A stretch of 64,000 nt of DNA, taken from NCBI GenBank assembly GCA_016218045.1, contig JACRFB010000063.1, forward strand, positions 68,226 through 132,225, written 5' to 3'. The notes beneath the pieces were generated by a model, which ran no database searches, was not told where the DNA came from, and was given only the letters and a program-made list of their open reading frames with translations. The position numbers and the translations under genes were made by a program. Origin of the DNA: Ignavibacteriota bacterium (GTDB lineage: Bacteria > Bacteroidota > Ignavibacteria > SZUA-365). Below, piece after piece: positions 1 through 64,000 of this stretch; position 1 is the stretch's first letter, and each line of letters starts with the position of its first letter.

Positions 1-1
1 T

Positions 2-1396
2 CCGCTGTTCAGCGAAAGGACGGCCGACCTCGACGACGTGGCCCAGCGCCTGCTCCGCGCGCTGCAGAAGAAACGTCTACACGCCAACATCGAGGGCAAA
101 CACGTTGTCATCGCCGACGTTCTTACACCCGCGGACACGGTGCTCTTTCTCCGCAATGACGTGCTCGGCTACGCGACAAATTTGGGAGGCATCACGTCCC
201 ACGCGGCTATTCTCGCCCGCTCGCTGAAAGTGCCCGCGGTGGTCGGAGCACACGACGCCACCGAGACCATCCGCACGGGCGATACGGTGATCCTCGATGG
301 TCAGCTCGGGCGCATTATCCTGCATCCCTCTCCCGAAACCATTGCGGAGTACCGCGGGAAAATCGATCGCATTCATGAGATCGAGACGCGGCTCGAAAAA
401 CTCGTGGGTCTGCCCTGCGTCACGCCCGATGGTCATAAGGTGGAACTTTCGGCGAACGCGGAATTTGTGAACGAGGTCGAATACGTTCTCGCGCAGGGAT
501 CGAAGGGGATCGGGCTGTACCGCACCGAGCATCTCTCGATTCTCGAAGGGGAATTTCCTTCCGAGCAGGAACAGTATGTCGCCTACAGCTCCATCGCACA
601 ATCGATGTACCCGCAGTCGGTGATCATCCGCACCTTCGATCTCGGCGGCGACAAATTCATGGTCCAAGCCCGCAAGGAGGATAATCCCTCGCTCGGCTGG
701 CGCGGCATTCGCGTGATGCTCGACAAGCCCGAAGAATTCCGCGCGCAGCTTCGCGCCATACTGCGCGCCTCCGTCACCGGCAACATCAAGATCATGTTTC
801 CGATGATCTCCGGGCTTGCCGAACTGCGGGAGGCGCGCGCGCACTTCGACGCGGCCAAGGCCGAGCTGCAGGCGCAGGGGTGTCCGTTCGACGATGCGAT
901 GGAAGTGGGCATCATGATCGAAGTGCCCTCGGCGGTGCTGCTGGCGGATGTATTTGCCCGCGCGGTCGATTTTTTCAGCATCGGCACAAACGATCTGGTT
1001 CAATATCTGCTGGCTGTGGACCGCAACAACGACCTCATCACGAACCTCTATCAGGAATTCCACCCATCCGTGATCCGCGCCATCAAACATGTGATCGACA
1101 CGGCGCACGCGCATGGCAAGTGGGTGGGGCTCTGCGGCGAGATGGGAGGGAATCCGCTCGGCACCATTCTGCTGCTCGGACTCGGACTCGACGAATTCAG
1201 CATGGTGCCGTCCATGATCCCGACGATCAAGGGCATCATTCGCGAGACGCGGTACGAGGATGCAAAAAATTTTGCCGAGGAAGTGCTGCGTTGCCATACA
1301 ACCGCCGAGACCAAACGCCTGCTTGCCTCCGCGTTCCGCGAGCGCTTCCCGCACCTCGCATCCATGTACATACTCAACGGCGCGATGAACACCTGA
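2..1396 (+). CDS. ptsI: Phosphoenolpyruvate-protein phosphotransferase (PTS Enzyme I), 5'-truncated by window edge
   Basis: The frame is open from position 2. Phospho-His motif GGITSHAAILARSLKVPAVVG. C-terminal LCGEMGGNP...LLGLGLDEFSMVPSMIPTIKGIIRETRYEDAK matches the Enzyme I catalytic Cys region and tail rather than PpsA. Confidence 0.7.
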   Translation, partial: PLFSERTADLDDVAQRLLRALQKKRLHANIEGKHVVIADVLTPADTVLFLRNDVLGYATNLGGITSHAAILARSLKVPAVVGAHDATETIRTGDTVILDGQLGRIILHPSPETIAEYRGKIDRIHEIETRLEKLVGLPCVTPDGHKVELSANAEFVNEVEYVLAQGSKGIGLYRTEHLSILEGEFPSEQEQYVAYSSIAQSMYPQSVIIRTFDLGGDKFMVQARKEDNPSLGWRGIRVMLDKPEEFRAQLRAILRASVTGNIKIMFPMISGLAELREARAHFDAAKAELQAQGCPFDDAMEVGIMIEVPSAVLLADVFARAVDFFSIGTNDLVQYLLAVDRNNDLITNLYQEFHPSVIRAIKHVIDTAHAHGKWVGLCGEMGGNPLGTILLLGLGLDEFSMVPSMIPTIKGIIRETRYEDAKNFAEEVLRCHTTAETKRLLASAFRERFPHLASMYILNGAMNT

Positions 1397-1441
1397 TATG
1401 CGGGAACACCGCGCGCACCTTCACTCAGCACACGGCCCACG

Positions 1442-2770
1442 ATGCAGGATCTTCTGACTCTCGACGATACACGCGCCACAGCGGCACTCGATGCAGCCGT
1501 CCTCGACACCGCCCGCGCCGCAGCACGCAGCGCGCTCGACACCTTGCGCACCCGCAATGGCGCCGGATCCGAATTCCTCGGGTGGCTGGATCTGCCCGTG
1601 CAGTCCGCCGCGGGCGTCGATGCCGTACGCGACGCCGCTGCACGGATACGCGGTGAATCGGACGCACTGATCGTCGTCGGCATCGGCGGTTCGTATCTTG
1701 GAGCGCGCGCCGTCATCGACGCCTGTTCGCCGCCACACACACAACACGATCTCGACGTGTACTACGCGGGGCACCATCTCGCGGGCAGCGATCTCGCCGC
1801 CCTGCTGCGCGCCTTGGAACATCGTTCCGTCAGCGTCAATGTGATTTCCAAATCCGGCACCACCACCGAACCCGCGCTGGCCTTCCGCGTGATCAAGAAT
1901 TGGATGGAACGGCGCTACGGGCGTGATGGCGCAGCGAAACGTATCGTCGCAACAACCGACTCCGCGCGCGGCGCCCTGCGCGGACTCGCGGATGCCGAGG
2001 GATATCGAAGCTTTATTATCCCCGACGACGTGGGCGGAAGATTTTCCGTGCTGACTCCCGTGGGATTGTTGCCCATTGCCGCAGCAGGCATCAACATCGA
2101 CGCGCTGCTGGCCGGCGCGCGCGCCTTTCACGCAACGGCTTTCAACGCGTCTTTCGAAACAAACATCGCGTTGCGGTATGCCGCCCTGCGCCGCGCCTTT
2201 GCCGCCACGGGGAAGAACATCGAAATTTTGGCCGGCTTCCATCCCTCTTTCCTCATGATCGCCGAATGGTGGAAACAACTGTTCGGTGAGAGTGAAGGAA
2301 AGGGAGGCGCGGGAATTTTTCCCGCCGCGGTCATGAATACCACCGATCTGCATTCGATGGGCCAGTATATTCAGGATGGCGAGCGACGGATGTTCGAGAC
2401 GTTCCTGCTTGCGGAATCGGACGGCGACGACCTTCTCGTGCCCGACACGGGAGACGAGACCGACGGTCTGCAATATCTGGCCGGACAACCGTTTTCGTGG
2501 ATCACGCTGCGCGCCTGGGAAGGAACGGCGCTTGCGCACGAAAGCGGTGGCACACCGAATCTGGCAATCCGTCTTCCATCGATCCGGCCGGACAGCATCG
2601 GCGCCCTCCTGTATTTCTTCGAGATCGCCGTGGCCATTTCGGGCTACGCGATGGGCGTCAATCCCTTCGATCAACCCGGTGTGGAAGACTACAAGCGCAA
2701 CATGTTCGCGCTTCTCGGCAAGCCCGGTTTCGAAGCCGAACGCGCAGCGCTACTGGCGCGAATGAAATAG
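1442..2770 (+). CDS. pgi: Glucose-6-phosphate isomerase (short bacterial/archaeal-type PGI, 442 aa)
   Basis: Motifs VVGIGGSYLGARAV and SKSGTTTEP. Length is consistent with PGI. Confidence 0.8.
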   Translation: MQDLLTLDDTRATAALDAAVLDTARAAARSALDTLRTRNGAGSEFLGWLDLPVQSAAGVDAVRDAAARIRGESDALIVVGIGGSYLGARAVIDACSPPHTQHDLDVYYAGHHLAGSDLAALLRALEHRSVSVNVISKSGTTTEPALAFRVIKNWMERRYGRDGAAKRIVATTDSARGALRGLADAEGYRSFIIPDDVGGRFSVLTPVGLLPIAAAGINIDALLAGARAFHATAFNASFETNIALRYAALRRAFAATGKNIEILAGFHPSFLMIAEWWKQLFGESEGKGGAGIFPAAVMNTTDLHSMGQYIQDGERRMFETFLLAESDGDDLLVPDTGDETDGLQYLAGQPFSWITLRAWEGTALAHESGGTPNLAIRLPSIRPDSIGALLYFFEIAVAISGYAMGVNPFDQPGVEDYKRNMFALLGKPGFEAERAALLARMK

Positions 2771-2902
2771 CGCGCTACTCCGCGGCGGACGGCGGCAGCA
2801 GCCCGCGCGTCACGGCGTGAGAATTCCGGTGGTGCAGACCTCGACCGCATCACTGCAACGCGGGCCCTCATCCGCGCTGATGCGCCGTGCGGAAATGTGG
2901 AG

Positions 2903-3340
2903 TCAGCCGGCGCGTGCGAGGCGGATATGATGATCCACCGACGCGCGGCCTCCGCCCGTCACGGCAAAGATGACGAGCAGGAACAGCATGAGAAGTGCAA
3001 GCCAGAGGTCGGATTGGTACGCGGAGAATTCGGGCCGCACGAGAAGTGCGTAACAGGCACCAAGCACGATGGGAAGCTGCGCGAGTGCGGCTATCCGTGT
3101 CAACAATCCCAACATAAGCAGGACGCTATGCGCGAGCTGAAAAATCACGACGTAATGCATGAACAGCACCGGAAGGAAACCGAAGCCGTTGTCGTGCAGG
3201 ATTCGCTGCATCGTGTCGCTGTCCAGCACAAAAGAAAGTCCCTTTGCGAGCAATACCGCGCCCGTCAGCATCCGCAAGTAATCCAGCCATTGCGGATGAT
3301 GAATATCCGCCCAACCCACAAGCGTATCGAACGGTTTCAT
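2903..3340 (-). CDS. DoxX family membrane protein
   Basis: 145 aa with 3-4 hydrophobic helices and a DoxX-like pattern (MKPFDTLVGW...LTGAVLLAKGLSF). Confidence 0.5.
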   Translation of the reverse strand: MKPFDTLVGWADIHHPQWLDYLRMLTGAVLLAKGLSFVLDSDTMQRILHDNGFGFLPVLFMHYVVIFQLAHSVLLMLGLLTRIAALAQLPIVLGACYALLVRPEFSAYQSDLWLALLMLFLLVIFAVTGGGRASVDHHIRLARAG

Positions 3341-3513
3341 GGTTCACCTCGAAGTGTGGTGATTCTGGGAAGTTTCCTCGCGAATATACTCGATTTTCTC
3401 CCGAAGCGACAGCCGACCCGCCGCAGCCATCATGCGACGGAACACGCGCGGGACTTGTACCCTCGTACGGGCGGCAGTACTTTTCGCGATGCATCACAGC
3501 ACATCGGACATCC

Positions 3514-4578
3514 ATGAATAACATCGATTACGCGGCGGCGCGCCGCATGTACGATCCCACCGATCAGCACGGAATACTCCGCGCATTTCCCGATCACATC
3601 ATCACGGGCACAGCCGCCGCCGACGCGGCGCAGCTCCCCACCATCGACCTCTCACATCTGCGTGGTGTCGCCATCGCGGGCATGGGCGGATCGGCCATCG
3701 GCGGGGATATTCTTCGCGGGCTCGCAGCGGAGGGTGTGCCGTATCCGATCCTCGTGCATCGGGGCTACAGCCTGCCCGCCTGTGTCGGCGCGAACTGGCT
3801 GGTGGTCGTGATGAGTTATTCGGGCGGGACGGAGGAATCACTCTCTGCGTACGATGCGGCCGTTCAGCGCGGCTGCACCATCCTCTGTATCACCTCGGGT
3901 GATGGATTCGCCGGGCGCGTCACTCGTGACGGACACGCCGTGATCCGCATTCCGGGTGGTCTGGCGCCGCGATTCGCGCTCGGGCATTTATTCTTCGCGC
4001 TTCTTCGCTGTGTCGAACGCCTCGGAATCGTTCCTGATATGACGCGAGAGCGCGACGAGACGATCGCCGTCGCACGCGCGGCAGTGGCGCGTTTTGCGGA
4101 CCCCGCTGCTCCGGGAAACACGGCCCTGTGGTACGCGGAGATGCTTCACGGCTCGCTGCCTGTGCTCTATGCGGGGCACACGATGCTGGAGCCCGTGCTG
4201 TTGCGCTGGCGCGGACAGATCGAGGAAAATGCGAAGATGCTCGCCTACGGTAACATGCTGCCGGAAATGAACCACAACGAGATCGTCGGGTGGGAAAAAA
4301 ATCCGGATCTGCTGCAACGCATTTCCGTGCTGGTGCTGCGCACGCCCGACGAGCATCCGCGCGTCGCGCTACGCTTCGAGGCCACACTCGGTCTGCTGCG
4401 TCCGCTCGCGGGTCGCATCGAACAGATCGCCGCAACGGCGTCGACACCGCTGGGCCGTGTTTTTGAGCTTGTCTGCCTCGGTGATTGGATCAGCTACTAT
4501 CTCGCCATCGGCGGCGGCATCGATCCGTTTCCGATCGAAAAAATATCGTCACTGAAAAACGCGCTCGCCTCGGCCTGA
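3514..4578 (+). CDS. SIS-domain bifunctional phosphoglucose/phosphomannose isomerase family protein
   Basis: Internal ATG at 3514 (MNNIDYAAARRMYDP) was used instead of the longer ORF at 3244, which overlaps DoxX. Two SIS-like segments AIAGMGGSAIGGDI and VVVMSYSGGTEESL...GCTILCITSG. Confidence 0.6.
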   Translation: MNNIDYAAARRMYDPTDQHGILRAFPDHIITGTAAADAAQLPTIDLSHLRGVAIAGMGGSAIGGDILRGLAAEGVPYPILVHRGYSLPACVGANWLVVVMSYSGGTEESLSAYDAAVQRGCTILCITSGDGFAGRVTRDGHAVIRIPGGLAPRFALGHLFFALLRCVERLGIVPDMTRERDETIAVARAAVARFADPAAPGNTALWYAEMLHGSLPVLYAGHTMLEPVLLRWRGQIEENAKMLAYGNMLPEMNHNEIVGWEKNPDLLQRISVLVLRTPDEHPRVALRFEATLGLLRPLAGRIEQIAATASTPLGRVFELVCLGDWISYYLAIGGGIDPFPIEKISSLKNALASA

Positions 4579-4584
4579 TCCGGC

Positions 4585-7443
4585 ATGTTCGCGCGGCACG
4601 GTATGCGATACAATTGCACACATACGGCACCCTGGAGGAGTTCCGCAGTACCGCTGTTGCTGTTGGTCGTCACAATGTGCGCTCCGGTTCTGCACGCGCA
4701 GTTCCTGCCCTTCGGCAGGAACAAGGTGGCATACACCGATTTTGACTGGCGGGTGCTGGCGACAGAACATTTCGACATCTACTACTACCCGGAGATGGAG
4801 GACCTCGCGCGGCGCGGCGCCACCTTCGCGGAAGCGAGTTTTGTCGAACTCGAGTCGCGGTTCAACTATTCGGTAATGCATCGCATTCCGCTGATTTTCT
4901 ACTCGTCGCACTTGCATTTCCAACAGACGAATATTTCGCCCGGGTTTATTCCCGAAGGTGTGGGCGGATTCTTCGAGTTCATCAAAGGCCGCGTGGTCAT
5001 TCCCTACACCGGCTCGCTCCACCAATTCCGCCATGTGATACAGCACGAACTCGTGCACGTGTTCATGCACAACAAGGTGTCGCAGGTGTTACGCGACCAC
5101 GGGGTGCCCGCGGAACGATACCCGCCGCTGTGGTTCGTGGAAGGACTGGCGGAATATTTCTCGACGCGCTGGGACAGCCAGGCCGAGATGCTGTTGCGCG
5201 ACGCGGTGCATTACGGCTACGTCGCGCCGCTGCGGTCGATCAATATGATCGCGGGATCCTTCCTGATGTACAAGGAGGGTCAGAACGCGCTCACCTTCAT
5301 CGCGGAGGAATACGGTGAGGAGTCGATCGTGCGCATCATCGAGAATGTGTGGAAGTCCGCCGACTTCCGCGACGTGCTGCACTGGAGCACCGGCGCGACG
5401 ATGGACGAGATCGACCGGGCCTGGTTGCGCTGGCTCCGCCGACGGCTGTATCCGCTCGCCGCGACCCGCGACCGCGCGTCCGACGTGGCGGAAGCGCTGG
5501 TCACGGAGGGTTTCGCGGCGAAGCCATTCTGGTACACGCGCGGCGACTCGAGTTACATCGTGTACATGGGCAACAATTCGGGCTACACGGGGGTGTACCG
5601 CGTTTCCACGCGCGGCGCCGAAGCGGAATTGCTGCTCGAAGGTGAGAAGAGCGGCGCCTTCGAGGCGTTTCATGCATATCAGACACGTATATCCGTTACT
5701 TCCGACGGACGTGTCGCCTTTGTGACCAAAAGCGGCGAGCGCGACGTGTTGCACGTGTTCGACATCGAGACGCGCACGCATCTCCGCTCGATGCAGATCG
5801 GCGCGCTTGTGACGCTCGGATCCCCCTCCTGGGCTCCCGACGGTCGGCGCCTGGTGTTGAGCGGAGCCGATGCTTCGGGCGAGTCGGATCTTTACATCGT
5901 CGACGTGGCGCGAGACGAGCTGCGTCCGCTCACACACGATCCGTATGACGACCGCGACCCTGCCTGGTCCCCAGACGGACTCTCGATCGCGTTCGTGTCG
6001 GACCGCGGTACTGGCGGCGCGCGCGGCGCCTTTCAGCTTTTTCTCACCGATACGACGGGACGCACCATCGAGTCGCTCGCGCAGGACAGCGGGAGTTACG
6101 CGGCACCCTCATGGTCGCCCGACGGCCGCTGGCTCCTGTGCACAAACGACCGCGAGGGTGTGCACGACGTGTACGCGCTGAAGCCGCACTCCGCGGGCGC
6201 GGCGCGCAGGACGCTGCGTCGCCTGACCTCCTTGCTCTCGTCGGCCTTTGATCCAATTTGGACAGGTGACGGTGACCTCGTCTTTTCCGCCTTCGACGCC
6301 TACCGCTTCTCGATCCGACGTCTCCGCGGCATCGCCGCGCGCATCGATAGCGCGGACGCTCTCGAGGTCGACATCGCCGGCGGCGGGGAAGAACCATGGT
6401 CGGTTCCGCAGTGGCGCGGCGATGCGGCGAGCGCATCCATCAAGTACGAGCGGGAGTATCAGCTCGACATCGCGCAGAGCCAGATCTCGACGGATCCGAT
6501 CTTCGGTACCGTAGGAGGCGCCGCGTTGAGCGTCAGCGACCTGTTCGGCAACGACAACTACTACTTCCTGATCTACAACACTGCGCAGACCAGCAGCGAA
6601 CTGCTCTCGAGTTTTAACATCGCGGTCTCGCGCATGTCGCTCGGAGCGCGTGCTCCTTACGCATACGGGATCTACAGTTTTTCCGGACGCCGCTACGACC
6701 TGCTCGATCCCGACGAGTACTTCATCGAACGCGCGTATGGCGCGTACGGGGCGCTCGCGTATCCGTTGACGGCATTTCAGCGCATCGAGGGCAGCGTGAG
6801 TCTGGGAAGTTCCGACAAGGAGGCGCTGTATGAGCTGCGGCAGCGCAAGGCACTGCTACTCACCAATTCGGTGTCGTACGTGAGCGACAACGCGCTCTAT
6901 TACATCACCGGACCCATCGACGGAAGCCGCTTCAACGCCACATTGTCCTTCACCACCGACGTGCAGTATTCGAACGTGAATTTCTTTTCCGTGATGGTGG
7001 ATTACCGGCGTTATCTGCGGCTTGGAGCGCGATCCGCACTCGCCACGCGCCTCGAGTTGCTGTACAACGACGGCCGCGAAGCACGGCGGTATTTTCTCGG
7101 AGGGAGCTGGGACCTGCGCGGCTGGCCGCGATGGTCGATACGCGGCAGCAAACGGTGGCTGACCAGTGTCGAACTCCGTTTCCCCGTGCTCGACCGTGTC
7201 GGTTTCGATTTTCCCTTCGGCGCGATCGACCTCGGCGTGTTACGCGGCGCGCTGTTCGCGGATGCCGGTAACGCGTGGGATGACGAATACACAGAGACAC
7301 TCGGGAGCATCGGCGCGGGACTGCGTTTCAATCTGTTCGGCGTGATTGTTTTCCGCTACGATTTCGGGAAGCGTATTGAACGAAATTTCCGGGCCCTGCA
7401 AAGCGGCACGTTTCAGCAGTTTTTCTTCGGGTGGGATTTCTGA
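4585..7443 (+). CDS. Multidomain outer-membrane protein: Glu-zincin-like peptidase domain + TolB-type WD40-like beta-propeller + Omp85/surface-antigen-like C-terminal barrel
   Basis: Signal peptide LLLLVVTMCAPVLHAQ. HEXXH (QHELVHVFMH) plus downstream EGLAEYF. Repeated PDGRRLVLSG / PAWSPDGLSIAFVSDR / PSWSPDGRWLLC TolB-type blades. C-terminus RYDFGKRIERNFRALQSGTFQQFFFGWDF ends in Phe like Omp85-family barrels. Confidence 0.55.
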   Translation: MFARHGMRYNCTHTAPWRSSAVPLLLLVVTMCAPVLHAQFLPFGRNKVAYTDFDWRVLATEHFDIYYYPEMEDLARRGATFAEASFVELESRFNYSVMHRIPLIFYSSHLHFQQTNISPGFIPEGVGGFFEFIKGRVVIPYTGSLHQFRHVIQHELVHVFMHNKVSQVLRDHGVPAERYPPLWFVEGLAEYFSTRWDSQAEMLLRDAVHYGYVAPLRSINMIAGSFLMYKEGQNALTFIAEEYGEESIVRIIENVWKSADFRDVLHWSTGATMDEIDRAWLRWLRRRLYPLAATRDRASDVAEALVTEGFAAKPFWYTRGDSSYIVYMGNNSGYTGVYRVSTRGAEAELLLEGEKSGAFEAFHAYQTRISVTSDGRVAFVTKSGERDVLHVFDIETRTHLRSMQIGALVTLGSPSWAPDGRRLVLSGADASGESDLYIVDVARDELRPLTHDPYDDRDPAWSPDGLSIAFVSDRGTGGARGAFQLFLTDTTGRTIESLAQDSGSYAAPSWSPDGRWLLCTNDREGVHDVYALKPHSAGAARRTLRRLTSLLSSAFDPIWTGDGDLVFSAFDAYRFSIRRLRGIAARIDSADALEVDIAGGGEEPWSVPQWRGDAASASIKYEREYQLDIAQSQISTDPIFGTVGGAALSVSDLFGNDNYYFLIYNTAQTSSELLSSFNIAVSRMSLGARAPYAYGIYSFSGRRYDLLDPDEYFIERAYGAYGALAYPLTAFQRIEGSVSLGSSDKEALYELRQRKALLLTNSVSYVSDNALYYITGPIDGSRFNATLSFTTDVQYSNVNFFSVMVDYRRYLRLGARSALATRLELLYNDGREARRYFLGGSWDLRGWPRWSIRGSKRWLTSVELRFPVLDRVGFDFPFGAIDLGVLRGALFADAGNAWDDEYTETLGSIGAGLRFNLFGVIVFRYDFGKRIERNFRALQSGTFQQFFFGWDF

Positions 7444-8570
7444 TGCGACGCCTGATGCTCGTGCTGCTTCTCACCGCCGGATGCGGATCACTCGAGGAAC
7501 TCGAGACCATCCCGTCGTGGACCACGGCGGAGTGGGGACAGAGCGGCGGAAACGCCTCGCGCACGGCGCGCACGGTGTCGGAGCTTCCGCGGTTGCTCGA
7601 CACACTGGCCGTGTTTCAGCTCGACGGTACACCGTCACCCGGATCGATGATGCTCGCGCAGGGCCTCGTGTTTATCCCCTGCGTGAATGGTGCCATCGAG
7701 GTGGTGGACCTCCGCGCGTTGCGCGCGCTCGGAACGCTCGATCTGACGGGCTGGATCAAGGGCACGCCCGCCCTGGCCGACAGCGTGTTGTACGTGCCGC
7801 TCGCAGCGGGCGGCGGGGAACTCGCGTGTGTGGACATCCCGCGCCGCTCGACACTCTGGCGCGTCGAGGCAGGACTGGTAGAAACCCCGCTGCTTCTGTA
7901 CGGGCGTGATGTCATCGGCTGTACGACAGATGGTGACGTGTTCCGACTTCGCGCGGATTCAACACAGGTGTGGCGCGTAAGCTCCACGAAAGGCATACTC
8001 GCGGCGCCCGCATCGGATGGCGACAGAGTCTTTGCGGGATACAGGGGAGGCATGCTGCGGGCTCTGTCGATACAGGACGGCCGCGAGATGTGGCAGGCCG
8101 CGATCGGCAGCACCATCGAGGCGCCTCCACTTGTTGCAGCCGATCTTGTACTCGCCGCCGGGCGCTCAGGGGATGTGGCGGCCTTCGACCGCAAAAACGG
8201 CACAGAGCGCTGGAGGCGTTCCGTCGTGTCACCCGTGTTCGCGGCGCTCGCGGCCGATACCTCGGCGGTGTACGTCGCCTCCGCCGACGGCATGCTGCAT
8301 GCCCTCGCACTTGTAGATGGACGGACAATGTGGACGGCGCAGGCGGGAGGCCTGGTCAGCGCCGGACTCGTGGTTTCAGGTAGCAGCATTGTGGCAGTGA
8401 CACAGCGCGGACGCATTTCCCTTCGGTCGCGACAGGATGGCACGGAGACGTGGGCGATGTCGATCGGTGGACGCGTGACCACGGCACCGCTTGTGTCGGA
8501 ATCGCGGCTGATAGTATGCACCGCCGATCGCACGGTGTTGGTGCTGGGTGCGAGGGGAGGGGAAAAATGA
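7443..8570 (+). CDS. PQQ-like beta-propeller repeat lipoprotein (BamB/YfgL-like)
   Basis: ATGA overlap with the upstream gene. Lipobox LLLTAGCGS. Repeated PQQ-type blades (VYVASADGMLHALALVDGRTMW, LVLAAGRSGDVAAFDRKNGTERW). Confidence 0.6.
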   Translation: MRRLMLVLLLTAGCGSLEELETIPSWTTAEWGQSGGNASRTARTVSELPRLLDTLAVFQLDGTPSPGSMMLAQGLVFIPCVNGAIEVVDLRALRALGTLDLTGWIKGTPALADSVLYVPLAAGGGELACVDIPRRSTLWRVEAGLVETPLLLYGRDVIGCTTDGDVFRLRADSTQVWRVSSTKGILAAPASDGDRVFAGYRGGMLRALSIQDGREMWQAAIGSTIEAPPLVAADLVLAAGRSGDVAAFDRKNGTERWRRSVVSPVFAALAADTSAVYVASADGMLHALALVDGRTMWTAQAGGLVSAGLVVSGSSIVAVTQRGRISLRSRQDGTETWAMSIGGRVTTAPLVSESRLIVCTADRTVLVLGARGGEK

Positions 8571-9328
8571 TAAAACGCCTCGCAATAAACTTGCTGATGC
8601 TGGCTGCGGTGTGCACGGCGCAGGGCCAGCAGGGCGATCCGTTGTCCCTGCGGTCGACAATCATAGAATCGGTGCCCGCGGGCGCGGAAGTGTGGCGCGC
8701 GGATTCACTGCTCGGTCAGACGCCGCTGCGGCTCACCGGACTGGAAAAGGACACGTTGCTCCTTTATTATCCCGGCCGGAGCATATGGCGCGCGAGACGC
8801 ACAGCCCTCCCGCCTCCGCGTCTCGACGCGCAGCAGGGAGTAAACCGCGTGGTGTTTGCGGAGCGGTACAGGGTGAGCACTGAGCCGCCGGATGCCGCGG
8901 TGTACTGCGGCGATTCCCTGCTCGGGCGCACGCCGCTCGAATTCGAGAACTGTGAAACGGCGGGGATCCGGGTCACAAAACCCGGCTACCGCGAACTGCG
9001 CGGCATCATACCGGGCGAGGATGGTTCGGCCCGCGTCATCCTCGATCCGCTCCCGGGAGCTGTCCCTCAGCCGCAGGTTCGGGACGCGGCCTCGTTCCGT
9101 TCCCCGGGCACCTCGGTGCTTGCGGCCGCGGGATTGGGGCTCGCTGCGGGTACGGCATCGGTCATTCTCAAACGCAGTGCCGACCGGCATTACGACGACT
9201 ACCGCCGCAGCGGCGACAATGCGGCGCTTCGCGCTACGCGGCGCGATGATTTGTGGGCCGGAATTTGCCTTGTAGCACTGGAGGCATCGGTCGGATATTT
9301 GGTCTTCCTTTTGTTCCACGACCGATAA
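8567..9328 (+). CDS. PEGA domain-containing protein
   Basis: Internal start MIKRLAINLLMLAAVCTAQG (signal peptide) overlaps the previous stop. Two PEGA-like segments (PAGAEVWRADSLLGQTPL; PPDAAVYCGDSLLGRTPL). C-terminal TM helices. Confidence 0.5.
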   Translation: MIKRLAINLLMLAAVCTAQGQQGDPLSLRSTIIESVPAGAEVWRADSLLGQTPLRLTGLEKDTLLLYYPGRSIWRARRTALPPPRLDAQQGVNRVVFAERYRVSTEPPDAAVYCGDSLLGRTPLEFENCETAGIRVTKPGYRELRGIIPGEDGSARVILDPLPGAVPQPQVRDAASFRSPGTSVLAAAGLGLAAGTASVILKRSADRHYDDYRRSGDNAALRATRRDDLWAGICLVALEASVGYLVFLLFHDR

Positions 9329-9433
9329 GGCGTATCTTTGCGCTTCGACGCACACCACAGCGAATTCAGCCTCAAGACCACGGAACGAGACGCTTTCGCT
9401 GTGTACCGCGTTGACCTCGCCCAAGGTACCCCC

Positions 9434-10261
9434 ATGTCAGAAAAGGTCGATCTCCACACCCACACCCACTATTCCGACGGCGTGCTTTCGCCGCGCGAAC
9501 TTGTGATGCGCGCCGCCGAGATGGGCATCGGCCTGCTCAGCATCACCGATCACGACAGCATCGACGCGCTGGAGGAAGCCGTCGAGGCGGGCAGGGAATT
9601 CAGTGTGGACGTCATCCCCGGTGTTGAACTCAGCGCGACTCTGGGTAACAAAGACATCCATATCCTGGGCTATCTCTTCGATCCCAAAAACCCGTATTTG
9701 CGCCAGACGCTCGATCTGTTCAAACGAGAACGTTTCAGCCGCGCGGCGCGGATCGTCAAAAAACTCAACCAGCTCGATCTCCCGCTGTCCTTCGACACCG
9801 TGCTCGAACGCGCGGGTCATGGCGCCATCGGCCGGCCGCATATCGCGGAGGCGCTTGTGGAGGAAGGCCTGACCGATACGTATTCACAGGCATTCGAAAC
9901 GCTTATCGGCGACTCCGGCCCCGCCTTCGAACCGAAGTACCGCATCTCACCCGAGGACGCGGTCGACATCATCGCGAATGCCGGCGGCGTCTCGATTCTC
10001 GCGCATCCCGGCTGGTACATCACCGAAGACGAACTTGTGCAGCTCATCCGCGCGGGGCTCGACGGCATCGAGACAGTACATCCCGCCCACGACGACGTCC
10101 GCCGCCGTTTCTACAGCGGCATCGCATCCACCTATTTCCTGCTCGAAAGCGGGGGATCGGACTTCCACGGCGGACGCCGCAACGATTACCAGAACTTCGG
10201 CAGTTTCACCATATCGCAAGACTATGTTCTCGCGATGAAACGCCGTCTCTTCATCCAATAG
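9434..10261 (+). CDS. PHP-domain metal-dependent phosphoesterase (TrpH/YciV-like)
   Basis: DLHTHTHYSDG...ITDHD PHP motifs. Start taken at MSEKVDLHTHT. Confidence 0.65.
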   Translation: MSEKVDLHTHTHYSDGVLSPRELVMRAAEMGIGLLSITDHDSIDALEEAVEAGREFSVDVIPGVELSATLGNKDIHILGYLFDPKNPYLRQTLDLFKRERFSRAARIVKKLNQLDLPLSFDTVLERAGHGAIGRPHIAEALVEEGLTDTYSQAFETLIGDSGPAFEPKYRISPEDAVDIIANAGGVSILAHPGWYITEDELVQLIRAGLDGIETVHPAHDDVRRRFYSGIASTYFLLESGGSDFHGGRRNDYQNFGSFTISQDYVLAMKRRLFIQ

Positions 10262-10276
10262 TCAGGAGTACAGGAC

Positions 10277-10756
10277 ATGAACGCACCGGTGCAGGGCGAC
10301 CTCCAGGCCGGATCCTCCCGATTCGCGATTGTCGCGAGCCGTTTCAACGACGTCATCACGCGCCGCCTGATAGAAGGCGCCACGGACTGCCTCCTGCGGC
10401 ACGGCGCCGATCCGTCGGCGATCGACACATACATCTGCCCGGGGTCCTTCGAAATTCCCCTGGTTGCATCTCGCATCGCCGCCACGAAAAAGCACGACGC
10501 AATCGTCTGTCTCGGCGCAGTGATCAAAGGAGACACGCCGCATAACGAGTATATCGCCGCGGAAGTGACAAAGGGCATCGCGCAGCTCATGCTGCAGCAT
10601 CAGCTCCCCATCTCGTTCGGTATCCTGACCACAAACACGCTCGAACAGGCGCTCGAACGCGCGGGACTCAAACACGGCAACAAGGGGTGGGAAGCCGCGC
10701 TCTCCGCTCTCGAAATGGTGAATCTTCTCGGTCAGATCGAACCCTCGGCAGCATGA
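10277..10756 (+). CDS. ribH: 6,7-dimethyl-8-ribityllumazine synthase
   Basis: RFAIVASRFNDVITRRLIEGA and 159 aa are typical of RibH. AGGAG RBS upstream. Confidence 0.85.
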   Translation: MNAPVQGDLQAGSSRFAIVASRFNDVITRRLIEGATDCLLRHGADPSAIDTYICPGSFEIPLVASRIAATKKHDAIVCLGAVIKGDTPHNEYIAAEVTKGIAQLMLQHQLPISFGILTTNTLEQALERAGLKHGNKGWEAALSALEMVNLLGQIEPSAA

Positions 10757-12996
10757 GTCACGTTTTCAGGACGCTGTTCCTGTTCCTTGCGGCCGGTACA
10801 GCACTCTTCGCACAGACCGGGTCGTGGAAGACCTACACCTCCATGCGGGAGGTGCGTGACCTTGCGGTCACCGGCCGCGACATTTGGGCGGCTACAGCGG
10901 GCGGCGTGTTCCGCTACGCGACGAGTGACGGCACATTCACATCATACACCAATGTTGAGGGACTCGCGTCGATCGATATCCGCGCGGTTGAAATCGATGC
11001 AAACGGCCGGATCATCGTCGGCGCGGCCACGGGTGCATTGAATATTCTCGAGCCCGGCGGCGGGTGGATTTCCGTGCTCGACATCGCACGCGCGACAGAC
11101 AAACCACAGCGGGGAATCAATGCCATCCGGACAAAGGAAGGCCGGATTTACATTGCCACCGACTTCGGTGTATCGGTGTACAATCCCGTGACACGCGAGT
11201 TCACGGAGACCTGGCAGAAATTCGGTGCCCTCCCCGCACAATCGAGCGTGAAGGACATATATTTTACCGGACAGTCGATCTGGATCGCGACAGCGGAAGG
11301 AATTGCACACGGTGATGCCGGAAGCGCGAACCTTCAGGATCCCTCGTCATGGACCTCGTACACTGCTGCCGACGGCCTCCCTTCGAAGGTCGTTTCTACC
11401 ATTGTGTCGTATGGCGGCACCATTGTTGTCGGGACGGACAAAGGGTGCGCGCGGCTTGAGTCCGGCTCGTGGCTTCCCGTCTATCTCGACGCGGGCGCAG
11501 TTCCGGTGCGCGAGATCATCACACGCGAGGACACGCTGTTTTTTATCACCGACGAGTATATGTACCGCGTGGAGGGGTCGGCTGTTCCACAACGCATCGG
11601 CCCTTCCTCCACCGATCCCCGTTATGGAAGAAACACCGTGTACACGCGGCTCGCGCTTATGGCCGGTGAAGCCGGTCCCCTGCTAGGATCGAGCAAGGGT
11701 GTGAGCCGTTACTCCACGGCAGGGTGGAGTTTTGTACAGCCGGACGGTCCGATTGCCAACCAGATTTCATCACTGGCCGTTGACGATTCCGGCGTAGTCT
11801 GGAGCGCGTCCCCGGGGAGCGGTGTGTCGGGATATAACGGCGTACAATGGCGCCAGTATTCCCCCTCCACAAATCCTCCGTTACCCGCTGAGGATCCGCG
11901 TGTTGTAGCGGCCGGACCGGATGGCTCGTTGCTCATCGGCACGTGGGGTTCCGGCGTGGTGCGTCGAAATGCCGACGGCACGCTGCACCGTTATGATCGC
12001 AACACACATCCCGAGTTTCCCGGAATTCCAGACAGTCCGGAATTCAGTCCCATCGGCGGGCTGATGACCGATACGAAGGGCAACATCTGGATGGTCCATC
12101 ATCGCGGTGCGAACGCGCGCATACTCAGTTGCCTGACCCGCGACGGCCGCTGGTACACCTATCGGAATCCCTACTACGACGACGCGTATGTGTACGGCCT
12201 CGGCATCGATCAGTTCGGCACGAAGTGGCTGTGGGGGGGATACAATTTTCTGGGCGTGATCACGTTTAACGAAAACGGCACGCTCGAATCCACCGGTGAC
12301 GACGTGTGGAAAAAAGTGGATCCCAACGCCTATCTCGCGGACAAGGTGCTTGTCGCCACAACCGACCGCCTCGGTGACGTGTGGATAGGAACGCCCCTCG
12401 GCCCGCGCACCGTGTACAATCCGTCGACACCCGAGCGGTCCTCGCGCACATGTTACAACACGCGGTGCAACCTCGAAGGTCTTGTCGTGAACTGCCTCGC
12501 CATCGATCCGGTCAACAACAAGTGGCTCGGTACAAACGCCGGTGTGTTTGTCCTGTCGTCGGACGGGAGCACCATCATCGAGCAGTATACGGTGGACAAC
12601 AGCCCGCTCATCGACAACGCTGTCAGGAGCATCGTTGTTCATCCCGCCACCGGCGACGCGTATTTCGGAACCAACAAGGGTATCTCCCGCCTTTCGACGC
12701 CGTTTGTACAGGCGGCAGCGACAGGGAAGGAACTCCGTGTGTCACCGAATCCCTTCCGTCCCGACATCGACGGCCAGGCGCGTATCGACGGACTCGCGGA
12801 GGGCTCCACCATGAAGATTCTCGCACCGTCCGGCTCGGTGGTGCGCGAGATCACGACACCGGGCGGTCGTATCGGATTCTGGGACGGAAAAGACGAGGAT
12901 GGTGAGTACGTCGCCTCCGGCGTGTATATCATCGCGGCCTACCAGGCCGACGGCTTGGAAACGCGGCTCGGGAAAATCCTGGTCGTAAGGCAGTAG
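10753..12996 (+). CDS. Two-component-regulator-propeller (Reg_prop)-type beta-propeller protein with T9SS C-terminal sorting domain
   Basis: ATGA overlap with ribH. Signal peptide FLFLAAGTALFAQ. Repeated W-containing propeller blades. C-terminus SPNPFRPD...GVYIIAAY...GKILVVRQ resembles Por_Secre_tail. Confidence 0.5.
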   Translation: MSHVFRTLFLFLAAGTALFAQTGSWKTYTSMREVRDLAVTGRDIWAATAGGVFRYATSDGTFTSYTNVEGLASIDIRAVEIDANGRIIVGAATGALNILEPGGGWISVLDIARATDKPQRGINAIRTKEGRIYIATDFGVSVYNPVTREFTETWQKFGALPAQSSVKDIYFTGQSIWIATAEGIAHGDAGSANLQDPSSWTSYTAADGLPSKVVSTIVSYGGTIVVGTDKGCARLESGSWLPVYLDAGAVPVREIITREDTLFFITDEYMYRVEGSAVPQRIGPSSTDPRYGRNTVYTRLALMAGEAGPLLGSSKGVSRYSTAGWSFVQPDGPIANQISSLAVDDSGVVWSASPGSGVSGYNGVQWRQYSPSTNPPLPAEDPRVVAAGPDGSLLIGTWGSGVVRRNADGTLHRYDRNTHPEFPGIPDSPEFSPIGGLMTDTKGNIWMVHHRGANARILSCLTRDGRWYTYRNPYYDDAYVYGLGIDQFGTKWLWGGYNFLGVITFNENGTLESTGDDVWKKVDPNAYLADKVLVATTDRLGDVWIGTPLGPRTVYNPSTPERSSRTCYNTRCNLEGLVVNCLAIDPVNNKWLGTNAGVFVLSSDGSTIIEQYTVDNSPLIDNAVRSIVVHPATGDAYFGTNKGISRLSTPFVQAAATGKELRVSPNPFRPDIDGQARIDGLAEGSTMKILAPSGSVVREITTPGGRIGFWDGKDEDGEYVASGVYIIAAYQADGLETRLGKILVVRQ

Positions 12997-13071
12997 GACG
13001 AGGCCAAAAAAAGAATCAGGGCGGGGCATTTTCATTATTCAGAGAAAACTCCGTACATTTCCAAGCTTGAT

Positions 13072-13785
13072 ATGCTTGGAAACCCAAATATCCCCTTCAT
13101 AATTGCCATCGACGGCCCCGCCGGATCGGGAAAAACGACCACGGCGCGTTTCCTTGCTGAACAGCTCGGATTCATCTACGTCGATACCGGGGCGATGTAC
13201 CGCGCAGTGGCCTTCGGCCTGCTTCAACGCGGTATCACGCTCGACGATGTCGGCGCGGTGTGCGCCGCCGTCGACGAACTCGATATCCGACTGGAACTCG
13301 GGGGAGACACGCAGCGAACATTGCTCAATGGGGTGGATATCGAGGATTCCATTCGATCGCAGGTGATGTCGAAGGCGGCCAGCGATGTCAGTGCCATACC
13401 GTGTGTGCGCGAGGCCATGGTCGCCCTGCAGCGGCACGCCGTCACAGGCGCAACCGGGGCGGTGCTCGAAGGTCGCGACATCGGCACCGTGGTTTTCCCC
13501 GATGCACCATGCAAGATCTACCTCATGGCTGACGTGGCCACACGCGCGCTGCGACGGAAATTGCAGCTCGAATCCAAGGGCATGGTGGTCGATATCGAGG
13601 TGCTATCACGCGAAATTGAAGAACGGGACCAGAACGACGCACAGCGCGACCATTCGCCACTCCGCAAATCTCCCGACGCAATCGAAGTGGAGACAACAAA
13701 CACGAGTATCGAGGAACAGGTTTCGATGATTCGGAGTTTAGTTGAGAAGAGATTGCGCAAATGGCGAGGAGAAGAGGACGCATGA
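13072..13785 (+). CDS. cmk: Cytidylate kinase
   Basis: IIAIDGPAGSGKTTTARFLAEQLGFIYVDTGAMYR P-loop/CMP-kinase motif. Confidence 0.85.
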   Translation: MLGNPNIPFIIAIDGPAGSGKTTTARFLAEQLGFIYVDTGAMYRAVAFGLLQRGITLDDVGAVCAAVDELDIRLELGGDTQRTLLNGVDIEDSIRSQVMSKAASDVSAIPCVREAMVALQRHAVTGATGAVLEGRDIGTVVFPDAPCKIYLMADVATRALRRKLQLESKGMVVDIEVLSREIEERDQNDAQRDHSPLRKSPDAIEVETTNTSIEEQVSMIRSLVEKRLRKWRGEEDA

Positions 13786-14732
13786 ATGTAAGCATCGATC
13801 CGACTGCCGGCTTCTGCTGGGGCGTGGTCCGCACCGTACAGGTGGCGGAGGAAGAACTCGCGCGCGGCCGCGCGCTCGTGTCGCTGGGCGATATCATTCA
13901 CAATCCGAAGGAAATCGAGCGCATGGAGCAACTCGGCATGCGCACGATTCATCACGGTCAGCTCGAGGAACTGCCGAAGGAGACGCAGATACTGATCCGC
14001 GCCCACGGCGAGCCGCCCTCGACATATCGCAGAGCCCGCGAACTCGGTCTCATGCTTGTCGACGCAACCTGCCCCGTCGTGACGAAGCTGCAGGAACGCA
14101 TCCGAAAGTATTACGACGACGGGTATCAGATCGTCATCTTCGGCAAAAAGGATCACGCAGAAGTCATCGGCTTGCGCGGGGTCTGCAACGACGAGTGCAT
14201 CGTGGTCAAATCCGTGGCCGAGGCCGAGGCGGGTGTCGACATTTCGCGCAAGACGGTACTGTTCAGTCAGACCACGATGGACAAGCCCACGTTTCAGGCG
14301 ATACGCGAGGTGCTTGAAACGCGGATACGCGAACTTGTTCTCGATTCAATGGAGAGCCTGGCCGCGGACTTCCATGCGAAGGACACCATCTGTGGGCAGG
14401 TTTCGGGCCGCGAAAACAAATTGCGCGAATACGCGCGAGCGAACGATATGATGATTTTTGTCGCGGGCAAAAAGAGTTCGAACGGGCGAGTGCTCTTCGA
14501 CATCTGCGCCGCCGCGAATCCCCGCACATATTTTATCGAGGACATCGACGAGATCGAACCCTCGTGGTTCGAAGGCGCGCAGAGCGTCGGCATCAGCGGG
14601 GCGACGAGCACACCGCAATGGCTGATGGCGATGGTGCGCGATGCCGTCGAAAACCTTGCCGCCGGCTTGCCGCGGCGCACACACGAGTCTCTGATTCACG
14701 AGCTGCCACTAATCAACCCCCCTCACAATTAA
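13782..14732 (+). CDS. ispH: 4-hydroxy-3-methylbut-2-enyl diphosphate reductase
   Basis: ATGA overlap with cmk. N-terminus MNVSIDPTAGFCWGV and the conserved Cys pattern match IspH/LytB. Confidence 0.85.
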   Translation: MNVSIDPTAGFCWGVVRTVQVAEEELARGRALVSLGDIIHNPKEIERMEQLGMRTIHHGQLEELPKETQILIRAHGEPPSTYRRARELGLMLVDATCPVVTKLQERIRKYYDDGYQIVIFGKKDHAEVIGLRGVCNDECIVVKSVAEAEAGVDISRKTVLFSQTTMDKPTFQAIREVLETRIRELVLDSMESLAADFHAKDTICGQVSGRENKLREYARANDMMIFVAGKKSSNGRVLFDICAAANPRTYFIEDIDEIEPSWFEGAQSVGISGATSTPQWLMAMVRDAVENLAAGLPRRTHESLIHELPLINPPHN

Positions 14733-14822
14733 CTGTAACTCACGCTTTCCCCGGGCACCAGGACCAGAAGGCAGCTCGCGTCCCCGGAACGGGTGAAAGA
14801 CATGTTCCACCAAGGAGTTTTA

Positions 14823-16604
14823 ATGTCACCAGAAGAAAGCCACACCGAAGATCCTGCAATGGCTGTCGTCGCTCAGGAGAACACCCGCCCGATGCATACG
14901 GTCGGAATTGTGATCGAGGACGAGGAGTACAACTCCCAGGAATTCGACACGCTGAAGATCATGTACGAGAACACCCTCAGCACGCTGAAGAAGGGTACGA
15001 TCATCTCGGGCAAGATCATTCAGATGAACAAGGACTACGCGATCATCGACATCGGATTCAAGTCCGAGGGCATGGTCTCGATCGACGAATTCACCAACGC
15101 GTCCGAACTCAAGATCGGCGATGTCGTGGAGGTGTTTCTCGAGTCCGTTGAAAACAAAGAAGGCAACATCACCCTCTCGCGCAAGCGCGCGGATTTCGTC
15201 CGCATCTGGGAGCGTATCCAGCATGCGTTCGATCACGAGGACATCCTGCAGGGCCGCTGCATCCGCCGTATCAAGGGCGGCATCGTGATGGATCTTATGG
15301 GCGTCGACGCGTTCCTTCCCGGCTCGCAGATCGACATCCGTCCCGTCCGTGATTTTGATGCGTACCTGGGCCGCACGCTCGATGTGCGCGTCGTGAAGAT
15401 CAACCAGCCGGCCGAGAACATCGTGGTCAGCCGCAAGGTGATCATCGAAGAGCAGATCGCAGGCCAGCGCAAGGCGATTCTCGACAGTCTCGAGAAAGGT
15501 CAGATTCTCGAAGGCACCGTCAAGGCTATCACCGATTTCGGTGTGTTCATCGATCTCGGCGGCGTCGACGGTCTTGTGCACATCACGGATCTTTCGTGGG
15601 GCCGCGTGAATCATCCGACGGAAATCGTGAAGCTCGACCAGACGGTCAACGTCGTCGTGCTCGATTTCGACGCGGAGAAGAAGCGCATTTCGCTCGGCAT
15701 GAAGCAGTTGATGCCGCACCCGTGGGAAAACATCGACACGAAGTACCCGGTCGGCACGAAGGTGCGCGGCAAGGTCGTGTCGCTCGCGGATTACGGCGCA
15801 TTCATCGAAATCGAAAAGGGCATCGAAGGCCTTATCCATATTTCCGAAATGAGCTGGACGCAGCACATCAAACATCCGTCGCAGGTTGTGTCGATGGGTC
15901 AGATGGTGGATGCGGTCATCCTCAATCTGGATGTGCAGGACAAGAAAATATCGCTCGGCATGAAGCAGCTCGAGCCGGATCCGTGGTCGAATCTGATCGC
16001 AAAATACCCGGTCGGTTCGCATCACTCCGGCACCGTGCGCAACCTCACCAACTTCGGCGTGTTTGTGGAACTCGAGCCCGGCGTTGACGGCCTCGTGCAC
16101 ATCTCCGATCTCTCATGGACGAAGAAGATCCGCCACCCGGGCGAGATCGTGAAGAAGGGCGAACGTCTCGACGTCGTGATTCTCGGCATCGACATCGATC
16201 AGCGCCGCATTTCTCTCGGTCACAAGCAGGTGCAGGAAAATCCGTGGGAAACGTTCGAGCAGATCTACGGCGTCGGCACCGAAGTCGAAGGCAAGATCTC
16301 GCGCCTTATCGAGAAGGGCGTCATCGTCGAACTTCCCTCGGGAGTGGACGGCTTTGTACCCTCCTCGCAGCTCGCGACGAAGGTTGTCCGCGACGTGCCC
16401 GCCTCCTTCAAGGAAGGCGACGCTCTGCCGCTTCGTATCATCGAGTTCGACAAGGAGAACAAGAAGATTGTGCTCTCCGTTGTGGAATACTTCAAGGGTC
16501 GTGACCAGGAACAGATCGACGCGTATCTTGCGTCGCATGGCCTGCTCAACGCCCCGGCGTCAGAGGCGACGGATCTCCGTCCCGACGAACTTCTGTTCGA
16601 TTGA
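14823..16604 (+). CDS. rpsA: 30S ribosomal protein S1
   Basis: Six tandem S1 domains. Start chosen at MSPEES, which is preceded by an AAGGAG RBS; the ORF track starts 30 nt earlier. Confidence 0.85.
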   Translation: MSPEESHTEDPAMAVVAQENTRPMHTVGIVIEDEEYNSQEFDTLKIMYENTLSTLKKGTIISGKIIQMNKDYAIIDIGFKSEGMVSIDEFTNASELKIGDVVEVFLESVENKEGNITLSRKRADFVRIWERIQHAFDHEDILQGRCIRRIKGGIVMDLMGVDAFLPGSQIDIRPVRDFDAYLGRTLDVRVVKINQPAENIVVSRKVIIEEQIAGQRKAILDSLEKGQILEGTVKAITDFGVFIDLGGVDGLVHITDLSWGRVNHPTEIVKLDQTVNVVVLDFDAEKKRISLGMKQLMPHPWENIDTKYPVGTKVRGKVVSLADYGAFIEIEKGIEGLIHISEMSWTQHIKHPSQVVSMGQMVDAVILNLDVQDKKISLGMKQLEPDPWSNLIAKYPVGSHHSGTVRNLTNFGVFVELEPGVDGLVHISDLSWTKKIRHPGEIVKKGERLDVVILGIDIDQRRISLGHKQVQENPWETFEQIYGVGTEVEGKISRLIEKGVIVELPSGVDGFVPSSQLATKVVRDVPASFKEGDALPLRIIEFDKENKKIVLSVVEYFKGRDQEQIDAYLASHGLLNAPASEATDLRPDELLFD

Positions 16605-16620
16605 CGCTTCCTATCCGTGC

Positions 16621-16657
16621 AAAAGGAGTTGGGCGCCCCCGCGTCCAACTCCTTTTT
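16621..16657 (+). terminator. Rho-independent terminator after rpsA
   Basis: Arms GGAGTTGG / CCAACTCC around a GC loop, followed by TTTTT. Confidence 0.6.
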
Positions 16658-16777
16658 GTACACACATGTGAATCCGCGGCCGGTGCCGGCGCGCACAAAG
16701 ATCACCATACGCCCCCTTTGGCGATAACCTGAATTCCTGCTCACAACCAACACACGCTGACGCATCGTTCATACATC

Positions 16778-18097
16778 ATGCCCACCGTCGCATTCCATAC
16801 ACTCGGCTGCAAGCTGAATTTTGCGGAGACGTCGACCGTCGGCCGGCAGTTCCGCGAGAAGGGCTACAGTGTGGTGGAGTTTGAGGAGACGGCGGATGTC
16901 ATTCTCATCAACACCTGCTCCGTCACCGAGAACGCCGACCGTGAGGCGCGCAAGCTCGTGCGTCAGGCGCGGAGGCGCTCGCCCGAGGCCTTTGTGATCG
17001 TGATGGGATGTTACGCACAGCTCAGACCCGAGCAGATCGCGGCGATCGACGGGGTGGATTTGATCCTCGGTTCGCAGGAAAAATTCCGCGTCTTCGACTA
17101 CGTGGAATCGTTCGATCATCACGGCGAGGCGCGCATCTGCGTCGGTGCGCTCGATGAGGAAGCCGCATTCGGTCCCGCTTACGCGGCCGACAGCGAGGGA
17201 CGCGCTCGCGCATTTCTCAAAGTGCAGGACGGCTGCGACTACTCCTGCGCCTTTTGTACAATCCCCATGGCCCGCGGCGCAAGCCGCAGCCAGTCTGTCG
17301 CGTCCACCGTGCAGCAGGCCCGCGACATCCTTGCGCGCGGCTTCCACGAGATTGTGCTGAGCGGCGTGAATGTGGGAGACTATGGCAGCAAGATCGGCAC
17401 GTCATTCGAACAGTTGCTCGCCGCATTGCTCGTGGTGGAAGGGGAGTACCGGATCCGCATCAGTTCGATCGAACCGAATCTGCTGACCGACAGCATCATC
17501 GAATTGACCGCGGCATCGGAAAGGATGTGCAGACATTTTCACATTCCGCTTCAGTCGGGCTCCGCCTCCGTGCTGCGCCTGATGCGGCGGCGGTACACGA
17601 AGGACCTCTATGCCGAACGGATCAGCACCGTACGGGACCGCATGCCGGATTGCGCGATCGGCATCGACGTGATCGTGGGGCATCCCGGGGAAACGGAGGC
17701 CGACTTCGAGGAGACCTACCGCTTCCTGGCGGATCTGCCCTTCAGCTACCTGCATGTGTTTTCGTATTCCGCGCGGCCCGGCACACATGCGCTGCAGATC
17801 GGCTCTCCCGTGCCGTCCGAAGAGCGCGCCCGCAGAAGCGCAATGCTGCGTATTCTGTCGGAAAAAAAGCGCCAGGCCTTTTACCGCGACAACCTCGGGA
17901 GTATCCGCCCCGTGCTCTTTGAACACACAAAAGACGGAATAACATCGGGATTTACCGACAATTATGTGCGTGTGGGTGTCGCCTCGGCTCCGGATGCGGA
18001 ACACCGCCTCATCGCGGTGCGGCTCGATGCACCGCAGGGCGCATATGTCGCCGGCAGCATCGTGGATGAGAAATACACCGAACCGCGCCAGTTGTAA
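16778..18097 (+). CDS. mtaB: tRNA methylthiotransferase, MtaB-like radical-SAM MTTase
   Basis: N-terminal VAFHTLGCKLNFAETS is MtaB-type rather than MiaB- or RimO-type. Radical-SAM CDYSCAFC motif. Confidence 0.65.
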   Translation: MPTVAFHTLGCKLNFAETSTVGRQFREKGYSVVEFEETADVILINTCSVTENADREARKLVRQARRRSPEAFVIVMGCYAQLRPEQIAAIDGVDLILGSQEKFRVFDYVESFDHHGEARICVGALDEEAAFGPAYAADSEGRARAFLKVQDGCDYSCAFCTIPMARGASRSQSVASTVQQARDILARGFHEIVLSGVNVGDYGSKIGTSFEQLLAALLVVEGEYRIRISSIEPNLLTDSIIELTAASERMCRHFHIPLQSGSASVLRLMRRRYTKDLYAERISTVRDRMPDCAIGIDVIVGHPGETEADFEETYRFLADLPFSYLHVFSYSARPGTHALQIGSPVPSEERARRSAMLRILSEKKRQAFYRDNLGSIRPVLFEHTKDGITSGFTDNYVRVGVASAPDAEHRLIAVRLDAPQGAYVAGSIVDEKYTEPRQL

Positions 18098-18126
18098 GAA
18101 AAACATTGCCATTTTCTCCTTCTTTC

Positions 18127-18157
18127 CGTATTTTTCATGGCTCTTGCAAAGAAGAGC
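18127..18157 (+). terminator. Rho-independent terminator after mtaB
   Basis: ATGGCTCTT-gcaaag-AAGAGCCAT followed by TTTTCTT. Confidence 0.55.
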
Positions 18158-18181
18158 CATTTTTCTTGACACACATACGGC

Positions 18182-19513
18182 ATGTTTGAAGCTCTCTCCG
18201 AAAAACTAGATCTCGCGCTCAAGCGCATTCGAGGCGAACACCGGCTCACCGAGGCGAACGTCGAGGAGTCGCTGCGCGAAGTGCGCCGCGCTCTGCTCGA
18301 CGCCGACGTCAACTTCCAGGTGGTGAAGGACTTCATCGAGGCGGTGAAGGACAAGGCGCTCGGCCAGGACGTGTTGAAAAGCCTGACCCCTGGTCAGCAG
18401 ATCGTCAAGATCATCAACGACGAATTGATCGCGTTGATGGGGGCCGACCGCACCGAACTCGCAATGGCGAAGTCGGGTCCGACCATCATCATGATCGCCG
18501 GCCTTCAGGGTTCGGGTAAAACGACCTTTGCGGCGAAACTCGCGCGGCATCTGAAGGAGAAGGGCCGACATCCGCTGCTGGTTGCGGCCGACGTGTACCG
18601 TCCCGCTGCCATCGGCCAGTTGAAGCTGCTCGCTGAGAGCATCGACGTACCCGTGTACTCGGGCGACGAGCGCACGCCGCTGCGCATCGCCGAGGAGTCC
18701 CTCGACCACGCGCGCAAAAATCTGCGCGACACGATCATCATCGACACCGCCGGCCGGCTCAGCATCGACGAAGTGATGATGCAGGAAGTCGCCGACATCA
18801 AGCGCTCGGTGAAACCGACCGAGATCCTGTTTGTTGTCGATTCGATGACAGGACAGGACGCGGTGAACACCGCGAAGGCCTTCCACGACCGTCTTCTTTT
18901 CGACGGTGTGGTTTTGACGAAGCTCGACGGCGACACACGCGGAGGCGCCGCGCTGTCGATACGCCGCGTGGTCGACACGCCGATCAAGTTCGTGAGCATC
19001 GGCGAAAAACTCGACGCCCTCGAGCCGTTTTATCCGGACCGCATGGCCTCACGCATACTCGGCATGGGCGACATTGTCACCCTTGCGGAGAAGGCGCAGG
19101 AGCAGTTCGACGAAGACGAGGCCGCGAAACTCGAACAGAAAATGCGCAAGAACCAGTTCACGCTGGAGGATTTCTACGCGCAGCTTCAGTCCCTGAAAAA
19201 AATGGGTCCGTTGACCTCGATTCTCGAGATGATCCCAGGCATGGGGAAGGCGCTCAAAGGCGTCGATGTCGACGACCGCGCCTTTACGCGCATCGAGGCG
19301 ATCATCCTGTCGATGACCCCCGAGGAGCGCCGGAAACCCGCGATTATCAATGGCAGCCGCCGCAAGCGCATCGCCGGTGGAAGCGGCACCACCATCCAGG
19401 ATGTCAACCGACTGCTGAAACAGTTCGAGGAAATGCAGAAGCTGATGAAGCGACTGACAAAGGGCGGCGCCCGCCAGTTTGCGCGCGGTCTCATGAATCA
19501 AAAATTTTCGTAA
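18182..19513 (+). CDS. ffh: Signal recognition particle protein Ffh
   Basis: GLQGSGKTTFAAKLA G-domain and a Met-rich M-domain. Confidence 0.9.
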   Translation: MFEALSEKLDLALKRIRGEHRLTEANVEESLREVRRALLDADVNFQVVKDFIEAVKDKALGQDVLKSLTPGQQIVKIINDELIALMGADRTELAMAKSGPTIIMIAGLQGSGKTTFAAKLARHLKEKGRHPLLVAADVYRPAAIGQLKLLAESIDVPVYSGDERTPLRIAEESLDHARKNLRDTIIIDTAGRLSIDEVMMQEVADIKRSVKPTEILFVVDSMTGQDAVNTAKAFHDRLLFDGVVLTKLDGDTRGGAALSIRRVVDTPIKFVSIGEKLDALEPFYPDRMASRILGMGDIVTLAEKAQEQFDEDEAAKLEQKMRKNQFTLEDFYAQLQSLKKMGPLTSILEMIPGMGKALKGVDVDDRAFTRIEAIILSMTPEERRKPAIINGSRRKRIAGGSGTTIQDVNRLLKQFEEMQKLMKRLTKGGARQFARGLMNQKFS

Positions 19514-19554
19514 TCGGATCTAATTATCTTCATTTATTTCGGAGGTTCAACCAC

Positions 19555-19965
19555 GTGGTAAAAATTCGTTTGCAGCGCAGGGGAAGGAAAAAACTTCCCG
19601 TGTTCAAAATCGTGGCGGCCGATTCGCGGTTCCCGCGTGACGGACGTTTCATCGAGGCCCTCGGCCATTACGAGCCCTTCCGCAGCCCGGCGTTTGTGTC
19701 GGTCGACGAGGAGCGCATCCAGTACTGGCTCGGCGTCGGCGCGCAGCCGACCGACACCGTCCGCAGCATTCTCAGCAGCCAGGGCGTGATGCTTCGCATC
19801 CATCTCCAGCGCAAGGGCAAGTCGCCCGAGGAAATCGCGACGGAAATGGCGGCATGGCGCCAGGCCAAAGAGCAGCGCGAGGCGGGCAAGGCGTCGAAGA
19901 AAGAGCGCCGCGCGCAGAAGAAGGCCGCTGCCGCAGCCGCACCCGAAAGCGCTCCCGCGGCGTAA
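19555..19965 (+). CDS. rpsP: 30S ribosomal protein S16 (with basic C-terminal extension)
   Basis: GTG start 9 nt after GGAGG. VKIRLQRRGRKKLPVFKIVAADSRFPRDGRFIEALGHYEP. Confidence 0.85.
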   Translation: MVKIRLQRRGRKKLPVFKIVAADSRFPRDGRFIEALGHYEPFRSPAFVSVDEERIQYWLGVGAQPTDTVRSILSSQGVMLRIHLQRKGKSPEEIATEMAAWRQAKEQREAGKASKKERRAQKKAAAAAAPESAPAA

Positions 19966-20051
19966 ACAGCTACCAGAAACGTATCTCGCAGCAGCTCGCG
20001 ACCGACCCGCCCCGCGGTCGGCCGCGCGTCTGTGCACACGCGGCTCGCAGC

Positions 20052-20573
20052 ATGGATCTCTGTCTCATCGGAAAGATCGTTGCAGTCCACGGCGTTGCCG
20101 GCGGACTGCGCGTTCAATCATACTCCGACCATCCCCGGCGTTTCACGACGCTGAAAAAGGTGTTGCTCGGATCGTCGGACGACTCCGTGTCGGAGAGGGC
20201 GGTGACGCGGAGCATCGACCGGGGAAAGGACGTGGTGCTCTTTCTCGAGGGCATCAACACACGCAACGATGCCGAGCGGCATATGGGCGAGAATCTTTTC
20301 ATCCCCGCGAACGAAATGCTGCCGCCGCCGGAGGGACGCATCTGGGTGCATGAACTTGTCGGTTGCGCCGTGGTAAGCACCGAAGGTGTGCCGCGCGGCG
20401 AAATCGTCGATGTGTTTCTGCGCCCCGCGCAGGATCTCTACCTCGTGCGCTTCGAGGGCCGCGAGGTGCTGCTGCCGGCCGTACCGGCCATCATCGAGTC
20501 GGTCGACACGGCCGCAAAACGCGTGACGGTGAACGATGTTCCGGGCCTGTTCGAGGACGCCGATGAGGATTGA
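20052..20573 (+). CDS. rimM: 16S rRNA processing protein RimM
   Basis: Internal start [28 protein letters not shown] is a typical RimM N-terminus. The upstream part of the ORF-track frame overlaps rpsP. Confidence 0.75.
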
Positions 20574-21258
20574 TATTCTCACCGGCTTCCCGTCGCTTTT
20601 TGTGGGTCCGCTCACGGAAAGCATTCTCAAGCGCGCGAGCGCAGCGGGCATCGTCGACATCGTGGTGCACGACCTGCGGAATTACGCGCACGATAAACAC
20701 CGCAGCATCGACGACTCTCCATACGGCGGCGGTGCCGGCATGGTGCTCAAACCCGAGCCCATCTTCGAATGTATGGATGCGCTACGCGCCGAGAGGACGT
20801 ATGACGAGGTGATACTCACCACCCCCGCGGGAGGCATGTACAGCCAGGCCGAAGCGAACGCGCTATCGATGACTGGCGCGATCGCCATCATCTGCGGACA
20901 TTACAAGGGTGTGGACGAGCGTGTGCGCGCGCAGCTCGTCACCAAGGAACTCTCGATCGGGGATTATGTGCTCACAGGCGGAGAGCTGGCCGCCATGGTG
21001 ATTGTGGATTCGGTGACACGACTCCTGCCGGGCGCCATCGGCGACGGAGAATCGATGTTGTCGGACTCGTTCATGGACGGTATTCTCGCGGCGCCGCAAT
21101 ACACACGGCCGCCCTCGTACCGCGGGCTCGATGTTCCCGAGCCGCTTCTCTCCGGCAATCATCGCGAGATCGCGCGCTGGCGCGAGGAGCAGGCCCAACG
21201 CCTGACGCGCGAACGCCGGCCGGATCTGCTCGGTGATTCCACATCCCCGCGCGGATGA
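20563..21258 (+). CDS. trmD: tRNA (guanine37-N1)-methyltransferase
   Basis: [17 protein letters not shown] plus the SPOUT knot region. 11-nt overlap with rimM. Confidence 0.85.
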
Positions 21259-21318
21259 ACTTCCAGAGTCGCAGGAATTTATTATCTTTGTACAGATTAG
21301 ACAGAAACAGGAGGCACA

Positions 21319-21657
21319 ATGAACAAAATCGATTTGCTTGAACAGTCGCTGATGAAGACGGATATACCGGCGTTTCATCCCGGCGATATCCTCAACGTCC
21401 ACGTCCGCGTCGTCGAAGGCGACAAGGAACGTATCCAGGAATATCAGGGCATCGTGATCGCGATCCGTGGCGAGGGCTTGAAAAAGACCTTCACCGTCCG
21501 CAAGATTTCCGACGGTGTCGGCGTCGAGCGTATCTTCCCGCTCCACTCGCCGTCGATCGCAAAGATCGTGAAAGTGCGCTCGGGCAACGTCCGTCGCGCG
21601 AAACTCTTCTATCTGCGCACGCTGGCCGCGAAGCAGGTCCGCGCAAAGACCACCTGA
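21319..21657 (+). CDS. rplS: 50S ribosomal protein L19
   Basis: [33 protein letters not shown]. Position after trmD is conserved. Confidence 0.9.
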
Positions 21658-21678
21658 CACTCATTGTCGCCAGGGATC

Positions 21679-21710
21679 GAGAGACATGCCACGGCATGTC
21701 TCTCGTTTTT
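21679..21710 (+). terminator. Rho-independent terminator after rplS
   Basis: Perfect 12-bp arms GAGAGACATGCC / GGCATGTCTCTC followed by GTTTTT. Confidence 0.6.
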
Positions 21711-21727
21711 CTGACGGAGCCATCGCG

Positions 21728-22531
21728 ATGATCGCAGCGACGCTTGATTCCTGGAACGGTCCTCTGTTGGACGCGCTTGCGCGTGAGATGTCGGGCGGAG
21801 CGCCCGCGATCGCCTGTGTACCAGCCGCGGATGCCGCATGGCAACTCCTCGAGCAGCAGGTGACAATGGGGCTCGTGCATCCGCTGGTGGCGGGTCGGAA
21901 CACCGCGGAGCTGTCGCTCATCGAGAGGGCTGGAATTTTTGCGGTGGGACCCACGGGTGATTCGCTGCTCGTTTTTAATCCCGGTCTGCGTGACTTCTCG
22001 AGCATCGGCGTGCGCGCGCTCGACGATCCCGACTCCATTCTTGCCTCGGTTGTACTGCGCGAAAAATTCGACATGAGTCCTGTGCTTCGCCAGTACGACG
22101 GCCCGATCGACGACGCGCTGCGCCTGTGCGACGCGGTGCTCGTGACGGGCAGCGACGCTGTGGCGCGCGCGGAAGGCCGCGCAACGATCGACATCGTGGA
22201 CGAGTGGTACGATTTCACCGAACTCCCGTTCCCACGCGCCGTGGCGGCCGCGTGGAATCATCTCGTTACTCAACCTGAGGCGGACGCGCTGGTCCGCGCC
22301 GCGGCAACGGCCGACAGGCAGTCGTTGGACCTGCTCGAAGGGCGGATGAAGGACCAGGCGCTCGGTGACCTGATGCACCTCGTGCCGGGTCACTATCGGT
22401 ACACACTCGACGAGGACGCCCTCGAGGGCATGACCGAGTTTCTCCGCCTGGCGTTTTTGCACGGACTCTCGCGCGACATACCCACATTCAAATTCTGGAG
22501 CGAGCTCGGGGAAGACGCGTCCGTGTCTTGA
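21728..22531 (+). CDS. MqnA/MqnD-family (futalosine-pathway chorismate dehydratase-like) periplasmic-binding-fold protein; tentative
   Basis: Weak pattern similarity (GLVHPLVAGRNTAELSLIE, VGPTGDSLLVFNP, DAVLVTGSDAVA) to MqnA family proteins. The ORF-track ATG at 21686 lies inside the rplS terminator hairpin, so the next in-frame ATG was used. Confidence 0.3.
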   Translation: MIAATLDSWNGPLLDALAREMSGGAPAIACVPAADAAWQLLEQQVTMGLVHPLVAGRNTAELSLIERAGIFAVGPTGDSLLVFNPGLRDFSSIGVRALDDPDSILASVVLREKFDMSPVLRQYDGPIDDALRLCDAVLVTGSDAVARAEGRATIDIVDEWYDFTELPFPRAVAAAWNHLVTQPEADALVRAAATADRQSLDLLEGRMKDQALGDLMHLVPGHYRYTLDEDALEGMTEFLRLAFLHGLSRDIPTFKFWSELGEDASVS

Positions 22532-22582
22532 TCATCGTGCCTGAATCCTCTAATTTGAAAAGATGATTCCGTCCGCACAGAA

Positions 22583-24292
22583 ATGATCGCCGCACTCACG
22601 ATAAAACACTTCGCACTCATCGAGGAACTCCGCATCGAACTGGGGCACGGACTCACCGTGATCACAGGGGAGACAGGCGCGGGGAAGTCCATCGTGGTGG
22701 ACGCACTCGGTCTGGCACTCGGAGAAAGAGCCGATGCCGATTCTGTGAGGGACGGCGCGGCAAAAGCCGTTATCGAAGCCGAATTTCACGCGGCCGATCT
22801 GCGCTGGCTCGAGGCAGATCTCGCAGCGCTCGGAGTTGAATGGCAGGATCCGCTGATACTGCGCCGCGAGGTGGCCGCGAAGGGAAGCAGCCGCTGTTTC
22901 ATCAACGACTCGCCGGTGACCGTCAGCCAGCTCAAAAGCGTCGGAGACCGCCTCGTCGACATACACGGACAGCACGAGCATCAATCCCTGCTTCGGCCCG
23001 AAGCCCATCTCACGCTGCTCGACGCGTTCGGCGGGCATGCGCCGCTGCTCGAGACCTATGAGGAGGCCTACTCCGCGCTGTCCTCCGCCGCAAAGGATCT
23101 GGAGAAGGCATATCGCGATCGCGAACGACTCGAGGAACGCCGCGCCGTGCTCGACATGCACCTGCGTGAAATCGGAGCGGTCGATCCTCAATCCGGCGAG
23201 GATGACGACATCGAACGCGAGTTGCGCATCGCCGAGCACGCGGAAAAAATCGCGACTCTTGGCAACAACATACTCGGCGTGCTCTTCGACGGCGAACAGA
23301 ACGCAACCGACCAACTCGGGCGCGCGCGGCGTGATCTTGCGGACCTGACCGGCATAGATCCCGCGCTCGCCTCCCTCGAGCACGAACTCTCCTCCGCCGC
23401 AGCGGGCATCGACGAGACGGTGCGCACACTGCGCACGTACACCGAGACGATCGACTTCAGTCCTGCCCGCTGTGAGGCGCTGCGCACACGGCTCGCGGAA
23501 CTGCTGTCACTCAAACGGAAATACCGTTGCACGCTGCCGGAATTGCTGGACAAACGCGACGAGTTGCGCCGCGAGCGTGACAGTCTCGAGAACATCGATG
23601 CGACGATCGAGACACTTCAAGCGCAGTTGCGCACGCAGCGCGCTGACGCATCGGAGAAGGCGGAGGCCCTGACCGCGGCGCGCACCCGCGCTGCGGGCAC
23701 ACTCGGCAAGGATGTCGCCCGCGCCCTCAAGGACCTGGGCATACAACGCGCACGTTTCGAGACGCGCATCGAACAACGCGCCGCCGATACGGAACCCTTT
23801 CTCGAGTACAACGGACGCCGCGTGCAGGCGCGTCCCGACGGCGCCGATGCCGCCGAATTCTATCTCTCCGCGAATGTCGGCGAGGATGTGCGCCCGCTCG
23901 CAAAGGTTGCGTCCGGCGGCGAAGTCTCCCGCATCATGCTCGCGATGAAGTCGCTTTTTGCAGGCCGATCGCCCGTGCCCGTCATGGTGTTCGACGAGAT
24001 CGACACGGGAGTCAGCGGCGCGGTGGCCCACAAGGTCGGCCGCGCGATGCACGACCTTGCGCGCCGTCACCAGATCCTCGCCATCACGCATCTGCCGCAA
24101 ATAGCGGCCGCAGGTGCCGGGCATCTAGTTGTCGAGAAGGTGGTGCACGGAGCGCGCACATCCACTCACGTGCGCCGGCTCGAGACGTCGGAGCGCGAAC
24201 ACGAAATCGCGCGCCTTATCAGCGGCGACCATGTCACCCCAGCGGCGGAGCGCACCGCGCGCGATCTGCTCGCGGATTTTCGAACCGGATAA
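22583..24292 (+). CDS. recN: DNA repair protein RecN
   Basis: N-terminal Walker A ITGETGAGKSIVVDALGLALGERAD, long coiled-coil, C-terminal signature/Walker B. Confidence 0.85.
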   Translation: MIAALTIKHFALIEELRIELGHGLTVITGETGAGKSIVVDALGLALGERADADSVRDGAAKAVIEAEFHAADLRWLEADLAALGVEWQDPLILRREVAAKGSSRCFINDSPVTVSQLKSVGDRLVDIHGQHEHQSLLRPEAHLTLLDAFGGHAPLLETYEEAYSALSSAAKDLEKAYRDRERLEERRAVLDMHLREIGAVDPQSGEDDDIERELRIAEHAEKIATLGNNILGVLFDGEQNATDQLGRARRDLADLTGIDPALASLEHELSSAAAGIDETVRTLRTYTETIDFSPARCEALRTRLAELLSLKRKYRCTLPELLDKRDELRRERDSLENIDATIETLQAQLRTQRADASEKAEALTAARTRAAGTLGKDVARALKDLGIQRARFETRIEQRAADTEPFLEYNGRRVQARPDGADAAEFYLSANVGEDVRPLAKVASGGEVSRIMLAMKSLFAGRSPVPVMVFDEIDTGVSGAVAHKVGRAMHDLARRHQILAITHLPQIAAAGAGHLVVEKVVHGARTSTHVRRLETSEREHEIARLISGDHVTPAAERTARDLLADFRTG

Positions 24293-24298
24293 CAGACC

Positions 24299-25699
24299 AT
24301 GCCCATCACCGTTTACAACACCCTCACACGGAAACTCGAATCCTTCAGACCCATGGTGGACGGTGAGGTGCGCATGTACACCTGCGGTCCCACCGTGTAC
24401 GACTACTTCCACATCGGCAATGCGCGCACCTTCGTGATGTCGGATGTCATCCGCAGGTATCTCCAGTACCGCGGGTATCATGTTACCTACGTGATGAACA
24501 TCACCGATATCGACGACCGCATCATCGCGCGGTCGATCGAGCGCTCGGTCGCCGCGTCGCAGGTGTCGGACGAGTATGCCGCGGCGTTTCTCGAGGATTG
24601 TGCCGCGATCGGCATACGACCAGCCGACGTGCATCCGCGCGCGACCGACAACGTCGGCGCGATCATCACTCACATACAGAGTCTTATCGACACGGGCTCG
24701 GCCTATGAATGCGAAGGAGACGTGTATTTCCGTGTCAGCGCGTTTCCCGGATACGGAAAATTAAGCGGCAAGAAACTCGAGGATCTCATAGCGGGAGCAC
24801 GGGTCGAGGCGGATACGCGCAAGGAAAATCCCGCCGATTTTGCGCTGTGGAAAACCGCGAAGCCGGGCGAACCCTGGTGGGATTCGCCTTGGGGCAAAGG
24901 GCGGCCCGGCTGGCACATCGAGTGTTCGGTGATGTCGATGCAGCATCTCGGTCCATCCTTCGACATCCACGCCGGTGGCAACGACCTGATCTTTCCGCAT
25001 CACGAAAACGAGATCGCTCAGAGCGAGGCATTGACCCATGTGCCGCTGGCGCACACATGGATTCACTTCGGCTTTCTGAACATCGACAACGAAAAGATGT
25101 CGAAGTCGCTCGGGAATTTCTTCACCACCCGCGAGATCCTGCAGAAGTACCCGGCCACGACCGTGCGTTTCTTCTATCTCCAGACGCAGTATCGCAGTCC
25201 GTTGAATTTCACGCAGGAGGGTCTCGACGCCGCGCGGACCGGCCTGGCCCGGCTCCACACCCTGTATGCGGCGCTGCGGAATGCGCCCGACGGCAGCGGC
25301 GAATGCGCCATCGGTCCCTACGAGGAACGTTTCATCGAAGCGGTCGACAACGATTTCAACACACCCGCGGGCCTCGCCGTCATCTTCGATTTTGCGCGCG
25401 AGGCGAACGCCGTGTTGCATGACGCCGAGGGCATGTCGCGCGAGGCGCAGCAGGCCTGCAGCGATTTCCTGACGCGAACAGCGGGGGATGTATTCGGCAT
25501 ACTGCCGAGCGACGACGTGACGGCCGACGGATCGGGAGACGTACACGGCCTCATGGAGCTTATCCTCGGCATCCGTGCGAAAGTGCGCGCCGAAAAACAA
25601 TGGGCCCTCGCCGATTACATCCGCGACGGCCTCAAGGAACTCGGCATCGTGGTGGAAGACGGCAAAGGAGGTAGCACATGGAAGAAGGAGACGCCATGA
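24299..25699 (+). CDS. cysS: Cysteine--tRNA ligase
   Basis: HIGNARTF (HIGH motif) and KMSKSLGN. Confidence 0.9.
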   Translation: MPITVYNTLTRKLESFRPMVDGEVRMYTCGPTVYDYFHIGNARTFVMSDVIRRYLQYRGYHVTYVMNITDIDDRIIARSIERSVAASQVSDEYAAAFLEDCAAIGIRPADVHPRATDNVGAIITHIQSLIDTGSAYECEGDVYFRVSAFPGYGKLSGKKLEDLIAGARVEADTRKENPADFALWKTAKPGEPWWDSPWGKGRPGWHIECSVMSMQHLGPSFDIHAGGNDLIFPHHENEIAQSEALTHVPLAHTWIHFGFLNIDNEKMSKSLGNFFTTREILQKYPATTVRFFYLQTQYRSPLNFTQEGLDAARTGLARLHTLYAALRNAPDGSGECAIGPYEERFIEAVDNDFNTPAGLAVIFDFAREANAVLHDAEGMSREAQQACSDFLTRTAGDVFGILPSDDVTADGSGDVHGLMELILGIRAKVRAEKQWALADYIRDGLKELGIVVEDGKGGSTWKKETP

Positions 25700-25718
25700 T
25701 ACATAGTCGCATTCCGCG

Positions 25719-26240
25719 ATGGGGGACAGCATGAGCGCACAGTTTCTTTGGGAGAATTATTTCCGGCCGCGCGAGAAGGACGACATATTCGCCCTTCTCA
25801 AACGCCTGCCCATCTTCGAGTCGCTGTCGCAGCGGCAGCTTCGACTGGTGGAACGGATCCTGCACCGCCGGAACTATCTGGAGGGAGAGAAGGTGTTTCA
25901 AGAGGGGGACAGCGGCTCCGCGATGTACATCATCGAAAGTGGGGAAGTGGTGATGCATGCTGGCAAGTCCGAACAGGAAATCGCGCGGTTGCACGACGGT
26001 GACTTTTTCGGTGAGATCAGCCTGCTTGTGGATCAACCGCGCAGCGCGACGGCGCGGACCGTCCGCGACACCAAACTCATCGCGTTCTCACAACCGGACC
26101 TGCTGTCGCTGCTCGAGACGCAGCCCCGGCTCGGCATCGTCGTCGTGATGCAGCTTGCGCGCATCCTCGCGGAACGTCTGCAGCACGCGACCGTCGACAA
26201 CCGCGTGTTGCACGACCGGCTCGCAGAGTTCGGGCAGTAG
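25719..26240 (+). CDS. Cyclic-nucleotide-binding domain protein (stand-alone cNMP-binding, no HTH)
   Basis: FFGEISLL...RSATART cNMP-binding signature. 173 aa, with no DNA-binding domain. Confidence 0.55.
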   Translation: MGDSMSAQFLWENYFRPREKDDIFALLKRLPIFESLSQRQLRLVERILHRRNYLEGEKVFQEGDSGSAMYIIESGEVVMHAGKSEQEIARLHDGDFFGEISLLVDQPRSATARTVRDTKLIAFSQPDLLSLLETQPRLGIVVVMQLARILAERLQHATVDNRVLHDRLAEFGQ

Positions 26241-26249
26241 GAGACCGCA

Positions 26250-27296
26250 GTGTCCGCAAACACGAAGGTCCTCGTCCTTCTCCTGCTCCTCGCCTTGGGG
26301 GCCGCGGTGATGTACACCGTGTTCACGATCGGCGCCATCGTGGCGCTCTTTCTGCTCTCGCTGCTTTTCGCCTTTATCTTGTCGCCCGCGGTGAGCTGGT
26401 GCGAGCGGCAGGGCATACCGCGCACACTGTCCGCTGTGGTGGTGTTTGTTCTCTTTTTTGGCGGTGTCACGACATTGCTGTACGTGCTGGCACCGTTTCT
26501 GTACGAGGAAGTCTCGCGTCTGCAGGAAATCATCACCGTGGGTCAGTTGCGCCGCGGCGTGCGCGACATGGAGGTGTTCCTCAGTCGTCAGCTCTCGGTC
26601 CTCGGCGTGCGCCGCCTGCATGTGGCGCCGAAGGTGGAGGAGTGGGTCGGCGTCCTGTTCGACAATCTCATCGGTATCGCATCGGGCGTGGTTGGCATCG
26701 TGCTGTTCCTCGTCATGATGCTGATATCCACCTTCTTTCTGCTCAAGGATTCGCGTTCGTTAAAACGCGTGTTTGTGGAACTCGTCCCGAACCGTTTTTT
26801 TGAAGTGACGCTGAATGTGCTGCACAAGATCGAGTGGTCACTGGGCGCGTATCTGCGCGGAATTCTGCTCGATGCGCTCGCCATCGGCGTCCTCACAACG
26901 TTTGCGCTCTGGCTCATCGACCTGCCATCCTTTTTCCTCGTGGGACTTATCGCGGCGGCGGCGAATCTCGTGCCGTATCTGGGTCCGCCCACCGCGGGAT
27001 GTATCGCGATGGTGATATCCGTCATGTCCCGTGGCGATTTCGAGCAGGTTCCCATCATCATTCTCGTGTTTTCACTGATACGTCTCATCGACGATGCCAT
27101 CGTGCAACCGCTCACGATATCCGCCAGCGTGCGGCTGCATCCGCTCATAATCATTTTCGCGCTCCTCATTGGCGGACAGTTGTTCGGCATCATCGGGATG
27201 CTGTTTGCGGTGCCCGCCGTCGGTGTGCTCAAGGTGTTCATGACCGAAGTGTACGCGGGGATGAACCGTTACAGGCCCTCGCATGAATCCCGATAA
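26250..27296 (+). CDS. AI-2E family transporter (PerM/YhhT-like, UPF0118)
   Basis: Eight predicted TM helices. Conserved VPYLGP segment (NLVPYLGPPTAG). Confidence 0.65.
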   Translation: MSANTKVLVLLLLLALGAAVMYTVFTIGAIVALFLLSLLFAFILSPAVSWCERQGIPRTLSAVVVFVLFFGGVTTLLYVLAPFLYEEVSRLQEIITVGQLRRGVRDMEVFLSRQLSVLGVRRLHVAPKVEEWVGVLFDNLIGIASGVVGIVLFLVMMLISTFFLLKDSRSLKRVFVELVPNRFFEVTLNVLHKIEWSLGAYLRGILLDALAIGVLTTFALWLIDLPSFFLVGLIAAAANLVPYLGPPTAGCIAMVISVMSRGDFEQVPIIILVFSLIRLIDDAIVQPLTISASVRLHPLIIIFALLIGGQLFGIIGMLFAVPAVGVLKVFMTEVYAGMNRYRPSHESR

Positions 27297-28740
27297 ATCC
27301 GGCACAGAGGAACAGGACGGTGCGGAAGCGCCGGTGAATTTTCAATACGGCGACATACTCGAGCTCGATGTGGATCGCGCCGCGTTCGAGGGGCGCGCCG
27401 TGGGGCGGGCTCACGGACTGGTGGTGTTCGTCGAGGGCGCGGTGCCCGGCGACAGGGTCAGGGCGCGTGTGTTCCGCGCGAAGAAGCAGTTTGTCGAAGC
27501 GCGGGCCGTCGAAATTCTGCGTCCCTCGCCCGAGCGTGTTGATCCGCGCTGCGCGCACTTTGGTGTGTGCGGCGGCTGCAGTTGGCAGCATATGCGTTAC
27601 GAGGCGCAAGCCGCATGGAAGCGCACACATGTCGCCGACGCATTCGAGCGCATAGGAGGATTTCAAAACTTGGATGTGCGCGCGACGCTCGAGGCGGAGG
27701 ACGTCTGGTACTACCGGAATAAGATGGAGTATTCCTTCGGGGAGAAGCGCTGGCTGCTCGCCGTCGACCGCGAGCAGGACACACCGTCGGAGCCGTTCGC
27801 CGTCGGCCTGCACGTGCCCGGGCGTTATGATAAAATTCTGCACATCGACGCGTGCCATCTGCAGTCGCCCGAGAGCAACAGCATCCTCGCGGCAACACGG
27901 TCCCACTATCGTGCGCACGGCATCCGCGCGTTTTCCACCGAGACACATTCGGGCGACCTGCGCCATCTCGTGATCCGCGAGGCGAAGAACACCGGACAGC
28001 GCATGGTGTTCCTCGTGACGTCGGGTGCGAACGAGGATCTCGCCGCCGAGCTGGCCCGTATCCTAGCCGCGCCGGAATTCGGTGTCACAACATTTGTGCA
28101 TGGCGTGACGAACAGAAAATCCTCGGTTGCCATCGCCGATCGCGAACAGGTGTATTTCGGGGACGGCCGCATCACGGAACGTCTCGGCGATTGCACCTAC
28201 TTCATTTCCCCGTCCTCGTTCTTCCAGAGCAACACGCGACAGGCCGAACGGCTCTACGCCTGCGCGGCGGACTTTGCCGACCTGCGTCCGGAAGACGACG
28301 TGTGGGATCTGTACTGCGGTGCGGGCACCATCAGTCTTTTCATCGCGCCGCGTGTGCGGTCGGTTCTTGGCGTGGAGATGAACGAGGCGGCCGTGCGCGA
28401 CGCTATCGACAATGCCGCGCGCAATGGCCGGCAGAACACACGTTTTATCGCGGCGGATCTGCGCGCCTTCATCCAGGATACCGGACGCGAGGCGGCGCCC
28501 GACGTCGTCATTCTCGATCCGCCGCGTTCGGGCCTGCATCCCGACGTCGCGGCGGCACTCGCGCGGCTCGACACCGAACGCCTCGTGTACGTGAGCTGCA
28601 ATCCGGCCACGGCAGCGCGCGATTGCGCCGTGCTGGCCGCGGGCGGCTACACGGTGGAGGCGATCGCGCCCGTCGACATGTTCCCCCACACGTACCACAT
28701 CGAGTGTGTCATCCGGCTTCGCAGAAAGACCGGCGCCTGA
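27283..28740 (+). CDS. rlmD: 23S rRNA (uracil-5-)-methyltransferase RlmD/RumA family (TRAM + 4Fe-4S + SAM MTase)
   Basis: TRAM N-terminus. Cys cluster CAHFGVCGGCSWQH. C-terminal MTase with catalytic VSCNP. Confidence 0.75.
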   Translation: MNPDKSGTEEQDGAEAPVNFQYGDILELDVDRAAFEGRAVGRAHGLVVFVEGAVPGDRVRARVFRAKKQFVEARAVEILRPSPERVDPRCAHFGVCGGCSWQHMRYEAQAAWKRTHVADAFERIGGFQNLDVRATLEAEDVWYYRNKMEYSFGEKRWLLAVDREQDTPSEPFAVGLHVPGRYDKILHIDACHLQSPESNSILAATRSHYRAHGIRAFSTETHSGDLRHLVIREAKNTGQRMVFLVTSGANEDLAAELARILAAPEFGVTTFVHGVTNRKSSVAIADREQVYFGDGRITERLGDCTYFISPSSFFQSNTRQAERLYACAADFADLRPEDDVWDLYCGAGTISLFIAPRVRSVLGVEMNEAAVRDAIDNAARNGRQNTRFIAADLRAFIQDTGREAAPDVVILDPPRSGLHPDVAAALARLDTERLVYVSCNPATAARDCAVLAAGGYTVEAIAPVDMFPHTYHIECVIRLRRKTGA

Positions 28741-30465
28741 TCACCGACCGTCGCGTTCCGCGGGACGGAATATTCGGACAGGTGGGTCAGTAATAGACAG
28801 ACTGTCGGTGACCCACGTGCCCTCGGGGTTTGCGCGCGGCGAACGCACGATGATGCGGCGTTCCTCGCGTGTGCCGGGAGGCGCGGGCGGGAAGCTGTGG
28901 TTGCGATGAATCTCGATGCTGGTGTCGAAACGGACGCCGGGCGGCAGCGGCGCCTCGGTCGATCCGTTCCACTGGAACTTGAAACCCGGAATTGCTTCGA
29001 GCGATTTCTCGACGAGCGAGTCGACATCCATGTCGATATTCACACTTCCGTTCCCGTCGTGCATCACACGTATCTGCATGCGACGGGAGGGCAGAGAGGC
29101 GTCGGGGCGTGGCGTCGCAGGAGGACGCGGGCTTCTGGCTCGCACCACCACACGTGTGTCCTGACGGGTGGTCGGCGTGCGGTCGATATAGAGCGTCAGT
29201 CCGTTTTCATCGGGTGTTGCAACAACGCCGCGGACAACCACATGCAGGTCTTGCTCGACCTCGCTCAACGATTCCTCGATCAGATGGAGACTCTTTTCGT
29301 ACTCGCGTCCCGTGGCGGCATACTCGCGCGCGCTGCGTTCGACGAACCGCGCCACATCCTCGCTGCGTGAGATGTTCGTCACACGCTGCAGCGTGACCGA
29401 GTTCTGCAGTTCGCGCGCGTATCTGCGGCGCACGTCCTCGAAACGTGTCGTGATCGAGGGGATGGGCTGCGGTGTCGCAAGCATCGTTTCGCGCAGACTG
29501 TCGAGATCCACCGTCAGCGGAACGAGTTCCACCGCGGCGTCACGGAGATACACGAACTGCTGCGGCTGCCCTTCGACGCGGATGCGGCTGTACAGCTCGG
29601 CCGGCGGCGGCGGCGGTACTGCCGCTGTTTCCTCGATACTGTACGCGGCATCCCGTGTGCGGAGGAAGCGATCGAGCCGGATGCGCTGCGCGGGTTCGAG
29701 GGACGAGGCCAGCGTGCCGAGTATCGTTGCATGGAGATGCGTCACGGACGGATCGATCGCCACATCACGTTCACGTCCCATGAGCACGACGGATTCGAGG
29801 CGCTGTTGCGCGAGCAGGAGCACGGAATCCATGATGCGCTGCTGCGTCGGAGTGGCGCGCACCTCGCGATACAGATCCTCGACCGTGATACGAGGCGACA
29901 TGGCGCGATCGTTCTTTCCGAGTTCGATACGGTAGGCGCGCGATGAATCCTGCTCGATGCGGAGCACGGAGGACTGCTGCTCGTCGAGCGGCAGCGTGCC
30001 GTACATTGCGAATTGCAGGACGCGGTCCTTGTCGGTCTTTTCGAACAGCGGCATTATCCATTCACCGCCCATGGTCTCCTGATACGCGAGCTGCACTTCC
30101 TCGCCTTTGCGCGAGAGATATCCGGCGATGGTATCGCGGTTCCAGTATGCCCATGCTCCGCCCGCCAGGACGAGCGCCAGGACGGCGACGGAAAATGCGG
30201 CCCGGAAACGGAGAGGAATGTCGGGGAAAAGTTCTGTGCCGCGTTCCTTCCGCACCTCGATGTTTTCGCGGAGACGAGGCCAGAAGGTCGGGTCTTCCAT
30301 AATGGCAGGCATGCGGCGCAGTATGAAGCCGGGATCATTCTGTTCCGGATCCGTGCCGGTGCCGATCGCTGATGCACCGGCAGTCCGCATCGTGTCGTCG
30401 TTTTCGGGAAGAGGACCGGATCCGCTTCGCGGAGTGTCGAGGTTCATGTCGTCACCGGGTTTCAT
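28741..30465 (-). CDS. Putative anti-sigma factor / large single-pass membrane protein co-transcribed with ECF sigma
   Basis: ATGA overlap with the upstream sigma gene. One TM helix (FSVAVLALVLAGGAWAYW) after about 90 cytoplasmic residues. About 450-aa extracytoplasmic region with no recognisable domain. Confidence 0.35.
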   Translation of the reverse strand: MKPGDDMNLDTPRSGSGPLPENDDTMRTAGASAIGTGTDPEQNDPGFILRRMPAIMEDPTFWPRLRENIEVRKERGTELFPDIPLRFRAAFSVAVLALVLAGGAWAYWNRDTIAGYLSRKGEEVQLAYQETMGGEWIMPLFEKTDKDRVLQFAMYGTLPLDEQQSSVLRIEQDSSRAYRIELGKNDRAMSPRITVEDLYREVRATPTQQRIMDSVLLLAQQRLESVVLMGRERDVAIDPSVTHLHATILGTLASSLEPAQRIRLDRFLRTRDAAYSIEETAAVPPPPPAELYSRIRVEGQPQQFVYLRDAAVELVPLTVDLDSLRETMLATPQPIPSITTRFEDVRRRYARELQNSVTLQRVTNISRSEDVARFVERSAREYAATGREYEKSLHLIEESLSEVEQDLHVVVRGVVATPDENGLTLYIDRTPTTRQDTRVVVRARSPRPPATPRPDASLPSRRMQIRVMHDGNGSVNIDMDVDSLVEKSLEAIPGFKFQWNGSTEAPLPPGVRFDTSIEIHRNHSFPPAPPGTREERRIIVRSPRANPEGTWVTDSLSITDPPVRIFRPAERDGR

Positions 30466-31148
30466 CGTGCCACCCCCGCAGCCCGCTCGCCGGCGGGAAC
30501 AAGATCGAGATCCGCCGCCGAAGGAAGCAGCACTTCACGCAGGAGTGCGCGACCACGGGCGATGCGCGATTTCACGGTGCCCAACTCGCACTGAAGCACT
30601 TCCGCCATCTCCTCGTAGTGCAGTCCGTCCACATCGCGGAGCACCAGCGCGATACGGAATTTTTCAGGCAGACGCGCGAGCGCCGCCTCGAGTATCTCGC
30701 GGTTGCCGGTGTCGGCCGGCGCAACGGAGGTGTGCCGCAGTAGCTCGCGGTCGTTTGTTTCGAGCAGGCCGTGCAGCGAAAAGAAACGGCGCATTTTTTT
30801 TCGACGCAGTTCGTCGCGGCAGCGGTTTACCGCTATGCGGTACAGCCATGTGTAAAGGGACGATTCGAATCGGAAGCCCCGCAGATTCTCGTAGGCCTTG
30901 ATGAAGACCTCCTGCGACACATCGTCCACTAGATCCCGATCCTGAAGAATATTCGCAGTCACGTTCCTGATCCGTTCTTTGTACCGTTCCACAATGACAC
31001 GGAATACCTCCTCGTCACCCGCCTGAAACATGGTAACAAGCGCATCGTCGGAAAGTCCGCCGATCGCTTCGCGCGCAGACGTCCGCTGCGGCGCAGAGTG
31101 AATGGAAGGAGTCTGTGTATCCACGTCGTTGGGCATTAGACGGATCAA
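30462..31148 (-). CDS. ECF (sigma-24/RpoE-like) RNA polymerase sigma factor
   Basis: Region 2 (FRVIVERYKERIRNVTANIL...DVSQEVFIKAYENLRGF) and region 4 (LVLRDVDGLHYEEMAEVLQCELGTVKSRIARGRALL). Confidence 0.75.
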   Translation of the reverse strand: MIRLMPNDVDTQTPSIHSAPQRTSAREAIGGLSDDALVTMFQAGDEEVFRVIVERYKERIRNVTANILQDRDLVDDVSQEVFIKAYENLRGFRFESSLYTWLYRIAVNRCRDELRRKKMRRFFSLHGLLETNDRELLRHTSVAPADTGNREILEAALARLPEKFRIALVLRDVDGLHYEEMAEVLQCELGTVKSRIARGRALLREVLLPSAADLDLVPAGERAAGVAR

Positions 31149-31242
31149 GTGGGTGTGTTGTTCCCGGGGAATCCTGGTACTACGGGACAGCCGGTAAAAA
31201 GTTCTGGAATCCGTGACTTCGTAATCTGCGAGAATGAGACGA

Positions 31243-31276
31243 AAAAGAAAAGGTCCGCAGAAGCGGACCTTTTTCG
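31243..31276 (-). terminator. Rho-independent terminator after the nfeD-SPFH operon (palindromic, possibly bidirectional)
   Basis: GGTCCGC-agaa-GCGGACC flanked by A/T tracts on both sides. Confidence 0.55.
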
Positions 31277-31291
31277 TTGAAAAACCGCTGT

Positions 31292-32218
31292 TTATTTCAC
31301 ACCCACATGCGAGAGCATTTCCTTGATGCCTCCAAGCGATCCCATGACACCGGACGCTTCATACGGCAGAAACACGACTTTCTGGGCACCATTTGCGATA
31401 TCCTTGAGCGACTCGAGGTATTTCATCGCGATGAGGTAGCTCGACGGATCACCGCCCACCGTCACTTTCAGCGATTCGGTGACGAGAGAAATTGCCTGCG
31501 CCTCGGCATTCGCGACACGCATACGCGCCTCTGCCTGACCCTCGGCCTGCAGGATGGCGGACTGCTTCTGCCCCTCGGCCGACACGATGGCCGACTGCTT
31601 CTCGCCCTCGGCACGAAGGATGGCCGACGACTTCTCGCCTTCGGCCTGCAGGATGGCGGCGCGGCGGTTCCGTTCGGCGGTCATCTGCTTTTCCATGGTG
31701 AGGCGGATATCTTCTGGCGGCAGAATGTTGCGCAGTTCGATGCGCATGACTTTGACGCCCCACTTGTCGGTGGCGCTGTCGAGGGATGCGCGGAGCTTGG
31801 TGTTGATCACTTCGCGGCCCGCGAGCGTGTGGTCGAGATCCATCTCGCCGATGACGGCGCGCAGGGCGCTGAGCGTGAGCTGCTGAATACCGCGTTGCAG
31901 TGTCGAAATTTCGTACACGGCTTTGACGGGATCGATGATCTGCCAGTACACGATGCAGTCCACTTCCATCGTCACGTTGTCGCGCGTGATCACCGGCTGC
32001 GGTTCGATGTCGGTGAGCTGTTCGCGAAGGTCGAGTGTCGCGCGCACGCTGTCGATGAAGGGCACGATGATGTTCAGACCGGAGATCGCGGTCTTGTGAT
32101 ATTTCCCGAGGCGCTCGATGATCTTGACCGAGGCCTGGCTGACCATCTTGATGCTGCTCAACGCCACGATGAAGGCGAAGAAGACAACAATCACGATGAT
32201 GACGGTGGCGGCTTCCAT
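31292..32218 (-). CDS. SPFH/band-7 (stomatin-like) protein
   Basis: Internal start MEAATVIIVIVVFF preceded by GGAGGA. SPFH domain. C-terminal AEGEKSSAILRAEGEKQSAIVSAEGQKQSAILQAEGQAEA repeats. Confidence 0.75.
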   Translation of the reverse strand: MEAATVIIVIVVFFAFIVALSSIKMVSQASVKIIERLGKYHKTAISGLNIIVPFIDSVRATLDLREQLTDIEPQPVITRDNVTMEVDCIVYWQIIDPVKAVYEISTLQRGIQQLTLSALRAVIGEMDLDHTLAGREVINTKLRASLDSATDKWGVKVMRIELRNILPPEDIRLTMEKQMTAERNRRAAILQAEGEKSSAILRAEGEKQSAIVSAEGQKQSAILQAEGQAEARMRVANAEAQAISLVTESLKVTVGGDPSSYLIAMKYLESLKDIANGAQKVVFLPYEASGVMGSLGGIKEMLSHVGVK

Positions 32219-32288
32219 GATTCCTCCGTGAGAAAATTCCGGGTTGCGAATGAGATGCGGGACGGGATAGGCGGGGAAGGGTGTGCGC

Positions 32289-32729
32289 TCACGTGCGCGC
32301 GACGATGAACTTTGCGCCGTCGAGACTCTGCACCGTGACGCGGGCCGAGACTTCGATGACGGAGCCGTCGGCGGAGCGGGCGGCCCAGTCCTGACCGTCA
32401 ACCAACACACGCCCGAGACTGTGTTCATTGTCGATGGTTTCGGTCACGATGCCCGCGCGCCCAAGCATGGCGTCGGCGTTGGTTTTCAGATCCGCGCCCG
32501 GCGAGGCGCGCATGAACACGTTTTTGAAGACCGTGCGCGAGAGGAAGACGAGCACGATGGACACGACCACAAAAACGAGGGTTTGAATCAGGGGATTGTG
32601 AACACCCGCGAGATCGAGCAGGCCTGCCAGTAGCGCGCCGACGCCAAACCATAACAGGACAAAGCCGGGTGTGACGATCTCGAGGATGAAGAACAGTACG
32701 GCGGCGGCGAACCACCAATAATACAGCAT
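32289..32729 (-). CDS. NfeD-family membrane protein (short form, OB-fold C-terminus)
   Basis: Internal start MLYYWWFAAAVLFFILEIVTPGFVLLWFGVGALLAG. NfeD typically precedes the SPFH gene. Confidence 0.6.
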   Translation of the reverse strand: MLYYWWFAAAVLFFILEIVTPGFVLLWFGVGALLAGLLDLAGVHNPLIQTLVFVVVSIVLVFLSRTVFKNVFMRASPGADLKTNADAMLGRAGIVTETIDNEHSLGRVLVDGQDWAARSADGSVIEVSARVTVQSLDGAKFIVART

Positions 32730-32866
32730 GGCGTATTCCGTATCGGTTGGAAAACAGTGGAGGATGCGGGAGTGTATTACCCGGCGCAAGTACGCATGAG
32801 AATCGCCGATAAAGTACTCGGATTCTCCCCAAGAGTCAACTGCGCGTCGAAATGTGTGTTGTTTTC

Positions 32867-33994
32867 TCAGCCGTGCGCGCGACGGAAGCGCCACACCGCC
32901 GCGCCGAACATACACACGCCGAACGCCGCGAGCGACGCCGTCTCCTTCCACAATTCCGCCGGGCCGCTGCCCTTGAGATAGATTTCACGCAGCACCGTCA
33001 GATAGTAGCGCACCGGGTTGGCGTAGGTGATCGTTTGAATCGCGTCGGGCATGTTAGCGATGGGGATAAAAAATCCCGACAGCAGCATGGCAAATATCAT
33101 GAAGAACCACGCGACGAACAGGGCCTGCTGCTGCGATTCGGCGACGGTGGAAATCAGGATGCCGAGACCGAGCGTCGTGAGGAGAAACAGGGCCGATTCG
33201 GCGAGCAGCAGCGGGATGCTTCCGGCGACACTGATGTCGAAGATCAGCCAGACAAACACCATCGCGAGAATAATCTCGAGAAAGCCGAGAATCGTGAAGG
33301 GGATGATCTTTCCCGCGATGAACTGATACGAGCGTATGGGTGTGACGAGCAACTGTTCCAGCGTGCCGATTTCCTTCTCGCGCACGATGCCCATGCTGGT
33401 GAGAAATACCGTGATGATGACGAGAATGATCGCCATGATGCCGGGAACGATATACACCTTGCTCTCGAGATTTGGATTATACCAATACCGCGCTTCGGGC
33501 TCCGCGCCGCGAATGGCGGCGCCGCGGCGCGCAAGCCCCGGATCCGCCTCGAGAAGTCGTGCCTGGAAATTGCGGGATATGTCGGCTGCGTATGCGAGCG
33601 CAATGCCCGCGGTGTTGCCGTCGAGTCCATCGACCATGAGCTGCAGCGCGGGGCTGCGTCCGCGCACCGCATCACGCTGGAAGCCCTCGGGGATCGAGAG
33701 GGCGAGCTGTGCCTCGCTGCGGTCCATATGTCCCGTCAGTGTGCTGCCGCCGCGCTGCTCGCGTCCCACGAGTTTGAAGTACCGCGTGTGCGCGAACGAC
33801 TCGATGAGTTGTCGGCTCATGGGTGTGTCGTCGGCGTCGTGAATCACGAGGCGCAGATCCACAACATCGGTGGTGACCGCGTTTCCAAGAATAAATATCT
33901 GGATCAGCGGCACAACAAAGAGCAGGCCCAGCATGACGCGGTCGCGCGCGATCTGGCGGAATTCCTTCTGGACGAGGTAGAGTATCTGCTGCAT
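32867..33994 (-). CDS. ABC-2 type transporter permease
   Basis: Six TM helices plus an N-terminal soluble loop. YbhR/YbhS-like arrangement. Confidence 0.7.
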   Translation of the reverse strand: MQQILYLVQKEFRQIARDRVMLGLLFVVPLIQIFILGNAVTTDVVDLRLVIHDADDTPMSRQLIESFAHTRYFKLVGREQRGGSTLTGHMDRSEAQLALSIPEGFQRDAVRGRSPALQLMVDGLDGNTAGIALAYAADISRNFQARLLEADPGLARRGAAIRGAEPEARYWYNPNLESKVYIVPGIMAIILVIITVFLTSMGIVREKEIGTLEQLLVTPIRSYQFIAGKIIPFTILGFLEIILAMVFVWLIFDISVAGSIPLLLAESALFLLTTLGLGILISTVAESQQQALFVAWFFMIFAMLLSGFFIPIANMPDAIQTITYANPVRYYLTVLREIYLKGSGPAELWKETASLAAFGVCMFGAAVWRFRRAHG

Positions 33995-34006
33995 GCCGTC
34001 GCGCCC

Positions 34007-35128
34007 CTAATCCAATGTCACCTTGAAACGTTTGATCGCAATGGCGAGAATACCAGCGCCTATGCCCGCGAGCGCGAGCGTTTCGGGTAGAATATCGGAA
34101 ATACCGACCCCTTTCAGCATAATACCGCGGATGATGACCAGATAGTACGTCGCGGGAAGCGCGCGCGACACAAGCTGCAGGGGCGCGGGCATGCTCGCGA
34201 TGGGGAAGAGGAAGCCGCTCATGAGAAAGGTCGGAAGTATCGTCGACATCACCGTCATAAGCATCGCTATCTGCTGCGATTTGGCGATGGTGGAAATGAG
34301 CAGGCCGAAACTGAGCGCGACAAAGATGTAGACGACGGACAGGACGAGGAGAAGAAGGGGACTGCCCACCACGGGTGTTCCGAACAGCGCCATGGCCGAG
34401 ACCACGATGAGAGCGCCGTTGGCCATACCGATGAGCACATAGGGCAGAACCTTCCCGATGATGATCTCGACCGGGTGTATGGGCGAGACGAGGATCTGCT
34501 CCATCGTGCCCGATTCCTTCTCTCGCGTGATGGTGATGGAGGTGAGCAGCGCGCTGGTCAGCATGAGGAGCAGGGCGATCAGTCCGGGCACAAAAAAGTG
34601 CGTGCTCTTCATGTCGGGATTGTAGAGGATTTTTGGTTCCACCGTTGCGAGCGACGCCTGCACGATGCCCTGCGATTGATTGAAGAGGCGAAATACGTTC
34701 GCCGCGTACGTGCCGACGTAGGTTCCGACATTCGAATCGGTCGCATCAACGAGCACCTGCACTTTGACGGACGGTCCTGTGCGCAGGGCCTGCGCGAAGT
34801 CGCGCGGAATGACCAGCACCATCTTTGCGTTGCGCGAGCGGAAGATCTCCTCCGCCGCGGACGCGGCACCCGCATACCCTGCAAAGTGAAAAAAGCCGTT
34901 GCGGCGGAACGCATCGATGAGCGCGCGGCTCTCGGGCGTGTGCGAATCGTCGACGACGGCAAAATCGATGTTACGCATGTCGAGCGTGATGCCGTAACCG
35001 TAGAGGGCGATCATCAGCACCGGCATCAGGAGCACTATCATCAACGAGCGGAAATCACGGAGTATGTGGATCAACTCCTTGCGCATGATCGCAACCAGGC
35101 GACGTGGCATTCCGCGCATCTCCGTCAC
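34007..35128 (-). CDS. ABC-2 type transporter permease (paralog)
   Basis: Same architecture as the neighbouring permease. 4-nt overlap with the upstream ATPase. Confidence 0.7.
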   Translation of the reverse strand: MTEMRGMPRRLVAIMRKELIHILRDFRSLMIVLLMPVLMIALYGYGITLDMRNIDFAVVDDSHTPESRALIDAFRRNGFFHFAGYAGAASAAEEIFRSRNAKMVLVIPRDFAQALRTGPSVKVQVLVDATDSNVGTYVGTYAANVFRLFNQSQGIVQASLATVEPKILYNPDMKSTHFFVPGLIALLLMLTSALLTSITITREKESGTMEQILVSPIHPVEIIIGKVLPYVLIGMANGALIVVSAMALFGTPVVGSPLLLLVLSVVYIFVALSFGLLISTIAKSQQIAMLMTVMSTILPTFLMSGFLFPIASMPAPLQLVSRALPATYYLVIIRGIMLKGVGISDILPETLALAGIGAGILAIAIKRFKVTLD

Positions 35129-35886
35129 CCCTCCCTCGAGGACTTGGCGCGCGCCGTCTCGTCGCGGACCAGCTTCATGAACACGTCCTGCATGCTGTCG
35201 AAGCCGTGCGCGCGCTTGAGTTCACCCGGAGTGCCGAGCGCGATGAGACGGCCGCCGTGCATGATGGAAAGCCGCGAGCAGTATTCGGCCTCGTCCATGT
35301 AGTGCGTCGTGACAAACACCGTGGTCCCCTTTGCGGCGAGTTCGTAAATGAGCCGCCAGAAATTGCGCCGCGAAATGGGATCGACGCCGCCGGTCGGTTC
35401 GTCGAGAAACAGGATGTGCGGATCATGCAGCAGCGCCGTGCCCAGGGCCAGGCGCTGCTTCCAGCCGAGAGGCAGGGAATTGGTCACACGGTCGGCATGT
35501 TCCTCAAGGCGAAGTTCCGCCAGCAGGGCCTCTGTCTTTACTCGCAGTTGTGCGCGTGTCAAACCGTACACGCCCCCGTAGAATTCGATGTTGTTTCTGA
35601 CCGTCAAATCTTCATAAAGCGAGAACTTCTGGCTCATGTATCCTATCGAGGCCTTTACACTCCGCGCTTCGCGCGCGATGTCGAAACCTCCGACACGCGC
35701 GGTACCTCCGCTCGGTTTGAGCAGTCCGCACAGCATCCGTATCACCGTGGTCTTGCCGGCGCCATTCGCACCGAGAAATCCGAACACCTCGCCGCGGTGC
35801 ACCCTGAGCGACACGGAATCCACGGCGCGGAACGCGCCGAAATCCTTTGTGAGCTCGCGCATATCGACAGCAACATCAGTCGTCAT
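35125..35886 (-). CDS. ABC transporter ATP-binding protein
   Basis: Walker A GANGAGKTT, signature LSGGMKQRL-like (LPLGWKQRLALG), Walker B ILFLDEPT. Start taken at MTTDVAVDMREL. Confidence 0.8.
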   Translation of the reverse strand: MTTDVAVDMRELTKDFGAFRAVDSVSLRVHRGEVFGFLGANGAGKTTVIRMLCGLLKPSGGTARVGGFDIAREARSVKASIGYMSQKFSLYEDLTVRNNIEFYGGVYGLTRAQLRVKTEALLAELRLEEHADRVTNSLPLGWKQRLALGTALLHDPHILFLDEPTGGVDPISRRNFWRLIYELAAKGTTVFVTTHYMDEAEYCSRLSIMHGGRLIALGTPGELKRAHGFDSMQDVFMKLVRDETARAKSSREG

Positions 35887-36823
35887 TGGGCGCCGTCTCG
35901 ATAAGGTGGATGAACACGTCCTCCAGCGTTGGCTCCGCGGGTTCAAGCGAGCCCTCACGCAGTTTCAGCGCGCGCTCGGCTGCCGCGCGGCCCGCTCCGT
36001 CGAGCGGCCGTTCCGTGGCCACGTGAACACGATCGCCGAAGCTGTGGACGGATCGTATGCCCGGACCTTCGCCATCGTCGAGTCTGATCAGCGACGAGAA
36101 CGCGTTTCCGTCTGCTCTTTCGCGTGGTGCGCTGTACATCGAGTACGGATACGATGAAATGATCTCGGCGGGTGCGCCCGAGGCGAGAATGCAGCCCTCG
36201 TTCATGATCGAGATGCGGTCGCAGAGCAGGGCTTCATCCATGTACGGCGTCGAGACTAGCACTGTGACACCGCGGTCGCGCATTGCGCGGAGAATGGACC
36301 ACAGCTCCTGCCGCGACACGGGATCGACGCCTGTTGTCGGCTCGTCAAGCACAAGCAACAGCGGATCGTGGATGAGGGCGCAGGACAGCGCGAGCTTCTG
36401 CTTCATGCCGCCGGACAGCCGCCCCGCCAGCCGCGTCGCGAATGGATCGAGCCGGCTGAAACGGTACAGTTCCTTTTTCTTCTCTGTCAACTCCGCCTGG
36501 GGTACGCCGAAGAGGTCCGCAAAAAAATCCAGATTCTGTTCCACCGAAAGATCGGGATAGAGGGAAAAGCGCTGTGGCATGTAGCCGATCTTCGAGCGTA
36601 TCTCGGTGCGGCCTGTGCGCGTTTCGTGGCCGAGCACGGTGACAGTGCCGGCATCCGGCGCAAGCAGCGTAGTGATGATGCGCATCGTCGTCGTCTTGCC
36701 CGCCCCGTCGGGTCCGATAAGTCCGAACAACTCCGCGGGACGAATCTCGAGCGAGACGTCGCGCACCGCTTCGGTTGCGCCGAAAGATTTCGACAAAGAT
36801 GATATGGAAACGGCAGGCGTCAC
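35876..36823 (-). CDS. ABC transporter ATP-binding protein (second NBD subunit)
   Basis: GPDGAGKTT, LSGGMKQKLAL, LLVLDEPT. Probable GTG start at 36823 forming a GTGA overlap with the hlyD-like stop. The ORF-track N-terminus overlaps the upstream gene. Confidence 0.65.
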   Translation of the reverse strand: MTPAVSISSLSKSFGATEAVRDVSLEIRPAELFGLIGPDGAGKTTTMRIITTLLAPDAGTVTVLGHETRTGRTEIRSKIGYMPQRFSLYPDLSVEQNLDFFADLFGVPQAELTEKKKELYRFSRLDPFATRLAGRLSGGMKQKLALSCALIHDPLLLVLDEPTTGVDPVSRQELWSILRAMRDRGVTVLVSTPYMDEALLCDRISIMNEGCILASGAPAEIISSYPYSMYSAPRERADGNAFSSLIRLDDGEGPGIRSVHSFGDRVHVATERPLDGAGRAAAERALKLREGSLEPAEPTLEDVFIHLIETAPNDD

Positions 36824-37707
36824 GGTATGTCGAGTGTCACGGTCAGAGGCATGCCGATCTTGATTTTTCCATCGGGATTGTCGAGCCGCACCTTCGCCGC
36901 AAACACGAGCGTGGTGCGGGTCTCCTCGGTGAGGATGGTCTTGGGTGTGAACTCGGCCTTGTCGGATATCCAGGTCACCGTGCCGTGCAGCGATACATCG
37001 GACGCGCTGTCGATGCGGATGGTCGCCTTCTGTCCGACGGACACCGACGCGAGATCGGTCTCTGCGATGTAGATGCGCGTCCACATACTGCGAAGATCGG
37101 CGATGTCGCAGATGGGTGTGCCGGGCATGGCGAGTTCGCCGGGATCCGCATATCGCACCAGGACACGGCCGTCGAGAGGCGCCACGATGGTCGCCTCGCC
37201 GATCTGCGTCTTCAGGAGGCCGACAGTGGAGGCCGTCTGCGCCTCCTTGCTACCGAGAGCGGCGTGTTGTTTCTGCAGGCTGCGGATTTGGGCATCGGAC
37301 CCGTCGAGCTGTGCGCGTGCGTCGTCGACGGATTGCCTCGTGGTCGCGTTGTCGCGCAGCAGCGCCTCGAGACGCTGCAGGCGCGTGTGCAGATTCTCAC
37401 GCGTGATGCGCGCCGCGGCGATCTGCGCGTCGAGGGCCGCGCGCTGATGCGCCAGTTCCTCGCGAACGGAGCCCGCCTGCGCCGCCTGCAGTTCAAGTTT
37501 GTCGACACGCACAGTGGCAAGGACGGAATCGGCGCGCACGTCGTCGCCGTCGTCGATCAGAACCGAGGTGATGGTGCCCGCCGTCTGTGCGCTTACACGT
37601 ACGATGCGCGCTTCGGCGGTGCCGGTGTACTCGAACGCGGAGTTCTCGCCGCCGCCGCATCCGGCCAGGACCGCGAGGACGAACAGGGAAGAGAGGAATG
37701 GGCGCAT
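36820..37707 (-). CDS. HlyD-family membrane fusion (periplasmic adaptor) protein
   Basis: Lipoprotein-like signal LAVLAGCGG. Coiled-coil region (QAGSVREELAHQRAALDAQIAAARI). C-terminal beta-domain. Confidence 0.7.
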   Translation of the reverse strand: MRPFLSSLFVLAVLAGCGGGENSAFEYTGTAEARIVRVSAQTAGTITSVLIDDGDDVRADSVLATVRVDKLELQAAQAGSVREELAHQRAALDAQIAAARITRENLHTRLQRLEALLRDNATTRQSVDDARAQLDGSDAQIRSLQKQHAALGSKEAQTASTVGLLKTQIGEATIVAPLDGRVLVRYADPGELAMPGTPICDIADLRSMWTRIYIAETDLASVSVGQKATIRIDSASDVSLHGTVTWISDKAEFTPKTILTEETRTTLVFAAKVRLDNPDGKIKIGMPLTVTLDIP

Positions 37708-37754
37708 GGGGAATGTTCTCACTGTGCGGGGAAAGGTGATGCGACGACGGGGTG

Positions 37755-39071
37755 TCATTGTGCGTCTCCGATTTCACGGCCGACGGCCTGTACGAGATCG
37801 ATCCGTTTCAGGAGATACTCGATGCGGGTTTGCGCGTGTTGCAGCAGAGAGCGTGTCAGCGCCGTTTCGGCGTCAAGCACGTCGGCGGGGATGGCTGTGC
37901 CTTCGCGCAGCCGCGCGCGGGCGATGTCGAGGCGCGTGCGCTCCTGCTGTATCTGCCGGTCCAGGAGGCCGATGGTCGCCGCGCGTGTGTCGAGATCGAG
38001 TAGGAGCGCGCGAATGCCGGTTTCGAGGCGGTTGCGCACCTGCTCCACACGAAGGGCCGAGGCACGCTCCTCGAGCTGCGCCTTTTCGATGGCGTGTTTA
38101 TCGGCGGACCAGGCCCAGAGATTCCATTCCATCTTCACACCGGCCGTGTAATAATCCATCCATTCGTTCCGGATCTGATCGACGCCCGGACGAGCGTAGT
38201 GCAGCGACGCGACAGCCGCAACGGTCGGGTACATCGACGACTCGGCCGCGGTGATCCCGAGTTCCGCCGAGCGCTGAGCCGACGCCGCGACCAGCAGGTC
38301 GGCGCGCGACGCGGCGGCCATCGCTATCAGGACTTCAGCGGAGGGGAGGGCGGAAGGTGGCGAAAGGTCTGTCGTGTCCACGCCGCCAATGTCGGTGGCG
38401 CCGGTGAGTTCCACGAGCGAGAGAAGTGCGGTGGCGCGCGCGTGGCGCGCCTGCGTGGCCTCGACATCGAGCTGCAGTATCCGTGTGGACACGAGCAATG
38501 TATCGAAGGCGAGACCCTGACCCTGCTCCGTCAGCGCGCGGCGGAGATGCAGCAGTTCCGCAAGCAGCGCGCGCTGTGACTCGAGGATGCCTGCAGCGTA
38601 TGTGGCCTGCACTGCCGCGTAGTAAAGGCGCGCCGCCGCACAGCGAGCGTCGAAGGCCGCGCCATCGGCCGCGGTCGCAGCGGCCGCGCTGTTTTCACGG
38701 GCGATGCGGTTGTGCGCATCCAGGCGGAATCCGGTGAAGAGCGGCGCGCTGAGGGTGACGGCTGCGTCGGCCACATTGCCGTCGCCGAAGGATATCGTTT
38801 TGACGGGCAGTGGAATGCCTGGAATCTGCAGATCGATTTTTCCGGTCTCGCTGATGCGTGTGTACGAAAACGAGGCGTCGAGGCGCGGCAGCCGCGAGGC
38901 CGAGGTCATGTCGGCCTGTGCGCGCGCCTTCTCGGCGCCGGCGCGGGCGATGCGCACCCCGTGCCCGTATTCCGCGGCCCGGCGCTGCATTTCATCGAGC
39001 GTGACAATGCGCGGCTGCGCCGCTGCAGTGAGCGACAGGAGACAACAGCAGAGGAGGAGTTTTCGAGTCAT
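37755..39071 (-). CDS. TolC-like outer-membrane efflux protein
   Basis: Internal start MTRKLLLCCCLLSLTAAAQP (signal peptide) forming an ATGA overlap with tetR. Two OEP repeats. Confidence 0.7.
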   Translation of the reverse strand: MTRKLLLCCCLLSLTAAAQPRIVTLDEMQRRAAEYGHGVRIARAGAEKARAQADMTSASRLPRLDASFSYTRISETGKIDLQIPGIPLPVKTISFGDGNVADAAVTLSAPLFTGFRLDAHNRIARENSAAAATAADGAAFDARCAAARLYYAAVQATYAAGILESQRALLAELLHLRRALTEQGQGLAFDTLLVSTRILQLDVEATQARHARATALLSLVELTGATDIGGVDTTDLSPPSALPSAEVLIAMAAASRADLLVAASAQRSAELGITAAESSMYPTVAAVASLHYARPGVDQIRNEWMDYYTAGVKMEWNLWAWSADKHAIEKAQLEERASALRVEQVRNRLETGIRALLLDLDTRAATIGLLDRQIQQERTRLDIARARLREGTAIPADVLDAETALTRSLLQHAQTRIEYLLKRIDLVQAVGREIGDAQ

Positions 39072-39712
39072 GCGTGTGTTCTCCGTGTCGACAATCCATG
39101 ATACACGAGGTCGAAAATGTGTTCGCGTCTGCGCGCAGCGAAGGCGGCAGGATCCCCGGCGATGTCGGGGGCGATGCTCTTGAGGAGCGGTATCGCGAGG
39201 TAGAAATAGACGCAGCTCCCGAGTACGGTAATGAGGGTCTGCATCGGATCCACTTTCCGGATTTCCCTGCGCCGGATGGCGCGCTCGACGGCCAGAAGAA
39301 ACGCGCGCGGAGGAAACGCCGGATCGTTCGCCACCCGCGCGAAGTGCACCGCCAGGTTCGTTGCGCCGGTCGACAGTTCGCGTGTCATGAAGCCGACCAG
39401 CGCGGGCGTGCGTTCCAGCATGTCCATGTAGGTGCAAATAAACGCGCGCAATTGCGACGCAAAATCCTTTTCTTTCGACAGGGACGCCGAGAGCACCATA
39501 AAATGTGTGCGCAGCATGTACGAGAATACCTCCTCGTACAGACGGTCCTTGGATCGGAAGTAATAATGCACCAGCGCCGGATTGATCCCCGCGCGCCGCG
39601 CTATGTCACGCATGCGCGCGCCGCTTTTTCCATGTTCCCCGAACACGTCGAGCGCCGCCAGGAAAATGGCGCTTTCGGTGTCGGAGTATTCGCGCTGGTC
39701 GATGCTGATCAT
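39068..39712 (-). CDS. TetR-family transcriptional regulator
   Basis: HTH RMRDIARRAGINPALVHYYFRSKDRLY. First gene of the efflux operon. Confidence 0.8.
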   Translation of the reverse strand: MISIDQREYSDTESAIFLAALDVFGEHGKSGARMRDIARRAGINPALVHYYFRSKDRLYEEVFSYMLRTHFMVLSASLSKEKDFASQLRAFICTYMDMLERTPALVGFMTRELSTGATNLAVHFARVANDPAFPPRAFLLAVERAIRRREIRKVDPMQTLITVLGSCVYFYLAIPLLKSIAPDIAGDPAAFAARRREHIFDLVYHGLSTRRTHA

Positions 39713-39785
39713 TGTATCTAAATGAAGTGTTTAATCATTTGTTTAAAACTTACGACATTCATGCGCGGAAGTCAAGAGCCGCCTA

Positions 39786-40319
39786 TCAGAATTCCGCGCG
39801 GTGTATCACCGGGGAACAGGAGGCACAGAATTCCGCGGGTTTGATGTCGATGTCCTCGACGTAGGTCGAGGCGTTCATGACGCAGGGTTCGTCGGCGCAG
39901 TGGCGCAGTCCGTAGGTGTGCCCGAGTTCGTGCAATGCCTCCTTGAATGAACGGCGGCGGAGCAGATGCGACGACGGCGCCAGACCGTAGAGATCGTTGC
40001 GCAGACGGAACGAGGAAAAAATGCAGGCGCGGGCGGCCAGTTGCGCCTGTCCGAAAATGTAGGTGAGCACGGGCAGAAAAAGATCGTGCGAGGTGACGCC
40101 GAGCAGTTTCGTCTTGCCGGGTGGAGCAGTGTCGAGCAGCATCTGCAGGATTCGTCCGCTGTGGTACTGCCTGCGCGAGGCGTCGTATGCCTCGCGGATG
40201 GGGACGGGCAATGCGCCGACCGTGACACGGGCCGCGAGCACCTGGCCCAGATCCGCGGCGAATTCGTCGAGAGACAGGTCGCGGTCGGCTTCGAGCGGGA
40301 TGAGCAGAATGTCCGTCAT
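39786..40319 (-). CDS. Archaemetzincin-family zinc metallopeptidase (M54)
   Basis: HELGHTYGLRHCADEPCVMN is the HEXXHXXGXXH-C-x4-C-x-M archaemetzincin signature. Confidence 0.65.
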   Translation of the reverse strand: MTDILLIPLEADRDLSLDEFAADLGQVLAARVTVGALPVPIREAYDASRRQYHSGRILQMLLDTAPPGKTKLLGVTSHDLFLPVLTYIFGQAQLAARACIFSSFRLRNDLYGLAPSSHLLRRRSFKEALHELGHTYGLRHCADEPCVMNASTYVEDIDIKPAEFCASCSPVIHRAEF

Positions 40320-40332
40320 TCCTTCGTCACCG

Positions 40333-41694
40333 CTATTCCGGCCGCTTCAGTCCGTACTTTTCGATCTTATTGTACAGTGTGACACGATCGATGGCCAGCC
40401 GCTCGGCGGAGCGGGTGATGTTCCAATTCATCTCCGAGAGCACCTGCACGATATGCCTGCGCTCCACATCCGCGAGACTCTCGCCGGCTGCGCCCGCGGC
40501 CCGCGTCGAGAGATGCATGGGCAGATCCTCCTCCTCGATGAAAGGCCGCGACGACACAACCATCGCGCGCTCAACCGCATTCTCGAGTTCACGCACATTG
40601 CCCGGCCACGCGTACGTCGTAAGCAAAGACATGGCGCCTTCGGAAAACTCCTTCGCGGTGCGATTCATCAGCCGCGCGTACTTGTGCACAAAATGTTCCG
40701 CCAGCATCGGTATGTCGCCCCTCCTCTCGCGCAGGGGCGGTATCGTGATCGCAAACACGTTGATGCGGTAGTACAGGTCCTCTCTGAACGTCCCGTCGCG
40801 CACGGCCGCCTCGAGGTCGGCATTGGTCGCACAGATGAGACGGAAATCCACGTGTATGGTCTGCTCGCCGCCCACGCGCTGGAACTGATGCGATTCGAGC
40901 ACGCGCAGCAGATCCACCTGGGTCTTGGGCGCAAGTGTGCCGATTTCGTCCAGGAACAGTGTTCCGCCATTTGCCATTTCGAATTTCCCTTTGCGTCTGT
41001 ACTGCGCGCCCGTGAACGATCCCTTTTCATGTCCGAAGAGTTCGCTCTCGAGCAGCGACTCCGACAGAGCGCCGCAGTTTACGGGGATGATGGGGAAGTA
41101 CTTCCGTGTGCTGTTCGCGTGTATTGCCCGCGCGATCAACTCCTTGCCCGTGCCGCTTTCGCCGCGTATCAGCACGGTCGATTTTGTCGGGGCCACGGTG
41201 CGGACGAGGTCGAATACCTTCACCATCTCCTCGCTCGCTCCGACGATGTCGTCGATATGATGCAGCGCGTCGACGGTCTGGCGGAGCTGCGCATTCTCTC
41301 GCGCGAGGCGTCGCTGCTGCGCCGCGTTGCGTACCATCGTCGAGAGCTCGTCGGGGTCGATCGGTTTGGTTACGTAATCGAAGGCGCCTGCCTTGAGGGC
41401 TCGGACGGCGGTGTCGACCGACGCGAACGCCGTGATGATGATGATGATGATGTCGGTATCGAATTCCCGGATGCGTTCCTGCAGCGCAAGGCCGTCCATG
41501 CCGGGCATCTTGATGTCCAGCAGCACGAGATCGATTCGTTCGCGCTGCAGGATGTCGAGGGCGGCGGCGGCGTTCTCGGCCGTGTGTACGCTGTAGCCGT
41601 CCTCGAGGAACCATTGTTCCAGGGATTCGCGGACGGACGCTTCGTCGTCAACGACGAGCAGGTGTATCGACGAAGTGGAGAGGGGATCGGTCAT
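40333..41694 (-). CDS. Sigma-54-dependent response regulator (NtrC family: REC + AAA+ + Fis-HTH)
   Basis: LLVVDDE...D(54-like) receiver. GESGTGKE Walker A. GAFTGA-like loop (EKGSFTGA). ESELFGHEKGSFTG. C-terminal HTH. ATGA overlap with the kinase gene. Confidence 0.85.
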   Translation of the reverse strand: MTDPLSTSSIHLLVVDDEASVRESLEQWFLEDGYSVHTAENAAAALDILQRERIDLVLLDIKMPGMDGLALQERIREFDTDIIIIIITAFASVDTAVRALKAGAFDYVTKPIDPDELSTMVRNAAQQRRLARENAQLRQTVDALHHIDDIVGASEEMVKVFDLVRTVAPTKSTVLIRGESGTGKELIARAIHANSTRKYFPIIPVNCGALSESLLESELFGHEKGSFTGAQYRRKGKFEMANGGTLFLDEIGTLAPKTQVDLLRVLESHQFQRVGGEQTIHVDFRLICATNADLEAAVRDGTFREDLYYRINVFAITIPPLRERRGDIPMLAEHFVHKYARLMNRTAKEFSEGAMSLLTTYAWPGNVRELENAVERAMVVSSRPFIEEEDLPMHLSTRAAGAAGESLADVERRHIVQVLSEMNWNITRSAERLAIDRVTLYNKIEKYGLKRPE

Positions 41695-43304
41695 GATGCC
41701 TGGTATTCTCTGTGTGTGTTTTCTGTGTCGCCTGAAACAGGAAGGGAGATGATGAAGGAACTGCCGTGTCCGGGCTCGCTCTGCACGGTGATGTCGCCGC
41801 CATGCTGTTTGACTATGCCGTACACGATCGAGAGGCCGAGGCCCGTGCCGAAGCCGCTTTCCTTCGTGGTGAAAAACGGTTCGAAGACGCGCTGCAGATC
41901 GGCGGCCGAGATGCCGATACCGGTGTCGGTGACGCGCAGCAGTGTGCGCCCTGCGTCGGTTGCGGCGTCCACGGTTAACGTGCCGCCGTCCGGCATGGCT
42001 TCGATCGCATTGATGAGCAGCGCGATGAGCACCTGCTGCAACTGCGACTCGTCGCAGTACGCGCGGACGGAAACGGGCGGCGGCTCGTAGCGCACCTCGA
42101 TCTGCTGCAGGTCGATCTGGTGCTGGACGAGGCGCAGCGAGCGCTCGATGAGCGTGTGCAGATTGCAGACCGCCCGCGACTGTGGATGCGCGCGCGCAAA
42201 AAACAGCAGGTTGCGGACGATGTCTCCGCAGCGCCGCGCCTCCTCTGCGATGATGTCGAGGTCGCTATTGATGCGCGCCAGCTTCTCTTGGTCCACAGTG
42301 TCGCGGAGCCGCTTGCGGCTCAATTTCGCAAGAGTCAGAATGCCCGAGAGCGGATTGTTCAACTCGTGTGCAATCATCGAGCTCAACTTGCCGAGCGACG
42401 CCATTTTTTCCATGTGTAGAACCTGCTCCTGCATCGACTGCAGTTCGCGCGTCTTCTGGTTCACCTTCTGCTCGAGTGTGTTCGACCAGTCGAGCAGCTC
42501 GTTGCGCGCGCCGTCCAAGTCAGCCGCCATACGGTTGAAGGCCTCGGCGAGACGCCCGATCTCGTCGGAACGCCGAGTCGTGATGCGGTGCCGCAGGTTT
42601 CCGGAGGCGATTTCGCGCGTGCCCGCGATCACTTGTTTCACCGGCCGATGCACGCCGACAAAGACAAAAATGGCGGAGACCGCGGCGACGGCGAGCAGGG
42701 TCACAACGGCCGAGGCGAGTTGCAGCAGTACACCGTCGTCGATGTGTTTGTCGGCGTATTCGAGACTCATCTGCACGTCGAGCACACCCAGCACCGTCTG
42801 TTCTTCGGAGTGGGCGTGACAGGCGGCATCCCAGCACCCGCGCTCGTTGCGTATCGGGTTGATGAAGCCAAGCACGCGATGACCCGACGGAGCGTAGTAC
42901 TTGCGCGCGTACTGATCGGAACTGGTCTTCACAAAATCGGAACCGCCGCCGTGGCACATGATGCAGGCGTCGGCCTTCACATCCACCACGTGCCCGATCT
43001 CAGAGAGCGAATCCGAATACTTGATCACCCCGCGCTTGTCGTAAATGCGAATGTGATCGATGCCGCGCAGGGATCCGAGATCCTGGATGATGGAACTCAG
43101 CTCCGACGAGTTGTTCTCCGACATACTTCGCCGCAGGGCCTGCTTGGTCATCTCGCTGGTGCGTTCCACCGCCTCCTGCACCGTCTGCTCGAGCGTTTCC
43201 CTCTGCGCGCGGATGCTGAATATCGTCGTCCCCAGCAGCACGACCGCGAGCGAGAGCACGAGAATCGTGACGATCTGAAGACTGAGCGAGCGGAAGATGT
43301 TCAT
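41691..43304 (-). CDS. Sensor histidine kinase with periplasmic domain carrying putative c-type heme-binding motifs
   Basis: TM1 - about 160-aa periplasmic segment with CIMCH (CXXCH) and CWDAACH (CX4CH) - TM2 - HAMP - HisKA (SMIAHELNNP) - HATPase (GTGLGLSIV). The start is approximate, because my hand translation around 43310-43325 disagreed with the ORF track by one base. Confidence 0.75.
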   Translation of the reverse strand: MNIFRSLSLQIVTILVLSLAVVLLGTTIFSIRAQRETLEQTVQEAVERTSEMTKQALRRSMSENNSSELSSIIQDLGSLRGIDHIRIYDKRGVIKYSDSLSEIGHVVDVKADACIMCHGGGSDFVKTSSDQYARKYYAPSGHRVLGFINPIRNERGCWDAACHAHSEEQTVLGVLDVQMSLEYADKHIDDGVLLQLASAVVTLLAVAAVSAIFVFVGVHRPVKQVIAGTREIASGNLRHRITTRRSDEIGRLAEAFNRMAADLDGARNELLDWSNTLEQKVNQKTRELQSMQEQVLHMEKMASLGKLSSMIAHELNNPLSGILTLAKLSRKRLRDTVDQEKLARINSDLDIIAEEARRCGDIVRNLLFFARAHPQSRAVCNLHTLIERSLRLVQHQIDLQQIEVRYEPPPVSVRAYCDESQLQQVLIALLINAIEAMPDGGTLTVDAATDAGRTLLRVTDTGIGISAADLQRVFEPFFTTKESGFGTGLGLSIVYGIVKQHGGDITVQSEPGHGSSFIISLPVSGDTENTHREYQAS

Positions 43305-43430
43305 CGGAGGTCCCGGAAGGGAACAAAGTGGGCGACACAAGCTACCAAATCTCGCGCATGTCCACAACGGCGGACGCGAATGGAAACGGGCCCGAAGGCC
43401 CGTATCCGATCATTACTGAGACCTCGCGGC

Positions 43431-44234
43431 CTACACCTCGGCGTCGGCCGAGCGCGGATACAACACGCCGCGGACAAGTTCCATGTACGCGGCCTCTCCG
43501 AAGGCCTCGTCGAGCGCCGACACTGTCTCGCCGCCGTCGTTGAGGCAGATGCCTCCGGGGGCGAGATGCGTTTCGAGACGGCGTGCTGCGCGGCGCATAA
43601 ACGTCGAGAGCACGGCCTCCTCCGCGATACGCGCGCGGGCCGGAGGTAGCATCGCCGGCCGCTCCGCGTCGTGTTTGGACGGAACGATACAAGCCAGCCA
43701 GCCGAGATCATAGGTGTTGGTGCGCAGGAACACGGGATCCTCACAGAGCTGCCTGTTCTGCCGGACCAGTGTTCCCGTGAGCGGCGACAACACGGGCAGC
43801 ACATTCGTGTGTGTGTAGATCCACGCGATCGGCCTGCCGCGTTCCACGGATTCGCTCATCGCGGGAAACACGATGCGGGCGGATGGCGGGAGCAACAGAG
43901 AGAAGGGATGGGTGATGCCCAGGTACGCGAGTTTGACGTCGTGGAAACGCGCCCAGGTATGGTCCGTCGAGTACGCCAATCCCTCGTGCAGATGCGAGGC
44001 GGTGAAGCCGCGGAGCAGCCGCACAATTGTTTCGTCGCAGGGGACAGGCAGGGGCACCTGCAGCGGCATATCCACTTCCGCGTCGGCCGCCGCGGGTCCC
44101 TGCTTGTCGTCCTTACGGAGCACGTGATCCAGCGGACATCGGTCGCAGTCAAATGCGCGGTCGCAGAGCTTGTAGGTGAGTATGCCCGCGTCCATCCAAA
44201 CGCATTTGCCCTCGGTATTCCTGGAGCCGCTCAT
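43431..44234 (-). CDS. Hypothetical protein with N-terminal Cys cluster and GcvH-like (hybrid-barrel) domain lacking the lipoyl-lysine
   Basis: C-x12-C-x5-C-x2-C near the N-terminus. HTWARFHDVKLAYLGITH...SPLTGTLV...YDLGWLACI parallels GcvH (HEW...GIT...SPVSG...PY..GW), but R replaces the ESVKA lysine. Confidence 0.4.
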   Translation of the reverse strand: MSGSRNTEGKCVWMDAGILTYKLCDRAFDCDRCPLDHVLRKDDKQGPAAADAEVDMPLQVPLPVPCDETIVRLLRGFTASHLHEGLAYSTDHTWARFHDVKLAYLGITHPFSLLLPPSARIVFPAMSESVERGRPIAWIYTHTNVLPVLSPLTGTLVRQNRQLCEDPVFLRTNTYDLGWLACIVPSKHDAERPAMLPPARARIAEEAVLSTFMRRAARRLETHLAPGGICLNDGGETVSALDEAFGEAAYMELVRGVLYPRSADAEV

Positions 44235-44282
44235 GTCTACTCCCGTGAGTCGTGTGAATCCAAGCGTGGTGAATAATAGCGG

Positions 44283-45497
44283 TCAGGAAACGGACACTTC
44301 GACCGTACCTTTCGGTGCTTCGCCTTTCACCGGACGGGCGGCCGAGAGGCGCACGGTCTGGTGTTTCTCCTCGTGCGAGATATCGGCGAAGATCGGGAGA
44401 TGTTTGACCGCGAAGCCGAACACCCAGAAACCGACTGTCACCACTGCAAGCGACACAAAAATCTCGCCGACGGAGGGGAAATACACGCCACCGTAATACG
44501 GTTCAATCGAAGTGAGCGCTACGTTGAGGCGGTTGGTGACAAAACCCAGCACCACCGACATGGCGCAGAGCGACAGGCCGAGACGCGTCTGCCCGAAGCC
44601 ACGGATGTTGAAGAGCACGATCGGCAGGACGAAGAACAGGGCGAGTTCCACGAGCAGCATGATTGTTTGCAGCGAGCCGTCGAGAAGCGCGAACTTGTTG
44701 CCGTGCACCATGTCGATCAAACGCATGGTTACGTACACAGTGGCGACACCGATCATTGCGCGGGCAAGGTCTCGCAGCAATGGCGTCTCGAGCGCCTTGT
44801 TAAAGACACGCGCGCTGAGGTACGACTCGACAATGGTCATCGCCAGGCCCACGGTGACGGCCGACACGAAGAAAAACACCGGCAGCATCGGCGAGTACCA
44901 GAAGGGATGCATTTTCTCGGGGATGATGAGATAGAGACTGCCAAGCGAGGACTGGTGCAGCATCGACAGGAGGATGCCCGCGACAACAAGCGGTATCGTG
45001 ATGGCCTTCATGATCTTGAGCAGGCGTGTCATCTTGAAGCGCTCGAGCACCACCGGACTGAATTCGAGGGCAAGCACCGTGGTGTAGAGCATCACACACC
45101 AGGCCACTTCGAACATGACCGAATGAGGATTCCACATGATGATCGCATGCCAGATCGACCAGGGACGTCCGAGGTCGAACATGAGACCCACGATCACGAG
45201 CAGATAACCGAGGAAGGCCGTCAGTACCGTCGGACGGACGATGGCCTTGAAGCGTTTCAGATTGAACACGTACACAATACCGCACAGAGTGAATCCGCCG
45301 GCGGCCAGACCCACTCCGGTGACAACATCGAAACCGATCCAGATGCCCCACGGTGCGGCATCGGAGAGATTGGTGGCCTTGCCGAGCCCGAAGGCAAAAC
45401 GCATGACGGCCGAGACGAGTCCGCCGAGCACAAAAAATGCGCCGAGGATCTTCCAGAAGGACAAGTGTTTTTTCAGGGATATCATGGACGACCTCAC
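44283..45497 (-). CDS. NrfD/PsrC-family polytopic membrane (quinone-interacting) subunit
   Basis: About 10 TM helices. NrfD-like motifs (SLYLIIPEKMHPFWYSP). 4-nt overlap with the upstream Fe-S gene. Confidence 0.75.
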   Translation of the reverse strand: MRSSMISLKKHLSFWKILGAFFVLGGLVSAVMRFAFGLGKATNLSDAAPWGIWIGFDVVTGVGLAAGGFTLCGIVYVFNLKRFKAIVRPTVLTAFLGYLLVIVGLMFDLGRPWSIWHAIIMWNPHSVMFEVAWCVMLYTTVLALEFSPVVLERFKMTRLLKIMKAITIPLVVAGILLSMLHQSSLGSLYLIIPEKMHPFWYSPMLPVFFFVSAVTVGLAMTIVESYLSARVFNKALETPLLRDLARAMIGVATVYVTMRLIDMVHGNKFALLDGSLQTIMLLVELALFFVLPIVLFNIRGFGQTRLGLSLCAMSVVLGFVTNRLNVALTSIEPYYGGVYFPSVGEIFVSLAVVTVGFWVFGFAVKHLPIFADISHEEKHQTVRLSAARPVKGEAPKGTVEVSVS

Positions 45498-46249
45498 TTC
45501 GTGCTGTTGTTATTGCGTTGGGATTCTTCGAACCGCTTCACTTCTTCGCGACGATGCGTGATCCAGTAGATCGCGGAGAAGGCCGCTCCCGCCGTCACAA
45601 CAACGTCGGGCAGTTTGGAAAGCACATTCCACGTTTTCTGCGGAAGCGCTTCGGATCCGATTTCGGTTTTGAATCCCAGTTTCTCGAAAGGCACGCTCGA
45701 GAGGAAGAGAACGGACATGCCGCCAATTTCCTTTTCGCCATAGATACGATGGACGTAGTTGTCCGGATTCTCGCTGATGCGGCGGTGCGCCTCGGCGAGC
45801 AATTCGTCGCGTTTCCCGAACAGCGTCGCGCCTGCGGGACACGCCTCGCTGCAGGCCGTCGGCTGTCCCTTCGACGTGCGTTCGTCGTAACACATGGTGC
45901 ATTTACGCACGCGGGGATTGTTGCTGCTCCACTCGTACTTCGGAATGTCGAACGGACAGGCGAGCATACAATAGCGGCAGCCGAGGCACTTCGAAGCGTC
46001 GTAGTTCACCGGGCCGGCCTTGGTCTTTTCGAGCGCACCGACGGGGCACACCGAGCCGCAGGCGGGCTCGTTGCAGTGGCGGCACATGCGGCGGACCCAG
46101 GTATCGCCGTATTGTTCGAGCGTCGTGAAATTCTTTTCGTTCAGATTGCGCGCCTCGATCTCGGGGAACCCGTGCGATTTCTGGCAGGCTGTACGGCATT
46201 CGCCGCAGCCCACGCACTGGGTGATGTCGATGAGAAGGGCATAGGACAT
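45494..46249 (-). CDS. NrfC/DmsB/HybA-like 4x[4Fe-4S] ferredoxin subunit, no Tat signal, C-terminal TM anchor
   Basis: Four Cys clusters (CVGCGECRTAC; CRHCNEPACGSVCP; CLGCRYCMLACP; CTMC...CSEACP). Starts directly at MSYALLIDITQC with no twin-arginine leader. Hydrophobic tail VVVTAGAAFSAIYWI. Confidence 0.75.
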   Translation of the reverse strand: MSYALLIDITQCVGCGECRTACQKSHGFPEIEARNLNEKNFTTLEQYGDTWVRRMCRHCNEPACGSVCPVGALEKTKAGPVNYDASKCLGCRYCMLACPFDIPKYEWSSNNPRVRKCTMCYDERTSKGQPTACSEACPAGATLFGKRDELLAEAHRRISENPDNYVHRIYGEKEIGGMSVLFLSSVPFEKLGFKTEIGSEALPQKTWNVLSKLPDVVVTAGAAFSAIYWITHRREEVKRFEESQRNNNSTK

Positions 46250-46356
46250 TGTACTATCCTTGAAATTGTGTGGGTGGTATCAGTCGTCGTGTGGTCAGGG
46301 GAATTGCGGACAGGGAAGAGTCCCGCGGCCGCTGAGCCGGGGCCTCCATCATTTCC

Positions 46357-47025
46357 TCAGCGGAGAAATTCCTGTTCGAAGGTGTGCAGAGCTTCAGTGT
46401 CGAGATGTTCGAGCGAACCGGCAACCGCGACGCCGCCGTCGAGCATGGTCTCGCCTGCAAACGCCGGCTGCATCGCCTTCGCATGGAGGAATTCGCGGAA
46501 ACGCGCCGCCTCATTCCTGATCCACGTCACAGCACTCTCGGCGATCGACATCACGGAGAGGTTTGCCGCGAGCTGATCCGGCGCCACCGAAAACAACCAG
46601 CCCTCATCATATGGATTCGCGTCGATGAGCGCAGGGTTGTCGATCACATCGCGGTTGATCGCGATCACGGTGCCCGAAACCGGGGCGACAAGAGACAAAG
46701 CACGTCCGCCGCGGGACAGTGTGATCACGGGATCTCCCTGATTCACCTTCTGGCCGATGAATGGCAGTGTAACGTTCTCGATTGTGCCGAGCGCCTTCTG
46801 AATAAAATCATCAACACCAACAACCACATCGTCGCCGCCGCTCATGCGCGCCCACGTGTGCGCAGGATGGAAAAATATACCCTTGGGCATACGGACCACA
46901 TCCGACGCCGCTCCCTGCGCCTTCAGGACGGGCGACATCAGCGGATACTTCTTGTGGCGGATCTGAATTACCAGATCGATCGTCAACAGGGTGACGACAA
47001 ACAGGATGACGAATAATGCTACCAT
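46357..47025 (-). CDS. Membrane-anchored GcvH-like (glycine-cleavage H-fold) protein, non-lipoylatable
   Basis: N-terminal TM (VALFVILFVVTLLTIDLVI). HTWARMSGGDDVVVGVDDF...APVSGTVIAINRDV...ANPYDEGWLFSV matches the GcvH fold, but the lipoyl-Lys position is Arg/Gly. Confidence 0.5.
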   Translation of the reverse strand: MVALFVILFVVTLLTIDLVIQIRHKKYPLMSPVLKAQGAASDVVRMPKGIFFHPAHTWARMSGGDDVVVGVDDFIQKALGTIENVTLPFIGQKVNQGDPVITLSRGGRALSLVAPVSGTVIAINRDVIDNPALIDANPYDEGWLFSVAPDQLAANLSVMSIAESAVTWIRNEAARFREFLHAKAMQPAFAGETMLDGGVAVAGSLEHLDTEALHTFEQEFLR

Positions 47026-47084
47026 GACTGTGCTCCTAGAGGGTGTGTAAGTGCGTGTGGTGAATTTCTCATCAGATAACTGTT

Positions 47085-47100
47085 GAAATCATCCGCAATA
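47085..47100 (-). promoter_or_regulatory. Candidate sigma-54 (-24/-12) promoter for the GcvH-like/NrfCD-like operon
   Basis: Minus-strand sequence TGGTGC-GCTTA-TTGCG follows the consensus TGGCAC-N5-TTGCW, with GG and GC 11 nt apart. About 60 nt upstream of the 47025 start, and next to a sigma-54 activator gene. Confidence 0.3.
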
Positions 47101-47242
47101 AGCGCACCAGACTCGTTTGTCTCTTTTTCCGCATTTTTCAACACTTTTTTCTTACATCCCGACCGTTGACAATTCAGCGACTGTTGGATAATTCATCGGG
47201 AATCCAAAGGGGATTTATAAACCGAATGAAAATATTCACATA

Positions 47243-47283
47243 TACAAAAAACGGTGCCGTTGAAATTATCAACGGCACCGTTG
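47243..47283 (-). terminator. Rho-independent terminator downstream of the methyltransferase gene, inside an AT-rich island
   Basis: Perfect 13-bp inverted repeat ACGGTGCCGTTGA / TCAACGGCACCGT with a 5-nt loop. An A-tract on the + strand gives a U-tract for the minus-strand transcript. Confidence 0.5.
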
Positions 47284-47300
47284 TGATATTCATCAGTACG

Positions 47301-47981
47301 TCAGGCGGATCTGAAGAGATAGAGGAACTTCCGGGGGAAGCGAACGGGCAGCAGACGAAGCACGGTGGTGAGTGGTCGCGTCAGAGCTAAGCGAGGGAAT
47401 AATGCCATGAGCCGGAAATGTGTGAGGTAGGGTCCCTCTACCGAACACGTGCCATCGGGCTGCATGGCCAGAATATCAGCCCAGGAATGATAGACCCAGG
47501 AGTCCGTTCGCGAGTGCCCGCCGGAAAGATCGCTGTCGCCGACGAAAGCGACGACACCACCCGGAGCGAGGAGCAACACCATTCGGCGTATATAGTCTCG
47601 CACGTTTTCAATATCACGTGTATTCATCACACTCATGCCCAGCGAGAAGATGCAGTCGAATCTCTCGTTTGTTTCAAACGACAGCGCATCGGCGGCGATG
47701 AAGCCGACCTGCGGGAAGCGTTGCTCCGCGATTGCGATTGCACGTGCACTGATGTCGATTCCCGTCACCGTGCAGCCCGCCTCGTGAAACAGGCCGGAGT
47801 AATACCCTGTGCCGCAGCCTACATCGAGAACCCGCGCACCGGCTTTCAAACCGCAGATACCCATGATGGAGCGAACCGCCCCCATTGAAACTGCTCGGGG
47901 ATAATAGGCGAATTCCGACGTGTTATAGAAATCGTCGTACTGCTCGCGAAGTCTGTCGGTATCTTTGCCGCCGCTGTTCAT
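47301..47981 (-). CDS. Class I SAM-dependent methyltransferase
   Basis: Motif I VLDVGCGTGYYS, post-I GIDIS, motif II/III region. Internal start MNSGGKD was used. Confidence 0.7.
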   Translation of the reverse strand: MNSGGKDTDRLREQYDDFYNTSEFAYYPRAVSMGAVRSIMGICGLKAGARVLDVGCGTGYYSGLFHEAGCTVTGIDISARAIAIAEQRFPQVGFIAADALSFETNERFDCIFSLGMSVMNTRDIENVRDYIRRMVLLLAPGGVVAFVGDSDLSGGHSRTDSWVYHSWADILAMQPDGTCSVEGPYLTHFRLMALFPRLALTRPLTTVLRLLPVRFPRKFLYLFRSA

Positions 47982-48139
47982 TCGTCGCGCGAAAAGTGAG
48001 TGGAAAGCCGGTTGTTTCCAAACGTGTGAAGTGGGATTTTGTAACACTTCGCGGTGCACGCCGGTATTAGGCCGATCCGTGCTGCCGTCCGCGCACGCCA
48101 TTCCGATACTCCCGCCTGTCTCATTCCCCGGGGTTTCCC

Positions 48140-51100
48140 ATGAGAACCATGTTCGACCGCATCATTCTTGCGTGCTGTATAACGCTCGCTCTCGCCGCCG
48201 CCTCGTTTGCGCAGAAGGGTGACGAGAAGAAAAAATCCGATGATCCCTTCTCGCAGGGTACCTTCACGGGATTGAAGTTCCGGGGCATCGGACCCGCTCT
48301 GACCTCGGGGCGTATCGTCGACTTTGCCGTGGATCCGGGCAACCGCGCGCGCTACTTTGTGGCTGTCGCATGCGGCGGCATCTGGCGCACCACAAACGCC
48401 GGCACGAGCTACGAACCGGTGTTTGACGGACAGATGTCGTTCTCGATCGGCTGTCTCGCCATCGATCCGAACAACCCGCACACAGTGTGGGCGGGCACGG
48501 GTGAAAACAACAGCCAGCGAAGTGTCTCCTACGGCGACGGTGTGTATCGCTCCGACGATGGCGGCAATACATGGAAATGTATGGGTCTGAAAAAATCGGA
48601 ACACATCGGAAAGATTGTCATCGATCCGACAAATTCCCTTGTGGTCTACGTCGCGGCGCAAGGTCCGCTGTGGGGGCCGGGCGGAGACCGCGGCCTCTAC
48701 AAAACAACGGACGGCGGCAAGACGTGGAACGCCGTGCTCACCATCAGCGAGAACACGGGCATGACGGATCTTGTCATGGATCCCCGCGATTCGAAGGTGC
48801 TGTATGCCGCCTCCTATCAGCGCCGCAGGCATGTGTGGACGCTTATCAACGGCGGTCCCGAAGCCAACATCTACCGCAGCACCGACGCAGGCGCAAGCTG
48901 GGACACGCTGCGCAGCGGCCTTCCCGACGGCGACAAGGGCAGGATCGGACTCGCGATCTCTCCGGTCAATCCCGATATCGTCTATGCAACCATCGAGGCG
49001 TCTGAAGGCAAGGGCGGTTTCTTCCGCAGCACTAACAGGGGCATGACCTGGGAGAAACGCAACGACTTCGTGTCGGATGCCGCGCAGTATTATCAGGAGC
49101 TCGTGTGTGATCCGAAGGATGCGGACCGCGTGTATTACCTGCACACGATTCTCATGGTCACCGACGACGGCGGCAAGAACTGGCGCGCACTCGGGAACCG
49201 CCACAGGCATGTCGACGATCATGCCATGTGGATCGATCCACGTGATCCCGCGTATTACCTCGTGGGCGGCGACGGCGGCATCTACGAAAGTTTCGATCGC
49301 GGTGCGACGTGGAAGTATGCACCGAATCTTCCCGTGACGCAGTTCTATCGCGTGGCGGTGGACAATGCCGAACCGTTCTATAACATATACGGCGGCACGC
49401 AGGACAACTTCAGTCTCGGCGGCGCGTCACGGACAAACAAATCCGACGGAATCATGAGCGAGGACTGGTTCCTCACCAATGGCGGCGACGGTTTTGAATC
49501 ACAGATCGATCCCACTAATCCCGACATCGTGTACGCGCAGTCGCAGTATGGCGGACTCGTCCGTTTCGACAAGCGCAGCGGCGAGCGTCTCGACATACAG
49601 CCGCAGCCGGCGCCGGGTGAAGAGCCGTATCGGTGGAACTGGGATTCGCCGCTGCTTATCAGTCCGCACAATCCCTCCCGGTTGTACTTCTGCGCGAACC
49701 GTGTGTTCCGCAGCGACGACCGCGGCGCGTCGTGGCGTGCGGTCAGTCCGGATCTCTCGCGGCGTTTAAATCGCGATTCACTCCCCGTGATGGGCCGCGT
49801 CTGGCCGCCGGAAGCCGTCGCCAAAAATGCGTCCACATCCTTCTACGGCAACATCGTTTCCTTTGCGGAATCGCCACTGAAGGAGGGCCTGCTGTTTGTG
49901 GGAACGGACGACGGACTGATCCAGATGAGCCCCGACGGTGGCGCTACCTGGAGGCGTGTCGAGAGCGTGACGGGCGTGCCCGACCTCGCGTACGTCTCGT
50001 GTGTGCTCGTGTCGCAACATACCGCGGGCCGCCTGTACGTATCGTTCGACAATCACAAGATGGCCGACTTCGCGCCCTACGTGTACAGCAGCAGCGACGA
50101 GGGCAGGACATGGAAGTCCATCACCTCGAATCTCCCCGCCAACGGCGCTGTCTACACCCTTGCCGAGGATCACGTCAATCCCAACCTGCTCTTTGCAGGC
50201 ACCGAGTTCGGCATCTTCTTCTCGAACGACGGCGGCGCGAAGTGGATACAGTTGAAGGGTGGAATGCCGCCCATCGCGATACGCGACATCGCGGTGCAGA
50301 AGCGGGAGAACGATCTCGTGCTCGCATCGTTCGGACGCGGCTTCTATGTGCTCGACGACTACTCCGCGCTGCGCACGGCCACGGCGGAACAGCTCGGCTC
50401 AGCCGCGGTGATCTTCCCTGTGCGTGATGCGCTGATGTACATTCCGAGCACGGCACGGTACAAGGGCTATCAGGGCGAAACGTTTTTCACCGCGCCCAAT
50501 CCGGATTTCGGCGCGGTGTTCACGTATTACGTGAAGGACGTCCCGAAGACACGCAAACAACTGCGAAAGGAGGCGGAGAAGGAGGCGGCAAAGAAGAACG
50601 TCGCCCCGCGGTATCCAAGCATCGACGAGTTGCGCGCAGAGGACGAGGAAAAACCCGCGCAGTTCATCTTCACCATCACCGACGCCGCGGGTGCGCCCGT
50701 ACGTCGTCTCTCGACCGCCGCATCAAAAGGCATACAGCGTATCAGTTGGGATTTGCGTTATCCGGATATCAGTCCCGTTCGCGACGTCTCGTCCGCCAAC
50801 AGGGGATCGGGCATGTTTGTCACGCCCGGCGAGTATGCGGTCTCGCTGTCGCTGCTGCACAACGGTCTCGAGACGCCGCTTGCGGGACCCGTCCGATTCA
50901 CCGCCCGCGTACTCAACAACACCACGCTCCCCGCCTCCGACAGGGCCGCGCTTGTGTCGTTCCAGAAGGACGTGGCCACACTGCAGGCCATTGTGCTCGC
51001 CGCCGACCGCTACGCCGGAGAGCTGGCGACACGCCTCGGTTACATCAAGGGTGCGCTTGAAACGGCGACCCGCGCCGACGCCGCGATGCGCGCGCAGCAC

Positions 51101-51424
51101 GGAGCAATGGACAGCACGCTGCGTGTGCTGCGCCGCGCGTTGAACGGTGATCCGGCGAAGTCGCGCCGCAACGTGATAGAAGCACCATCCATCGTCGGCC
51201 GCCTGCAGAACATGGTGTACAGCCAGTGGTCGTCCACCTCTGCGCCAACGGGATTGAACCAGCAGGAATACCGTCACGTGAGCGCCGAGCTGCGCACCGT
51301 CATGGAGACGCTACGGCGGCTGGCCGACCGCGATCTGCCCACGCTCGAGAGGCAGCTCGATACCATCGACGCGCCGTGGACACCCGGCCGCATGCCCGAC
51401 GTCGAAGCGATTCCAAAACGCTGA
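48140..51424 (+). CDS. Secreted sortilin/VPS10-like BNR(Asp-box)-repeat protein (GH74-like two-propeller architecture)
   Basis: Signal peptide ending AAASFAQ. At least 10 Asp-box motifs (SDDGGNTW, TTDGGKTW, STDAGASW, STNRGMTW, TDDGGKNW, SFDRGATW, SDDRGASW, SPDGGATW, SSDEGRTW, SNDGGAKW). Confidence 0.7.
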   Translation: MRTMFDRIILACCITLALAAASFAQKGDEKKKSDDPFSQGTFTGLKFRGIGPALTSGRIVDFAVDPGNRARYFVAVACGGIWRTTNAGTSYEPVFDGQMSFSIGCLAIDPNNPHTVWAGTGENNSQRSVSYGDGVYRSDDGGNTWKCMGLKKSEHIGKIVIDPTNSLVVYVAAQGPLWGPGGDRGLYKTTDGGKTWNAVLTISENTGMTDLVMDPRDSKVLYAASYQRRRHVWTLINGGPEANIYRSTDAGASWDTLRSGLPDGDKGRIGLAISPVNPDIVYATIEASEGKGGFFRSTNRGMTWEKRNDFVSDAAQYYQELVCDPKDADRVYYLHTILMVTDDGGKNWRALGNRHRHVDDHAMWIDPRDPAYYLVGGDGGIYESFDRGATWKYAPNLPVTQFYRVAVDNAEPFYNIYGGTQDNFSLGGASRTNKSDGIMSEDWFLTNGGDGFESQIDPTNPDIVYAQSQYGGLVRFDKRSGERLDIQPQPAPGEEPYRWNWDSPLLISPHNPSRLYFCANRVFRSDDRGASWRAVSPDLSRRLNRDSLPVMGRVWPPEAVAKNASTSFYGNIVSFAESPLKEGLLFVGTDDGLIQMSPDGGATWRRVESVTGVPDLAYVSCVLVSQHTAGRLYVSFDNHKMADFAPYVYSSSDEGRTWKSITSNLPANGAVYTLAEDHVNPNLLFAGTEFGIFFSNDGGAKWIQLKGGMPPIAIRDIAVQKRENDLVLASFGRGFYVLDDYSALRTATAEQLGSAAVIFPVRDALMYIPSTARYKGYQGETFFTAPNPDFGAVFTYYVKDVPKTRKQLRKEAEKEAAKKNVAPRYPSIDELRAEDEEKPAQFIFTITDAAGAPVRRLSTAASKGIQRISWDLRYPDISPVRDVSSANRGSGMFVTPGEYAVSLSLLHNGLETPLAGPVRFTARVLNNTTLPASDRAALVSFQKDVATLQAIVLAADRYAGELATRLGYIKGALETATRADAAMRAQHGAMDSTLRVLRRALNGDPAKSRRNVIEAPSIVGRLQNMVYSQWSSTSAPTGLNQQEYRHVSAELRTVMETLRRLADRDLPTLERQLDTIDAPWTPGRMPDVEAIPKR

Positions 51425-51522
51425 TACGCGCCGTACTCATTCATCGATTTCGTACATTTCATAACGCAATTCGAGATGGCCGCACGCGCGGCCCCTATCA
51501 CACCAGAAGCAGGAGCGACAGC

Positions 51523-52548
51523 ATGCCCGAAGCACAATGGAAGGATTTCGAGACACTCGAGAGTTACATCGCCAAGGAGCAGTCGCTACACCCGCAGAGC
51601 CGCGGCGTGTTCTCGAATCTGCTACGGCGCATCGGCCTCGCGTCGAAGGTGATCGTGTCGAAGGCGCAGCGTGCAGGACTGATGGGTGTGCTGGGCGCGC
51701 ATGGCAGCGTGAACGTGCAGGGCGAACAGCAGCAGAAGCTCGATGTCATCGCCAACGAAGTGCTGAAGGATACGTTCCGATGGATGGACTCCGTCTCGGG
51801 CATGGCTTCGGAGGAGGAGGACGATGTAATGCATCTGCCTCCGCGGCCGCATCACGAGAGCCGGTACATCGTGATGTTCGATCCCCTCGACGGATCCTCG
51901 AACATCGACGCCAATGTGTCGGTCGGTACCATCTTCTCGATACACCGCCGCATGAGCATCGACGGTGAACCCATGCTCGAAGACTATCTGCAGCCCGGCC
52001 ACAGCCAGGTTGCCGCCGGCTACATCATCTATGGTCCAAGCACCATGTTCGTGTACACCACGGGCCACGGCGTGCACGGCTTCACACTGGACCAGGTGAT
52101 CGGCGAGTATGTGCTGTCGCACGAGGACATTCGTATACCGGACGTCTGCAAATGTTTCTCGGCGAACGACAGCAACTATCACAATTGGGACGAACCCACA
52201 AAAAAATTCGCCGACCATGTGCGCTACAGCCGCGAAGGCCGTTACGCCAAGACGACGTCGCGTTACATCGGCTCGATGGTCGCCGATCTGCATCGCAATC
52301 TCCTGTACGGCGGCATTTTTATGTATCCAGCCGACGCCGATACACGCAAGGGCAAGCTTCGCCTGCTGTATGAGGCCGCACCCATGGCCATGATTTACGA
52401 ACAGGCCGGCGGCGCAGCCACAACGGGCGAGAAGCGCATACTGCAGATCGAACCCGAGGAGTTGCATCAGCGCGTCCCGCTGATCATCGGCAACACCACG
52501 GAAGTGGAATTGTACGAAAAAATGCTGCGCGGCGAGGCGGCGCGGTAA
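51523..52548 (+). CDS. fbp: Fructose-1,6-bisphosphatase class 1
   Basis: Internal start MPEAQWKDFETLESYI after an AGGAG RBS. FBPase motifs (DPLDGSSNID, GSMVADLHRNLLYGGIF). The ORF-track N-terminal 99 aa is overextension. Confidence 0.85.
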   Translation: MPEAQWKDFETLESYIAKEQSLHPQSRGVFSNLLRRIGLASKVIVSKAQRAGLMGVLGAHGSVNVQGEQQQKLDVIANEVLKDTFRWMDSVSGMASEEEDDVMHLPPRPHHESRYIVMFDPLDGSSNIDANVSVGTIFSIHRRMSIDGEPMLEDYLQPGHSQVAAGYIIYGPSTMFVYTTGHGVHGFTLDQVIGEYVLSHEDIRIPDVCKCFSANDSNYHNWDEPTKKFADHVRYSREGRYAKTTSRYIGSMVADLHRNLLYGGIFMYPADADTRKGKLRLLYEAAPMAMIYEQAGGAATTGEKRILQIEPEELHQRVPLIIGNTTEVELYEKMLRGEAAR

Positions 52549-52576
52549 AACATCCGTTCGTATCCCTGTATTTGAA

Positions 52577-52614
52577 GCGGGTTTGGCAATGCCGGACCCG
52601 CTTTTCCTTTTTTC
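52577..52614 (+). terminator. Rho-independent terminator after fbp
   Basis: GCGGGTTTGGCA-a-TGCCGGACCCGC hairpin (with G.T wobbles) followed by TTTTCCTTTTTT. Confidence 0.55.
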
Positions 52615-52686
52615 GCAACTTTCGACGGTGTTCATCCGTATCTTGTCGATTCCTCACCCCGCCTGAACAACTTCAAGGATGAATCC

Positions 52687-54573
52687 ATGAGAACGAGAGC
52701 CACCGTTGTTGTGCTGCTGCTGATCCTCGTCGCCGGCTGCGCGAAAAAAGAGGAGAAGGCCGCGATTATCCCGATGAGGGACTTCTTCAAGAATCCTGAA
52801 AAATCGTATTACCAGGTCTCGCCCGGCGGCGGCTGGCTCGCCTTCACCGCGCCGTACGAAGCGCGCATGAACCTGTTTGTGCAGGCGGTGGGATCGAAGG
52901 ACGCGAAGCGCGTCACGTCCGTCACCGATCGCGACATCTCGAGCTACTTCTGGAAGGGCGACGACCGCCTCTGCTACGTGAAGGATTTTGGTGGCGATGA
53001 AAACTTCCACCTCTTTGCAGTGGACCGCGAGGGTACCGAGACCAAGGACCTCACACCGTTCCCCGGTGTGCGTGTCGAAGTGATCGACGCGCTCGAGGAC
53101 CACGCCACCGACATGCTCATCTCGATGAACAAGCGGAATCCCCAGATATTCGACGCGTATCGTGTCAACACCGCGACGGGTGAGATCACTCTGGTGCAGG
53201 AGAACCCGGGCTCGGTCACGCAGTGGGTGACCGATCACACAGGCGCGCTGCGTGTGGCCATTGCCACCGACGGCGTCAACAGCAGTCTATTGTACCGCGA
53301 TGGCGCGACGGGTCCGTTCAAGACCGTGCTCACGACCAATTTCAAGGAATCCTTCACGCCGATGTTCTTCACCTTCGACAACAAGAACATCTACGCCGCC
53401 TCGAATCTGAACAGAGACAAAGTGGCGATCGTCGAGTACGATCTCGCGGCGAACAAGGAGATCCGCGTGCTGTACGAGAATCCCGAGTACGACGCCGAGG
53501 GCCTGGGGTTCTCGCGTCTGCGCAAGGTGCTAACCGAGATCACCTACACCACTTGGAAATCGGAGCGGAAGATCCTTGACGCGCACACGCAGGACGTGTA
53601 CGATGCCATCGCGAAGGAAGCGCCCGATATGCTCGTGTATCTGATTTCGAACGACAAGGCCGAGACGAAGTACACCGTGCGCACCGTCAGCGACCGTTCG
53701 CTCGGCGCCTTCTATCTGTACGATGCCACGGCGAAGACACTCACGAAGCTCTCTGATCGTGCGCCCTGGCTCGACGCCTCGCAGATGGCCGAAATGAAGC
53801 CCATCAAATACACCTCGCGCGACGGTCTCACCATACACGGGTACCTCACGCTGCCGAAGGGATCCGACGGAAAGAATCTCCCGGTCGTGGTGAATCCGCA
53901 CGGCGGTCCGTGGGCGCGCGACGTGTGGGGCTTCCGTCCCGAGGTGCAGTTCCTCGCGAACCGCGGCTATGCAGTGCTGCAGATGAACTTCCGCGGATCC
54001 ACCGGCTACGGCAAGGACTTCTGGATGAAGTCGTTCAAGCAGTGGGGCCGCACGATGCAGGACGACATCAGCGATGGCGTGAAATGGCTGACCGACGAAG
54101 GCATCGCCGATCCGAAACGCATCGCCATCTACGGCGGCAGCTACGGCGGCTACGCCACACTCGCGGGCATCACCATTACGCCCGATCTCTACGCCGCGGC
54201 CATCGATTACGTGGGCGTGTCGAACATGTTCACGTTCATGAACACTATTCCGCCATACTGGGAGCCGTACCGCAAGATGTTCTACGAGATGGTGGGCGAT
54301 CCGAAGGCCGACAGTCTCATGCTCGCGGAAGTGTCGCCGGTATTCCTCGTCGACAAGATCAAGACGCCGCTGCTCGTCGCACAGGGCGCCAAGGATCCCC
54401 GCGTCAACGTGGAGGAATCGAATCAGATCGTGAACGCGCTGAAGAAAAAGGGCGTGGACGTGCAGTATATCGTGAAGGACAACGAAGGGCACGGGTTCCG
54501 CAACGAGGAGAATCGTTTTGAGTTCTACGATGCCATGGAGAAATTCCTCGATAAACATCTGATGGTGAAGTAG
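52687..54573 (+). CDS. S9-family serine peptidase (prolyl oligopeptidase/dipeptidyl aminopeptidase-like) lipoprotein
   Basis: Lipobox LVAGCAKK. N-terminal beta-propeller. C-terminal alpha/beta hydrolase with GGSYGGY nucleophile elbow, catalytic D and H. Confidence 0.8.
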   Translation: MRTRATVVVLLLILVAGCAKKEEKAAIIPMRDFFKNPEKSYYQVSPGGGWLAFTAPYEARMNLFVQAVGSKDAKRVTSVTDRDISSYFWKGDDRLCYVKDFGGDENFHLFAVDREGTETKDLTPFPGVRVEVIDALEDHATDMLISMNKRNPQIFDAYRVNTATGEITLVQENPGSVTQWVTDHTGALRVAIATDGVNSSLLYRDGATGPFKTVLTTNFKESFTPMFFTFDNKNIYAASNLNRDKVAIVEYDLAANKEIRVLYENPEYDAEGLGFSRLRKVLTEITYTTWKSERKILDAHTQDVYDAIAKEAPDMLVYLISNDKAETKYTVRTVSDRSLGAFYLYDATAKTLTKLSDRAPWLDASQMAEMKPIKYTSRDGLTIHGYLTLPKGSDGKNLPVVVNPHGGPWARDVWGFRPEVQFLANRGYAVLQMNFRGSTGYGKDFWMKSFKQWGRTMQDDISDGVKWLTDEGIADPKRIAIYGGSYGGYATLAGITITPDLYAAAIDYVGVSNMFTFMNTIPPYWEPYRKMFYEMVGDPKADSLMLAEVSPVFLVDKIKTPLLVAQGAKDPRVNVEESNQIVNALKKKGVDVQYIVKDNEGHGFRNEENRFEFYDAMEKFLDKHLMVK

Positions 54574-54605
54574 CTAGTAGATGGTAGATAGTAGGTTCTG
54601 TGAGG

Positions 54606-54638
54606 CCATGCCGTCCGAGAGGGCGGCATGGTTTTTTT
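54606..54638 (+). terminator. Rho-independent terminator after the S9 peptidase gene
   Basis: CCATGCCG-tccgagagg-CGGCATGG followed by TTTTTTT. Confidence 0.6.
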
Positions 54639-54744
54639 ACGGGGGATTGTGTGTGCATGGATGAGGGTGTGCATTGCCCGGACGGGAGATGGGAACGTAT
54701 ATTCGGATAATGAAATCGTGAATAGTTCTTTCGCGGGGGTGTCC

Positions 54745-56460
54745 ATGCGTGGTCGTGCTGTGTGGTGCGGAGTGTGTGTGGGTGTCATGCTGCTGTGTGC
54801 AGGCGCGGTGCGGGCGCAGGACAGTTTCTTCGACCAGGCGTTGCGCGGGCCGCGCGGGGTGTGGTCCACAGGCATGGGACTGTCGGGCGTCGCGCGCGCG
54901 ACACCCGTGGTGGGCTTCTCGTACAATCCCGCGGCGTTTGCGCACGCGACACGGACCACTGCGACGCTGTTCCGCGCGCCGACATACTCGTGCTGCGATC
55001 CGATCGTGCTCCGCACAGCTTCGGTGGTGACTCCCATGCCGCTGCTTGGGGGTGTTATAGGATTGGAGGTACTTGACGACAACTTTGGAGAAGTGTATTT
55101 CGGCAGCGATGGGAACCTCGGCCTGTATGCCGACTCACGGATTATCGGCGTCGCCCTCGGATTCGGCACATCTCTCGGCGAAGACGTGGCGATAGGCGCG
55201 GCCTTCCGCGTGTTGGAAAACACCATAGAAGCTGATCGACAGGAAAGTGGCCTGCACAGCACTGCTCATCACATCGGAATGAGCATTGGGGTGCAGTACA
55301 ATCCCGACATCCTCGACAGACGGCTGCGGGCCGGTCTGGCGATCCTGGAAATGGGTCCGGAAATCGTGTACATCGACGAGGCGCAAGCGGACCCCGCGCC
55401 GACCTCGCTGCGTTTGGGTCTGGACGCGGAGCTTGTCGACGATGGCACCGTGTCGCTTCCGCTTACAGTGGAAGTGTCGAAGGGACTCATCAAGCGGGGG
55501 CACGAATATCGTGCACGTCCCTCCTGGGAGGCGCTGTTCAGCGACTGGAATGCGGTGCCGCGCGACATGGTGTTGCATCTCGGAATCGGATTCCTGTGGC
55601 GGCCACTCGCGCTCGGAAACGGGTGGACGTTCGCAACAGGCGTGGCCGTCGGCAATGCGAGTGTGGGACCGGAATATCCCACCCTCAATTTTCGCAACCA
55701 GTTCACAGCGTCGTACACCACTTCAGTAGAAAAAGACGGATACAGCGTGGAAGTGGGTGTGGCGACAAGCTGGCATCGATTGCCGATATACAATTACTCG
55801 GGGATAGAACCGCCCACGCTGCCGAACGACATGTTCGAGGCGACGGTGTCGGTGCCGTGGGCGCCGGGTGCCGCCACGATCGCCGCTGCTCCCGCCGTGG
55901 CGCTCGAGCACATCACACTATCCCTCGGCGCCGGTTTCCGCTCCTATAGCGGATGGGCCGCGCCCGCTGAGGGCATCGTGTATCGCGACGCGCTCGACCT
56001 GGAAGGCGACGCCTCCTTTGCGCTGTCGCCACACAGCGCCGTGGCCTTGACGCTGCAGCACACACGCGGCGACGTCGACGTAATGTTTCCGATGAACGAG
56101 ACAGATCCGCCCGTCGTGTACGACACGTACCGGCATCGCGGCTGGACCGTGCTTTCGTCGTATCGGCTGCATCCGCTCGAGCAGTTCCGCGCGCTCTTCA
56201 TCGGCGCGGGGGCCGGCATCGTCTACGACCAGCATGGCACCTCGAACCGGCTGCGCATGCTCGCTATGCGGAAGGCGCTGCATCCCGCCTTCGCCGTGGA
56301 GGCCGGTGTCGACTGGCCCGCGGCGGGACACCTTGTGCTCACTCCCCACGTGCGCTGGACACTCGTGCCCGGAAAAATCGAACACGGCGAACCACTGCGC
56401 CTCGGCGCGTATCACGCACTTTCTTTCGGTGTGCGTGTGGGATGGCGGGAGGGAGAGTAG
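54745..56460 (+). CDS. Hypothetical secreted/outer-membrane protein upstream of giant T9SS cargo gene
   Basis: Internal start MRGRAVWCGVCVGVMLLCAGAVRAQ (signal peptide). Alternating hydrophobic patterns suggest a beta-barrel. No catalytic motifs. Confidence 0.3.
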   Translation: MRGRAVWCGVCVGVMLLCAGAVRAQDSFFDQALRGPRGVWSTGMGLSGVARATPVVGFSYNPAAFAHATRTTATLFRAPTYSCCDPIVLRTASVVTPMPLLGGVIGLEVLDDNFGEVYFGSDGNLGLYADSRIIGVALGFGTSLGEDVAIGAAFRVLENTIEADRQESGLHSTAHHIGMSIGVQYNPDILDRRLRAGLAILEMGPEIVYIDEAQADPAPTSLRLGLDAELVDDGTVSLPLTVEVSKGLIKRGHEYRARPSWEALFSDWNAVPRDMVLHLGIGFLWRPLALGNGWTFATGVAVGNASVGPEYPTLNFRNQFTASYTTSVEKDGYSVEVGVATSWHRLPIYNYSGIEPPTLPNDMFEATVSVPWAPGAATIAAAPAVALEHITLSLGAGFRSYSGWAAPAEGIVYRDALDLEGDASFALSPHSAVALTLQHTRGDVDVMFPMNETDPPVVYDTYRHRGWTVLSSYRLHPLEQFRALFIGAGAGIVYDQHGTSNRLRMLAMRKALHPAFAVEAGVDWPAAGHLVLTPHVRWTLVPGKIEHGEPLRLGAYHALSFGVRVGWREGE

Positions 56461-56580
56461 GGAGTAGGGAGTGGGGAGTGGGGTAGAGGGGAAGAGTGGG
56501 AGACGGGTAGAGGGGGACAGCGGGAGAGTGGGAGAGCGGGACAGCGGGAGCAGGGATTGGCGGCGTGGTGATTTGCCAGT
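56461..56580 (+). repeat. G/A-rich low-complexity repeat block (GGGAG-type units, G-quadruplex-capable)
   Basis: gggagtagggagtggggagtggggtagaggggaag...cgggacagcgggagcaggg, more than 12 GGG runs in 120 nt. Contains the 14-mer cgggacagcgggag, which recurs inverted at 63434-63447. Confidence 0.6.
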
Positions 56581-56701
56581 CAATATTGGCATAAGGAGCA
56601 ATGACCACGAGTGTCAAGGTCTTGTGGATTTATTCCCGATCTGTTCCGACTGAAATCCGTATATTTCTCCACCGAAACATTTCGCTCCTCCAGGATTTCG
56701 T

Positions 56702-59700
56702 ATGGCATTGACGGGATCTGTTGGTACCATCTCACACGCACGCAGGCTGTACTGCACAGGTAAAAACAGCACTCACGCAGCGCTGATTGCCATTGTAACC
56801 TGGATGATGTTCCCCGGCGCTGCCGCCGGACAGGATGTGCTGCTTCGCCGCACGAGTCCGGACCCGTACTTCGAGGAGAACCGCGGTCAGATCATGGACG
56901 AACACGGAAAGACGCGCCGCGATGTGCTCTTCGCCCAGCGTGACGGCGGTGCTTCTTTGTACCTGACGCGCGGCGGCTTCGAGTATGTGTTCGCGCGCGT
57001 GGAAAATCCTGATGCACCTGTCAGCGAAGCCACGGGCAGAGCCATGAGTGACCGTGATTCTCACCCGGTGATAACCGCGTACCAACGCGTGGACATGCGC
57101 TTCCGCGATCCATCGCCCTCCGTTCGTGTGCGAGGGATTGAAGAAAAGGACTACCTGCTCCACTATTACACCGTGGGTGCCGGACCGGACGCGGAGACCG
57201 TGCGCACCTTCGCGGGTGTCGTGTACGAGAACGTGTACCGCGGCATCGATCTCGTCCTGCGCGCGGAGCCGCGCGGGATAAAATACCACTGGGTTGTGCA
57301 TCCAGGCGCGTCAGTCGGCGACATCCGTGTATTCTGGTCTGGAGCGGACCGGCTGCAGCAGGAGCCGGATGGGGGACTGCGTGTGATCAGCACACTCGGC
57401 GAACTGTCGGAGGCACCGCCCGTTGCCTGGCAGGACACACCGACGGGACGACGGCCCGTGCAGGTTTCATCTCGTGTGGTTGGAATGGACATACATCTCG
57501 ACTGCGGGGACTACGATGCTGAACGCAAACTCACCGTTGATCCGCGTGTTATCTGGGCGACCTATTACGGTGGTGATCTGATTGATCGAGCGTGCGCGGT
57601 TGATACCGATGCCGATGACAACGTGGTTGTAGTTGGCGAAACAACAAGTCTCGCGGCCATCAGTACACCGGGCACATTTCAGGCAGTTCACGCCGGTGCC
57701 TGGGACGGTTTTATGGCAAAGTTCGACAGTGCCGGGAATCGACTTTGGAGTACCTACGTCGGTGGCGCAGCATCCGATAATCTTGTCAGTGTGTCCTGCG
57801 ATGGAAGTGGCATCATGGCCGCTGGCTCCACAACGAGTGCGGGCATGGCGACGAGTGGTGTACATCAGACAACACTGGGGGGGATCGCCGACATACTGCT
57901 CCTTCGGTTTAGTGCTGCCGGTGTGCGCCTGTGGGCGACCTATTACGGAGGCCCCGGGGCCGAGAGCCCGAGAGCCGTATCGCCGGGAGGCGGCGGGCGG
58001 GTGCTTGTCTCCGCCAGAACAAACAGCGGCTCGGGCATAGAAATCGGTGGGAGCTGGGGTGGCTATTCGGGAGGCACCGACGGCGCTGTGGCGGTTTTCA
58101 ACGCCAGCGGTGCTTTGCTTTGGGGGCGCTACATCGGCGGTCCCGATGAGGATCAATGCCACGGCATCACAACAGACGGTGCGCGCATTTTTGTCGCCGG
58201 TTCCACCCGGAGCACCACGGGGCTCGCAACACCGGGCGCCTTTCTCACAACGCAGCAAGGCGACTGGGACATGTTCCTGGCGTGTGTCGCGTACAACGGG
58301 ACAATCGACTGGGCAACATATTACGGCGGATCCGGGCTCGAATCCGATATAGCCAGTGGCATCCGGTACACAGGCGGCAACCGGATCATCATCGGAGGAA
58401 AAACAACGAGCACCTCCGGTATGACCACAACCGGCGTATTTCAGGAGACGCATCAAGGCGGGAGCGCCGATGGATTTCTCGCCGCCTTCGACAGCGCAGG
58501 GCATCGACACTGGGGTACCTACATCGGGAGCGCAGGGTGGGAAAGCATCACCGGACTCGATGTCGACGCAGAAGGCGCCATCATGATCTTCGGTCAGGCC
58601 ACGGCCACTTCGAGTCTGGCGAACTTCAACAATGTGCATCAGTCCACCCTCGCCACAGATGGACTATTTGTCGGGCGTGTGGAGGGAGAGGGGACGGATC
58701 TGCGCTGGTGTACCTTTTACGGCGGCTCACAGACATGGCCGGAAATGTGGGGTGCCTCGAACGGGTGTGTCGATCTCCGGGGTAATGTGTACGTCTGCGG
58801 GACCACAAACAGCCAGACGCTCATCGCCTACGGCAACCCGCATCAAGGCGCATTTGGCGGCGGATCCAGCGACGGCTGTCTTGCGAAATTTCTTGGAGGG
58901 AAGAATCGCATTGTGACCAGAGACGGTGCGCCTACGTATTGTGAGGGGGATACTCTCATCGTGCACTACGACCTCGCCGGCGTGTATGGTGATCACAATA
59001 TGTTCCATGCGCAGTTGTCGGATTCGACCGGGAACTTCGGTGCGCCAGTCATCATCGGTTCGGTGAAATCATGGATGCAGGATTCCATCATTGCGGTGAT
59101 TCCCGTCGGCACTCCGGGTGGTAGTGCGTACCGCATCCGTGTCGTGTCGACGAATCCCAGACTCGCAGGAACCGAGACGAGGGCCTTCCGTATTGTTCCG
59201 CTCCCTGTTGCCATTGTTGCACCTGCGGGCACCGTGTCGATCTGCGAAGGGCAGAGCTTGATATTACGTGCTGACAGTGCGATGAATTGCACGTACGTGT
59301 GGGAAGAGCAGACACGCGGTATGGAGGGCGTGGGTCCATCGCTACTCGTCACACGCACGGGAAAGTATCGCGTGGTGGTGACGAACACAGGCGGCTGCCG
59401 TGCCTGGTCGCCGTGGACGGAGGTAGTCGCTTCACCGCGTCCGCTCGCGACTATCACACCGTGGGATGTGCAAGGAGTCTGTGAAGGGGACAGCGTCGTT
59501 CTGTCAGGACCCGACAGCACAGGGTACACATTTGAGTGGTCCACCGGCGAAACAACACGTGTGCTCCGGGTGAGCAAGCCGGGACTCTATCGCCTTGTGG
59601 TGCGGAATGCCGCGGGGTGTTCGGACACGTCGGCACCCGTGCGCGTTGTCGTGTATCCGTTGCCGGTGTTGTCGGTGGCGGGGCGCGGGCGTGCCTGTCA

Positions 59701-62700
59701 GTACACTGTGTGGTCGTACCGAGTGACGAAACCCGCCGGGACGTCGCTCGTGTGGACGGCCACGGGCGGGGCGGTGCTGCAGGCACAGGGCGACAGCGCG
59801 GTGGTGCAGTGGACGTTGCCGGGGATGCGCATGGTGCAGGTGACATGCCGTGTGGACTCGAGCGGCTGCACGTCGACGGCAACGCTGCCGGTGCAAGTGG
59901 ATGCATTCGTTCCACCCGCGATCGAGGCGGATCCGAAACACATCTGCCGCGGCAGCGAACTGCGGCTGAAGGTGCAGCGGGGCTACGCGCGTGTTGCATG
60001 GAACACAGGGGCGACGACGGACGAGATCGTTGTCCGCACCCCCGGCATGTACCGCGTGCGTGTGGAGACGTCGGACGGCTGCGCGGGCGAGGACTCGGTG
60101 CGCATCACGGTTGTCGATCCACCCAATGCACAGGCGCCAACCGACACGACGATCTGCGGCGAGTCGGAGGTGCTGCTTACGGGTGATGCACGTGACGGCA
60201 CACCGCCGTACGGCTACCGGTGGATCGGTGAGAATGTGACAGACGAGTACGCGCGCACGACCACGGCCCGTCCGTCAACGGCGGGGATCTATGTGCTGGA
60301 GGTGACGGACGCGAACGGTTGCACGGGGCGCGACACACTGCGTGTGCAGAAGCGTGCGGCGCCGCCGGTGGGGATCCGCGCGCTGGGTGCGCTGCGTTTC
60401 TGTCTGGGCGACAGCGTGACTCTGGAGGCGGATGCGGGCTTTGTGCGTTATGAGTGGAGCGACGGACAGCGGGGCCGTCGCGTCGTGATCCGCCGTGCGG
60501 GCATGTATCATGTGCTTGCCACGGATACGTCGGGCTGCACGGCGCGGTCGGATCCGCTCACGGTGGAGGTGAAGGCGATCGCCGTGAACATCACTGCTCT
60601 GGGCCCGTTGCGTTTCTGCGCGGGCGACAGCGTGGTGTTGCGCGTGGAGGGCGCGCCCGCGCGTGTGCGCTGGAACACGGGCGATAGTACACGATACCTC
60701 GTCGTCCGCAGCACGGGCACGTACTGGGCGCGGGGCTGGGACACGTTCGGCTGCGAGGGGGCCTCGCTGCCGCTGCAGGTGACAGTGAATCCGCTGCCAC
60801 GTGTTGCGATCGGCGGTCCGGCGAGTGTGTGCGCGGGCACAGTTGGCAGGCACTGGCTGCGCGAGGTGCGGGGATTGCGCGTACTCTGGCGCATCGAGAA
60901 CGGGACGCTGCTCACCGGCGAGAATGCGGACACGGTGGACGTGCGCTGGTCCGTCGCGGGGAACGGCCGCCTCGTGCTCACGTGTACGGACACAACAACG
61001 GGCTGCACGGACAGCACGATTGCACCCATCATCATAGGGACCTCGCTCACTCCCGTGATCGTCGGTCCAACGGCCATCTGCGCGGGCGACACGGCGGTGT
61101 TCGACGCGGGGGACGGGTACGCGTTCTACACGTGGCGTAACGAGGCGGACAGCATTGTCGGCACCAGATCACAACTCCGCGTTACAACCGCGGGCCGTTA
61201 CCGCGTGTTTGTGCGTGATGCGGGTACCTGCGAGGGGGATGCCTCGCACAGACTCATCGTTCATCCGAAGCCCGGTGTATCGATCGTCGGAGCCGCCTCG
61301 TTCTGCACGGGCGACAGTGTACTGCTCTCCGCATCGGGAACATTTATCCAGTATGTCTGGCGGAATGAATCGGATACTGTTGTCGGAAATACACCGACGT
61401 ACACCGTTCGGACACCAGGTCTGTACACACTCGCCGTGACAGACGGGAACGGGTGTACAGCCCGCTCCACGCCGCACGCAGTAAGCGAACTCGCACACCC
61501 CGTCGCGGCGATCGCGGGACCTACGAGCGCGTGCAGCGGAACGGTGCAGAGGTATGGAACACCGCCTGGGACGGGCGTCGCATATCGATGGAGCGTGCTG
61601 AATGGCACGACGCTGTCCGCCTCCGATGCGGACACGTTCACCGTGCGCTGGGACGCGCCCGGGACGGGTCGTGTCGTGCTCACTGTCACGAACGCTGCGT
61701 GCAGCGCAAGCGACACACTGGACTTGACGGTGGGATCCTCGCTCACACCTTCCATCGCGGGCAGATCACGTATCTGCGCGGGCGACTCGGCCCTGCTCGA
61801 TGCGGGCGCGGGCTACAGGAGTTACCTGTGGAGATTGCCGAACGGCGACAGCGCAGACACACGGTCGATCCGCATCGCGGCAACGGGTGTGTACACAGTG
61901 ACCGTGTACGACGAGGGCGGGTGTTCAGGATCGGCGCGGCATCTCCTGCGTGTGGATGTGCTCCCCGCACCCGCGATCGCGGGTCCACAGGAGATCTGCG
62001 CGGGCGACACGGCGGTGCTCGATGCCGGTGTGTTCGCAGGTGTGTACACCTGGCGTGACGCAATGGGGACCATGCTCGGCGTGCAGCGCACACTCGCCGT
62101 CACACAGACGGGAGTGTTCACAGTAACAGTCACCGACACGAACAGTTGCACGGGCTCGTCGCCACCGCACGCGCTTCTTGTGCATCCGCGTCCATCAAAA
62201 CCCGTCGTCACCCTCCGCGGCGACACCCTCGCCACCGTGGCGGGATACGCGTACCGCTGGTATCGCAACGACACACTCATCGCGGGCGCCGCATCCGACA
62301 CACACATCGCGGCCTCACCCGGCTGGTATCACGTGTCGATCACCGACACTCACGGCTGCACGAACGAGGCGGATCCCATCGAATACACCGGCGCGGCGCG
62401 TGTGGCCACGGCGCACATCATCCTTCCATTCCTCGAGGCAGCTCCCGGCGAGCGCGTCGAGATCCCGGTCGTGATCGCCGCCTCCACGCACCTCGATGCG
62501 GCGGACGTGCGCTCGTTCCGTGCCACACTGCGCTACCACGCCGGCGTGCTCGCACCGATGGGTTCCACGCCGCCAGGTGTGTTATCCGGTGCCGAACGTC
62601 TCATCCCGTTCACGGCCGATACCGCGTCCCGTCCGCTGTCGCCCGGGCCCGTGTGGCCGCCGGTGGCGACACTCGTGTTCCGCGCGACACTCGGATCCGT

Positions 62701-63091
62701 GTCACAGACGCCGCTGACACTTGAGGACATGAACTTCGGCGCGACCGACGTCCGCGTGACGGTGCAGCCGGGCGGCTTCCGGCTCCTCGTGTGCAGAGAG
62801 GGAGGGGAGCGGTTGTTCTCGGACAGCGGGCGGCTTTCTATCGGACAGAACAGTCCGAATCCATTCAACGCGCAGACGACGATCGAGTACGAGACCATCG
62901 AGAACGGTCCGGTGTTCCTCGCCGTGTACGATCTGCTCGGCCGCGAGACCGCCGTGCTTGTCGACGCGCCGCTTGTGCCCGGCCGGCGCCGCGTACTCTT
63001 CGACGCGCAGGCCCTTCCCTCCGGACAGTACATCGCCGTGCTCCGCAGCGGCAGCGGTGTGCGCACGATGCGGATGGTTGTTGCGAAGTGA
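56702..63091 (+). CDS. Giant (2129 aa) T9SS-secreted surface protein: N-terminal SBBP-type beta-propeller repeats + about 14 tandem Ig-like two-Cys repeats + Por_Secre_tail C-terminal domain
   Basis: YYGG...D.A..VD.D.DNVVVVGET.S...... repeats (SBBP, PF06739-like). About 80-aa repeats with a conserved C.GDS..L.A......Y.W......G.Y.V.VTD.NGC..S pattern. C-terminus GQNSPNPFNAQTTIEYE...GQYIAVLRSG...MRMVVAK. Confidence 0.7.
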   Translation: MALTGSVGTISHARRLYCTGKNSTHAALIAIVTWMMFPGAAAGQDVLLRRTSPDPYFEENRGQIMDEHGKTRRDVLFAQRDGGASLYLTRGGFEYVFARVENPDAPVSEATGRAMSDRDSHPVITAYQRVDMRFRDPSPSVRVRGIEEKDYLLHYYTVGAGPDAETVRTFAGVVYENVYRGIDLVLRAEPRGIKYHWVVHPGASVGDIRVFWSGADRLQQEPDGGLRVISTLGELSEAPPVAWQDTPTGRRPVQVSSRVVGMDIHLDCGDYDAERKLTVDPRVIWATYYGGDLIDRACAVDTDADDNVVVVGETTSLAAISTPGTFQAVHAGAWDGFMAKFDSAGNRLWSTYVGGAASDNLVSVSCDGSGIMAAGSTTSAGMATSGVHQTTLGGIADILLLRFSAAGVRLWATYYGGPGAESPRAVSPGGGGRVLVSARTNSGSGIEIGGSWGGYSGGTDGAVAVFNASGALLWGRYIGGPDEDQCHGITTDGARIFVAGSTRSTTGLATPGAFLTTQQGDWDMFLACVAYNGTIDWATYYGGSGLESDIASGIRYTGGNRIIIGGKTTSTSGMTTTGVFQETHQGGSADGFLAAFDSAGHRHWGTYIGSAGWESITGLDVDAEGAIMIFGQATATSSLANFNNVHQSTLATDGLFVGRVEGEGTDLRWCTFYGGSQTWPEMWGASNGCVDLRGNVYVCGTTNSQTLIAYGNPHQGAFGGGSSDGCLAKFLGGKNRIVTRDGAPTYCEGDTLIVHYDLAGVYGDHNMFHAQLSDSTGNFGAPVIIGSVKSWMQDSIIAVIPVGTPGGSAYRIRVVSTNPRLAGTETRAFRIVPLPVAIVAPAGTVSICEGQSLILRADSAMNCTYVWEEQTRGMEGVGPSLLVTRTGKYRVVVTNTGGCRAWSPWTEVVASPRPLATITPWDVQGVCEGDSVVLSGPDSTGYTFEWSTGETTRVLRVSKPGLYRLVVRNAAGCSDTSAPVRVVVYPLPVLSVAGRGRACQYTVWSYRVTKPAGTSLVWTATGGAVLQAQGDSAVVQWTLPGMRMVQVTCRVDSSGCTSTATLPVQVDAFVPPAIEADPKHICRGSELRLKVQRGYARVAWNTGATTDEIVVRTPGMYRVRVETSDGCAGEDSVRITVVDPPNAQAPTDTTICGESEVLLTGDARDGTPPYGYRWIGENVTDEYARTTTARPSTAGIYVLEVTDANGCTGRDTLRVQKRAAPPVGIRALGALRFCLGDSVTLEADAGFVRYEWSDGQRGRRVVIRRAGMYHVLATDTSGCTARSDPLTVEVKAIAVNITALGPLRFCAGDSVVLRVEGAPARVRWNTGDSTRYLVVRSTGTYWARGWDTFGCEGASLPLQVTVNPLPRVAIGGPASVCAGTVGRHWLREVRGLRVLWRIENGTLLTGENADTVDVRWSVAGNGRLVLTCTDTTTGCTDSTIAPIIIGTSLTPVIVGPTAICAGDTAVFDAGDGYAFYTWRNEADSIVGTRSQLRVTTAGRYRVFVRDAGTCEGDASHRLIVHPKPGVSIVGAASFCTGDSVLLSASGTFIQYVWRNESDTVVGNTPTYTVRTPGLYTLAVTDGNGCTARSTPHAVSELAHPVAAIAGPTSACSGTVQRYGTPPGTGVAYRWSVLNGTTLSASDADTFTVRWDAPGTGRVVLTVTNAACSASDTLDLTVGSSLTPSIAGRSRICAGDSALLDAGAGYRSYLWRLPNGDSADTRSIRIAATGVYTVTVYDEGGCSGSARHLLRVDVLPAPAIAGPQEICAGDTAVLDAGVFAGVYTWRDAMGTMLGVQRTLAVTQTGVFTVTVTDTNSCTGSSPPHALLVHPRPSKPVVTLRGDTLATVAGYAYRWYRNDTLIAGAASDTHIAASPGWYHVSITDTHGCTNEADPIEYTGAARVATAHIILPFLEAAPGERVEIPVVIAASTHLDAADVRSFRATLRYHAGVLAPMGSTPPGVLSGAERLIPFTADTASRPLSPGPVWPPVATLVFRATLGSVSQTPLTLEDMNFGATDVRVTVQPGGFRLLVCREGGERLFSDSGRLSIGQNSPNPFNAQTTIEYETIENGPVFLAVYDLLGRETAVLVDAPLVPGRRRVLFDAQALPSGQYIAVLRSGSGVRTMRMVVAK

Positions 63092-63108
63092 GGCGCGGGG
63101 AACGGCTT

Positions 63109-63212
63109 GACGATTGGACGATCAGATGATTAGACGATCAGACGATTGGACGATCAGACGATTAGACGATCAGACGATTGGACGATCAGACGATTGGACG
63201 ATCAGACCATCC
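63109..63212. repeat. Tandem 8-bp microsatellite (GACGATYR)x12, with a 16/32-bp higher-order periodicity
   Basis: gacgattg gacgatca gatgatta gacgatca gacgattg gacgatca gacgatta gacgatca gacgattg gacgatca gacgattg gacgatca, then a decaying copy gaccatcc. Confidence 0.85.
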
Positions 63213-63376
63213 GCTTCCTCCGGCGATCCAAGCCGCGTATGCGCGATGCGCGAGAAAACTCCGACAGGGCGACCGGCGGTCGCCCGACACCGCCGCGAAC
63301 CACGCATGCAACACCGCACAAAACAGATCAGTCACCCACGTCCGGAACGGGAGAGGGCCGGGGTGAGGGTGCGCGT

Positions 63377-63505
63377 CCCGCTCTCCCGTCGCGCTTCGAC
63401 TCCGCTCAGCGAGACACTATTTCGTTGTTCCGCTCCCGCTGTCCCGTCGCGCTTCGACAAGCTCAGCGAGACACAGGGTCGTGGTCCCGCTGTCCCGCTG
63501 TCCCG
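63377..63505. repeat. C-rich repeat block: two about 42-bp direct repeats plus (CCCGCTGT)n, inverse-complementary to the 56461-56580 G-rich block
   Basis: cccgtcgcgcttcgac-NN-gctcagcgagacac occurs twice. ctcccgctgtcccg at 63434-63447 is the exact reverse complement of 56539-56552. cccgctgtcccgctgtcccg at 63486-63505. Confidence 0.6.
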
Positions 63506-63531
63506 AGTTCCCGCTACACATCCGAACGAAA

Positions 63532-64000
63532 TCACTGCACGATGAATCGACGCAGGTAGCGCTCAGGTCGGTCACCATCAGGAAGGTCGATGGTGATGAG
63601 GAAGAGGCCCGGCGTGAGGTGATGGGTGGATAAATTGTGGAGACGGTGCTCGCCAGGCTCGAACTCGAGGTGGTTCTGTTGCATCACACGACCAAGCACG
63701 TCGGTCACGGTCACGAGCGCACGACACGCGTGCTGCGACGCGGGCAGGTACACGGGCAGAACACCATCACCGCCGTTTGCGTGCAGGGGATTCGGATAGA
63801 CGGATCCGATACTCAGACCTTCGGGTGTGACGGCATCGACGGACGTTGCCACATTGTATCCGCTTCCTGTCAGCGCGATAGAGACAACCGGCGTCAATTG
63901 ATCAAGCGTCAGGCGCAGGTAGGCCTGGCGCATGCCGTTATTGCGGGGAACAAAGGTGACAGGCACAATAATCGAATCGCCCGGCCGTAGTGTGACAGGC
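63532..64000 (-). CDS. C-terminal end (T9SS sorting domain) of a second secreted protein, convergent to the giant gene; 5' part outside window
   Basis: Open frame continues to the window edge. SVYPNPLHANGG...ALVTVTDVLGRVM...PGLFLITIDLP... is Por_Secre_tail-like. Confidence 0.5.
   Translation of the reverse strand, partial: PVTLRPGDSIIVPVTFVPRNNGMRQAYLRLTLDQLTPVVSIALTGSGYNVATSVDAVTPEGLSIGSVYPNPLHANGGDGVLPVYLPASQHACRALVTVTDVLGRVMQQNHLEFEPGEHRLHNLSTHHLTPGLFLITIDLPDGDRPERYLRRFIVQ

Follow-up and report, generated by a model that had tools for sequence, protein, structure and literature searches.

The locus at positions 4,585 to 9,328 of a 64,000-nucleotide stretch from an Ignavibacteriota bacterium (JACRFB010000063.1:68226-132225; the window, whose first letter is position 1) raises two questions: what is an outer membrane barrel that carries a zinc peptidase and a β-propeller, and do the genes that follow it belong to the same device? 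An initial annotation had described a 952-aa ORF with a signal peptide and three parts. The ORF is present as described, the three-part architecture is seen by Pfam, AF2 and Foldseek, and the zinc-site, blade and C-terminal motifs lie where they had been placed. Read from the N-terminus, the gene 1 product begins with a signal peptide and a gluzincin-fold peptidase, continues with a TolB/PD40 propeller of six blades and ends in an Omp85 barrel lacking POTRA domains (full-length AF2 model, pLDDT 77.6). The parts of the locus are:

4585..7443, + strand: gene 1, WD40-like Omp85 fusion, 952 aa (ORF; Pfam and NCBIfam matches; more than 5,700 homologues; AF2)
4585..4698, + strand: signal peptide, aa 1-38 (hydrophobic core PLLLLVVTMCAPVL; predicted cleavage LHA/QF)
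4699..5484, + strand: gluzincin-fold metallopeptidase domain, aa 39-300 (domain model, Foldseek, profile against the PDB)
5491..6372, + strand: TolB-type PD40 β-propeller, aa 303-596 (Pfam, NCBIfam, Foldseek, AF2 strand count)
6442..7440, + strand: Omp85-type β-barrel, aa ~620-952 (PF01103, Foldseek, barrel profile against the PDB)
7443..8570, + strand: gene 2, PQQ-type β-propeller lipoprotein, 375 aa (PQQ_2 E=7e-31; lipobox LLLTAG/C)
8567..9328, + strand: gene 3, PEGA-domain protein with a signal peptide, 253 aa (PEGA E=7e-11)

The signal peptide would be cleaved at LHA/QF, and Gln39, the mature N-terminus, is invariant in 60 orthologues. The mature protein is expected to reside in the outer membrane.

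Several known families were considered for gene 1. It is not BamA, as the initial annotation had already held: the TIGR03303 equivalog gives 35.5 bits where 297.15 are required, and POTRA domains are absent. Nor is it TolB (TIGR02800, 109.5 bits against 343.15, the match being confined to the propeller) or a PlpD-like type Vd autotransporter, Pfam finding neither a patatin nor a POTRA match; the score is also far under the TamL equivalog cut-off in NCBIfam. The annotation had seen no characterised family to which the protein could be assigned, but a named one fits, itself experimentally uncharacterised: gene 1 belongs to the WD40-like Omp85 subfamily catalogued by Heinz and Lithgow in 2014 (Front Microbiol 5:370, PMC4104836). 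Like those proteins it combines PF01103 with several PF07676 (PD40) repeats, lacks POTRA, and shows TolB-like and aminopeptidase-like fold matches in its N-terminal part, so that no architectural difference is apparent. The best structures for the subfamily in Table S3 of that paper, a TolB propeller, a BamA/TamA barrel and an M1-type aminopeptidase N-terminus, are also those of gene 1, and the members named there include Caldithrix, Rhodothermus and Chloroherpeton, whose lineages are related to those of the present loci. The architecture itself is thus already known.

The main text of PMC4104836 does not discuss the peptidase part, and neither the conservation of its catalytic residues nor an operon with lipoprotein and PEGA genes was found there. 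Our literature search found no experimental study of any member, and papers from 2024 still term the subfamily uncharacterised. What is new here is the gene context, a conserved three-gene unit of fusion, PQQ lipoprotein and PEGA protein. The fusion family comprises ~1,630 clusters at 50% identity (E<=1e-30), with hosts in Ignavibacteriota, Calditrichota, Rhodothermaceae, Zixibacteria, Gemmatimonadota and Acidobacteriota.

Modelled alone, the peptidase domain reaches a pLDDT of 79 and a pTM of 0.78. Foldseek against the PDB points to gluzincins: of the 50 listed matches, 47 (TMq 0.41-0.54) fall to M1 aminopeptidases, to the peptidase domains of M9 collagenases or to M30 lugdulysin, and the remaining three are weaker. 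The likeness to known peptidases is modest (E ~0.01, TMq ~0.5), and profile comparison against the PDB places M9 collagenase (1.6e-3) and M1 aminopeptidase A (1.7e-3) side by side. Of the Pfam families that had been suggested for the protein, PD40 (E=7e-19) and Omp85 were recovered, but Peptidase_MA_2 (PF13485) scores 22.4 bits (E=1.2e-4), under its gathering cut-off of 32.4. An orthologue from Calditrichia passes this cut-off with 36.3 bits and one from Rhodothermaceae, at 31.9 bits, falls just under it. The active-site motifs are:

5044..5058, + strand: HELVH, zinc-binding/catalytic motif, H154, E155 and H158 (invariant in 60 close orthologues)
5140..5160, + strand: EGLAEYF, aa 186-192, with E186 as predicted third zinc ligand (E186 and G187 invariant)
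5266..5283, + strand: MYKEGQ, with Y229 as candidate transition-state tyrosine (Y229 invariant in all aligned homologues)

The HEXXH motif, whose conservation in homologues the initial annotation had counted on, likewise persists unchanged in relatives that share 25-42% identity and come from Zixibacteria, Gemmatimonadota, Vicinamibacterales and 'Ca. Benthicola'. In the profile alignments EGLAEYF falls on the ligand motif 'W(L/w)xEG(F/I)A' found in M1 and M9 enzymes, and Y229 on the Tyr in 'IYRWGY' of Vibrio collagenases, pointing to a catalytic role for this residue. The domain thus shares with M1 (PepN, IRAP, F3) and M9 (ColG/H/T) enzymes a thermolysin-like fold, HEXXH with a Glu in 'WxxEGxA', and a conserved Tyr, but its identity to them is only ~12-16% and it lacks their other domains. 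It is not an M1 aminopeptidase: H158 and E186 are separated by 27 residues, unlike the HEXXH-X18-E of M1 and like M9 (H523/H527/E555 in ColG), and the GXMEN exopeptidase motif was not recognised. A conserved GGFFEF (127-132) lies upstream of HELVH, at best a putative counterpart of GXMEN. Two segments of the domain, aa 39-53 and 112-133, are very conserved, yet modelled with low confidence. H154, E155, H158, E186 and Y229 are all invariant from 67% identity down to 25-29%, and from this pattern the domain is predicted to be active.

The propeller has 24 predicted strands, equivalent to six blades, in the AF2 model, with the blade motifs SWAPDG, AWSPDG and SWSPDG at aa 415, 460 and 509. TolB is its best match in both sequence and fold (Foldseek E=3e-10). 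Gene 1 lacks, however, the N-terminal domain of TolB, its propeller is covalently tied to a barrel and a peptidase, and no tol-pal genes adjoin it.

Closeness to TolB might suggest a different role, in which the HEXXH domain would be a pseudo-peptidase or binding module and the protein, non-catalytic and structural like TolB, would tie the outer membrane to the cell wall and to the PEGA protein of the inner membrane. The three predicted locations (outer membrane barrel, outer membrane lipoprotein, membrane-anchored PEGA protein) resemble such a trans-envelope assembly, and the sub-threshold Peptidase_MA_2 score would agree with it. Pseudo-enzymes normally lose some of their catalytic residues, whereas here all the zinc-binding and catalytic residues persist across phyla at the lowest identities; the missing TolB domain and the TolB equivalog score, far under its cut-off, also count against a structural link, which we consider very unlikely.

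The barrel was recognised by Pfam (PF01103, E=1e-12, 48.5 bits, above the gathering cut-off of 24; residues 694-931), by Foldseek (BamA barrels at TMt 0.55-0.59, with 7r1v at 0.56 and 8xnb at 0.59) and by profile against the PDB (BamA at 7e-9). It had been placed at residues 700-952; models and conservation extend it to ~620-952, and AF2 and Foldseek give a BamA-like barrel rather than a soluble β-sandwich, in keeping with the earlier proposal. AF2 shows 14 confident strands, nine before loop 6 (L6) and five after it, as in BamA β12-16. Two more strands may lie within a conserved stretch of low pLDDT, 619-658, which would bring the total to 16. Since in the model the propeller ends at aa 596 and the barrel begins near 620, no space is left for a POTRA β-α-α-β-β unit. 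No POTRA match was found in gene 1 by Pfam, and the classical Omp85 definition does not cover the protein; POTRA absence is the feature that marks off the WD40-like subfamily. BamA has five POTRA domains where gene 1 has an enzyme and a propeller, but the barrel fold, the L6 RG(F/Y) motif, FxDxG and the C-terminal aromatic residue of BamA are present in gene 1:

7099..7125, + strand: GGSWDLRGW, loop-6 (V)RG(F/Y) counterpart, L844-R845-G846-W847 (aligned to E. coli BamA GGSSTVRGF)
7255..7269, + strand: FADAG, (F/G)xDxG strand motif counterpart, F891-A-D893-A-G895 (aligned to E. coli BamA FWDMG)
7414..7440, + strand: QQFFFGWDF, C-terminal β-signal-like strand with terminal Phe and Gly at -3 (conservation)

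R845 and G846 do not vary among 13 diverse homologues, and D893 hardly does (at least 90% conserved). F952 is invariant and G949 at least 90% conserved, in a terminus that we take to be comparable to the ...IGKTW of BamA. Retention of these BamA-type functional motifs, including Gly -3, fits a barrel that is more than a passive anchor, and to that extent counts against the reading favoured below.

The stop codon of gene 1 and the start codon of gene 2 overlap by one nucleotide in TGATG. The ATGA overlap that had been assigned to this junction sits instead between genes 2 and 3. Gene 2 had been called BamB-like, a description that holds at the level of the PQQ_2 family and fold but not beyond: the TIGR03300 BamB equivalog scores 138.8 bits against a cut-off of 285.2, and among natural proteins of solved structure the nearest relative of gene 2 is an archaeal PQQ propeller (PDB 3hxj, 4e-24; BamB 3e-15). 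Gene 3 has two C-terminal hydrophobic segments, 183-201 and 232-250, with a basic loop between them, a signature kept in its orthologues.

In 46 of 50 loci the gene immediately after the fusion encodes the PQQ lipoprotein, and as a rule its start codon overlaps the preceding stop codon. These linked loci come from Ignavibacteriota, Calditrichota, Rhodothermaceae and Zixibacteria, with fusion identity as low as 37%; both the lipobox and the start-codon overlap are retained. The third gene usually encodes a PEGA protein: tblastn found a homologue in 28 of the 50 loci, and more divergent copies beyond these can be recognised by the C-terminal signature. The downstream pair is conserved and points to a dedicated module. 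Linkage of the other flanking genes (PHP, ribH, PorZ, PGI) is limited to Ignavibacteriota; genes 1-3 thus stand out as the functional unit. The lipoprotein neighbour is absent in the distant Vicinamibacterales, Gemmatimonadota and 'Ca. Benthicola' clades, so that not every member of the family has these partners. Secretion-related surface machinery is encoded nearby, namely PorZ and a PorV-like protein.

A PQQ lipoprotein beside an Omp85 barrel brings to mind a BAM- or TAM-like machine: the barrel would be the working part, a laterally gated insertase or translocase, while the propeller would replace the POTRA/BamB scaffold, the peptidase would trim or mature clients, and the lipoprotein would serve as accessory subunit. 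The L6 RG(F/Y/W), FxDxG and Gly three before the terminal aromatic, all invariant or nearly so, are what such a machine might display, although the first two motifs occur throughout the superfamily and may have a structural role only. The first two predicted strands (~620-655), extremely conserved and of low model confidence, might form a mobile seam. The partner comes from the same Pfam family as BamB, but it is nearer to the archaeal propeller. BamB, a lipoprotein with an eight-bladed PQQ-type propeller, docks on POTRA3 of BamA, a site missing from gene 1, and POTRA is the substrate-receiving element of every studied Omp85 insertase or translocase. Given also the scores far under the BamA and TamL equivalog cut-offs, we regard insertion or translocation as unlikely here, even though a BamA-BamB fusion role was put forward for WD40-like Omp85 proteins in PMC4104836.

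On which side of the membrane the enzyme lies is best approached through PlpD, which also bears an N-terminal hydrolase domain on an Omp85 barrel. PlpD differs in having a patatin lipase and one POTRA, where gene 1 has a zinc peptidase and a propeller without POTRA; by analogy it offers the best model for the proposed topology. The enzyme domain of PlpD was found experimentally to be periplasmic (PMC11116518), and from this and Omp85 topology the N-terminal domains of gene 1 are expected to be periplasmic as well. The 'surface machine' of the initial annotation is therefore unsupported. It would require the barrel to self-export the peptidase-propeller, as first proposed for type Vd PlpD, in order to digest external proteins or peptides for nutrition. 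Propeller-plus-peptidase designs do occur among the fold matches of gene 1 (Tricorn and S9 enzymes; precomputed Pfam matches Tricorn_N and Tricorn_2nd), and the proximity of PorZ and the PorV-like gene is circumstantially in line with a surface role. But the model case of self-export keeps its enzyme inside, and ~560 residues, including a closed propeller, would have to traverse a 16-strand barrel. The residues after the lipid-modified Cys in gene 2 lipoproteins are [SG]GL[RK][IL], and no acidic export-type motif is conserved there. The predicted membrane hairpin and basic loop of the PEGA protein fit inner membrane anchoring and a periplasmic complex. Surface display is, on balance, distinctly improbable.

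The reading we favour, which has about an even chance of being right, is that genes 1-3 encode a periplasm-facing, outer membrane-anchored zinc peptidase and its partners, acting in the processing or quality control of envelope proteins. After Sec export, aa ~620-952 would insert in the outer membrane and form a BamA-type barrel of 16 strands. With no POTRA in between, the barrel would directly hold the propeller and the peptidase on the periplasmic side. Zinc would be bound by H154, H158 and E186, with E155 as general base and Y229 assisting catalysis. The propeller most likely restricts access to unfolded chains or peptides, or else provides a putative docking site for a partner. The gene 1 protein probably acts as a unit, perhaps a physical complex, with the translationally coupled lipoprotein and the membrane-anchored PEGA protein, and the module would process or quality-control envelope proteins proteolytically at the inner face of the outer membrane.

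A more ambitious version, speculative and as a whole unlikely, is that genes 1-3 form an undescribed three-part envelope machine. Its parts would be an Omp85 barrel whose zinc protease is gated by the propeller, an outer membrane lipoprotein of the PQQ-propeller type and a PEGA protein anchored in the inner membrane. Its task would be the proteolytic maturation or quality control of OMPs, a core function passed down vertically in Ignavibacteriota, Calditrichota, Rhodothermota and Zixibacteria. If true, this would be a third job for the Omp85 scaffold, beside insertion and translocation.

The logic of the favoured module would resemble that of BepA at BAM, built from different blocks. BepA, an M48 zinc protease, carries a TPR domain and docks on BAM as a soluble protein of its own. 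The possible functional analogy lies in a periplasmic zinc protease working at an outer membrane Omp85 protein; BepA differs in belonging to an unrelated fold and family, and the protease of gene 1 is fused to its barrel.

A conserved, translationally coupled three-gene unit encodes a single chain joining a gluzincin peptidase, a PD40 propeller and an Omp85 barrel, with invariant catalytic and barrel motifs, and two partner proteins:

4585-7443, + strand: gene 1, the fusion protein, 952 aa (ORF call)
7443-8570, + strand: gene 2, a PQQ_2 propeller protein with a lipobox (Pfam PQQ_2, E=7e-31)
8567-9328, + strand: gene 3, a PEGA-domain protein (Pfam PEGA, E=7e-11)

The motifs quoted in the initial annotation are all found in the sequence where it placed them. 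The ATGA coupling it assigned to genes 1 and 2 is the junction of genes 2 and 3; gene 1 meets gene 2 at TGATG, with a one-base overlap. A promoter and terminator scan of 4300-9600 was uninformative, the counts not exceeding those of shuffled sequence.

Pfam detects in the fusion PD40 repeats (E=7e-19), the PF01103 Omp85 barrel (aa 694-931, E=1e-12, 48.5 bits vs a gathering score of 24) and, weakly, Peptidase_MA_2 (E=1.2e-4, 22.4 bits, under the gathering score of 32.4). An AlphaFold2 model based on 60 orthologues (mean pLDDT 77.6, pTM 0.61) comprises a largely helical part (aa 55-300), then 24 beta-strands forming six four-stranded, TolB-like blades (aa 303-596), and a long-stranded C-terminal barrel; how the blades are arranged, whether the barrel closes, and where the active site lies with respect to the propeller were assessed from secondary-structure strings and the Foldseek results. 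TolB structures are the top PDB matches of this model (E=3e-10). The BamA barrels of E. coli, Deinococcus, and Flavobacterium are also matched, with target TM-scores of 0.55-0.59 for the first two.

When aa 36-305 were modelled alone (pLDDT 79, pTM 0.78), gluzincins made up 47 of the 50 top-ranking PDB matches listed. These include M1 aminopeptidases (IRAP, PepN, ERAP1, Tricorn factor F3, and others), the M9 collagenase peptidase domains ColT, ColG, and ColH, and the M30 lugdulysin. The similarity is modest (E ~0.01-0.3, probability 0.9-1.0, query TM-score 0.41-0.54); the three remaining matches, a further metallopeptidase, an M61 aminopeptidase, and a subunit of TFIID, are weaker. When the domain is searched as a sequence profile, it matches a Vibrio M9 collagenase at E=1.6e-3 and human aminopeptidase A at E=1.7e-3, and the alignment covers HEXXH, the ligand motif "W-x-x-E-G-x-A", and a Tyr. 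Between the second His and the Glu lie 27 residues, unlike the 18 of M1 but like M9 (H523/H527/E555 in ColG). Membership in M1 is ruled out by this ligand spacing and the absent GXMEN motif; membership in M9 is unsupported, Peptidase_M9 scoring 16-17 bits vs a cut-off of 26, and in relatives only. On the basis of the fold matches, aligned motifs, and 27-residue spacing, we call the domain an MA(E)-type gluzincin without a MEROPS family assignment.

Five residues, H154, E155, H158, E186, and Y229, are invariant in the 60 orthologues (52-67% identity) and again at 25-42% identity in Zixibacteria, Gemmatimonadota, Vicinamibacterales, and "Ca. Benthicola". As the catalytic set is fully retained, the enzyme is predicted to be active. 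That the protein serves instead as a non-catalytic, TolB-like tether is very improbable with the active site invariant.

The barrel is of the BamA kind in both sequence and layout. A profile of the region from 13 diverse homologues, run against PDB, finds BamA (E=7e-9) and aligns the fusion's GGSWDLRGW with the loop-6 motif GGSSTVRGF, and its LFADAGNAWD with the FxDxG motif FFWDMGTVWD. Across these homologues no variation occurs at R845, G846, E863, R865, P867, or the terminal F952, and D893 and G949 are kept in at least 90%. Nine barrel strands are confidently modelled ahead of the long loop and five behind it, the latter matching the beta12-beta16 layout of BamA past loop 6; if the model is right, the two absent strands must fall in aa 619-658, a conserved but low-confidence stretch. 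The barrel starts near residue 620, not at residue 700, where it had been placed. An insertase or translocase role could be read from the retained BamA motifs and from the first barrel hairpin, which is conserved yet poorly modelled; we consider it unlikely, as a POTRA domain is absent (none found by Pfam, and the propeller-to-barrel gap of the model leaves no space for one).

Orthology to known proteins was rejected by NCBIfam equivalogs for BamA (35.5 bits vs a cut-off of 297), TolB (109.5 vs 343), and TamA/TamL (TamL, 14.7 vs 400). The BamA score and the missing POTRA bear out the earlier judgment that this is no classical BamA.

Three stretches with pLDDT <50 in the AlphaFold model rank among the best conserved of the fusion:

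4699-4743, aa 39-53: QFxxFGRNKVxY, at the mature N-terminus
4918-4983, aa 112-133: the loop QQTN...GGFFEF
6439-6606, aa 619-674: YxLDIAQSQISTDPVFGTxGGA, at the barrel start

These may be mobile or partner-binding elements. In PlpD, a segment of the patatin-like domain is reported to strand-swap with the adjacent barrel (PMC11116518).

Signal-peptide cleavage is predicted between LHA and QF in the fusion (4693-4704; Q39 is invariant in the 60 orthologues) and between TA and QGQQ in the PEGA protein (8612-8626). Both sites have Gln at +1, consistent with the "Q-rule" reported for exported Bacteroidetes proteins.

The gene order was analyzed in 50 loci with a complete fusion and sufficient downstream DNA. 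A homologue of the PQQ lipoprotein begins no more than 700 bp downstream, on the same strand, in 46 of them, Calditrichota, Rhodothermaceae, and Zixibacteria included, and a PEGA homologue is often third (28 of the 50 by tblastn), so the dedicated module proposed initially is upheld. The true PEGA count must exceed 28, since in three inspected tblastn-negative loci (L015, L018, L030) the third gene bears the C-terminal signature of the PEGA protein: a Gly/Ala-rich hydrophobic helix, then a basic loop, then a terminal hydrophobic helix. The gene 2 lipobox is conserved across loci, the residues after the lipid-modified Cys being typically [SG]GL[RK][IL] without an acidic run, and in many loci the gene 2 start overlaps the fusion stop, so that the FFFGWDF-TGA-TG junction recurrently reads "...GFLM". 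The larger block PGI - fusion - lipoprotein - PEGA - PHP - ribH - PorZ is confined to Ignavibacteriota; elsewhere linkage is limited to the fusion, the lipoprotein and, partially, the PEGA gene, which singles out genes 1-3 as a functional unit. This seven-gene order, beginning with a bacterial-type PGI (window 3514-12996), is kept in many Ignavibacteriota genomes (loci L001-L056). No conserved partner was found in the loci of Vicinamibacterales, Gemmatimonadota, and "Ca. Benthicola", which have other neighbors.

Gene 2 had been called BamB-like. The label is valid at the fold and Pfam family level only: the protein scores 138.8 bits vs the BamB cut-off of 285, so is not a true BamB, and its match to PDB 3hxj, a PQQ propeller from an archaeon (E=4e-24), is closer than that to any structure of BamB (~3e-15). 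No sequence match for the PEGA protein was found in PDB.

Homologues of the fusion are numerous. Among 5.8 billion proteins searched, >5,700 matched; the top 120, full-length and 52-67% identical, come from Ignavibacteria and "Bacteroidota" metagenome-assembled genomes (MAGs). In a set of 1.84 billion representatives at 50% identity, 1,630 reach E<=1e-30; the best 150 of these are mostly 900-1,100 aa and align from ~residue 25 through the end. With each species represented by a single genome, 62 loci were obtained, with identities to the fusion of 51-60% in Ignavibacteriota, 44-48% in Calditrichota, 45% in Rhodothermaceae, 37% in Zixibacteria, and 25-28% in Gemmatimonadota, Vicinamibacterales, and "Ca. 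Benthicola". A separate large clade of ~1,030-aa proteins from Vicinamibacterales (Acidobacteriota; proteins P0121-P0240, loci L061 and L063) keeps the RG, ExRxP, FxDxG, and terminal-Phe barrel motifs; Pfam reports no PF01103 there, and domain-based Omp85 counts therefore miss this clade. MAGs labelled Ectothiorhodospiraceae, Bacillota, or Chitinophagales (L001, L025, L003/L008/L009) contain orthologues of 48-60% identity with the surrounding genes in the same order; the labels look like taxonomic mislabels because the synteny is of the Ignavibacteriota type.

The initial annotation could assign no characterised family with confidence; the fusion fits a named, uncharacterised one. Ten subfamilies of the Omp85/TpsB superfamily were described by Heinz & Lithgow (2014, PMC4104836), one of them "WD40-Omp85" or "WD40-like", with members from Caldithrix, Rhodothermus, Chloroherpeton, Sorangium, and Anaeromyxobacter among others; L0G1A4 of Echinicola vietnamensis is also classed there as WD40-like. 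Their Table S2 gives architectures of PF01103 plus one to five PF07676 repeats, and in Table S3 every member has a BamA/TamA match for its barrel, a TolB match for its propeller, and an entry under "best aminopeptidase hit" (1z5h, 4kxd, 4fgm; ~99% Phyre2 confidence). The text of that paper discusses the propeller alone, suggesting a BamA-BamB fusion; the peptidase is absent from it. Two 2024 papers still list the "WD40-like" or "WD40 and peptidase" subfamily as uncharacterised, and full-text literature searches found no experimental work on this architecture. The fusion is thus a member of a catalogued yet unstudied Omp85 subfamily. Close homologues are named "PD40 domain-containing protein" or "BamA/TamA family outer membrane protein" by NCBI. 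The operon link, not found in the literature, is a modest new observation.

From the signal peptide, terminal aromatic strand, and Omp85 fold, the fusion would be exported by Sec and its barrel then inserted into the outer membrane. To our knowledge, every Omp85 protein of known structure carries its N-terminal domains at the periplasmic end of strand 1. For PlpD, the enzyme domain has been shown to be periplasmic (PMC11116518). On both grounds the propeller and peptidase would lie in the periplasm. Their display on the cell surface is quite doubtful: no evidence supports it, and the PlpD precedent and the features of the partner proteins speak against it. Of the earlier interpretation, the non-classical BamA and the dedicated module hold; surface exposure does not.

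The periplasmic peptidase would hydrolyze peptides in a zinc-dependent manner. Its propeller may act as a substrate filter or partner dock, since the propellers of Tricorn and S9 peptidases do so and these enzymes appear among the Foldseek matches of the fusion model. A complex of the fusion, the outer-membrane lipoprotein, and the membrane-anchored PEGA protein could then process envelope proteins or control their quality; the analogy to BepA at BAM is our own. Taken whole, a periplasmic, outer-membrane-anchored zinc peptidase working with partners in envelope-protein processing or quality control has, in our estimate, about an even chance of being correct.

Omp85 proteins are central to outer-membrane building, and nearly all knowledge of them comes from the POTRA-bearing BamA, TamA, and TpsB. 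The WD40-like/peptidase subfamily is large (~1,630 clusters at 50% identity) and spread across several phyla, yet unstudied. The window offers experimental handles, namely a mutable invariant catalytic site and two conserved partner genes, and topology and function could be tested in cultured relatives such as Rhodothermus (R. marinus D0MEQ5) and Caldithrix (C. abyssi H1XQ58), or in Ignavibacterium/Melioribacter. Should envelope proteins at the outer membrane be its substrates, the protease would reveal how bacteria without accessory factors of the E. coli type deal with them.

The GC content of the window is 61%, and spurious antisense ORFs are numerous in it. Five putative long ORFs (379-675 aa) have no Pfam match at E<=1e-5:

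28741-30465, - strand
40063-42090, + strand
32852-34090, + strand
45437-46576, + strand
47978-49222, - strand

A 1,094-aa Sortilin/BNR-repeat protein (48140-51424) and an S9 prolyl-oligopeptidase-family peptidase (52687-54573) are further propeller-type exported proteins, with no link to the fusion seen. Three genes provide a type IX secretion context:

10687-12996: PorZ (335 bits vs the NCBIfam cut-off of 260)
54628-56460: PorV-like protein, 610 aa
56702-63091: 2,129-aa protein with DUF7948, PKD, and Ig-like domains

The last of these may be a secreted adhesin.

Follow-up and report, generated by a model that had tools for sequence, protein, structure and literature searches.

The described systems closest to the locus reported here are the HmcABCDEF/NhcABCD complexes of sulfate reducers and the HybA/HybB pair of E. 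coli hydrogenase 2. The LbpA lipoate-binding proteins, which have the H-protein fold in common with GcvH, are associated with sHdr sulfur oxidation, and the Geobacter chemoreceptors GSU0582 and GSU0935 (PDB 3b47, 3b42; PF21563) carry periplasmic haem-c PAS-like domains. The quinone site of complexes with an NrfD subunit lies at the P-side interface with the Fe-S protein (PMC13059093, PMC8076601), and SoeABC is the only such complex proposed to face the cytoplasm, its SoeC subunit being expected to sit inverted in the membrane (PMC8076601).

In the window, i.e., the whole 64-kb stretch of DNA that was analysed, a first-pass annotation had pointed to six linked minus-strand genes. All six are present and their identities are each borne out by profile HMMs (Table 1). 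The range it had given, 41691-47110, leaves out the activator gene (40333-41694), and of the 4-nt overlaps it had placed at three junctions only two were seen (Fe-S/NrfD and kinase/regulator). A seventh conserved and co-oriented gene, encoding an M54 archaemetzincin, was absent from that annotation and starts 13 nt past the activator stop. No ORF for a multihaem cytochrome, a molybdopterin protein or a hydrogenase adjoins the cluster, no multihaem ORF occurs across the whole 64 kb, and the kinase aside, the window encodes no periplasmic electron partner. The claim that no described complex pairs NrfCD with GcvH-fold proteins agrees with the full-text literature searched, in which none was found; no account of the cassette itself was found there either, and it is apparently undescribed.

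Table 1. Genes and candidate regulatory elements of the cassette (positions in the window).
Feature	Position	Strand	Evidence
GcvH-fold protein, membrane-anchored	46357-47025	minus	PF01597, E=4.6e-22
Fe-S subunit, HmcB/HybA-type, four [4Fe-4S] motifs	45494-46249	minus	Fer4_11
NrfD membrane subunit, HmcC/HybB-type	44283-45497	minus	PF03916, E=9.4e-19
GcvH-fold protein, soluble, Cys4	43431-44234	minus	PF01597, E=3.4e-11
Sensor histidine kinase, haem-type motifs	41691-43367	minus	domain profiles; motifs CxxCH and Cx4CH
NtrC-type response regulator	40333-41694	minus	receiver, sigma-54 AAA+ and Fis-type HTH
Archaemetzincin (peptidase M54)	39786-40319	minus	PF07998
Candidate sigma-54 -24/-12 promoter, TGGTGCgcttaTTGCG	47094-47109	minus	GG-N10-GC
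Palindromic site cluster, YGTTGA-N5-TCAACRG	47181-47295	minus	candidate activator sites

The Fe-S subunit belongs to the four-cluster NrfC/PsrB type, with a Fer4_11 match of 70.9 bits and four Cys4 motifs (C12/15/18/22, C56/59/64/68, C88/91/94/98 and C117/120/133/137). Its best NCBIfam matches, HmcB (239 bits) and HybA (204 bits), stay under the cut-offs of 420 and 263 and begin at model position 36-40, so that it is an equivalog of neither. The first motif already begins at residue 12, which leaves no space for a signal peptide. At the C-terminus a membrane helix precedes the positively charged tail YWITHRREEV. The NrfD subunit matches PF03916 with 68.6 bits (cut-off 25.8); here too the best NCBIfam scores, HmcC (328.6 bits) and HybB (283.8 bits), are under the equivalog cut-offs of 550 and 450. 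Orthologues have ten helices, of which the window protein shows nine as peaks and one by homology, and it contains no haem motifs.

Both core subunits therefore resemble Hmc most, with HmcB at 239 and HmcC at 329 bits, and Planctomycete cassettes, in which NrfD is followed by a class III cytochrome of 13-16 haems, form an HmcABC-like trio. The cassette differs in that HmcA is absent from the window, HmcD/E/F (cytochrome b and CCG protein) occur in no locus, and GcvH-fold proteins occupy the place of the Hmc cytoplasmic module; unlike Hmc, it also comes with a dedicated sigma-54 two-component system and with a peptidase of family M54. HybA/HybB, the second-best matches (204 and 284 bits), share the ten-helix NrfD and an Fe-S protein that has four clusters and a C-terminal helix, whereas the cassette lacks hydrogenase subunits and the Fe-S protein of the window lacks a Tat signal. 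SoeABC has in common with the cassette that its peripheral subunits are without a Tat signal, but the NrfD of the cassette is not inverted and no molybdopterin subunit accompanies it.

The assignment of two proteins as GcvH-like survives the profile-HMM check, and both are indeed non-lipoylatable, as had been claimed: the position of the lipoyl-lysine holds Gly in the first and Thr in the second. This is family-wide, with Lys in four of 88 and none of 40 family proteins. The likeness is one of fold and PF01597 only, since scores of 73.4 and 37.2 bits fall short of the TIGR00527 GcvH equivalog cut-off of 115.85; AF2 modelling (pLDDT 85.6) gives the H-protein fold, with TM-scores of 0.8-0.9 to solved H-proteins. 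In the membrane-anchored protein RHKK comes directly after a hydrophobic helix at the N-terminus; its domain is predicted to be cytoplasmic, and its C-terminal extension contains a DGG motif. The soluble paralogue carries the N-terminal motif CxWMxAGx3YKLCDx4Cx2C, with the cysteine pattern C-x12-C-x5-C-x2-C, and its C-terminal extension is helical and includes NDGG. Like LbpA, these proteins are tied to a redox system and not to glycine cleavage; in contrast to GcvH and LbpA, they lack the lipoyl lysine and possess an extra N-terminal anchor or Cys4 module and the C-terminal DGG extension.

The kinase, for which the ATG at 43304 is the likely start, consists of a helix, a periplasmic single-Cache/PDC domain, a second helix, HAMP, HisKA and HATPase. 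Its periplasmic domain contains CIMCH and CWDAACH, corresponding to the conserved CxxCH and Cx4CH, and the AF2 model of the sensor (pLDDT 84) matches PDC/Cache sensors as well as the Geobacter haem-c domains 3b42 and 3b47 (E 3.5e-5 to 5.7e-4); PF21563 matches weakly over the stretch with Cx4CH. On the strength of conserved motifs and fold, we consider the kinase a putative haem-c sensor. It differs from GSU0582 and GSU0935 in that its domain, with two Cys/His haem-type motifs, belongs to a HAMP-containing histidine kinase whose partner is a sigma-54 activator. This regulator is of the NtrC type (PF00072, 119 bits; PF00158, 237 bits; PF02954 (HTH_8), 44.6 bits), with a GSFTGA loop and the receiver Asp within LLDIKMPGMDG.

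A scan of species-representative genomes yielded 474 related places, and the same gene set recurs in at least nine bacterial phyla (82 distinct loci examined); all related loci derive from metagenome-assembled genomes. Among the 82 loci, GcvHm is present in 78, NrfD in 73, the kinase and the regulator in 72 each, GcvHc in 69, the Fe-S subunit in 68 and M54 in 59. The first-pass view that a cytochrome partner is missing holds for the window but only for some lineages, as about 15 of the 82 loci have either a 13-16-haem cytochrome after NrfD, as in Planctomycete cassettes, or an NrfD that itself bears a fused haem domain, as in acidobacterial and myxobacterial cassettes (3-6 haems); a few further loci have flanking cytochromes. 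A molybdopterin oxidoreductase or hydrogenase subunit beside homologues would have spoken against an orphan module, and none was found at the 82 loci, where the large neighbour genes that were checked proved unrelated.

The candidate -24/-12 promoter, placed upstream of the operon by the first-pass annotation as well, lies 70 nt ahead of the start codon. Taken alone the window element is weak (9/12 positions); it is backed by the palindromes upstream and by an alignment of the window with L001, L003 and L009, where GG-N10-GC with ATTGC falls in the same place in all four loci. With this backing it passes as a sigma-54 promoter, for which GG-N10-GC in a TGGCAC/TTGCW-like context, a suitable distance and conservation in relatives were required. 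Promoter scores of at least 10 were reached in 19 of 74 loci against 1.75% of background segments, and the element went undetected in one Bacteroidota/Kryptoniota clade. The palindrome TGTTGA-N5-TCAACA is almost confined to the region upstream of the operon, with a 22-fold enrichment (2.66 sites/kb against 0.12/kb elsewhere; 73 loci); at one mismatch or fewer, nearly all of about 50 copies lie directly upstream of it. The window has a perfect copy at 47257-47274, related copies at 47278-47295 and 47181-47198, and two further ones, at 47080-47097 and 47058-47075, that coincide in part with the promoter or lie downstream of it. This makes five distinct palindromes within 240 bp; the remaining 63.7 kb contain six weak matches. 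We infer that the palindromes are candidate binding sites of the sigma-54 activator. Since they occur almost only upstream of an operon with a -24/-12 promoter, the cassette is probably self-regulated, and the suggestion that its expression depends on the putative haem-sensor two-component system gains support from the conserved promoter and from the palindromes found across phyla.

Gene identities, the recurrence of the gene set, the cis-elements and the charge-bias orientation are all direct observations. The reading that we favour, with about an even chance of being correct, is a conserved seven-gene, HmcBC/HybAB-type electron module from quinone to periplasmic haem that is under sigma-54 control and has novel GcvH-fold accessory subunits. 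Its core would pair the four-cluster Fe-S protein (HmcB/HybA-type) with the NrfD protein (HmcC/HybB-type) on which it sits, and menaquinone of the membrane pool would react with this pair at a periplasmic site. Electrons would pass between quinol/quinone and periplasmic c-type haem proteins, presumably flowing towards the haems. In cassettes elsewhere the haem partner may be the 13-16-haem cytochrome, the set of 3-6 haems on the NrfD protein itself or a small cytochrome encoded close by; for the window lineage the kinase is the only predicted haem-c protein of the cassette, and any other partner would thus be encoded elsewhere in the genome. The two paralogous GcvH-fold proteins may serve as accessory subunits on the cytoplasmic side, one membrane-anchored and one with a Cys4 metal site. 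Through its putative haem-c Cache domain the kinase may read the periplasmic redox state or a haem ligand and would phosphorylate the NtrC-type regulator, which would then bind TGTTGA-N5-TCAACA and fire the -24/-12 promoter of the cassette.

The tight linkage of kinase and regulator across phyla suits a sensory role at least equally, and it can be speculated that FeS-NrfD is not a respiratory enzyme but a dedicated electron link from the menaquinone pool to the haem-c domain of the kinase, so that the kinase reports the redox state of the quinone pool. Precedents for respiratory components that feed kinases are cbb3-PrrBA and TorC-TorS. In 72 of the 82 loci the module has the kinase and the regulator beside it, in collinear and divergent layouts; this sensor type is only seen adjoining FeS-NrfD, and a search seeded with it alone returned FeS-NrfD-RR-M54-GcvH loci again. 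In the window, moreover, the kinase is the only predicted haem-c protein and the cassette the sole local target of the palindrome. However, four Fe-S clusters, a ten-helix NrfD and as many as 16 additional haems would make a heavy sensor, and at locus L091 the cassette lies within a Rieske/cytochrome b and multihaem island, where a gene for a 101-aa cytochrome c has the palindrome upstream as well. We regard such a link as unlikely, and equally so the corollary that the GcvH-fold proteins and the peptidase are cytoplasmic parts of a signalling device.

The other two alternatives turn on the Tat signal, which the Fe-S subunit lacks in the window as well as in the majority of Bacteroidota and Ignavibacteria loci, while orthologues of other phyla carry Tat signals (RRxF(L/V)K). 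Fe-S subunits with a catalytic partner often have none, in contrast to partnerless ones (NrfC, HybA, HmcB), which own one; FdnH, for example, is Tat-less, C-tail-anchored and exported together with FdnG. FdnH is also the closest solved relative of our Fe-S subunit (1kqf_B, E=7.8e-29), and hitch-hiking, as with FdnH, DmsB and PsrB, on a Tat-bearing catalytic subunit encoded elsewhere would solve the export problem and mean that the module is not an orphan. No gene of this kind adjoins any of the 82 loci, though, sister lineages with their own Tat signal pair with cytochromes rather than enzymes, and the top-scoring families HmcB and HybA are partners of cytochromes or hydrogenase, not of a molybdoenzyme; this anchoring role is distinctly improbable. 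The first-pass annotation had instead proposed a quinone-coupled module facing the cytoplasm. On that reading the tail-anchored Fe-S subunit would stay in the cytoplasm and exchange electrons with the GcvH-fold proteins, one of which has the Cys4 centre. Every GcvH-fold domain is predicted to be cytoplasmic, the conserved Cys4 motif is a possible ligand set for Fe or an Fe-S cluster, the Fe-S subunit has no signal peptide, and SoeABC makes an N-side-facing NrfD complex conceivable. Yet SoeABC requires an inverted NrfD (PMC8076601), whereas the Lys/Arg bias here is canonical (N-terminus cytoplasmic, ten helices) in every class, Tat-less and Tat-containing alike. The conserved NRR-rich tail after the C-terminal helix predicts that the Fe-S domain is outside, a natural Tat-FeS-TM-NrfD fusion exists, the same GcvH-fold proteins accompany Tat-exported Fe-S subunits, and Tat-less ones co-occur with NrfD proteins whose periplasmic haem domains follow an eleventh helix. 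A module of this cytoplasm-facing kind is not supported by these observations, and we regard it as very unlikely.

The periplasm-facing electron module that we favour has difficulties of its own: with a Tat-less Fe-S subunit and no Tat-bearing partner in the cassette of the window, export of the cofactor-loaded domain is left unexplained, and it is not accounted for why a respiratory module should need a metalloprotease in the cytoplasm as well as two or three proteins with the GcvH fold. This metalloprotease, which would be co-transcribed with the module, is a typical archaemetzincin (PF07998, 74.7 bits against a cut-off of 24.4) with the motif HELGHTYGLRHCx4CVMx17CxxC, i.e., HExxHxxGxxH followed by Cx4CxMx17CxxC, and its gene comes after the regulator in 59 of the 69 loci with enough sequence.

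The cassette consists of seven co-oriented genes on the minus strand, running from 47025 to 39786 and assigned with Pfam and NCBIfam profiles. The six genes described in the first-pass annotation, which was made from sequence alone, are all real and were correctly characterized, but a seventh had been overlooked, namely that of an M54 peptidase (archaemetzincin) lying 13 nt past the regulator stop codon. The range proposed for the cluster (41691-47110) leaves the regulator gene outside, and of the three junctions said to carry 4-nt overlaps only two have them (Fe-S/NrfD and kinase/regulator). No core protein of the cassette reaches an NCBIfam equivalog cut-off, and these proteins are best regarded as relatives of HmcBC, HybAB and GcvH, not as members.

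Features of the cassette and its surroundings in the window, with the number of related loci (of 82) in which each component was found; counts are lower bounds because many contigs are incomplete
Feature	Position	Strand	Description	Loci
GcvHm (membrane-anchored GcvH-like)	46357-47025	-	222 aa; GCV_H domain after single N-terminal hydrophobic helix	78 (GcvHm-type)
Fe-S subunit	45494-46249	-	251 aa; four-cluster ferredoxin; nearest HmcB 239 bits, HybA 204 bits	68
Fe-S subunit, C-terminus	45494-45560	-	helix and positive tail
NrfD protein	44283-45497	-	404 aa; nearest HmcC 329 bits, HybB 284 bits	73
GcvHc (soluble GcvH-like)	43431-44234	-	267 aa; CxWMxAGx3YKLCDx4Cx2C motif, then GCV_H domain	69
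Kinase	41691-43367	-	558 aa; HAMP/HisKA/HATPase; periplasmic domain with CIMCH and CWDAACH	72
Regulator	40333-41694	-	453 aa; receiver/sigma-54 AAA+/HTH_8	72
Peptidase M54	39786-40319	-	177 aa; full archaemetzincin motif	59
Candidate -24/-12 promoter	47109-47094	-	TGGTGCgcttaTTGCG; GG-N10-GC spacing; 70 nt ahead of first start codon
Palindrome copies	47058-47296		five related copies of YGTTGA-N5-TCAACRG
Perfect palindrome	47257-47274		CGTTGATAATTTCAACGG
Hairpin with T-run	47250-47282	-	resembles terminator
SAM methyltransferase	47301-48101	-	flank
BNR/sortilin-like protein	48140-51424	+	1094 aa; flank
TetR/outer-membrane-factor unit	34007-39712	-	flank

Relatives of GcvHc are encoded at 474 places in a scan of one genome per species. 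The best 80 of these, together with loci from exact look-ups, gave 82 distinct loci, and the proteins of the window served as BLAST queries to map them. The archaemetzincin gene directly follows the regulator in 59 of the 69 loci with enough sequence. The loci come from Bacteroidota, Ignavibacteria, Kryptoniota, Gemmatimonadota, Acidobacteriota, Planctomycetota, Myxococcota, Calditrichota and Eisenbacteria, and the cassette is spread over at least nine phyla. A search from the kinase sensor domain instead led again to FeS-NrfD-kinase-regulator-M54-GcvH loci. No cultured carrier was found among the matches, every named one being a metagenome-assembled genome.

The H-protein fold is known chiefly as a lipoyl carrier. 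In alignments to solved H-proteins, the lipoyl-lysine position is occupied by Gly in GcvHm and Thr in GcvHc, and among related loci a Lys is found there in 4 of 88 GcvHm-type and none of 40 GcvHc-type proteins. The AF2 model of GcvHc (pLDDT 85.6, with low confidence in the N-terminal Cys4 segment) gives TM-scores of 0.8-0.9 against solved H-proteins; comparison with solved structures yielded no counterpart for its C-terminal helical extension. Both proteins carry an (N/L)DGG C-terminal extension, present in 83/88 GcvHm and 35/40 GcvHc family members, and the two are paralogues. Their GcvH-fold domains are predicted to be cytoplasmic in all classes, following either one positively flanked helix or a two-helix hairpin.

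With a GcvHc-family profile, a search of 1.84 billion cluster representatives yielded 909 at E<=1e-30; the Cys4 GcvH-fold protein forms roughly 900 clusters at 50% identity, and its relatives are annotated in the sources merely as "glycine cleavage H" or "hypothetical". Some lineages (loci L013, L018, L024, L031, L047, L055 and L056) encode a third GcvH-fold paralogue, with an ATKGIEYLL-type N-terminal single helix and the DGG extension, and in P0237 this type is duplicated in tandem. A family member from the profile search, P0199 (450 aa), has a duplicated CxWMxAGx3(F/Y)KLCD motif and more Cys-rich stretches before one GcvH domain; given this duplication, the Cys module behaves as an independent repeatable unit. 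In a 1391-aa protein from the profile search, P0278, three non-lipoylatable GcvH-like domains are fused with a 4Fe-4S dicluster, a pair of CCG (HdrD-like) domains and an FAD-linked oxidase. The protein was set aside as a Rosetta-stone fusion, having no DGG extension and owing its high score to three generic H-protein domains and nothing else, and it stands as a further example of a redox enzyme with H-protein-fold domains attached.

The N-terminal part of the kinase was modelled (AF2, pLDDT 84) as two long helices around a PDC/single-Cache domain, and Foldseek matched it to the sensors of WalK, CitA and KinD as well as to the haem-c domains of Geobacter GSU0935 and GSU0582. A weak Pfam match to the family built on Geobacter haem-c domains covers its Cx4CH stretch, and the putative haem attachment motifs, CxxCH and NEPxCxxAxCHxHP, are kept in 64 kinase orthologues.

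The candidate sigma-54 promoter noted in the first-pass annotation is backed by comparison. The element TGGTGCgcttaTTGCG aligns with counterparts in three related loci (L001, L003 and L009), where protein identity to the window is only about 40%, and a promoter score of at least 10 of 12 is reached upstream of the structural genes in 19/74 loci, against 1.75% of random 450-nt segments. The call rests on comparison among loci since the window site by itself fails the consensus search: TGGCAC-N5-TTGCW with up to two mismatches misses it and shows no enrichment in the window. Upstream of the operon, GG-N10-GC was not detected in one AT-rich Bacteroidota/Kryptoniota clade, and L029 has N9-spaced look-alikes only.

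Palindrome enrichment also backs the promoter. Besides the five upstream copies, the window holds six weak matches to YGTTGA-N5-TCAACRG elsewhere. Over 73 loci, the TGTTGA-N5-TCAACA palindrome occurs 2.66 times per kb within 450 bp upstream of the operon versus 0.12 times per kb elsewhere; allowing at most one mismatch, 1.3 Mb of sequence contains about 50 sites, and in each phylum sampled nearly all of them lie 130-440 bp ahead of the operon's first structural gene. Regulator identity across phyla is 61-65%. These palindromes fit the pattern expected of upstream activating sites for the co-encoded activator, and we infer that the regulator is the protein that binds them and that, locally, it acts mainly on the cassette, which would then be autoregulated. 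The perfect palindrome lies inside the stem of the hairpin past the upstream methyltransferase gene, an arrangement repeated in L001, and the element may double as terminator and activator-binding site. An acidobacterial genome (L091) has extra palindrome copies ahead of the genes for the Fe-S subunit and for a 101-aa cytochrome c.

The first-pass annotation regarded the module as an orphan. This holds for the window, where no multihaem ORF occurs anywhere in the 64 kb and haem motifs in real genes are confined to the kinase, but not for other lineages. In planctomycete-type loci (L005, L038, L075, L077 and L083) a class III cytochrome with 13 or 16 haems comes after NrfD. In acidobacterial, myxobacterial and Eisenbacteria-labelled loci NrfD is extended by an eleventh helix and by a C-terminal domain bearing 3 or 6 haem motifs, the added helix putting the haems outside according to loop Lys/Arg counts. 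Multihaem cytochromes flank the cassette at some Ignavibacteria and Acidobacteria loci, and in one variant the Fe-S gene is preceded by that of a 105-aa monohaem cytochrome c. The reported lack of a molybdopterin or hydrogenase subunit was borne out, as none was found at related loci and the large neighbours checked are unrelated. The L091 cassette belongs to an island (L091 1-18816) that also encodes cytochrome b and a Rieske protein, together with a multihaem/Ni_hydr_CYTB fusion and five or more multihaem cytochromes.

On the most economical reading, whose chances we consider evenly balanced, the cassette encodes a self-regulated HmcBC/HybAB-type module under sigma-54 control that passes electrons from quinone to periplasmic haem. 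The GcvH-fold proteins would be new cytoplasmic accessory subunits, and the archaemetzincin would be co-transcribed. The module was earlier proposed to face the cytoplasm, which now appears very doubtful. Two classes of Fe-S subunit exist: one bears an RRxF(L/V)K Tat signal (Planctomycetota and some Acidobacteriota, Gemmatimonadota and Myxococcota), and the other, Tat-less, begins a few residues ahead of the first cluster motif (the window, Bacteroidota, Ignavibacteria, Kryptoniota and lineages with haem-fused NrfD). In both, loop Lys/Arg counts give NrfD its canonical orientation, with ten helices and a cytoplasmic N-terminus. Among Fe-S C-termini of the window and L001-L086, those of Tat-less subunits consist of a hydrophobic helix and a near-invariant, positive (W)W(I/L)TNRR tail, for which reason the Fe-S domain is predicted outside; no conserved RR was seen at the C-terminus of Tat-signal-bearing orthologues. 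At L087, a Tat signal, the Fe-S domain, a helix, a cytoplasmic linker and NrfD follow one another in a single polypeptide. In NrfD complexes the quinone site is placed on the P-side, where the Fe-S subunit adjoins, and SoeABC, the sole complex proposed to face the N-side, is expected to need an inverted NrfD (PMC13059093, PMC8076601), whereas NrfD here is canonical. Given this topology, the GcvH-fold proteins would sit opposite the Fe-S subunit across the membrane. An unconventional and rather unlikely possibility is that the Tat-less subunit enters the periplasm with no N-terminal signal; the near-invariant C-terminal helix and NRR tail are a feature of the Tat-less class, and a targeting role for the tail is conceivable.

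The best solved relative of the window's Fe-S subunit is FdnH, itself a hitch-hiker that is Tat-less. This makes an unlinked Tat partner a serious rival, and the module could be an anchor for such an exported enzyme, although we judge this distinctly improbable. It can also be speculated that the cassette is a sensory device serving signal transduction, not a respiratory enzyme, in which the NrfCD pair is the wire that links menaquinone with the haem-c domain of the cassette's kinase and the GcvH-fold proteins, one with a Cys4 centre, act with the archaemetzincin as cytoplasmic transducer and reset parts; wire and transducer taken together, this seems unlikely. None of the four readings, the quinone-to-haem module included, accounts for what the peptidase, the Cys4 site or the GcvH-fold proteins do.

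NrfD-type modules form the quinone interface in many anaerobic and alternative respiratory chains, and their energy coupling is debated. The subunit families here are already known; the combination of NrfD, GcvH, archaemetzincin and sigma-54 has no description in the full-text literature searched, and the same goes for the cis-element and for an NrfD module bearing non-lipoylated subunits of the H-protein fold. A review of the NrfD family lists no such complex, in agreement with the earlier claim that none pairing NrfCD-like and GcvH-fold proteins had been described, and two genome papers mentioning NrfD-like proteins were discarded as describing other clusters. With a familiar core module, cytochrome partners in sister lineages and wholly genomic evidence as tempering points, we contend that the cassette is worth attention, being widespread, sharply defined and tractable by experiment. 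It would add a widespread form of NrfD-type module with new cytoplasmic H-protein-fold subunits, its own haem-based regulator and a highly specific cis-element; it gives bacterial archaemetzincins a defined, fixed genomic context and raises the question of how a Tat-less four-cluster Fe-S protein is placed at the periplasmic face. The palindrome and -24/-12 signature make the regulon searchable in any complete genome.

Several neighbouring genes were dropped as candidate members or partners: the upstream SAM methyltransferase, shared by close relatives only; two upstream genes (226 aa and 880 aa) in another clade, which look by sequence like an aldolase and a phosphoesterase; and large flanking ORFs (sortilin/BNR, M23, helicase and multicopper oxidase). 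The window's flanks recur around L001, where efflux adaptor and ABC genes follow the TetR/outer-membrane-factor unit, and partly around L003 and L009; they reflect lineage-specific synteny outside the conserved set. A 2129-aa open reading frame lies at 56702-63091 (+).

Follow-up and report, generated by a model that had tools for sequence, protein, structure and literature searches.

Gene content of the locus

The window, i.e. the whole 64-kb stretch of DNA from an Ignavibacteriota bacterium that was analysed, contains a cluster of minus-strand genes in which a sensor histidine kinase is encoded. Listed from first to last, the genes are as follows.

46357–47025, minus strand: first cluster gene, encoding a membrane-anchored GcvH-like protein without a lipoyl-lysine
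45494–46249, minus strand: HmcB/HybA-like Fe-S subunit with four clusters, a C-terminal anchor and no Tat signal
44283–45497, minus strand: NrfD-family integral membrane subunit, HmcC/HybB-like and quinone-interacting according to profile matches
43431–44234, minus strand: second GcvH-like protein, with a Cys-rich N-terminus and without a lipoyl-lysine
41691–43304, minus strand: sensor histidine kinase of 537 amino acids, ATG at 43304, NCBI MBI5648571.1
40333–41694, minus strand: NtrC-type response regulator with REC, sigma-54 AAA+ (containing GSFTGA) and HTH_8 domains
39786–40319, minus strand: M54 (archaemetzincin-like) metallopeptidase

The kinase and regulator genes overlap by 4 nt, at the stop codon of the former and the start of the latter. 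The NrfD protein matches the HmcC and HybB models at 6e-98 and 3e-84, respectively, with both matches under the equivalog cut-offs. For the Fe-S protein, an upstream alternative start that would supply a Tat signal was ruled out by a stop codon 10 codons upstream. The cluster contains no catalytic subunit. Neither cytochrome c maturation genes nor another c-type cytochrome were found in the window.

Organisation of the kinase

Public annotation describes MBI5648571.1 only as a 'HAMP domain-containing histidine kinase'. From the N-terminus, the protein comprises a first transmembrane helix (TM1), a periplasmic sensor, a second transmembrane helix (TM2) and the HAMP, HisKA and HATPase_c domains.

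43215–43283, minus strand: TM1, residues ~8–30, from hydropathy
42723–43214, minus strand: periplasmic single-Cache (PAS-like) sensor domain, residues 31–194, from AlphaFold2, Foldseek and sub-threshold Pfam matches
42651–42722, minus strand: TM2, residues ~195–218, from hydropathy
42516–42650, minus strand: HAMP domain, residues 219–263, Pfam E = 1.6e-14
42189–42395, minus strand: HisKA dimerisation and phospho-acceptor domain, residues 304–372, Pfam
41736–42053, minus strand: HATPase_c catalytic domain, residues 418–523, Pfam E = 4.5e-29

The phospho-acceptor, H313, lies within the AHELNNP sequence of HisKA. In profile comparisons the kinase core was nearest to the AtoS and ZraS models, and kinases of this type have sigma-54 regulators as partners. 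Together, the kinase core and the adjacent REC/AAA+/HTH_8 regulator identify an NtrB/NtrC-type two-component system with a sigma-54 activator. TM1 and TM2 flank the sensor loop, and HAMP begins at residue 219. Hence, residues 31–194 are predicted to be periplasmic, the location that a preliminary description of this DNA had assumed.

Two conserved Cys-His motifs

The loop between the membrane helices is 164 residues long and has exactly four cysteines, all of which are accounted for by two motifs. A methionine closer to the N-terminus is the third feature of interest.

43122–43124, minus strand: Met61, invariant in the family and aligned to distal ligand Met60 of GSU0935
42951–42965, minus strand: CIMCH, residues 114–118 (C114, C117, H118), a predicted canonical CXXCH haem-c site
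42810–42836, minus strand: CWDAACHAH (C157, C162, H163, H165), a predicted CX4CH haem-c site, of which CWDAACH (residues 157–163) spans 42816–42836

The preliminary description had reported CXXCH and CX4CH motifs, about 45 residues apart, between the transmembrane helices of the kinase. Both are indeed present in the minus-strand translation, inside 42810–42975, and their first cysteines are 43 residues apart. Given the predicted topology, both must face the periplasm. The two motif types occurred together by chance with a frequency of 8.4e-5 in 2,000,000 shuffles of the loop. No other plausible ORF of the window encodes a CXXCH. A chance origin of the motifs is ruled out by the shuffling and by their conservation in homologues.

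We examined this conservation in 73 full-length representatives of the family. M61, C114, C117, H118, C162 and H163 are invariant, while conservation is at least 90% at C157 and H165. Thus, the Cys and His residues of both motifs are invariant or nearly so, as expected if the earlier reading were right. H165 is the sole other conserved candidate axial ligand. More widely, both motifs occur at fixed spacing in ~160 of 178 relatives. In one representative the second motif has lost its first Cys, and in another the first motif has lost its His. Among 163 relatives matched by a regular expression, the second motif is CX4CH in 160 and CX3CH in three, and CXXCH lies a median of 43 residues upstream of it in 158. 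The 15 relatives outside the regular expression still have the region; 12 retain both motifs, and two further CX3CH variants of the second motif are found among them. A small subgroup (P0028–P0032) lacks the first CXXCH entirely.

The sensor domain is related to Geobacter haem-c sensors

The AlphaFold2 model of the sensor domain has a mean pLDDT of 82.8. TM1 and the periplasmic helix that ends at M61 form one continuous helix (residues 2–62), and strand 5 runs into TM2. The model represents the apo form. Its confidence is lowest around the two motifs, where 10-residue blocks have mean pLDDT values of 61 and 48 at residues ~111–130, and of 70 and 64 at ~151–170. Foldseek matched the model to Cache domains, including those of WalK, CitA and KinD as well as GSU0935 and GSU0582 (4ywz, 3.6e-6; 3b42_B, 7.6e-5; 1p0z, 4.6e-4; 3b47, 1.5e-3). 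The top structural matches are haem-free Cache domains such as that of WalK.

Profile comparisons point to kinship with the Geobacter sensors. When the family profile was searched against the PDB with hmmsearch, 3b42 (GSU0935) was matched at E = 2.7e-4. Using hhalign, the same structure was aligned with a probability of 87% (E = 4.2e-6) and in the same register. In both alignments, CX4CH coincides with C-QS-CH of 3b42 and the family Met with the first Met of 'YMM'. The Pfam model PF21563 (Mcp40H-20_sensor) matches 39 of the 73 representatives at E ≤ 0.01, with a best value of 1.3e-7. For the window protein, the PF21563 score is 20.0 bits (E = 8.7e-4) against a curated cut-off of 27 bits; this match and that to sCache_3_2 are below the Pfam gathering thresholds. 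The suggested relation to Geobacter-type haem-c sensors is therefore detectable by profile, hhalign, Foldseek and PF21563. We conclude from these comparisons and the predicted model that the sensor domain has a single-Cache (PAS-like) fold and is homologous to the solved domains of GSU0935 and GSU0582.

The alignments also indicate which motif corresponds to the known haem site. CXXCH falls in a family-specific insertion, opposite a gap of ~16 columns in GSU0935. As aligned, it is CX4CH and not CXXCH that is the counterpart of the single Geobacter haem site. In common with GSU0935 and GSU0582 (PDB 3B42 and 3B47), the window kinase has a periplasmic domain of PAS-like/single-Cache fold between two membrane helices, a haem motif aligned before the last strand and a Met in the N-terminal helix. 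In those proteins, His144-Met60 ligation is accompanied by a redox-linked switch of spin state and ligand (PMC8396549). The systems differ in several respects. Four residues separate the cysteines here (CX4CH) but two in the Geobacter proteins (CXXCH). The Geobacter domains are mono-haem, whereas the window kinase has a second, inserted CXXCH site. Finally, the output is a HAMP histidine kinase acting on a sigma-54 regulator rather than a chemoreceptor.

Tetrahaem cytochrome c3 (class III) also has haem attachment motifs of the CX4CH type. Kinship with cytochrome c3 was considered and rejected. Cytochrome c3 is a small, all-haem core, whereas the window sensor has a Cache alpha/beta fold and matches neither the cytochrome c3 nor the c7 families in Pfam.

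The sCache_haem family (DUF3365/Tll0287) also combines an extracytoplasmic Cache fold with a covalent c-type haem, and serves as a sensor module (Deshpande et al. 2026 preprint, PMC12889525). That study has both GSU0582 and GSU0935 in its datasets and defines the family by a strictly conserved, canonical CXXCH (99%) (PMC12889525). In contrast, the homologous site here is CX4CH (those 160/163 relatives) and there is an extra predicted haem. The DUF3365 profile did not match the window sensor at E values up to 10, and DUF3365 was absent among 25 listed of the 38 families matched by 73 relatives.

A large and widespread family

The preliminary description considered haem sensor domains of this sort to be rare. 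This does not hold for the present family, which comprises ~3,100 clusters at 50% identity and was found in at least 587 species from more than 10 phyla, by a genome scan that used an 11-sequence alignment. Carrier phyla include Acidobacteriota, Ignavibacteriota, Bacteroidota, Gemmatimonadota and Desulfobacterota. Word-indexed protein searches returned short fragments only and no Geobacter members among the relatives; cluster look-ups of divergent representatives gave Desulfobacterales MAGs and, again, no Geobacter. Public names in the family are 'HAMP domain-containing histidine kinase' or 'NtrC family sensor kinase', and no Pfam model captures the two-haem family above threshold. By homology and motif content, we place the kinase in a large branch of the Geobacter-type haem sensors that is uncharacterised and predicted to bind two haems.

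Sensor kinases with two haem motifs are already noted in the literature. One of these, GSU0599, is presumably encoded next to BccR (GSU0598), judged by locus number. In a review, GSU0599 appears among the two-component proteins, with two haem motifs that follow the signature CX2-4CH (PMC8396549), and Adeh_2011 and Adeh_3383 of Anaeromyxobacter are further two-component proteins of this description (PMC8396549, PMC3831638). We liken GSU0599 and Adeh_2011 to the window kinase by these review descriptions, not by sequence. BccR, a sigma-54 regulator of Geobacter, responds to a fall in redox potential by inducing cbcBA, which encode a quinol oxidoreductase (bioRxiv 10.1101/2021.04.15.440034). Like the window system, it is a sigma-54 response regulator adjoining a quinone-linked membrane electron-transfer complex. 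The modules differ: the b/c-type cytochrome CbcBA is regulated in G. sulfurreducens, whereas a haem-free Fe-S/NrfD pair accompanied by GcvH-like proteins is present here. A literature search on CX4CH sensor kinases, or on clusters of NrfD-like, GcvH and kinase genes, found nothing specific.

Conserved gene neighbourhood and candidate promoters

Genes for the HybA/HmcB-like Fe-S and HybB/HmcC-like NrfD proteins are upstream of the kinase gene, on the same strand, in 60 of 67 related loci. A full sigma-54 regulator is encoded downstream in 48/63, and an M54 homologue follows the regulator in 47/63. The second GcvH-like gene is limited to a part of the related loci. Thus, the association of the kinase with a sigma-54 activator and a quinone-linked Fe-S/NrfD module, first remarked upon in this DNA alone, is kept across phyla and is not incidental. 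There are variations on the arrangement. The NrfD gene abuts the kinase gene in many Acidobacteriota. In Geothrix paludis and some other lineages, a GcvH-like protein with a receiver domain is encoded after the kinase. In variant loci, the family kinase is linked to c3/c7-type cytochromes.

Two elements were identified upstream of the cluster.

47250–47282, minus strand: strong intrinsic-terminator hairpin, with a 14-bp stem followed by a T run, which ends the preceding methyltransferase gene
47089–47104, minus strand: candidate sigma-54 -24/-12 promoter, TGGTGCGCTTATTGCG, 79 nt upstream of the first cluster ATG

The position of the terminator indicates that the cluster is a separate transcription unit. 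In TGGTGCGCTTATTGCG, GG and GC are correctly spaced, with 3 mismatches to TGGCAC-N5-TTGCW; at ≤2 mismatches, no site matching the sigma-54 consensus was found upstream of the window cluster's genes. Across the related loci, 25 sigma-54-like -24/-12 sites precede the starts of GcvH-like, Fe-S or kinase genes, compared to 3.8 expected (P = 7e-13).

Proposed mechanism

Two strictly conserved, predicted c-type haem attachment sites in an outward-facing domain make the kinase a probable redox or gas sensor. We consider it likely that this is a two-haem Cache sensor kinase that drives a sigma-54 activator in response to a redox or ligation change, with its own cluster as the likely target. Haem attachment, axial ligands, the signal and the regulon are assigned here from sequence and by analogy, as follows.

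The periplasmic Cache domain (residues 31–194) would hold two c-type haems, both attached covalently. Haem 2, which would correspond to the one haem of GSU0935 and GSU0582, would be attached at C157 and C162 with H163 as the proximal ligand. The invariant Met61, which closes the helix continuing from TM1, would be its distal ligand. We propose that this ligand is switchable: by analogy with the Geobacter domains, Met ligation may be gained or lost with oxidation state or the binding of a small ligand. Haem 1, in the family-specific insertion, would be attached at C114 and C117 with H118 as the proximal ligand. It is probably bis-His, via the conserved H165, and probably provides an electron entry or relay site beside haem 2.

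Upon a change in redox or ligation state, the Met61 helix and TM1 would shift relative to TM2. HAMP would relay this shift to the kinase core, which would then phosphorylate the sigma-54 activator encoded by the overlapping gene. The activator may in turn switch on sigma-54 promoters. The likeliest target is the promoter before its own cluster, which includes the genes for the first GcvH-like, Fe-S, NrfD and second GcvH-like proteins, the kinase, the regulator and the M54 peptidase.

Several points speak against this scheme: the low confidence of the motif regions in the apo model, the haem-free top structural matches, the sub-threshold Pfam scores of the window protein, the absence of cytochrome c maturation genes and of any other c-type cytochrome from the window, and the 3 mismatches of the promoter candidate. 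Maturation is a further such point. We know of no documented case of CX4CH maturation by System II (CcsBA), the machinery expected in the phylum. A review of System I makes no mention of CX4CH.

Alternative interpretations

Redox-responsive regulation, as the preliminary description proposed, is supported as an interpretation; a redox sensor and a sensor of NO, CO or O2 are inseparable by sequence alone. With the same cofactors, the signal could be a diatomic gas (NO, CO or O2) acting on a Met-ligated or five-coordinate haem. In that case, the kinase would sense NO or oxygen and control a stress or respiratory response. DUF3365/Tll0287 haem-Cache domains fused to signalling modules are sensors of NO and not O2 (PMC12889525), and a labile distal Met, invariant here as M61, is typical of ligand-exchange sensors. 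However, the predicted second haem, which is probably bis-His, points to electron transfer. So do the conserved linkage to the quinone-linked Fe-S/NrfD module and, in variant loci, to c3/c7-type cytochromes. In addition, no NO-detoxification genes were found nearby in the window. On this evidence, gas sensing is a possible but rather unlikely explanation.

It is improbable that one motif alone binds haem, with the other Cys pair forming a disulfide, a metal site or a structural relic. The Cys, Cys and His of each motif are invariant or at least 90% conserved among 73 divergent representatives, and M61 and H165 provide exactly two further conserved candidate distal ligands. Moreover, selection on the His beside the second Cys is a signature of haem attachment, not of a disulfide. 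These observations must be set against subgroup P0028–P0032 with its missing CXXCH, the single losses of the motif-2 first Cys and the motif-1 His in two representatives and the uncommon nature of CX4CH as a substrate for haem attachment machinery.

An ordinary ligand-binding Cache domain with no haem at all, using its cysteines for Zn, Fe-S or disulfides, would agree with the cofactor-free top Foldseek matches and the sub-threshold Pfam matches of the window protein, but is very hard to reconcile with CX4CH and M61 aligning residue for residue to the Cys-Cys-His and Met ligand of a solved haem-c sensor, an invariant His after the second Cys of both motifs and a domain in the periplasm, the compartment of haem attachment.

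Implications

Returning to the predicted two-haem sensor kinase, a broader and more speculative possibility involves its neighbours. The membrane-anchored GcvH-like, HybA/HmcB-like Fe-S and HybB/HmcC-like NrfD proteins could work with the kinase as a single membrane apparatus, dedicated to reporting redox state, either that of the quinone pool or that of electron carriers in the periplasm. For the haems of the kinase, the NrfCD-type module would be the signal input, or a directly controlled output, and not a catalytic respiratory enzyme. We regard this as doubtful, but it fits the lack of a catalytic subunit, the abutting NrfD and kinase genes of many Acidobacteriota and the receiver-bearing GcvH-like protein encoded after the kinase in Geothrix paludis and others. 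If true, the latter protein would be a phosphorylation-controlled membrane effector.

So far, work on periplasmic c-haem sensor domains has been confined to two mono-haem chemoreceptors of Geobacter and, more recently, the DUF3365 family. The window kinase is a clear member of a much larger and taxonomically broad branch, with two predicted haems. Geothrix paludis SG195 is a cultured carrier of the family and is open to experiment. The conserved wiring of the kinase, with a sigma-54 regulator and an NrfCD-type quinone module, suggests a model that can be tested: many bacteria of soils and sediments may in this way fit their membrane electron-transfer machinery to ambient redox conditions.

Two Cys-His motifs in a periplasmic kinase sensor

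The kinase opens with an ATG start (MNIFRS...) and is identical in sequence to MBI5648571.1, annotated by NCBI as a 'HAMP domain-containing histidine kinase' from an Ignavibacteriota MAG. Its features are listed below.

Features of the kinase (window coordinates, protein residues)
41691-43304, minus strand: sensor histidine kinase, 537 aa
residues 8-30 and 195-218: two membrane helices (hydropathy)
42951-42965, minus strand: CIMCH, residues 114-118
42816-42836, minus strand: CWDAACH, residues 157-163
residues 219-263, 304-372 and 418-523: HAMP, HisKA and HATPase_c, respectively (Pfam)

HAMP, which is necessarily cytoplasmic, directly follows the second membrane helix. Hence, residues 31-194 are periplasmic. 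This loop contains exactly four cysteines, all within CIMCH and CWDAACH, with a spacing of 43 residues from the first cysteine of one motif to that of the other. The preliminary description, of a CXXCH and a CX4CH motif between the membrane helices, was therefore correct, as were its coordinates. Both motif types occurred jointly in 8.4e-5 of loop shuffles (2,000,000 trials). CXXCH was absent from all other plausible ORFs of the window. The kinase core is nearest to the AtoS and ZraS models. The next gene, whose start overlaps the kinase stop codon, encodes an NtrC-type regulator (REC, Sigma54_activat with GSFTGA, HTH_8).

We infer that haem is attached at both motifs. The Ccm system of E. coli accepts CX3CH and CX4CH sites, and the latter also occur in cytochrome c3. 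We know of no documented maturation of CX4CH by System II. The 64-kb window contains no cytochrome c maturation genes.

The sensor is homologous to Geobacter haem-c domains

Against Pfam, the sensor gave sub-threshold matches to sCache_3_2 (20.9 bits) and to PF21563, 'Mcp40H-20_sensor' (20.0 bits). The latter family is built on Geobacter sulfurreducens chemoreceptor sensors and was matched by 39 of 73 relatives at E<=0.01. Compared with the PDB, the family profile found the sensors of GSU0935 (3b42, E = 2.7e-4) and GSU0582 (3b47, E = 0.13), which are mono-haem. Alignment of the profile to the 3b42 sequence with hhalign gave a probability of 87% (E = 4.2e-6). Both 3b42 alignments share one register, in which '...NEPxCSxAACHAH' lies opposite '...NEQRC--QSCHD'. 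Hence, C157, C162 and H163 are counterparts of the haem-binding Cys-Cys-His of GSU0935. In both alignments, the first Met of 'GYMM' lies opposite the invariant Met61. The CXXCH motif falls where GSU0935 has about 16 gap columns, and hence lies in an insertion.

An AlphaFold2 model of the sensor (mean pLDDT 82.8, pTM 0.72) represents the apo form, with lowest confidence around both motif regions. Residues 2-62 form a single continuous helix, comprising the first membrane helix and a periplasmic helix ending at M61. There is a five-stranded sheet, a short helix at each motif, and strand 5 runs into the second membrane helix. Foldseek searches of the PDB with the model returned Cache/PDC sensor domains: WalK (3.6e-6), GSU0935 (7.6e-5), KinD, CitA and GSU0582 (1.5e-3). 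Together, the profile alignments, model and structural matches identify a single-Cache (PAS-like) domain homologous to the Geobacter haem-c sensors.

Both motifs are conserved in a large family

Searching with the sensor region identified 32 relatives (21-40% identity). C162 and H163 are invariant in their alignment; conservation reaches at least 90% at C157, H165 and M61. The first CXXCH is kept in all but five sequences (P0028-P0032), which have a short deletion there. Four of these five keep CX4CHAH; P0030 lacks both motif 1 and the first Cys of motif 2. This pattern of loss indicates that CX4CH is the core site and the putative CXXCH haem an add-on.

Family size was assessed in an exhaustive HMMER search, using a sensor profile built from 11 sequences and counting clusters at 50% identity. 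This gave 3,139 representatives at E<=1e-3, 1,629 at 1e-10 and 484 at 1e-30. In an alignment of the window protein and 73 full-length representatives, M61, G92, C114, C117, H118, C162 and H163 were invariant; C157 and H165 were at least 90% conserved in the representatives. Motif 2 was CX4CH in 160 of 163 regular-expression matches and CX3CH in three. CXXCH preceded it in 158 matches, by a median of 43 residues (range 42-50). A further 15 sequences were missed by the regular expression and differ downstream of the motif only. Both motifs are kept in 12; the others are P0030, one sequence without the first Cys of motif 2 and one without the motif 1 His. Hence, conservation in homologues, proposed in the preliminary description as a check, held for both motifs.

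Relatives occur in at least 587 species, scanning one genome per species. The best 80 are mostly Acidobacteriota, and also include Ignavibacteriota, Bacteroidota, Gemmatimonadota, Eisenbacteria, Planctomycetota, Deferribacteres, Elusimicrobia, Methylomirabilis and Gammaproteobacteria. Geothrix paludis SG195 is a cultured carrier among these 80. Desulfobacterales also contain family members.

Proposed haem ligation and signalling

The proximal ligand candidates are H118 and H163, each preceded by a Cys pair. Exactly two further potential ligands are conserved, M61 and H165. In GSU0935, His144 and Met60 serve as the haem ligands, and exchange of the distal one accounts for high-spin/low-spin interconversion between the oxidised and reduced states (PMC8396549). 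By homology, the CX4CH haem would have switchable ligation by His163 and Met61. This leaves His118 and His165 as the probable ligands of the CXXCH haem, which would be a low-spin, electron-transfer type adjoining the CX4CH haem. Since M61 is on the helix continuing the first membrane helix, and strand 5 runs into the second, ligand change would be mechanically coupled to the membrane. Loss or gain of the ligand at M61 would thus be relayed through the membrane helices to the HAMP domain, a route shared with other Cache kinases. From sequence, redox sensing and gas sensing by these haems cannot be separated.

The kinase is encoded with a quinone-linked module

From 47025 down to 39786, all window genes share the minus strand, with little space between them.

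Gene cluster, in order of transcription (all minus strand)
47250-47282: strong intrinsic terminator hairpin (14-bp stem and T run), ending the preceding methyltransferase gene
47104-47089: TGGTGCGCTTATTGCG, candidate sigma-54 -24/-12 site, 79 nt before the first ATG
46357-47025: GcvH-like protein, membrane-anchored
45494-46249: four-cluster Fe-S protein (HmcB model 6e-71, HybA model 3e-60)
next: NrfD-family membrane protein (HmcC model 6e-98, HybB model 3e-84)
43431-44234: second GcvH-like protein
41691-43304: putative two-haem kinase
next: sigma-54 regulator
39786-40319: M54 (archaemetzincin-like) metallopeptidase

The terminator is immediately upstream of the cluster. Sites resembling the sigma-54 consensus were sought as TGGCAC-N5-TTGCW, allowing at most two mismatches and none at GG and GC, within 210 nt before gene starts. 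With three mismatches, the TGGTGCGCTTATTGCG site escaped this strict scan of the window. Across the related loci, such sites are enriched upstream of GcvH-like, Fe-S or kinase genes, with 25 observed and 3.8 expected (P = 7e-13). The simplest interpretation is that the two-component system regulates the quinone-linked module and is transcribed together with it.

Synteny was assessed by tblastn of the window's neighbour proteins against related loci with enough flank. Fe-S and NrfD homologues directly precede the kinase gene, in the same orientation, in 60 of 67. Downstream, a full sigma-54 regulator is present in 48/63 and the M54 peptidase in 47/63. The conserved cluster has no catalytic subunit. 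The arrangement at 39786-47025 recurs in more than 10 phyla (loci L002-L081), with the second GcvH-like protein optional. We found no published description of a GcvH-like/Fe-S/NrfD/two-haem kinase cluster in the literature searched.

Elsewhere in the window, PorZ-like and PorV-like type IX secretion-related genes and a 2,129-aa surface protein (DUF7948, PKD and CHU_C-associated Ig domains) occupy 10687-12996, 54628-56460 and 56702-63091 on the plus strand. These fit an Ignavibacteriota/FCB-group origin.

Variant loci and a possible single device

The Fe-S subunit has neither a Tat nor a Sec signal. A stop codon 10 codons upstream means that the ORF cannot be extended. In its C-terminal anchor, K/R residues are mainly after the helix (3.2 vs 1.2), as in Tat-exported HybA. 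In most related loci the Fe-S subunit likewise lacks both signals and has an ORF that cannot be lengthened; a minority carry a Tat signal (L004, L005, L022, L024, L044, L050 and L053, with an apparent Tat-type RR signal in L035 and L008). In the last two, the ones examined for this, a c3/c7-type multihaem cytochrome gene is just upstream of Fe-S and NrfD (L035:7211-7684, L008:3918-4724). This gives an Hmc/Cbc-like periplasmic module beside the same kind of kinase.

At the column of the lipoyl-lysine of E. coli GcvH ('ESVKAAS'), the two window GcvH-like proteins have Gly and Thr. The lysine is missing in all five GcvH-like proteins examined. The second window protein has a Cys-rich N-terminus, CVWMDAGILTYKLCDRAFDCDRC. 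In four loci, from Geothrix paludis SG195 and several MAGs, a TM-REC-GcvH-like protein, its membrane helix N-terminal, directly follows the kinase (L049:11546-12664, L035:6044-7204, similarly L008 and L050). Pfam confirmed REC and GcvH domains in L049 and L035. Such a protein would act as a response regulator held in the membrane, its output domain being GcvH-like. Taken together, the Fe-S topology, variant loci and lysine-less GcvH-like proteins leave room for kinase and Fe-S/NrfD module to be, possibly, one sensing device.

Comparison with known haem-c sensors

For G. sulfurreducens, a review lists twelve signal transducers that carry a c-type haem motif (signature CX2-4CH) once or twice. 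Two-motif members are GSU0591 and GSU0599, the latter a two-component protein (PMC8396549). Adeh_2011 and Adeh_3383 also have an additional haem motif (PMC3831638). By its number, GSU0599 is next to GSU0598 (BccR). This sigma-54 response regulator switches on cbcBA, which encode a quinol oxidoreductase, when redox potential drops (bioRxiv 10.1101/2021.04.15.440034). Hence, in Geobacter too, a quinone-linked membrane complex goes together with a sigma-54 regulator and a protein with two haem motifs, the uncharacterised GSU0599 being compared by description only.

DUF3365/Tll0287 is a large haem-containing Cache family with NO-sensor properties, in datasets including GSU0582 and GSU0935 (2026 preprint, PMC12889525). 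There, canonical CXXCH is strictly conserved, whereas our kinase family has CX4CH at the homologous site. Profile comparison found no DUF3365 match for the sensor at E<=10, nor among the listed families matched by its relatives. A two-haem CX4CH branch is mentioned in passing in the literature, and never defined or characterised there. On the basis of the DUF3365 mismatch, the CX4CH motif and these comparisons, we file the window protein in that branch, as an uncharacterised periplasmic c-haem Cache/PAS-like sensor.
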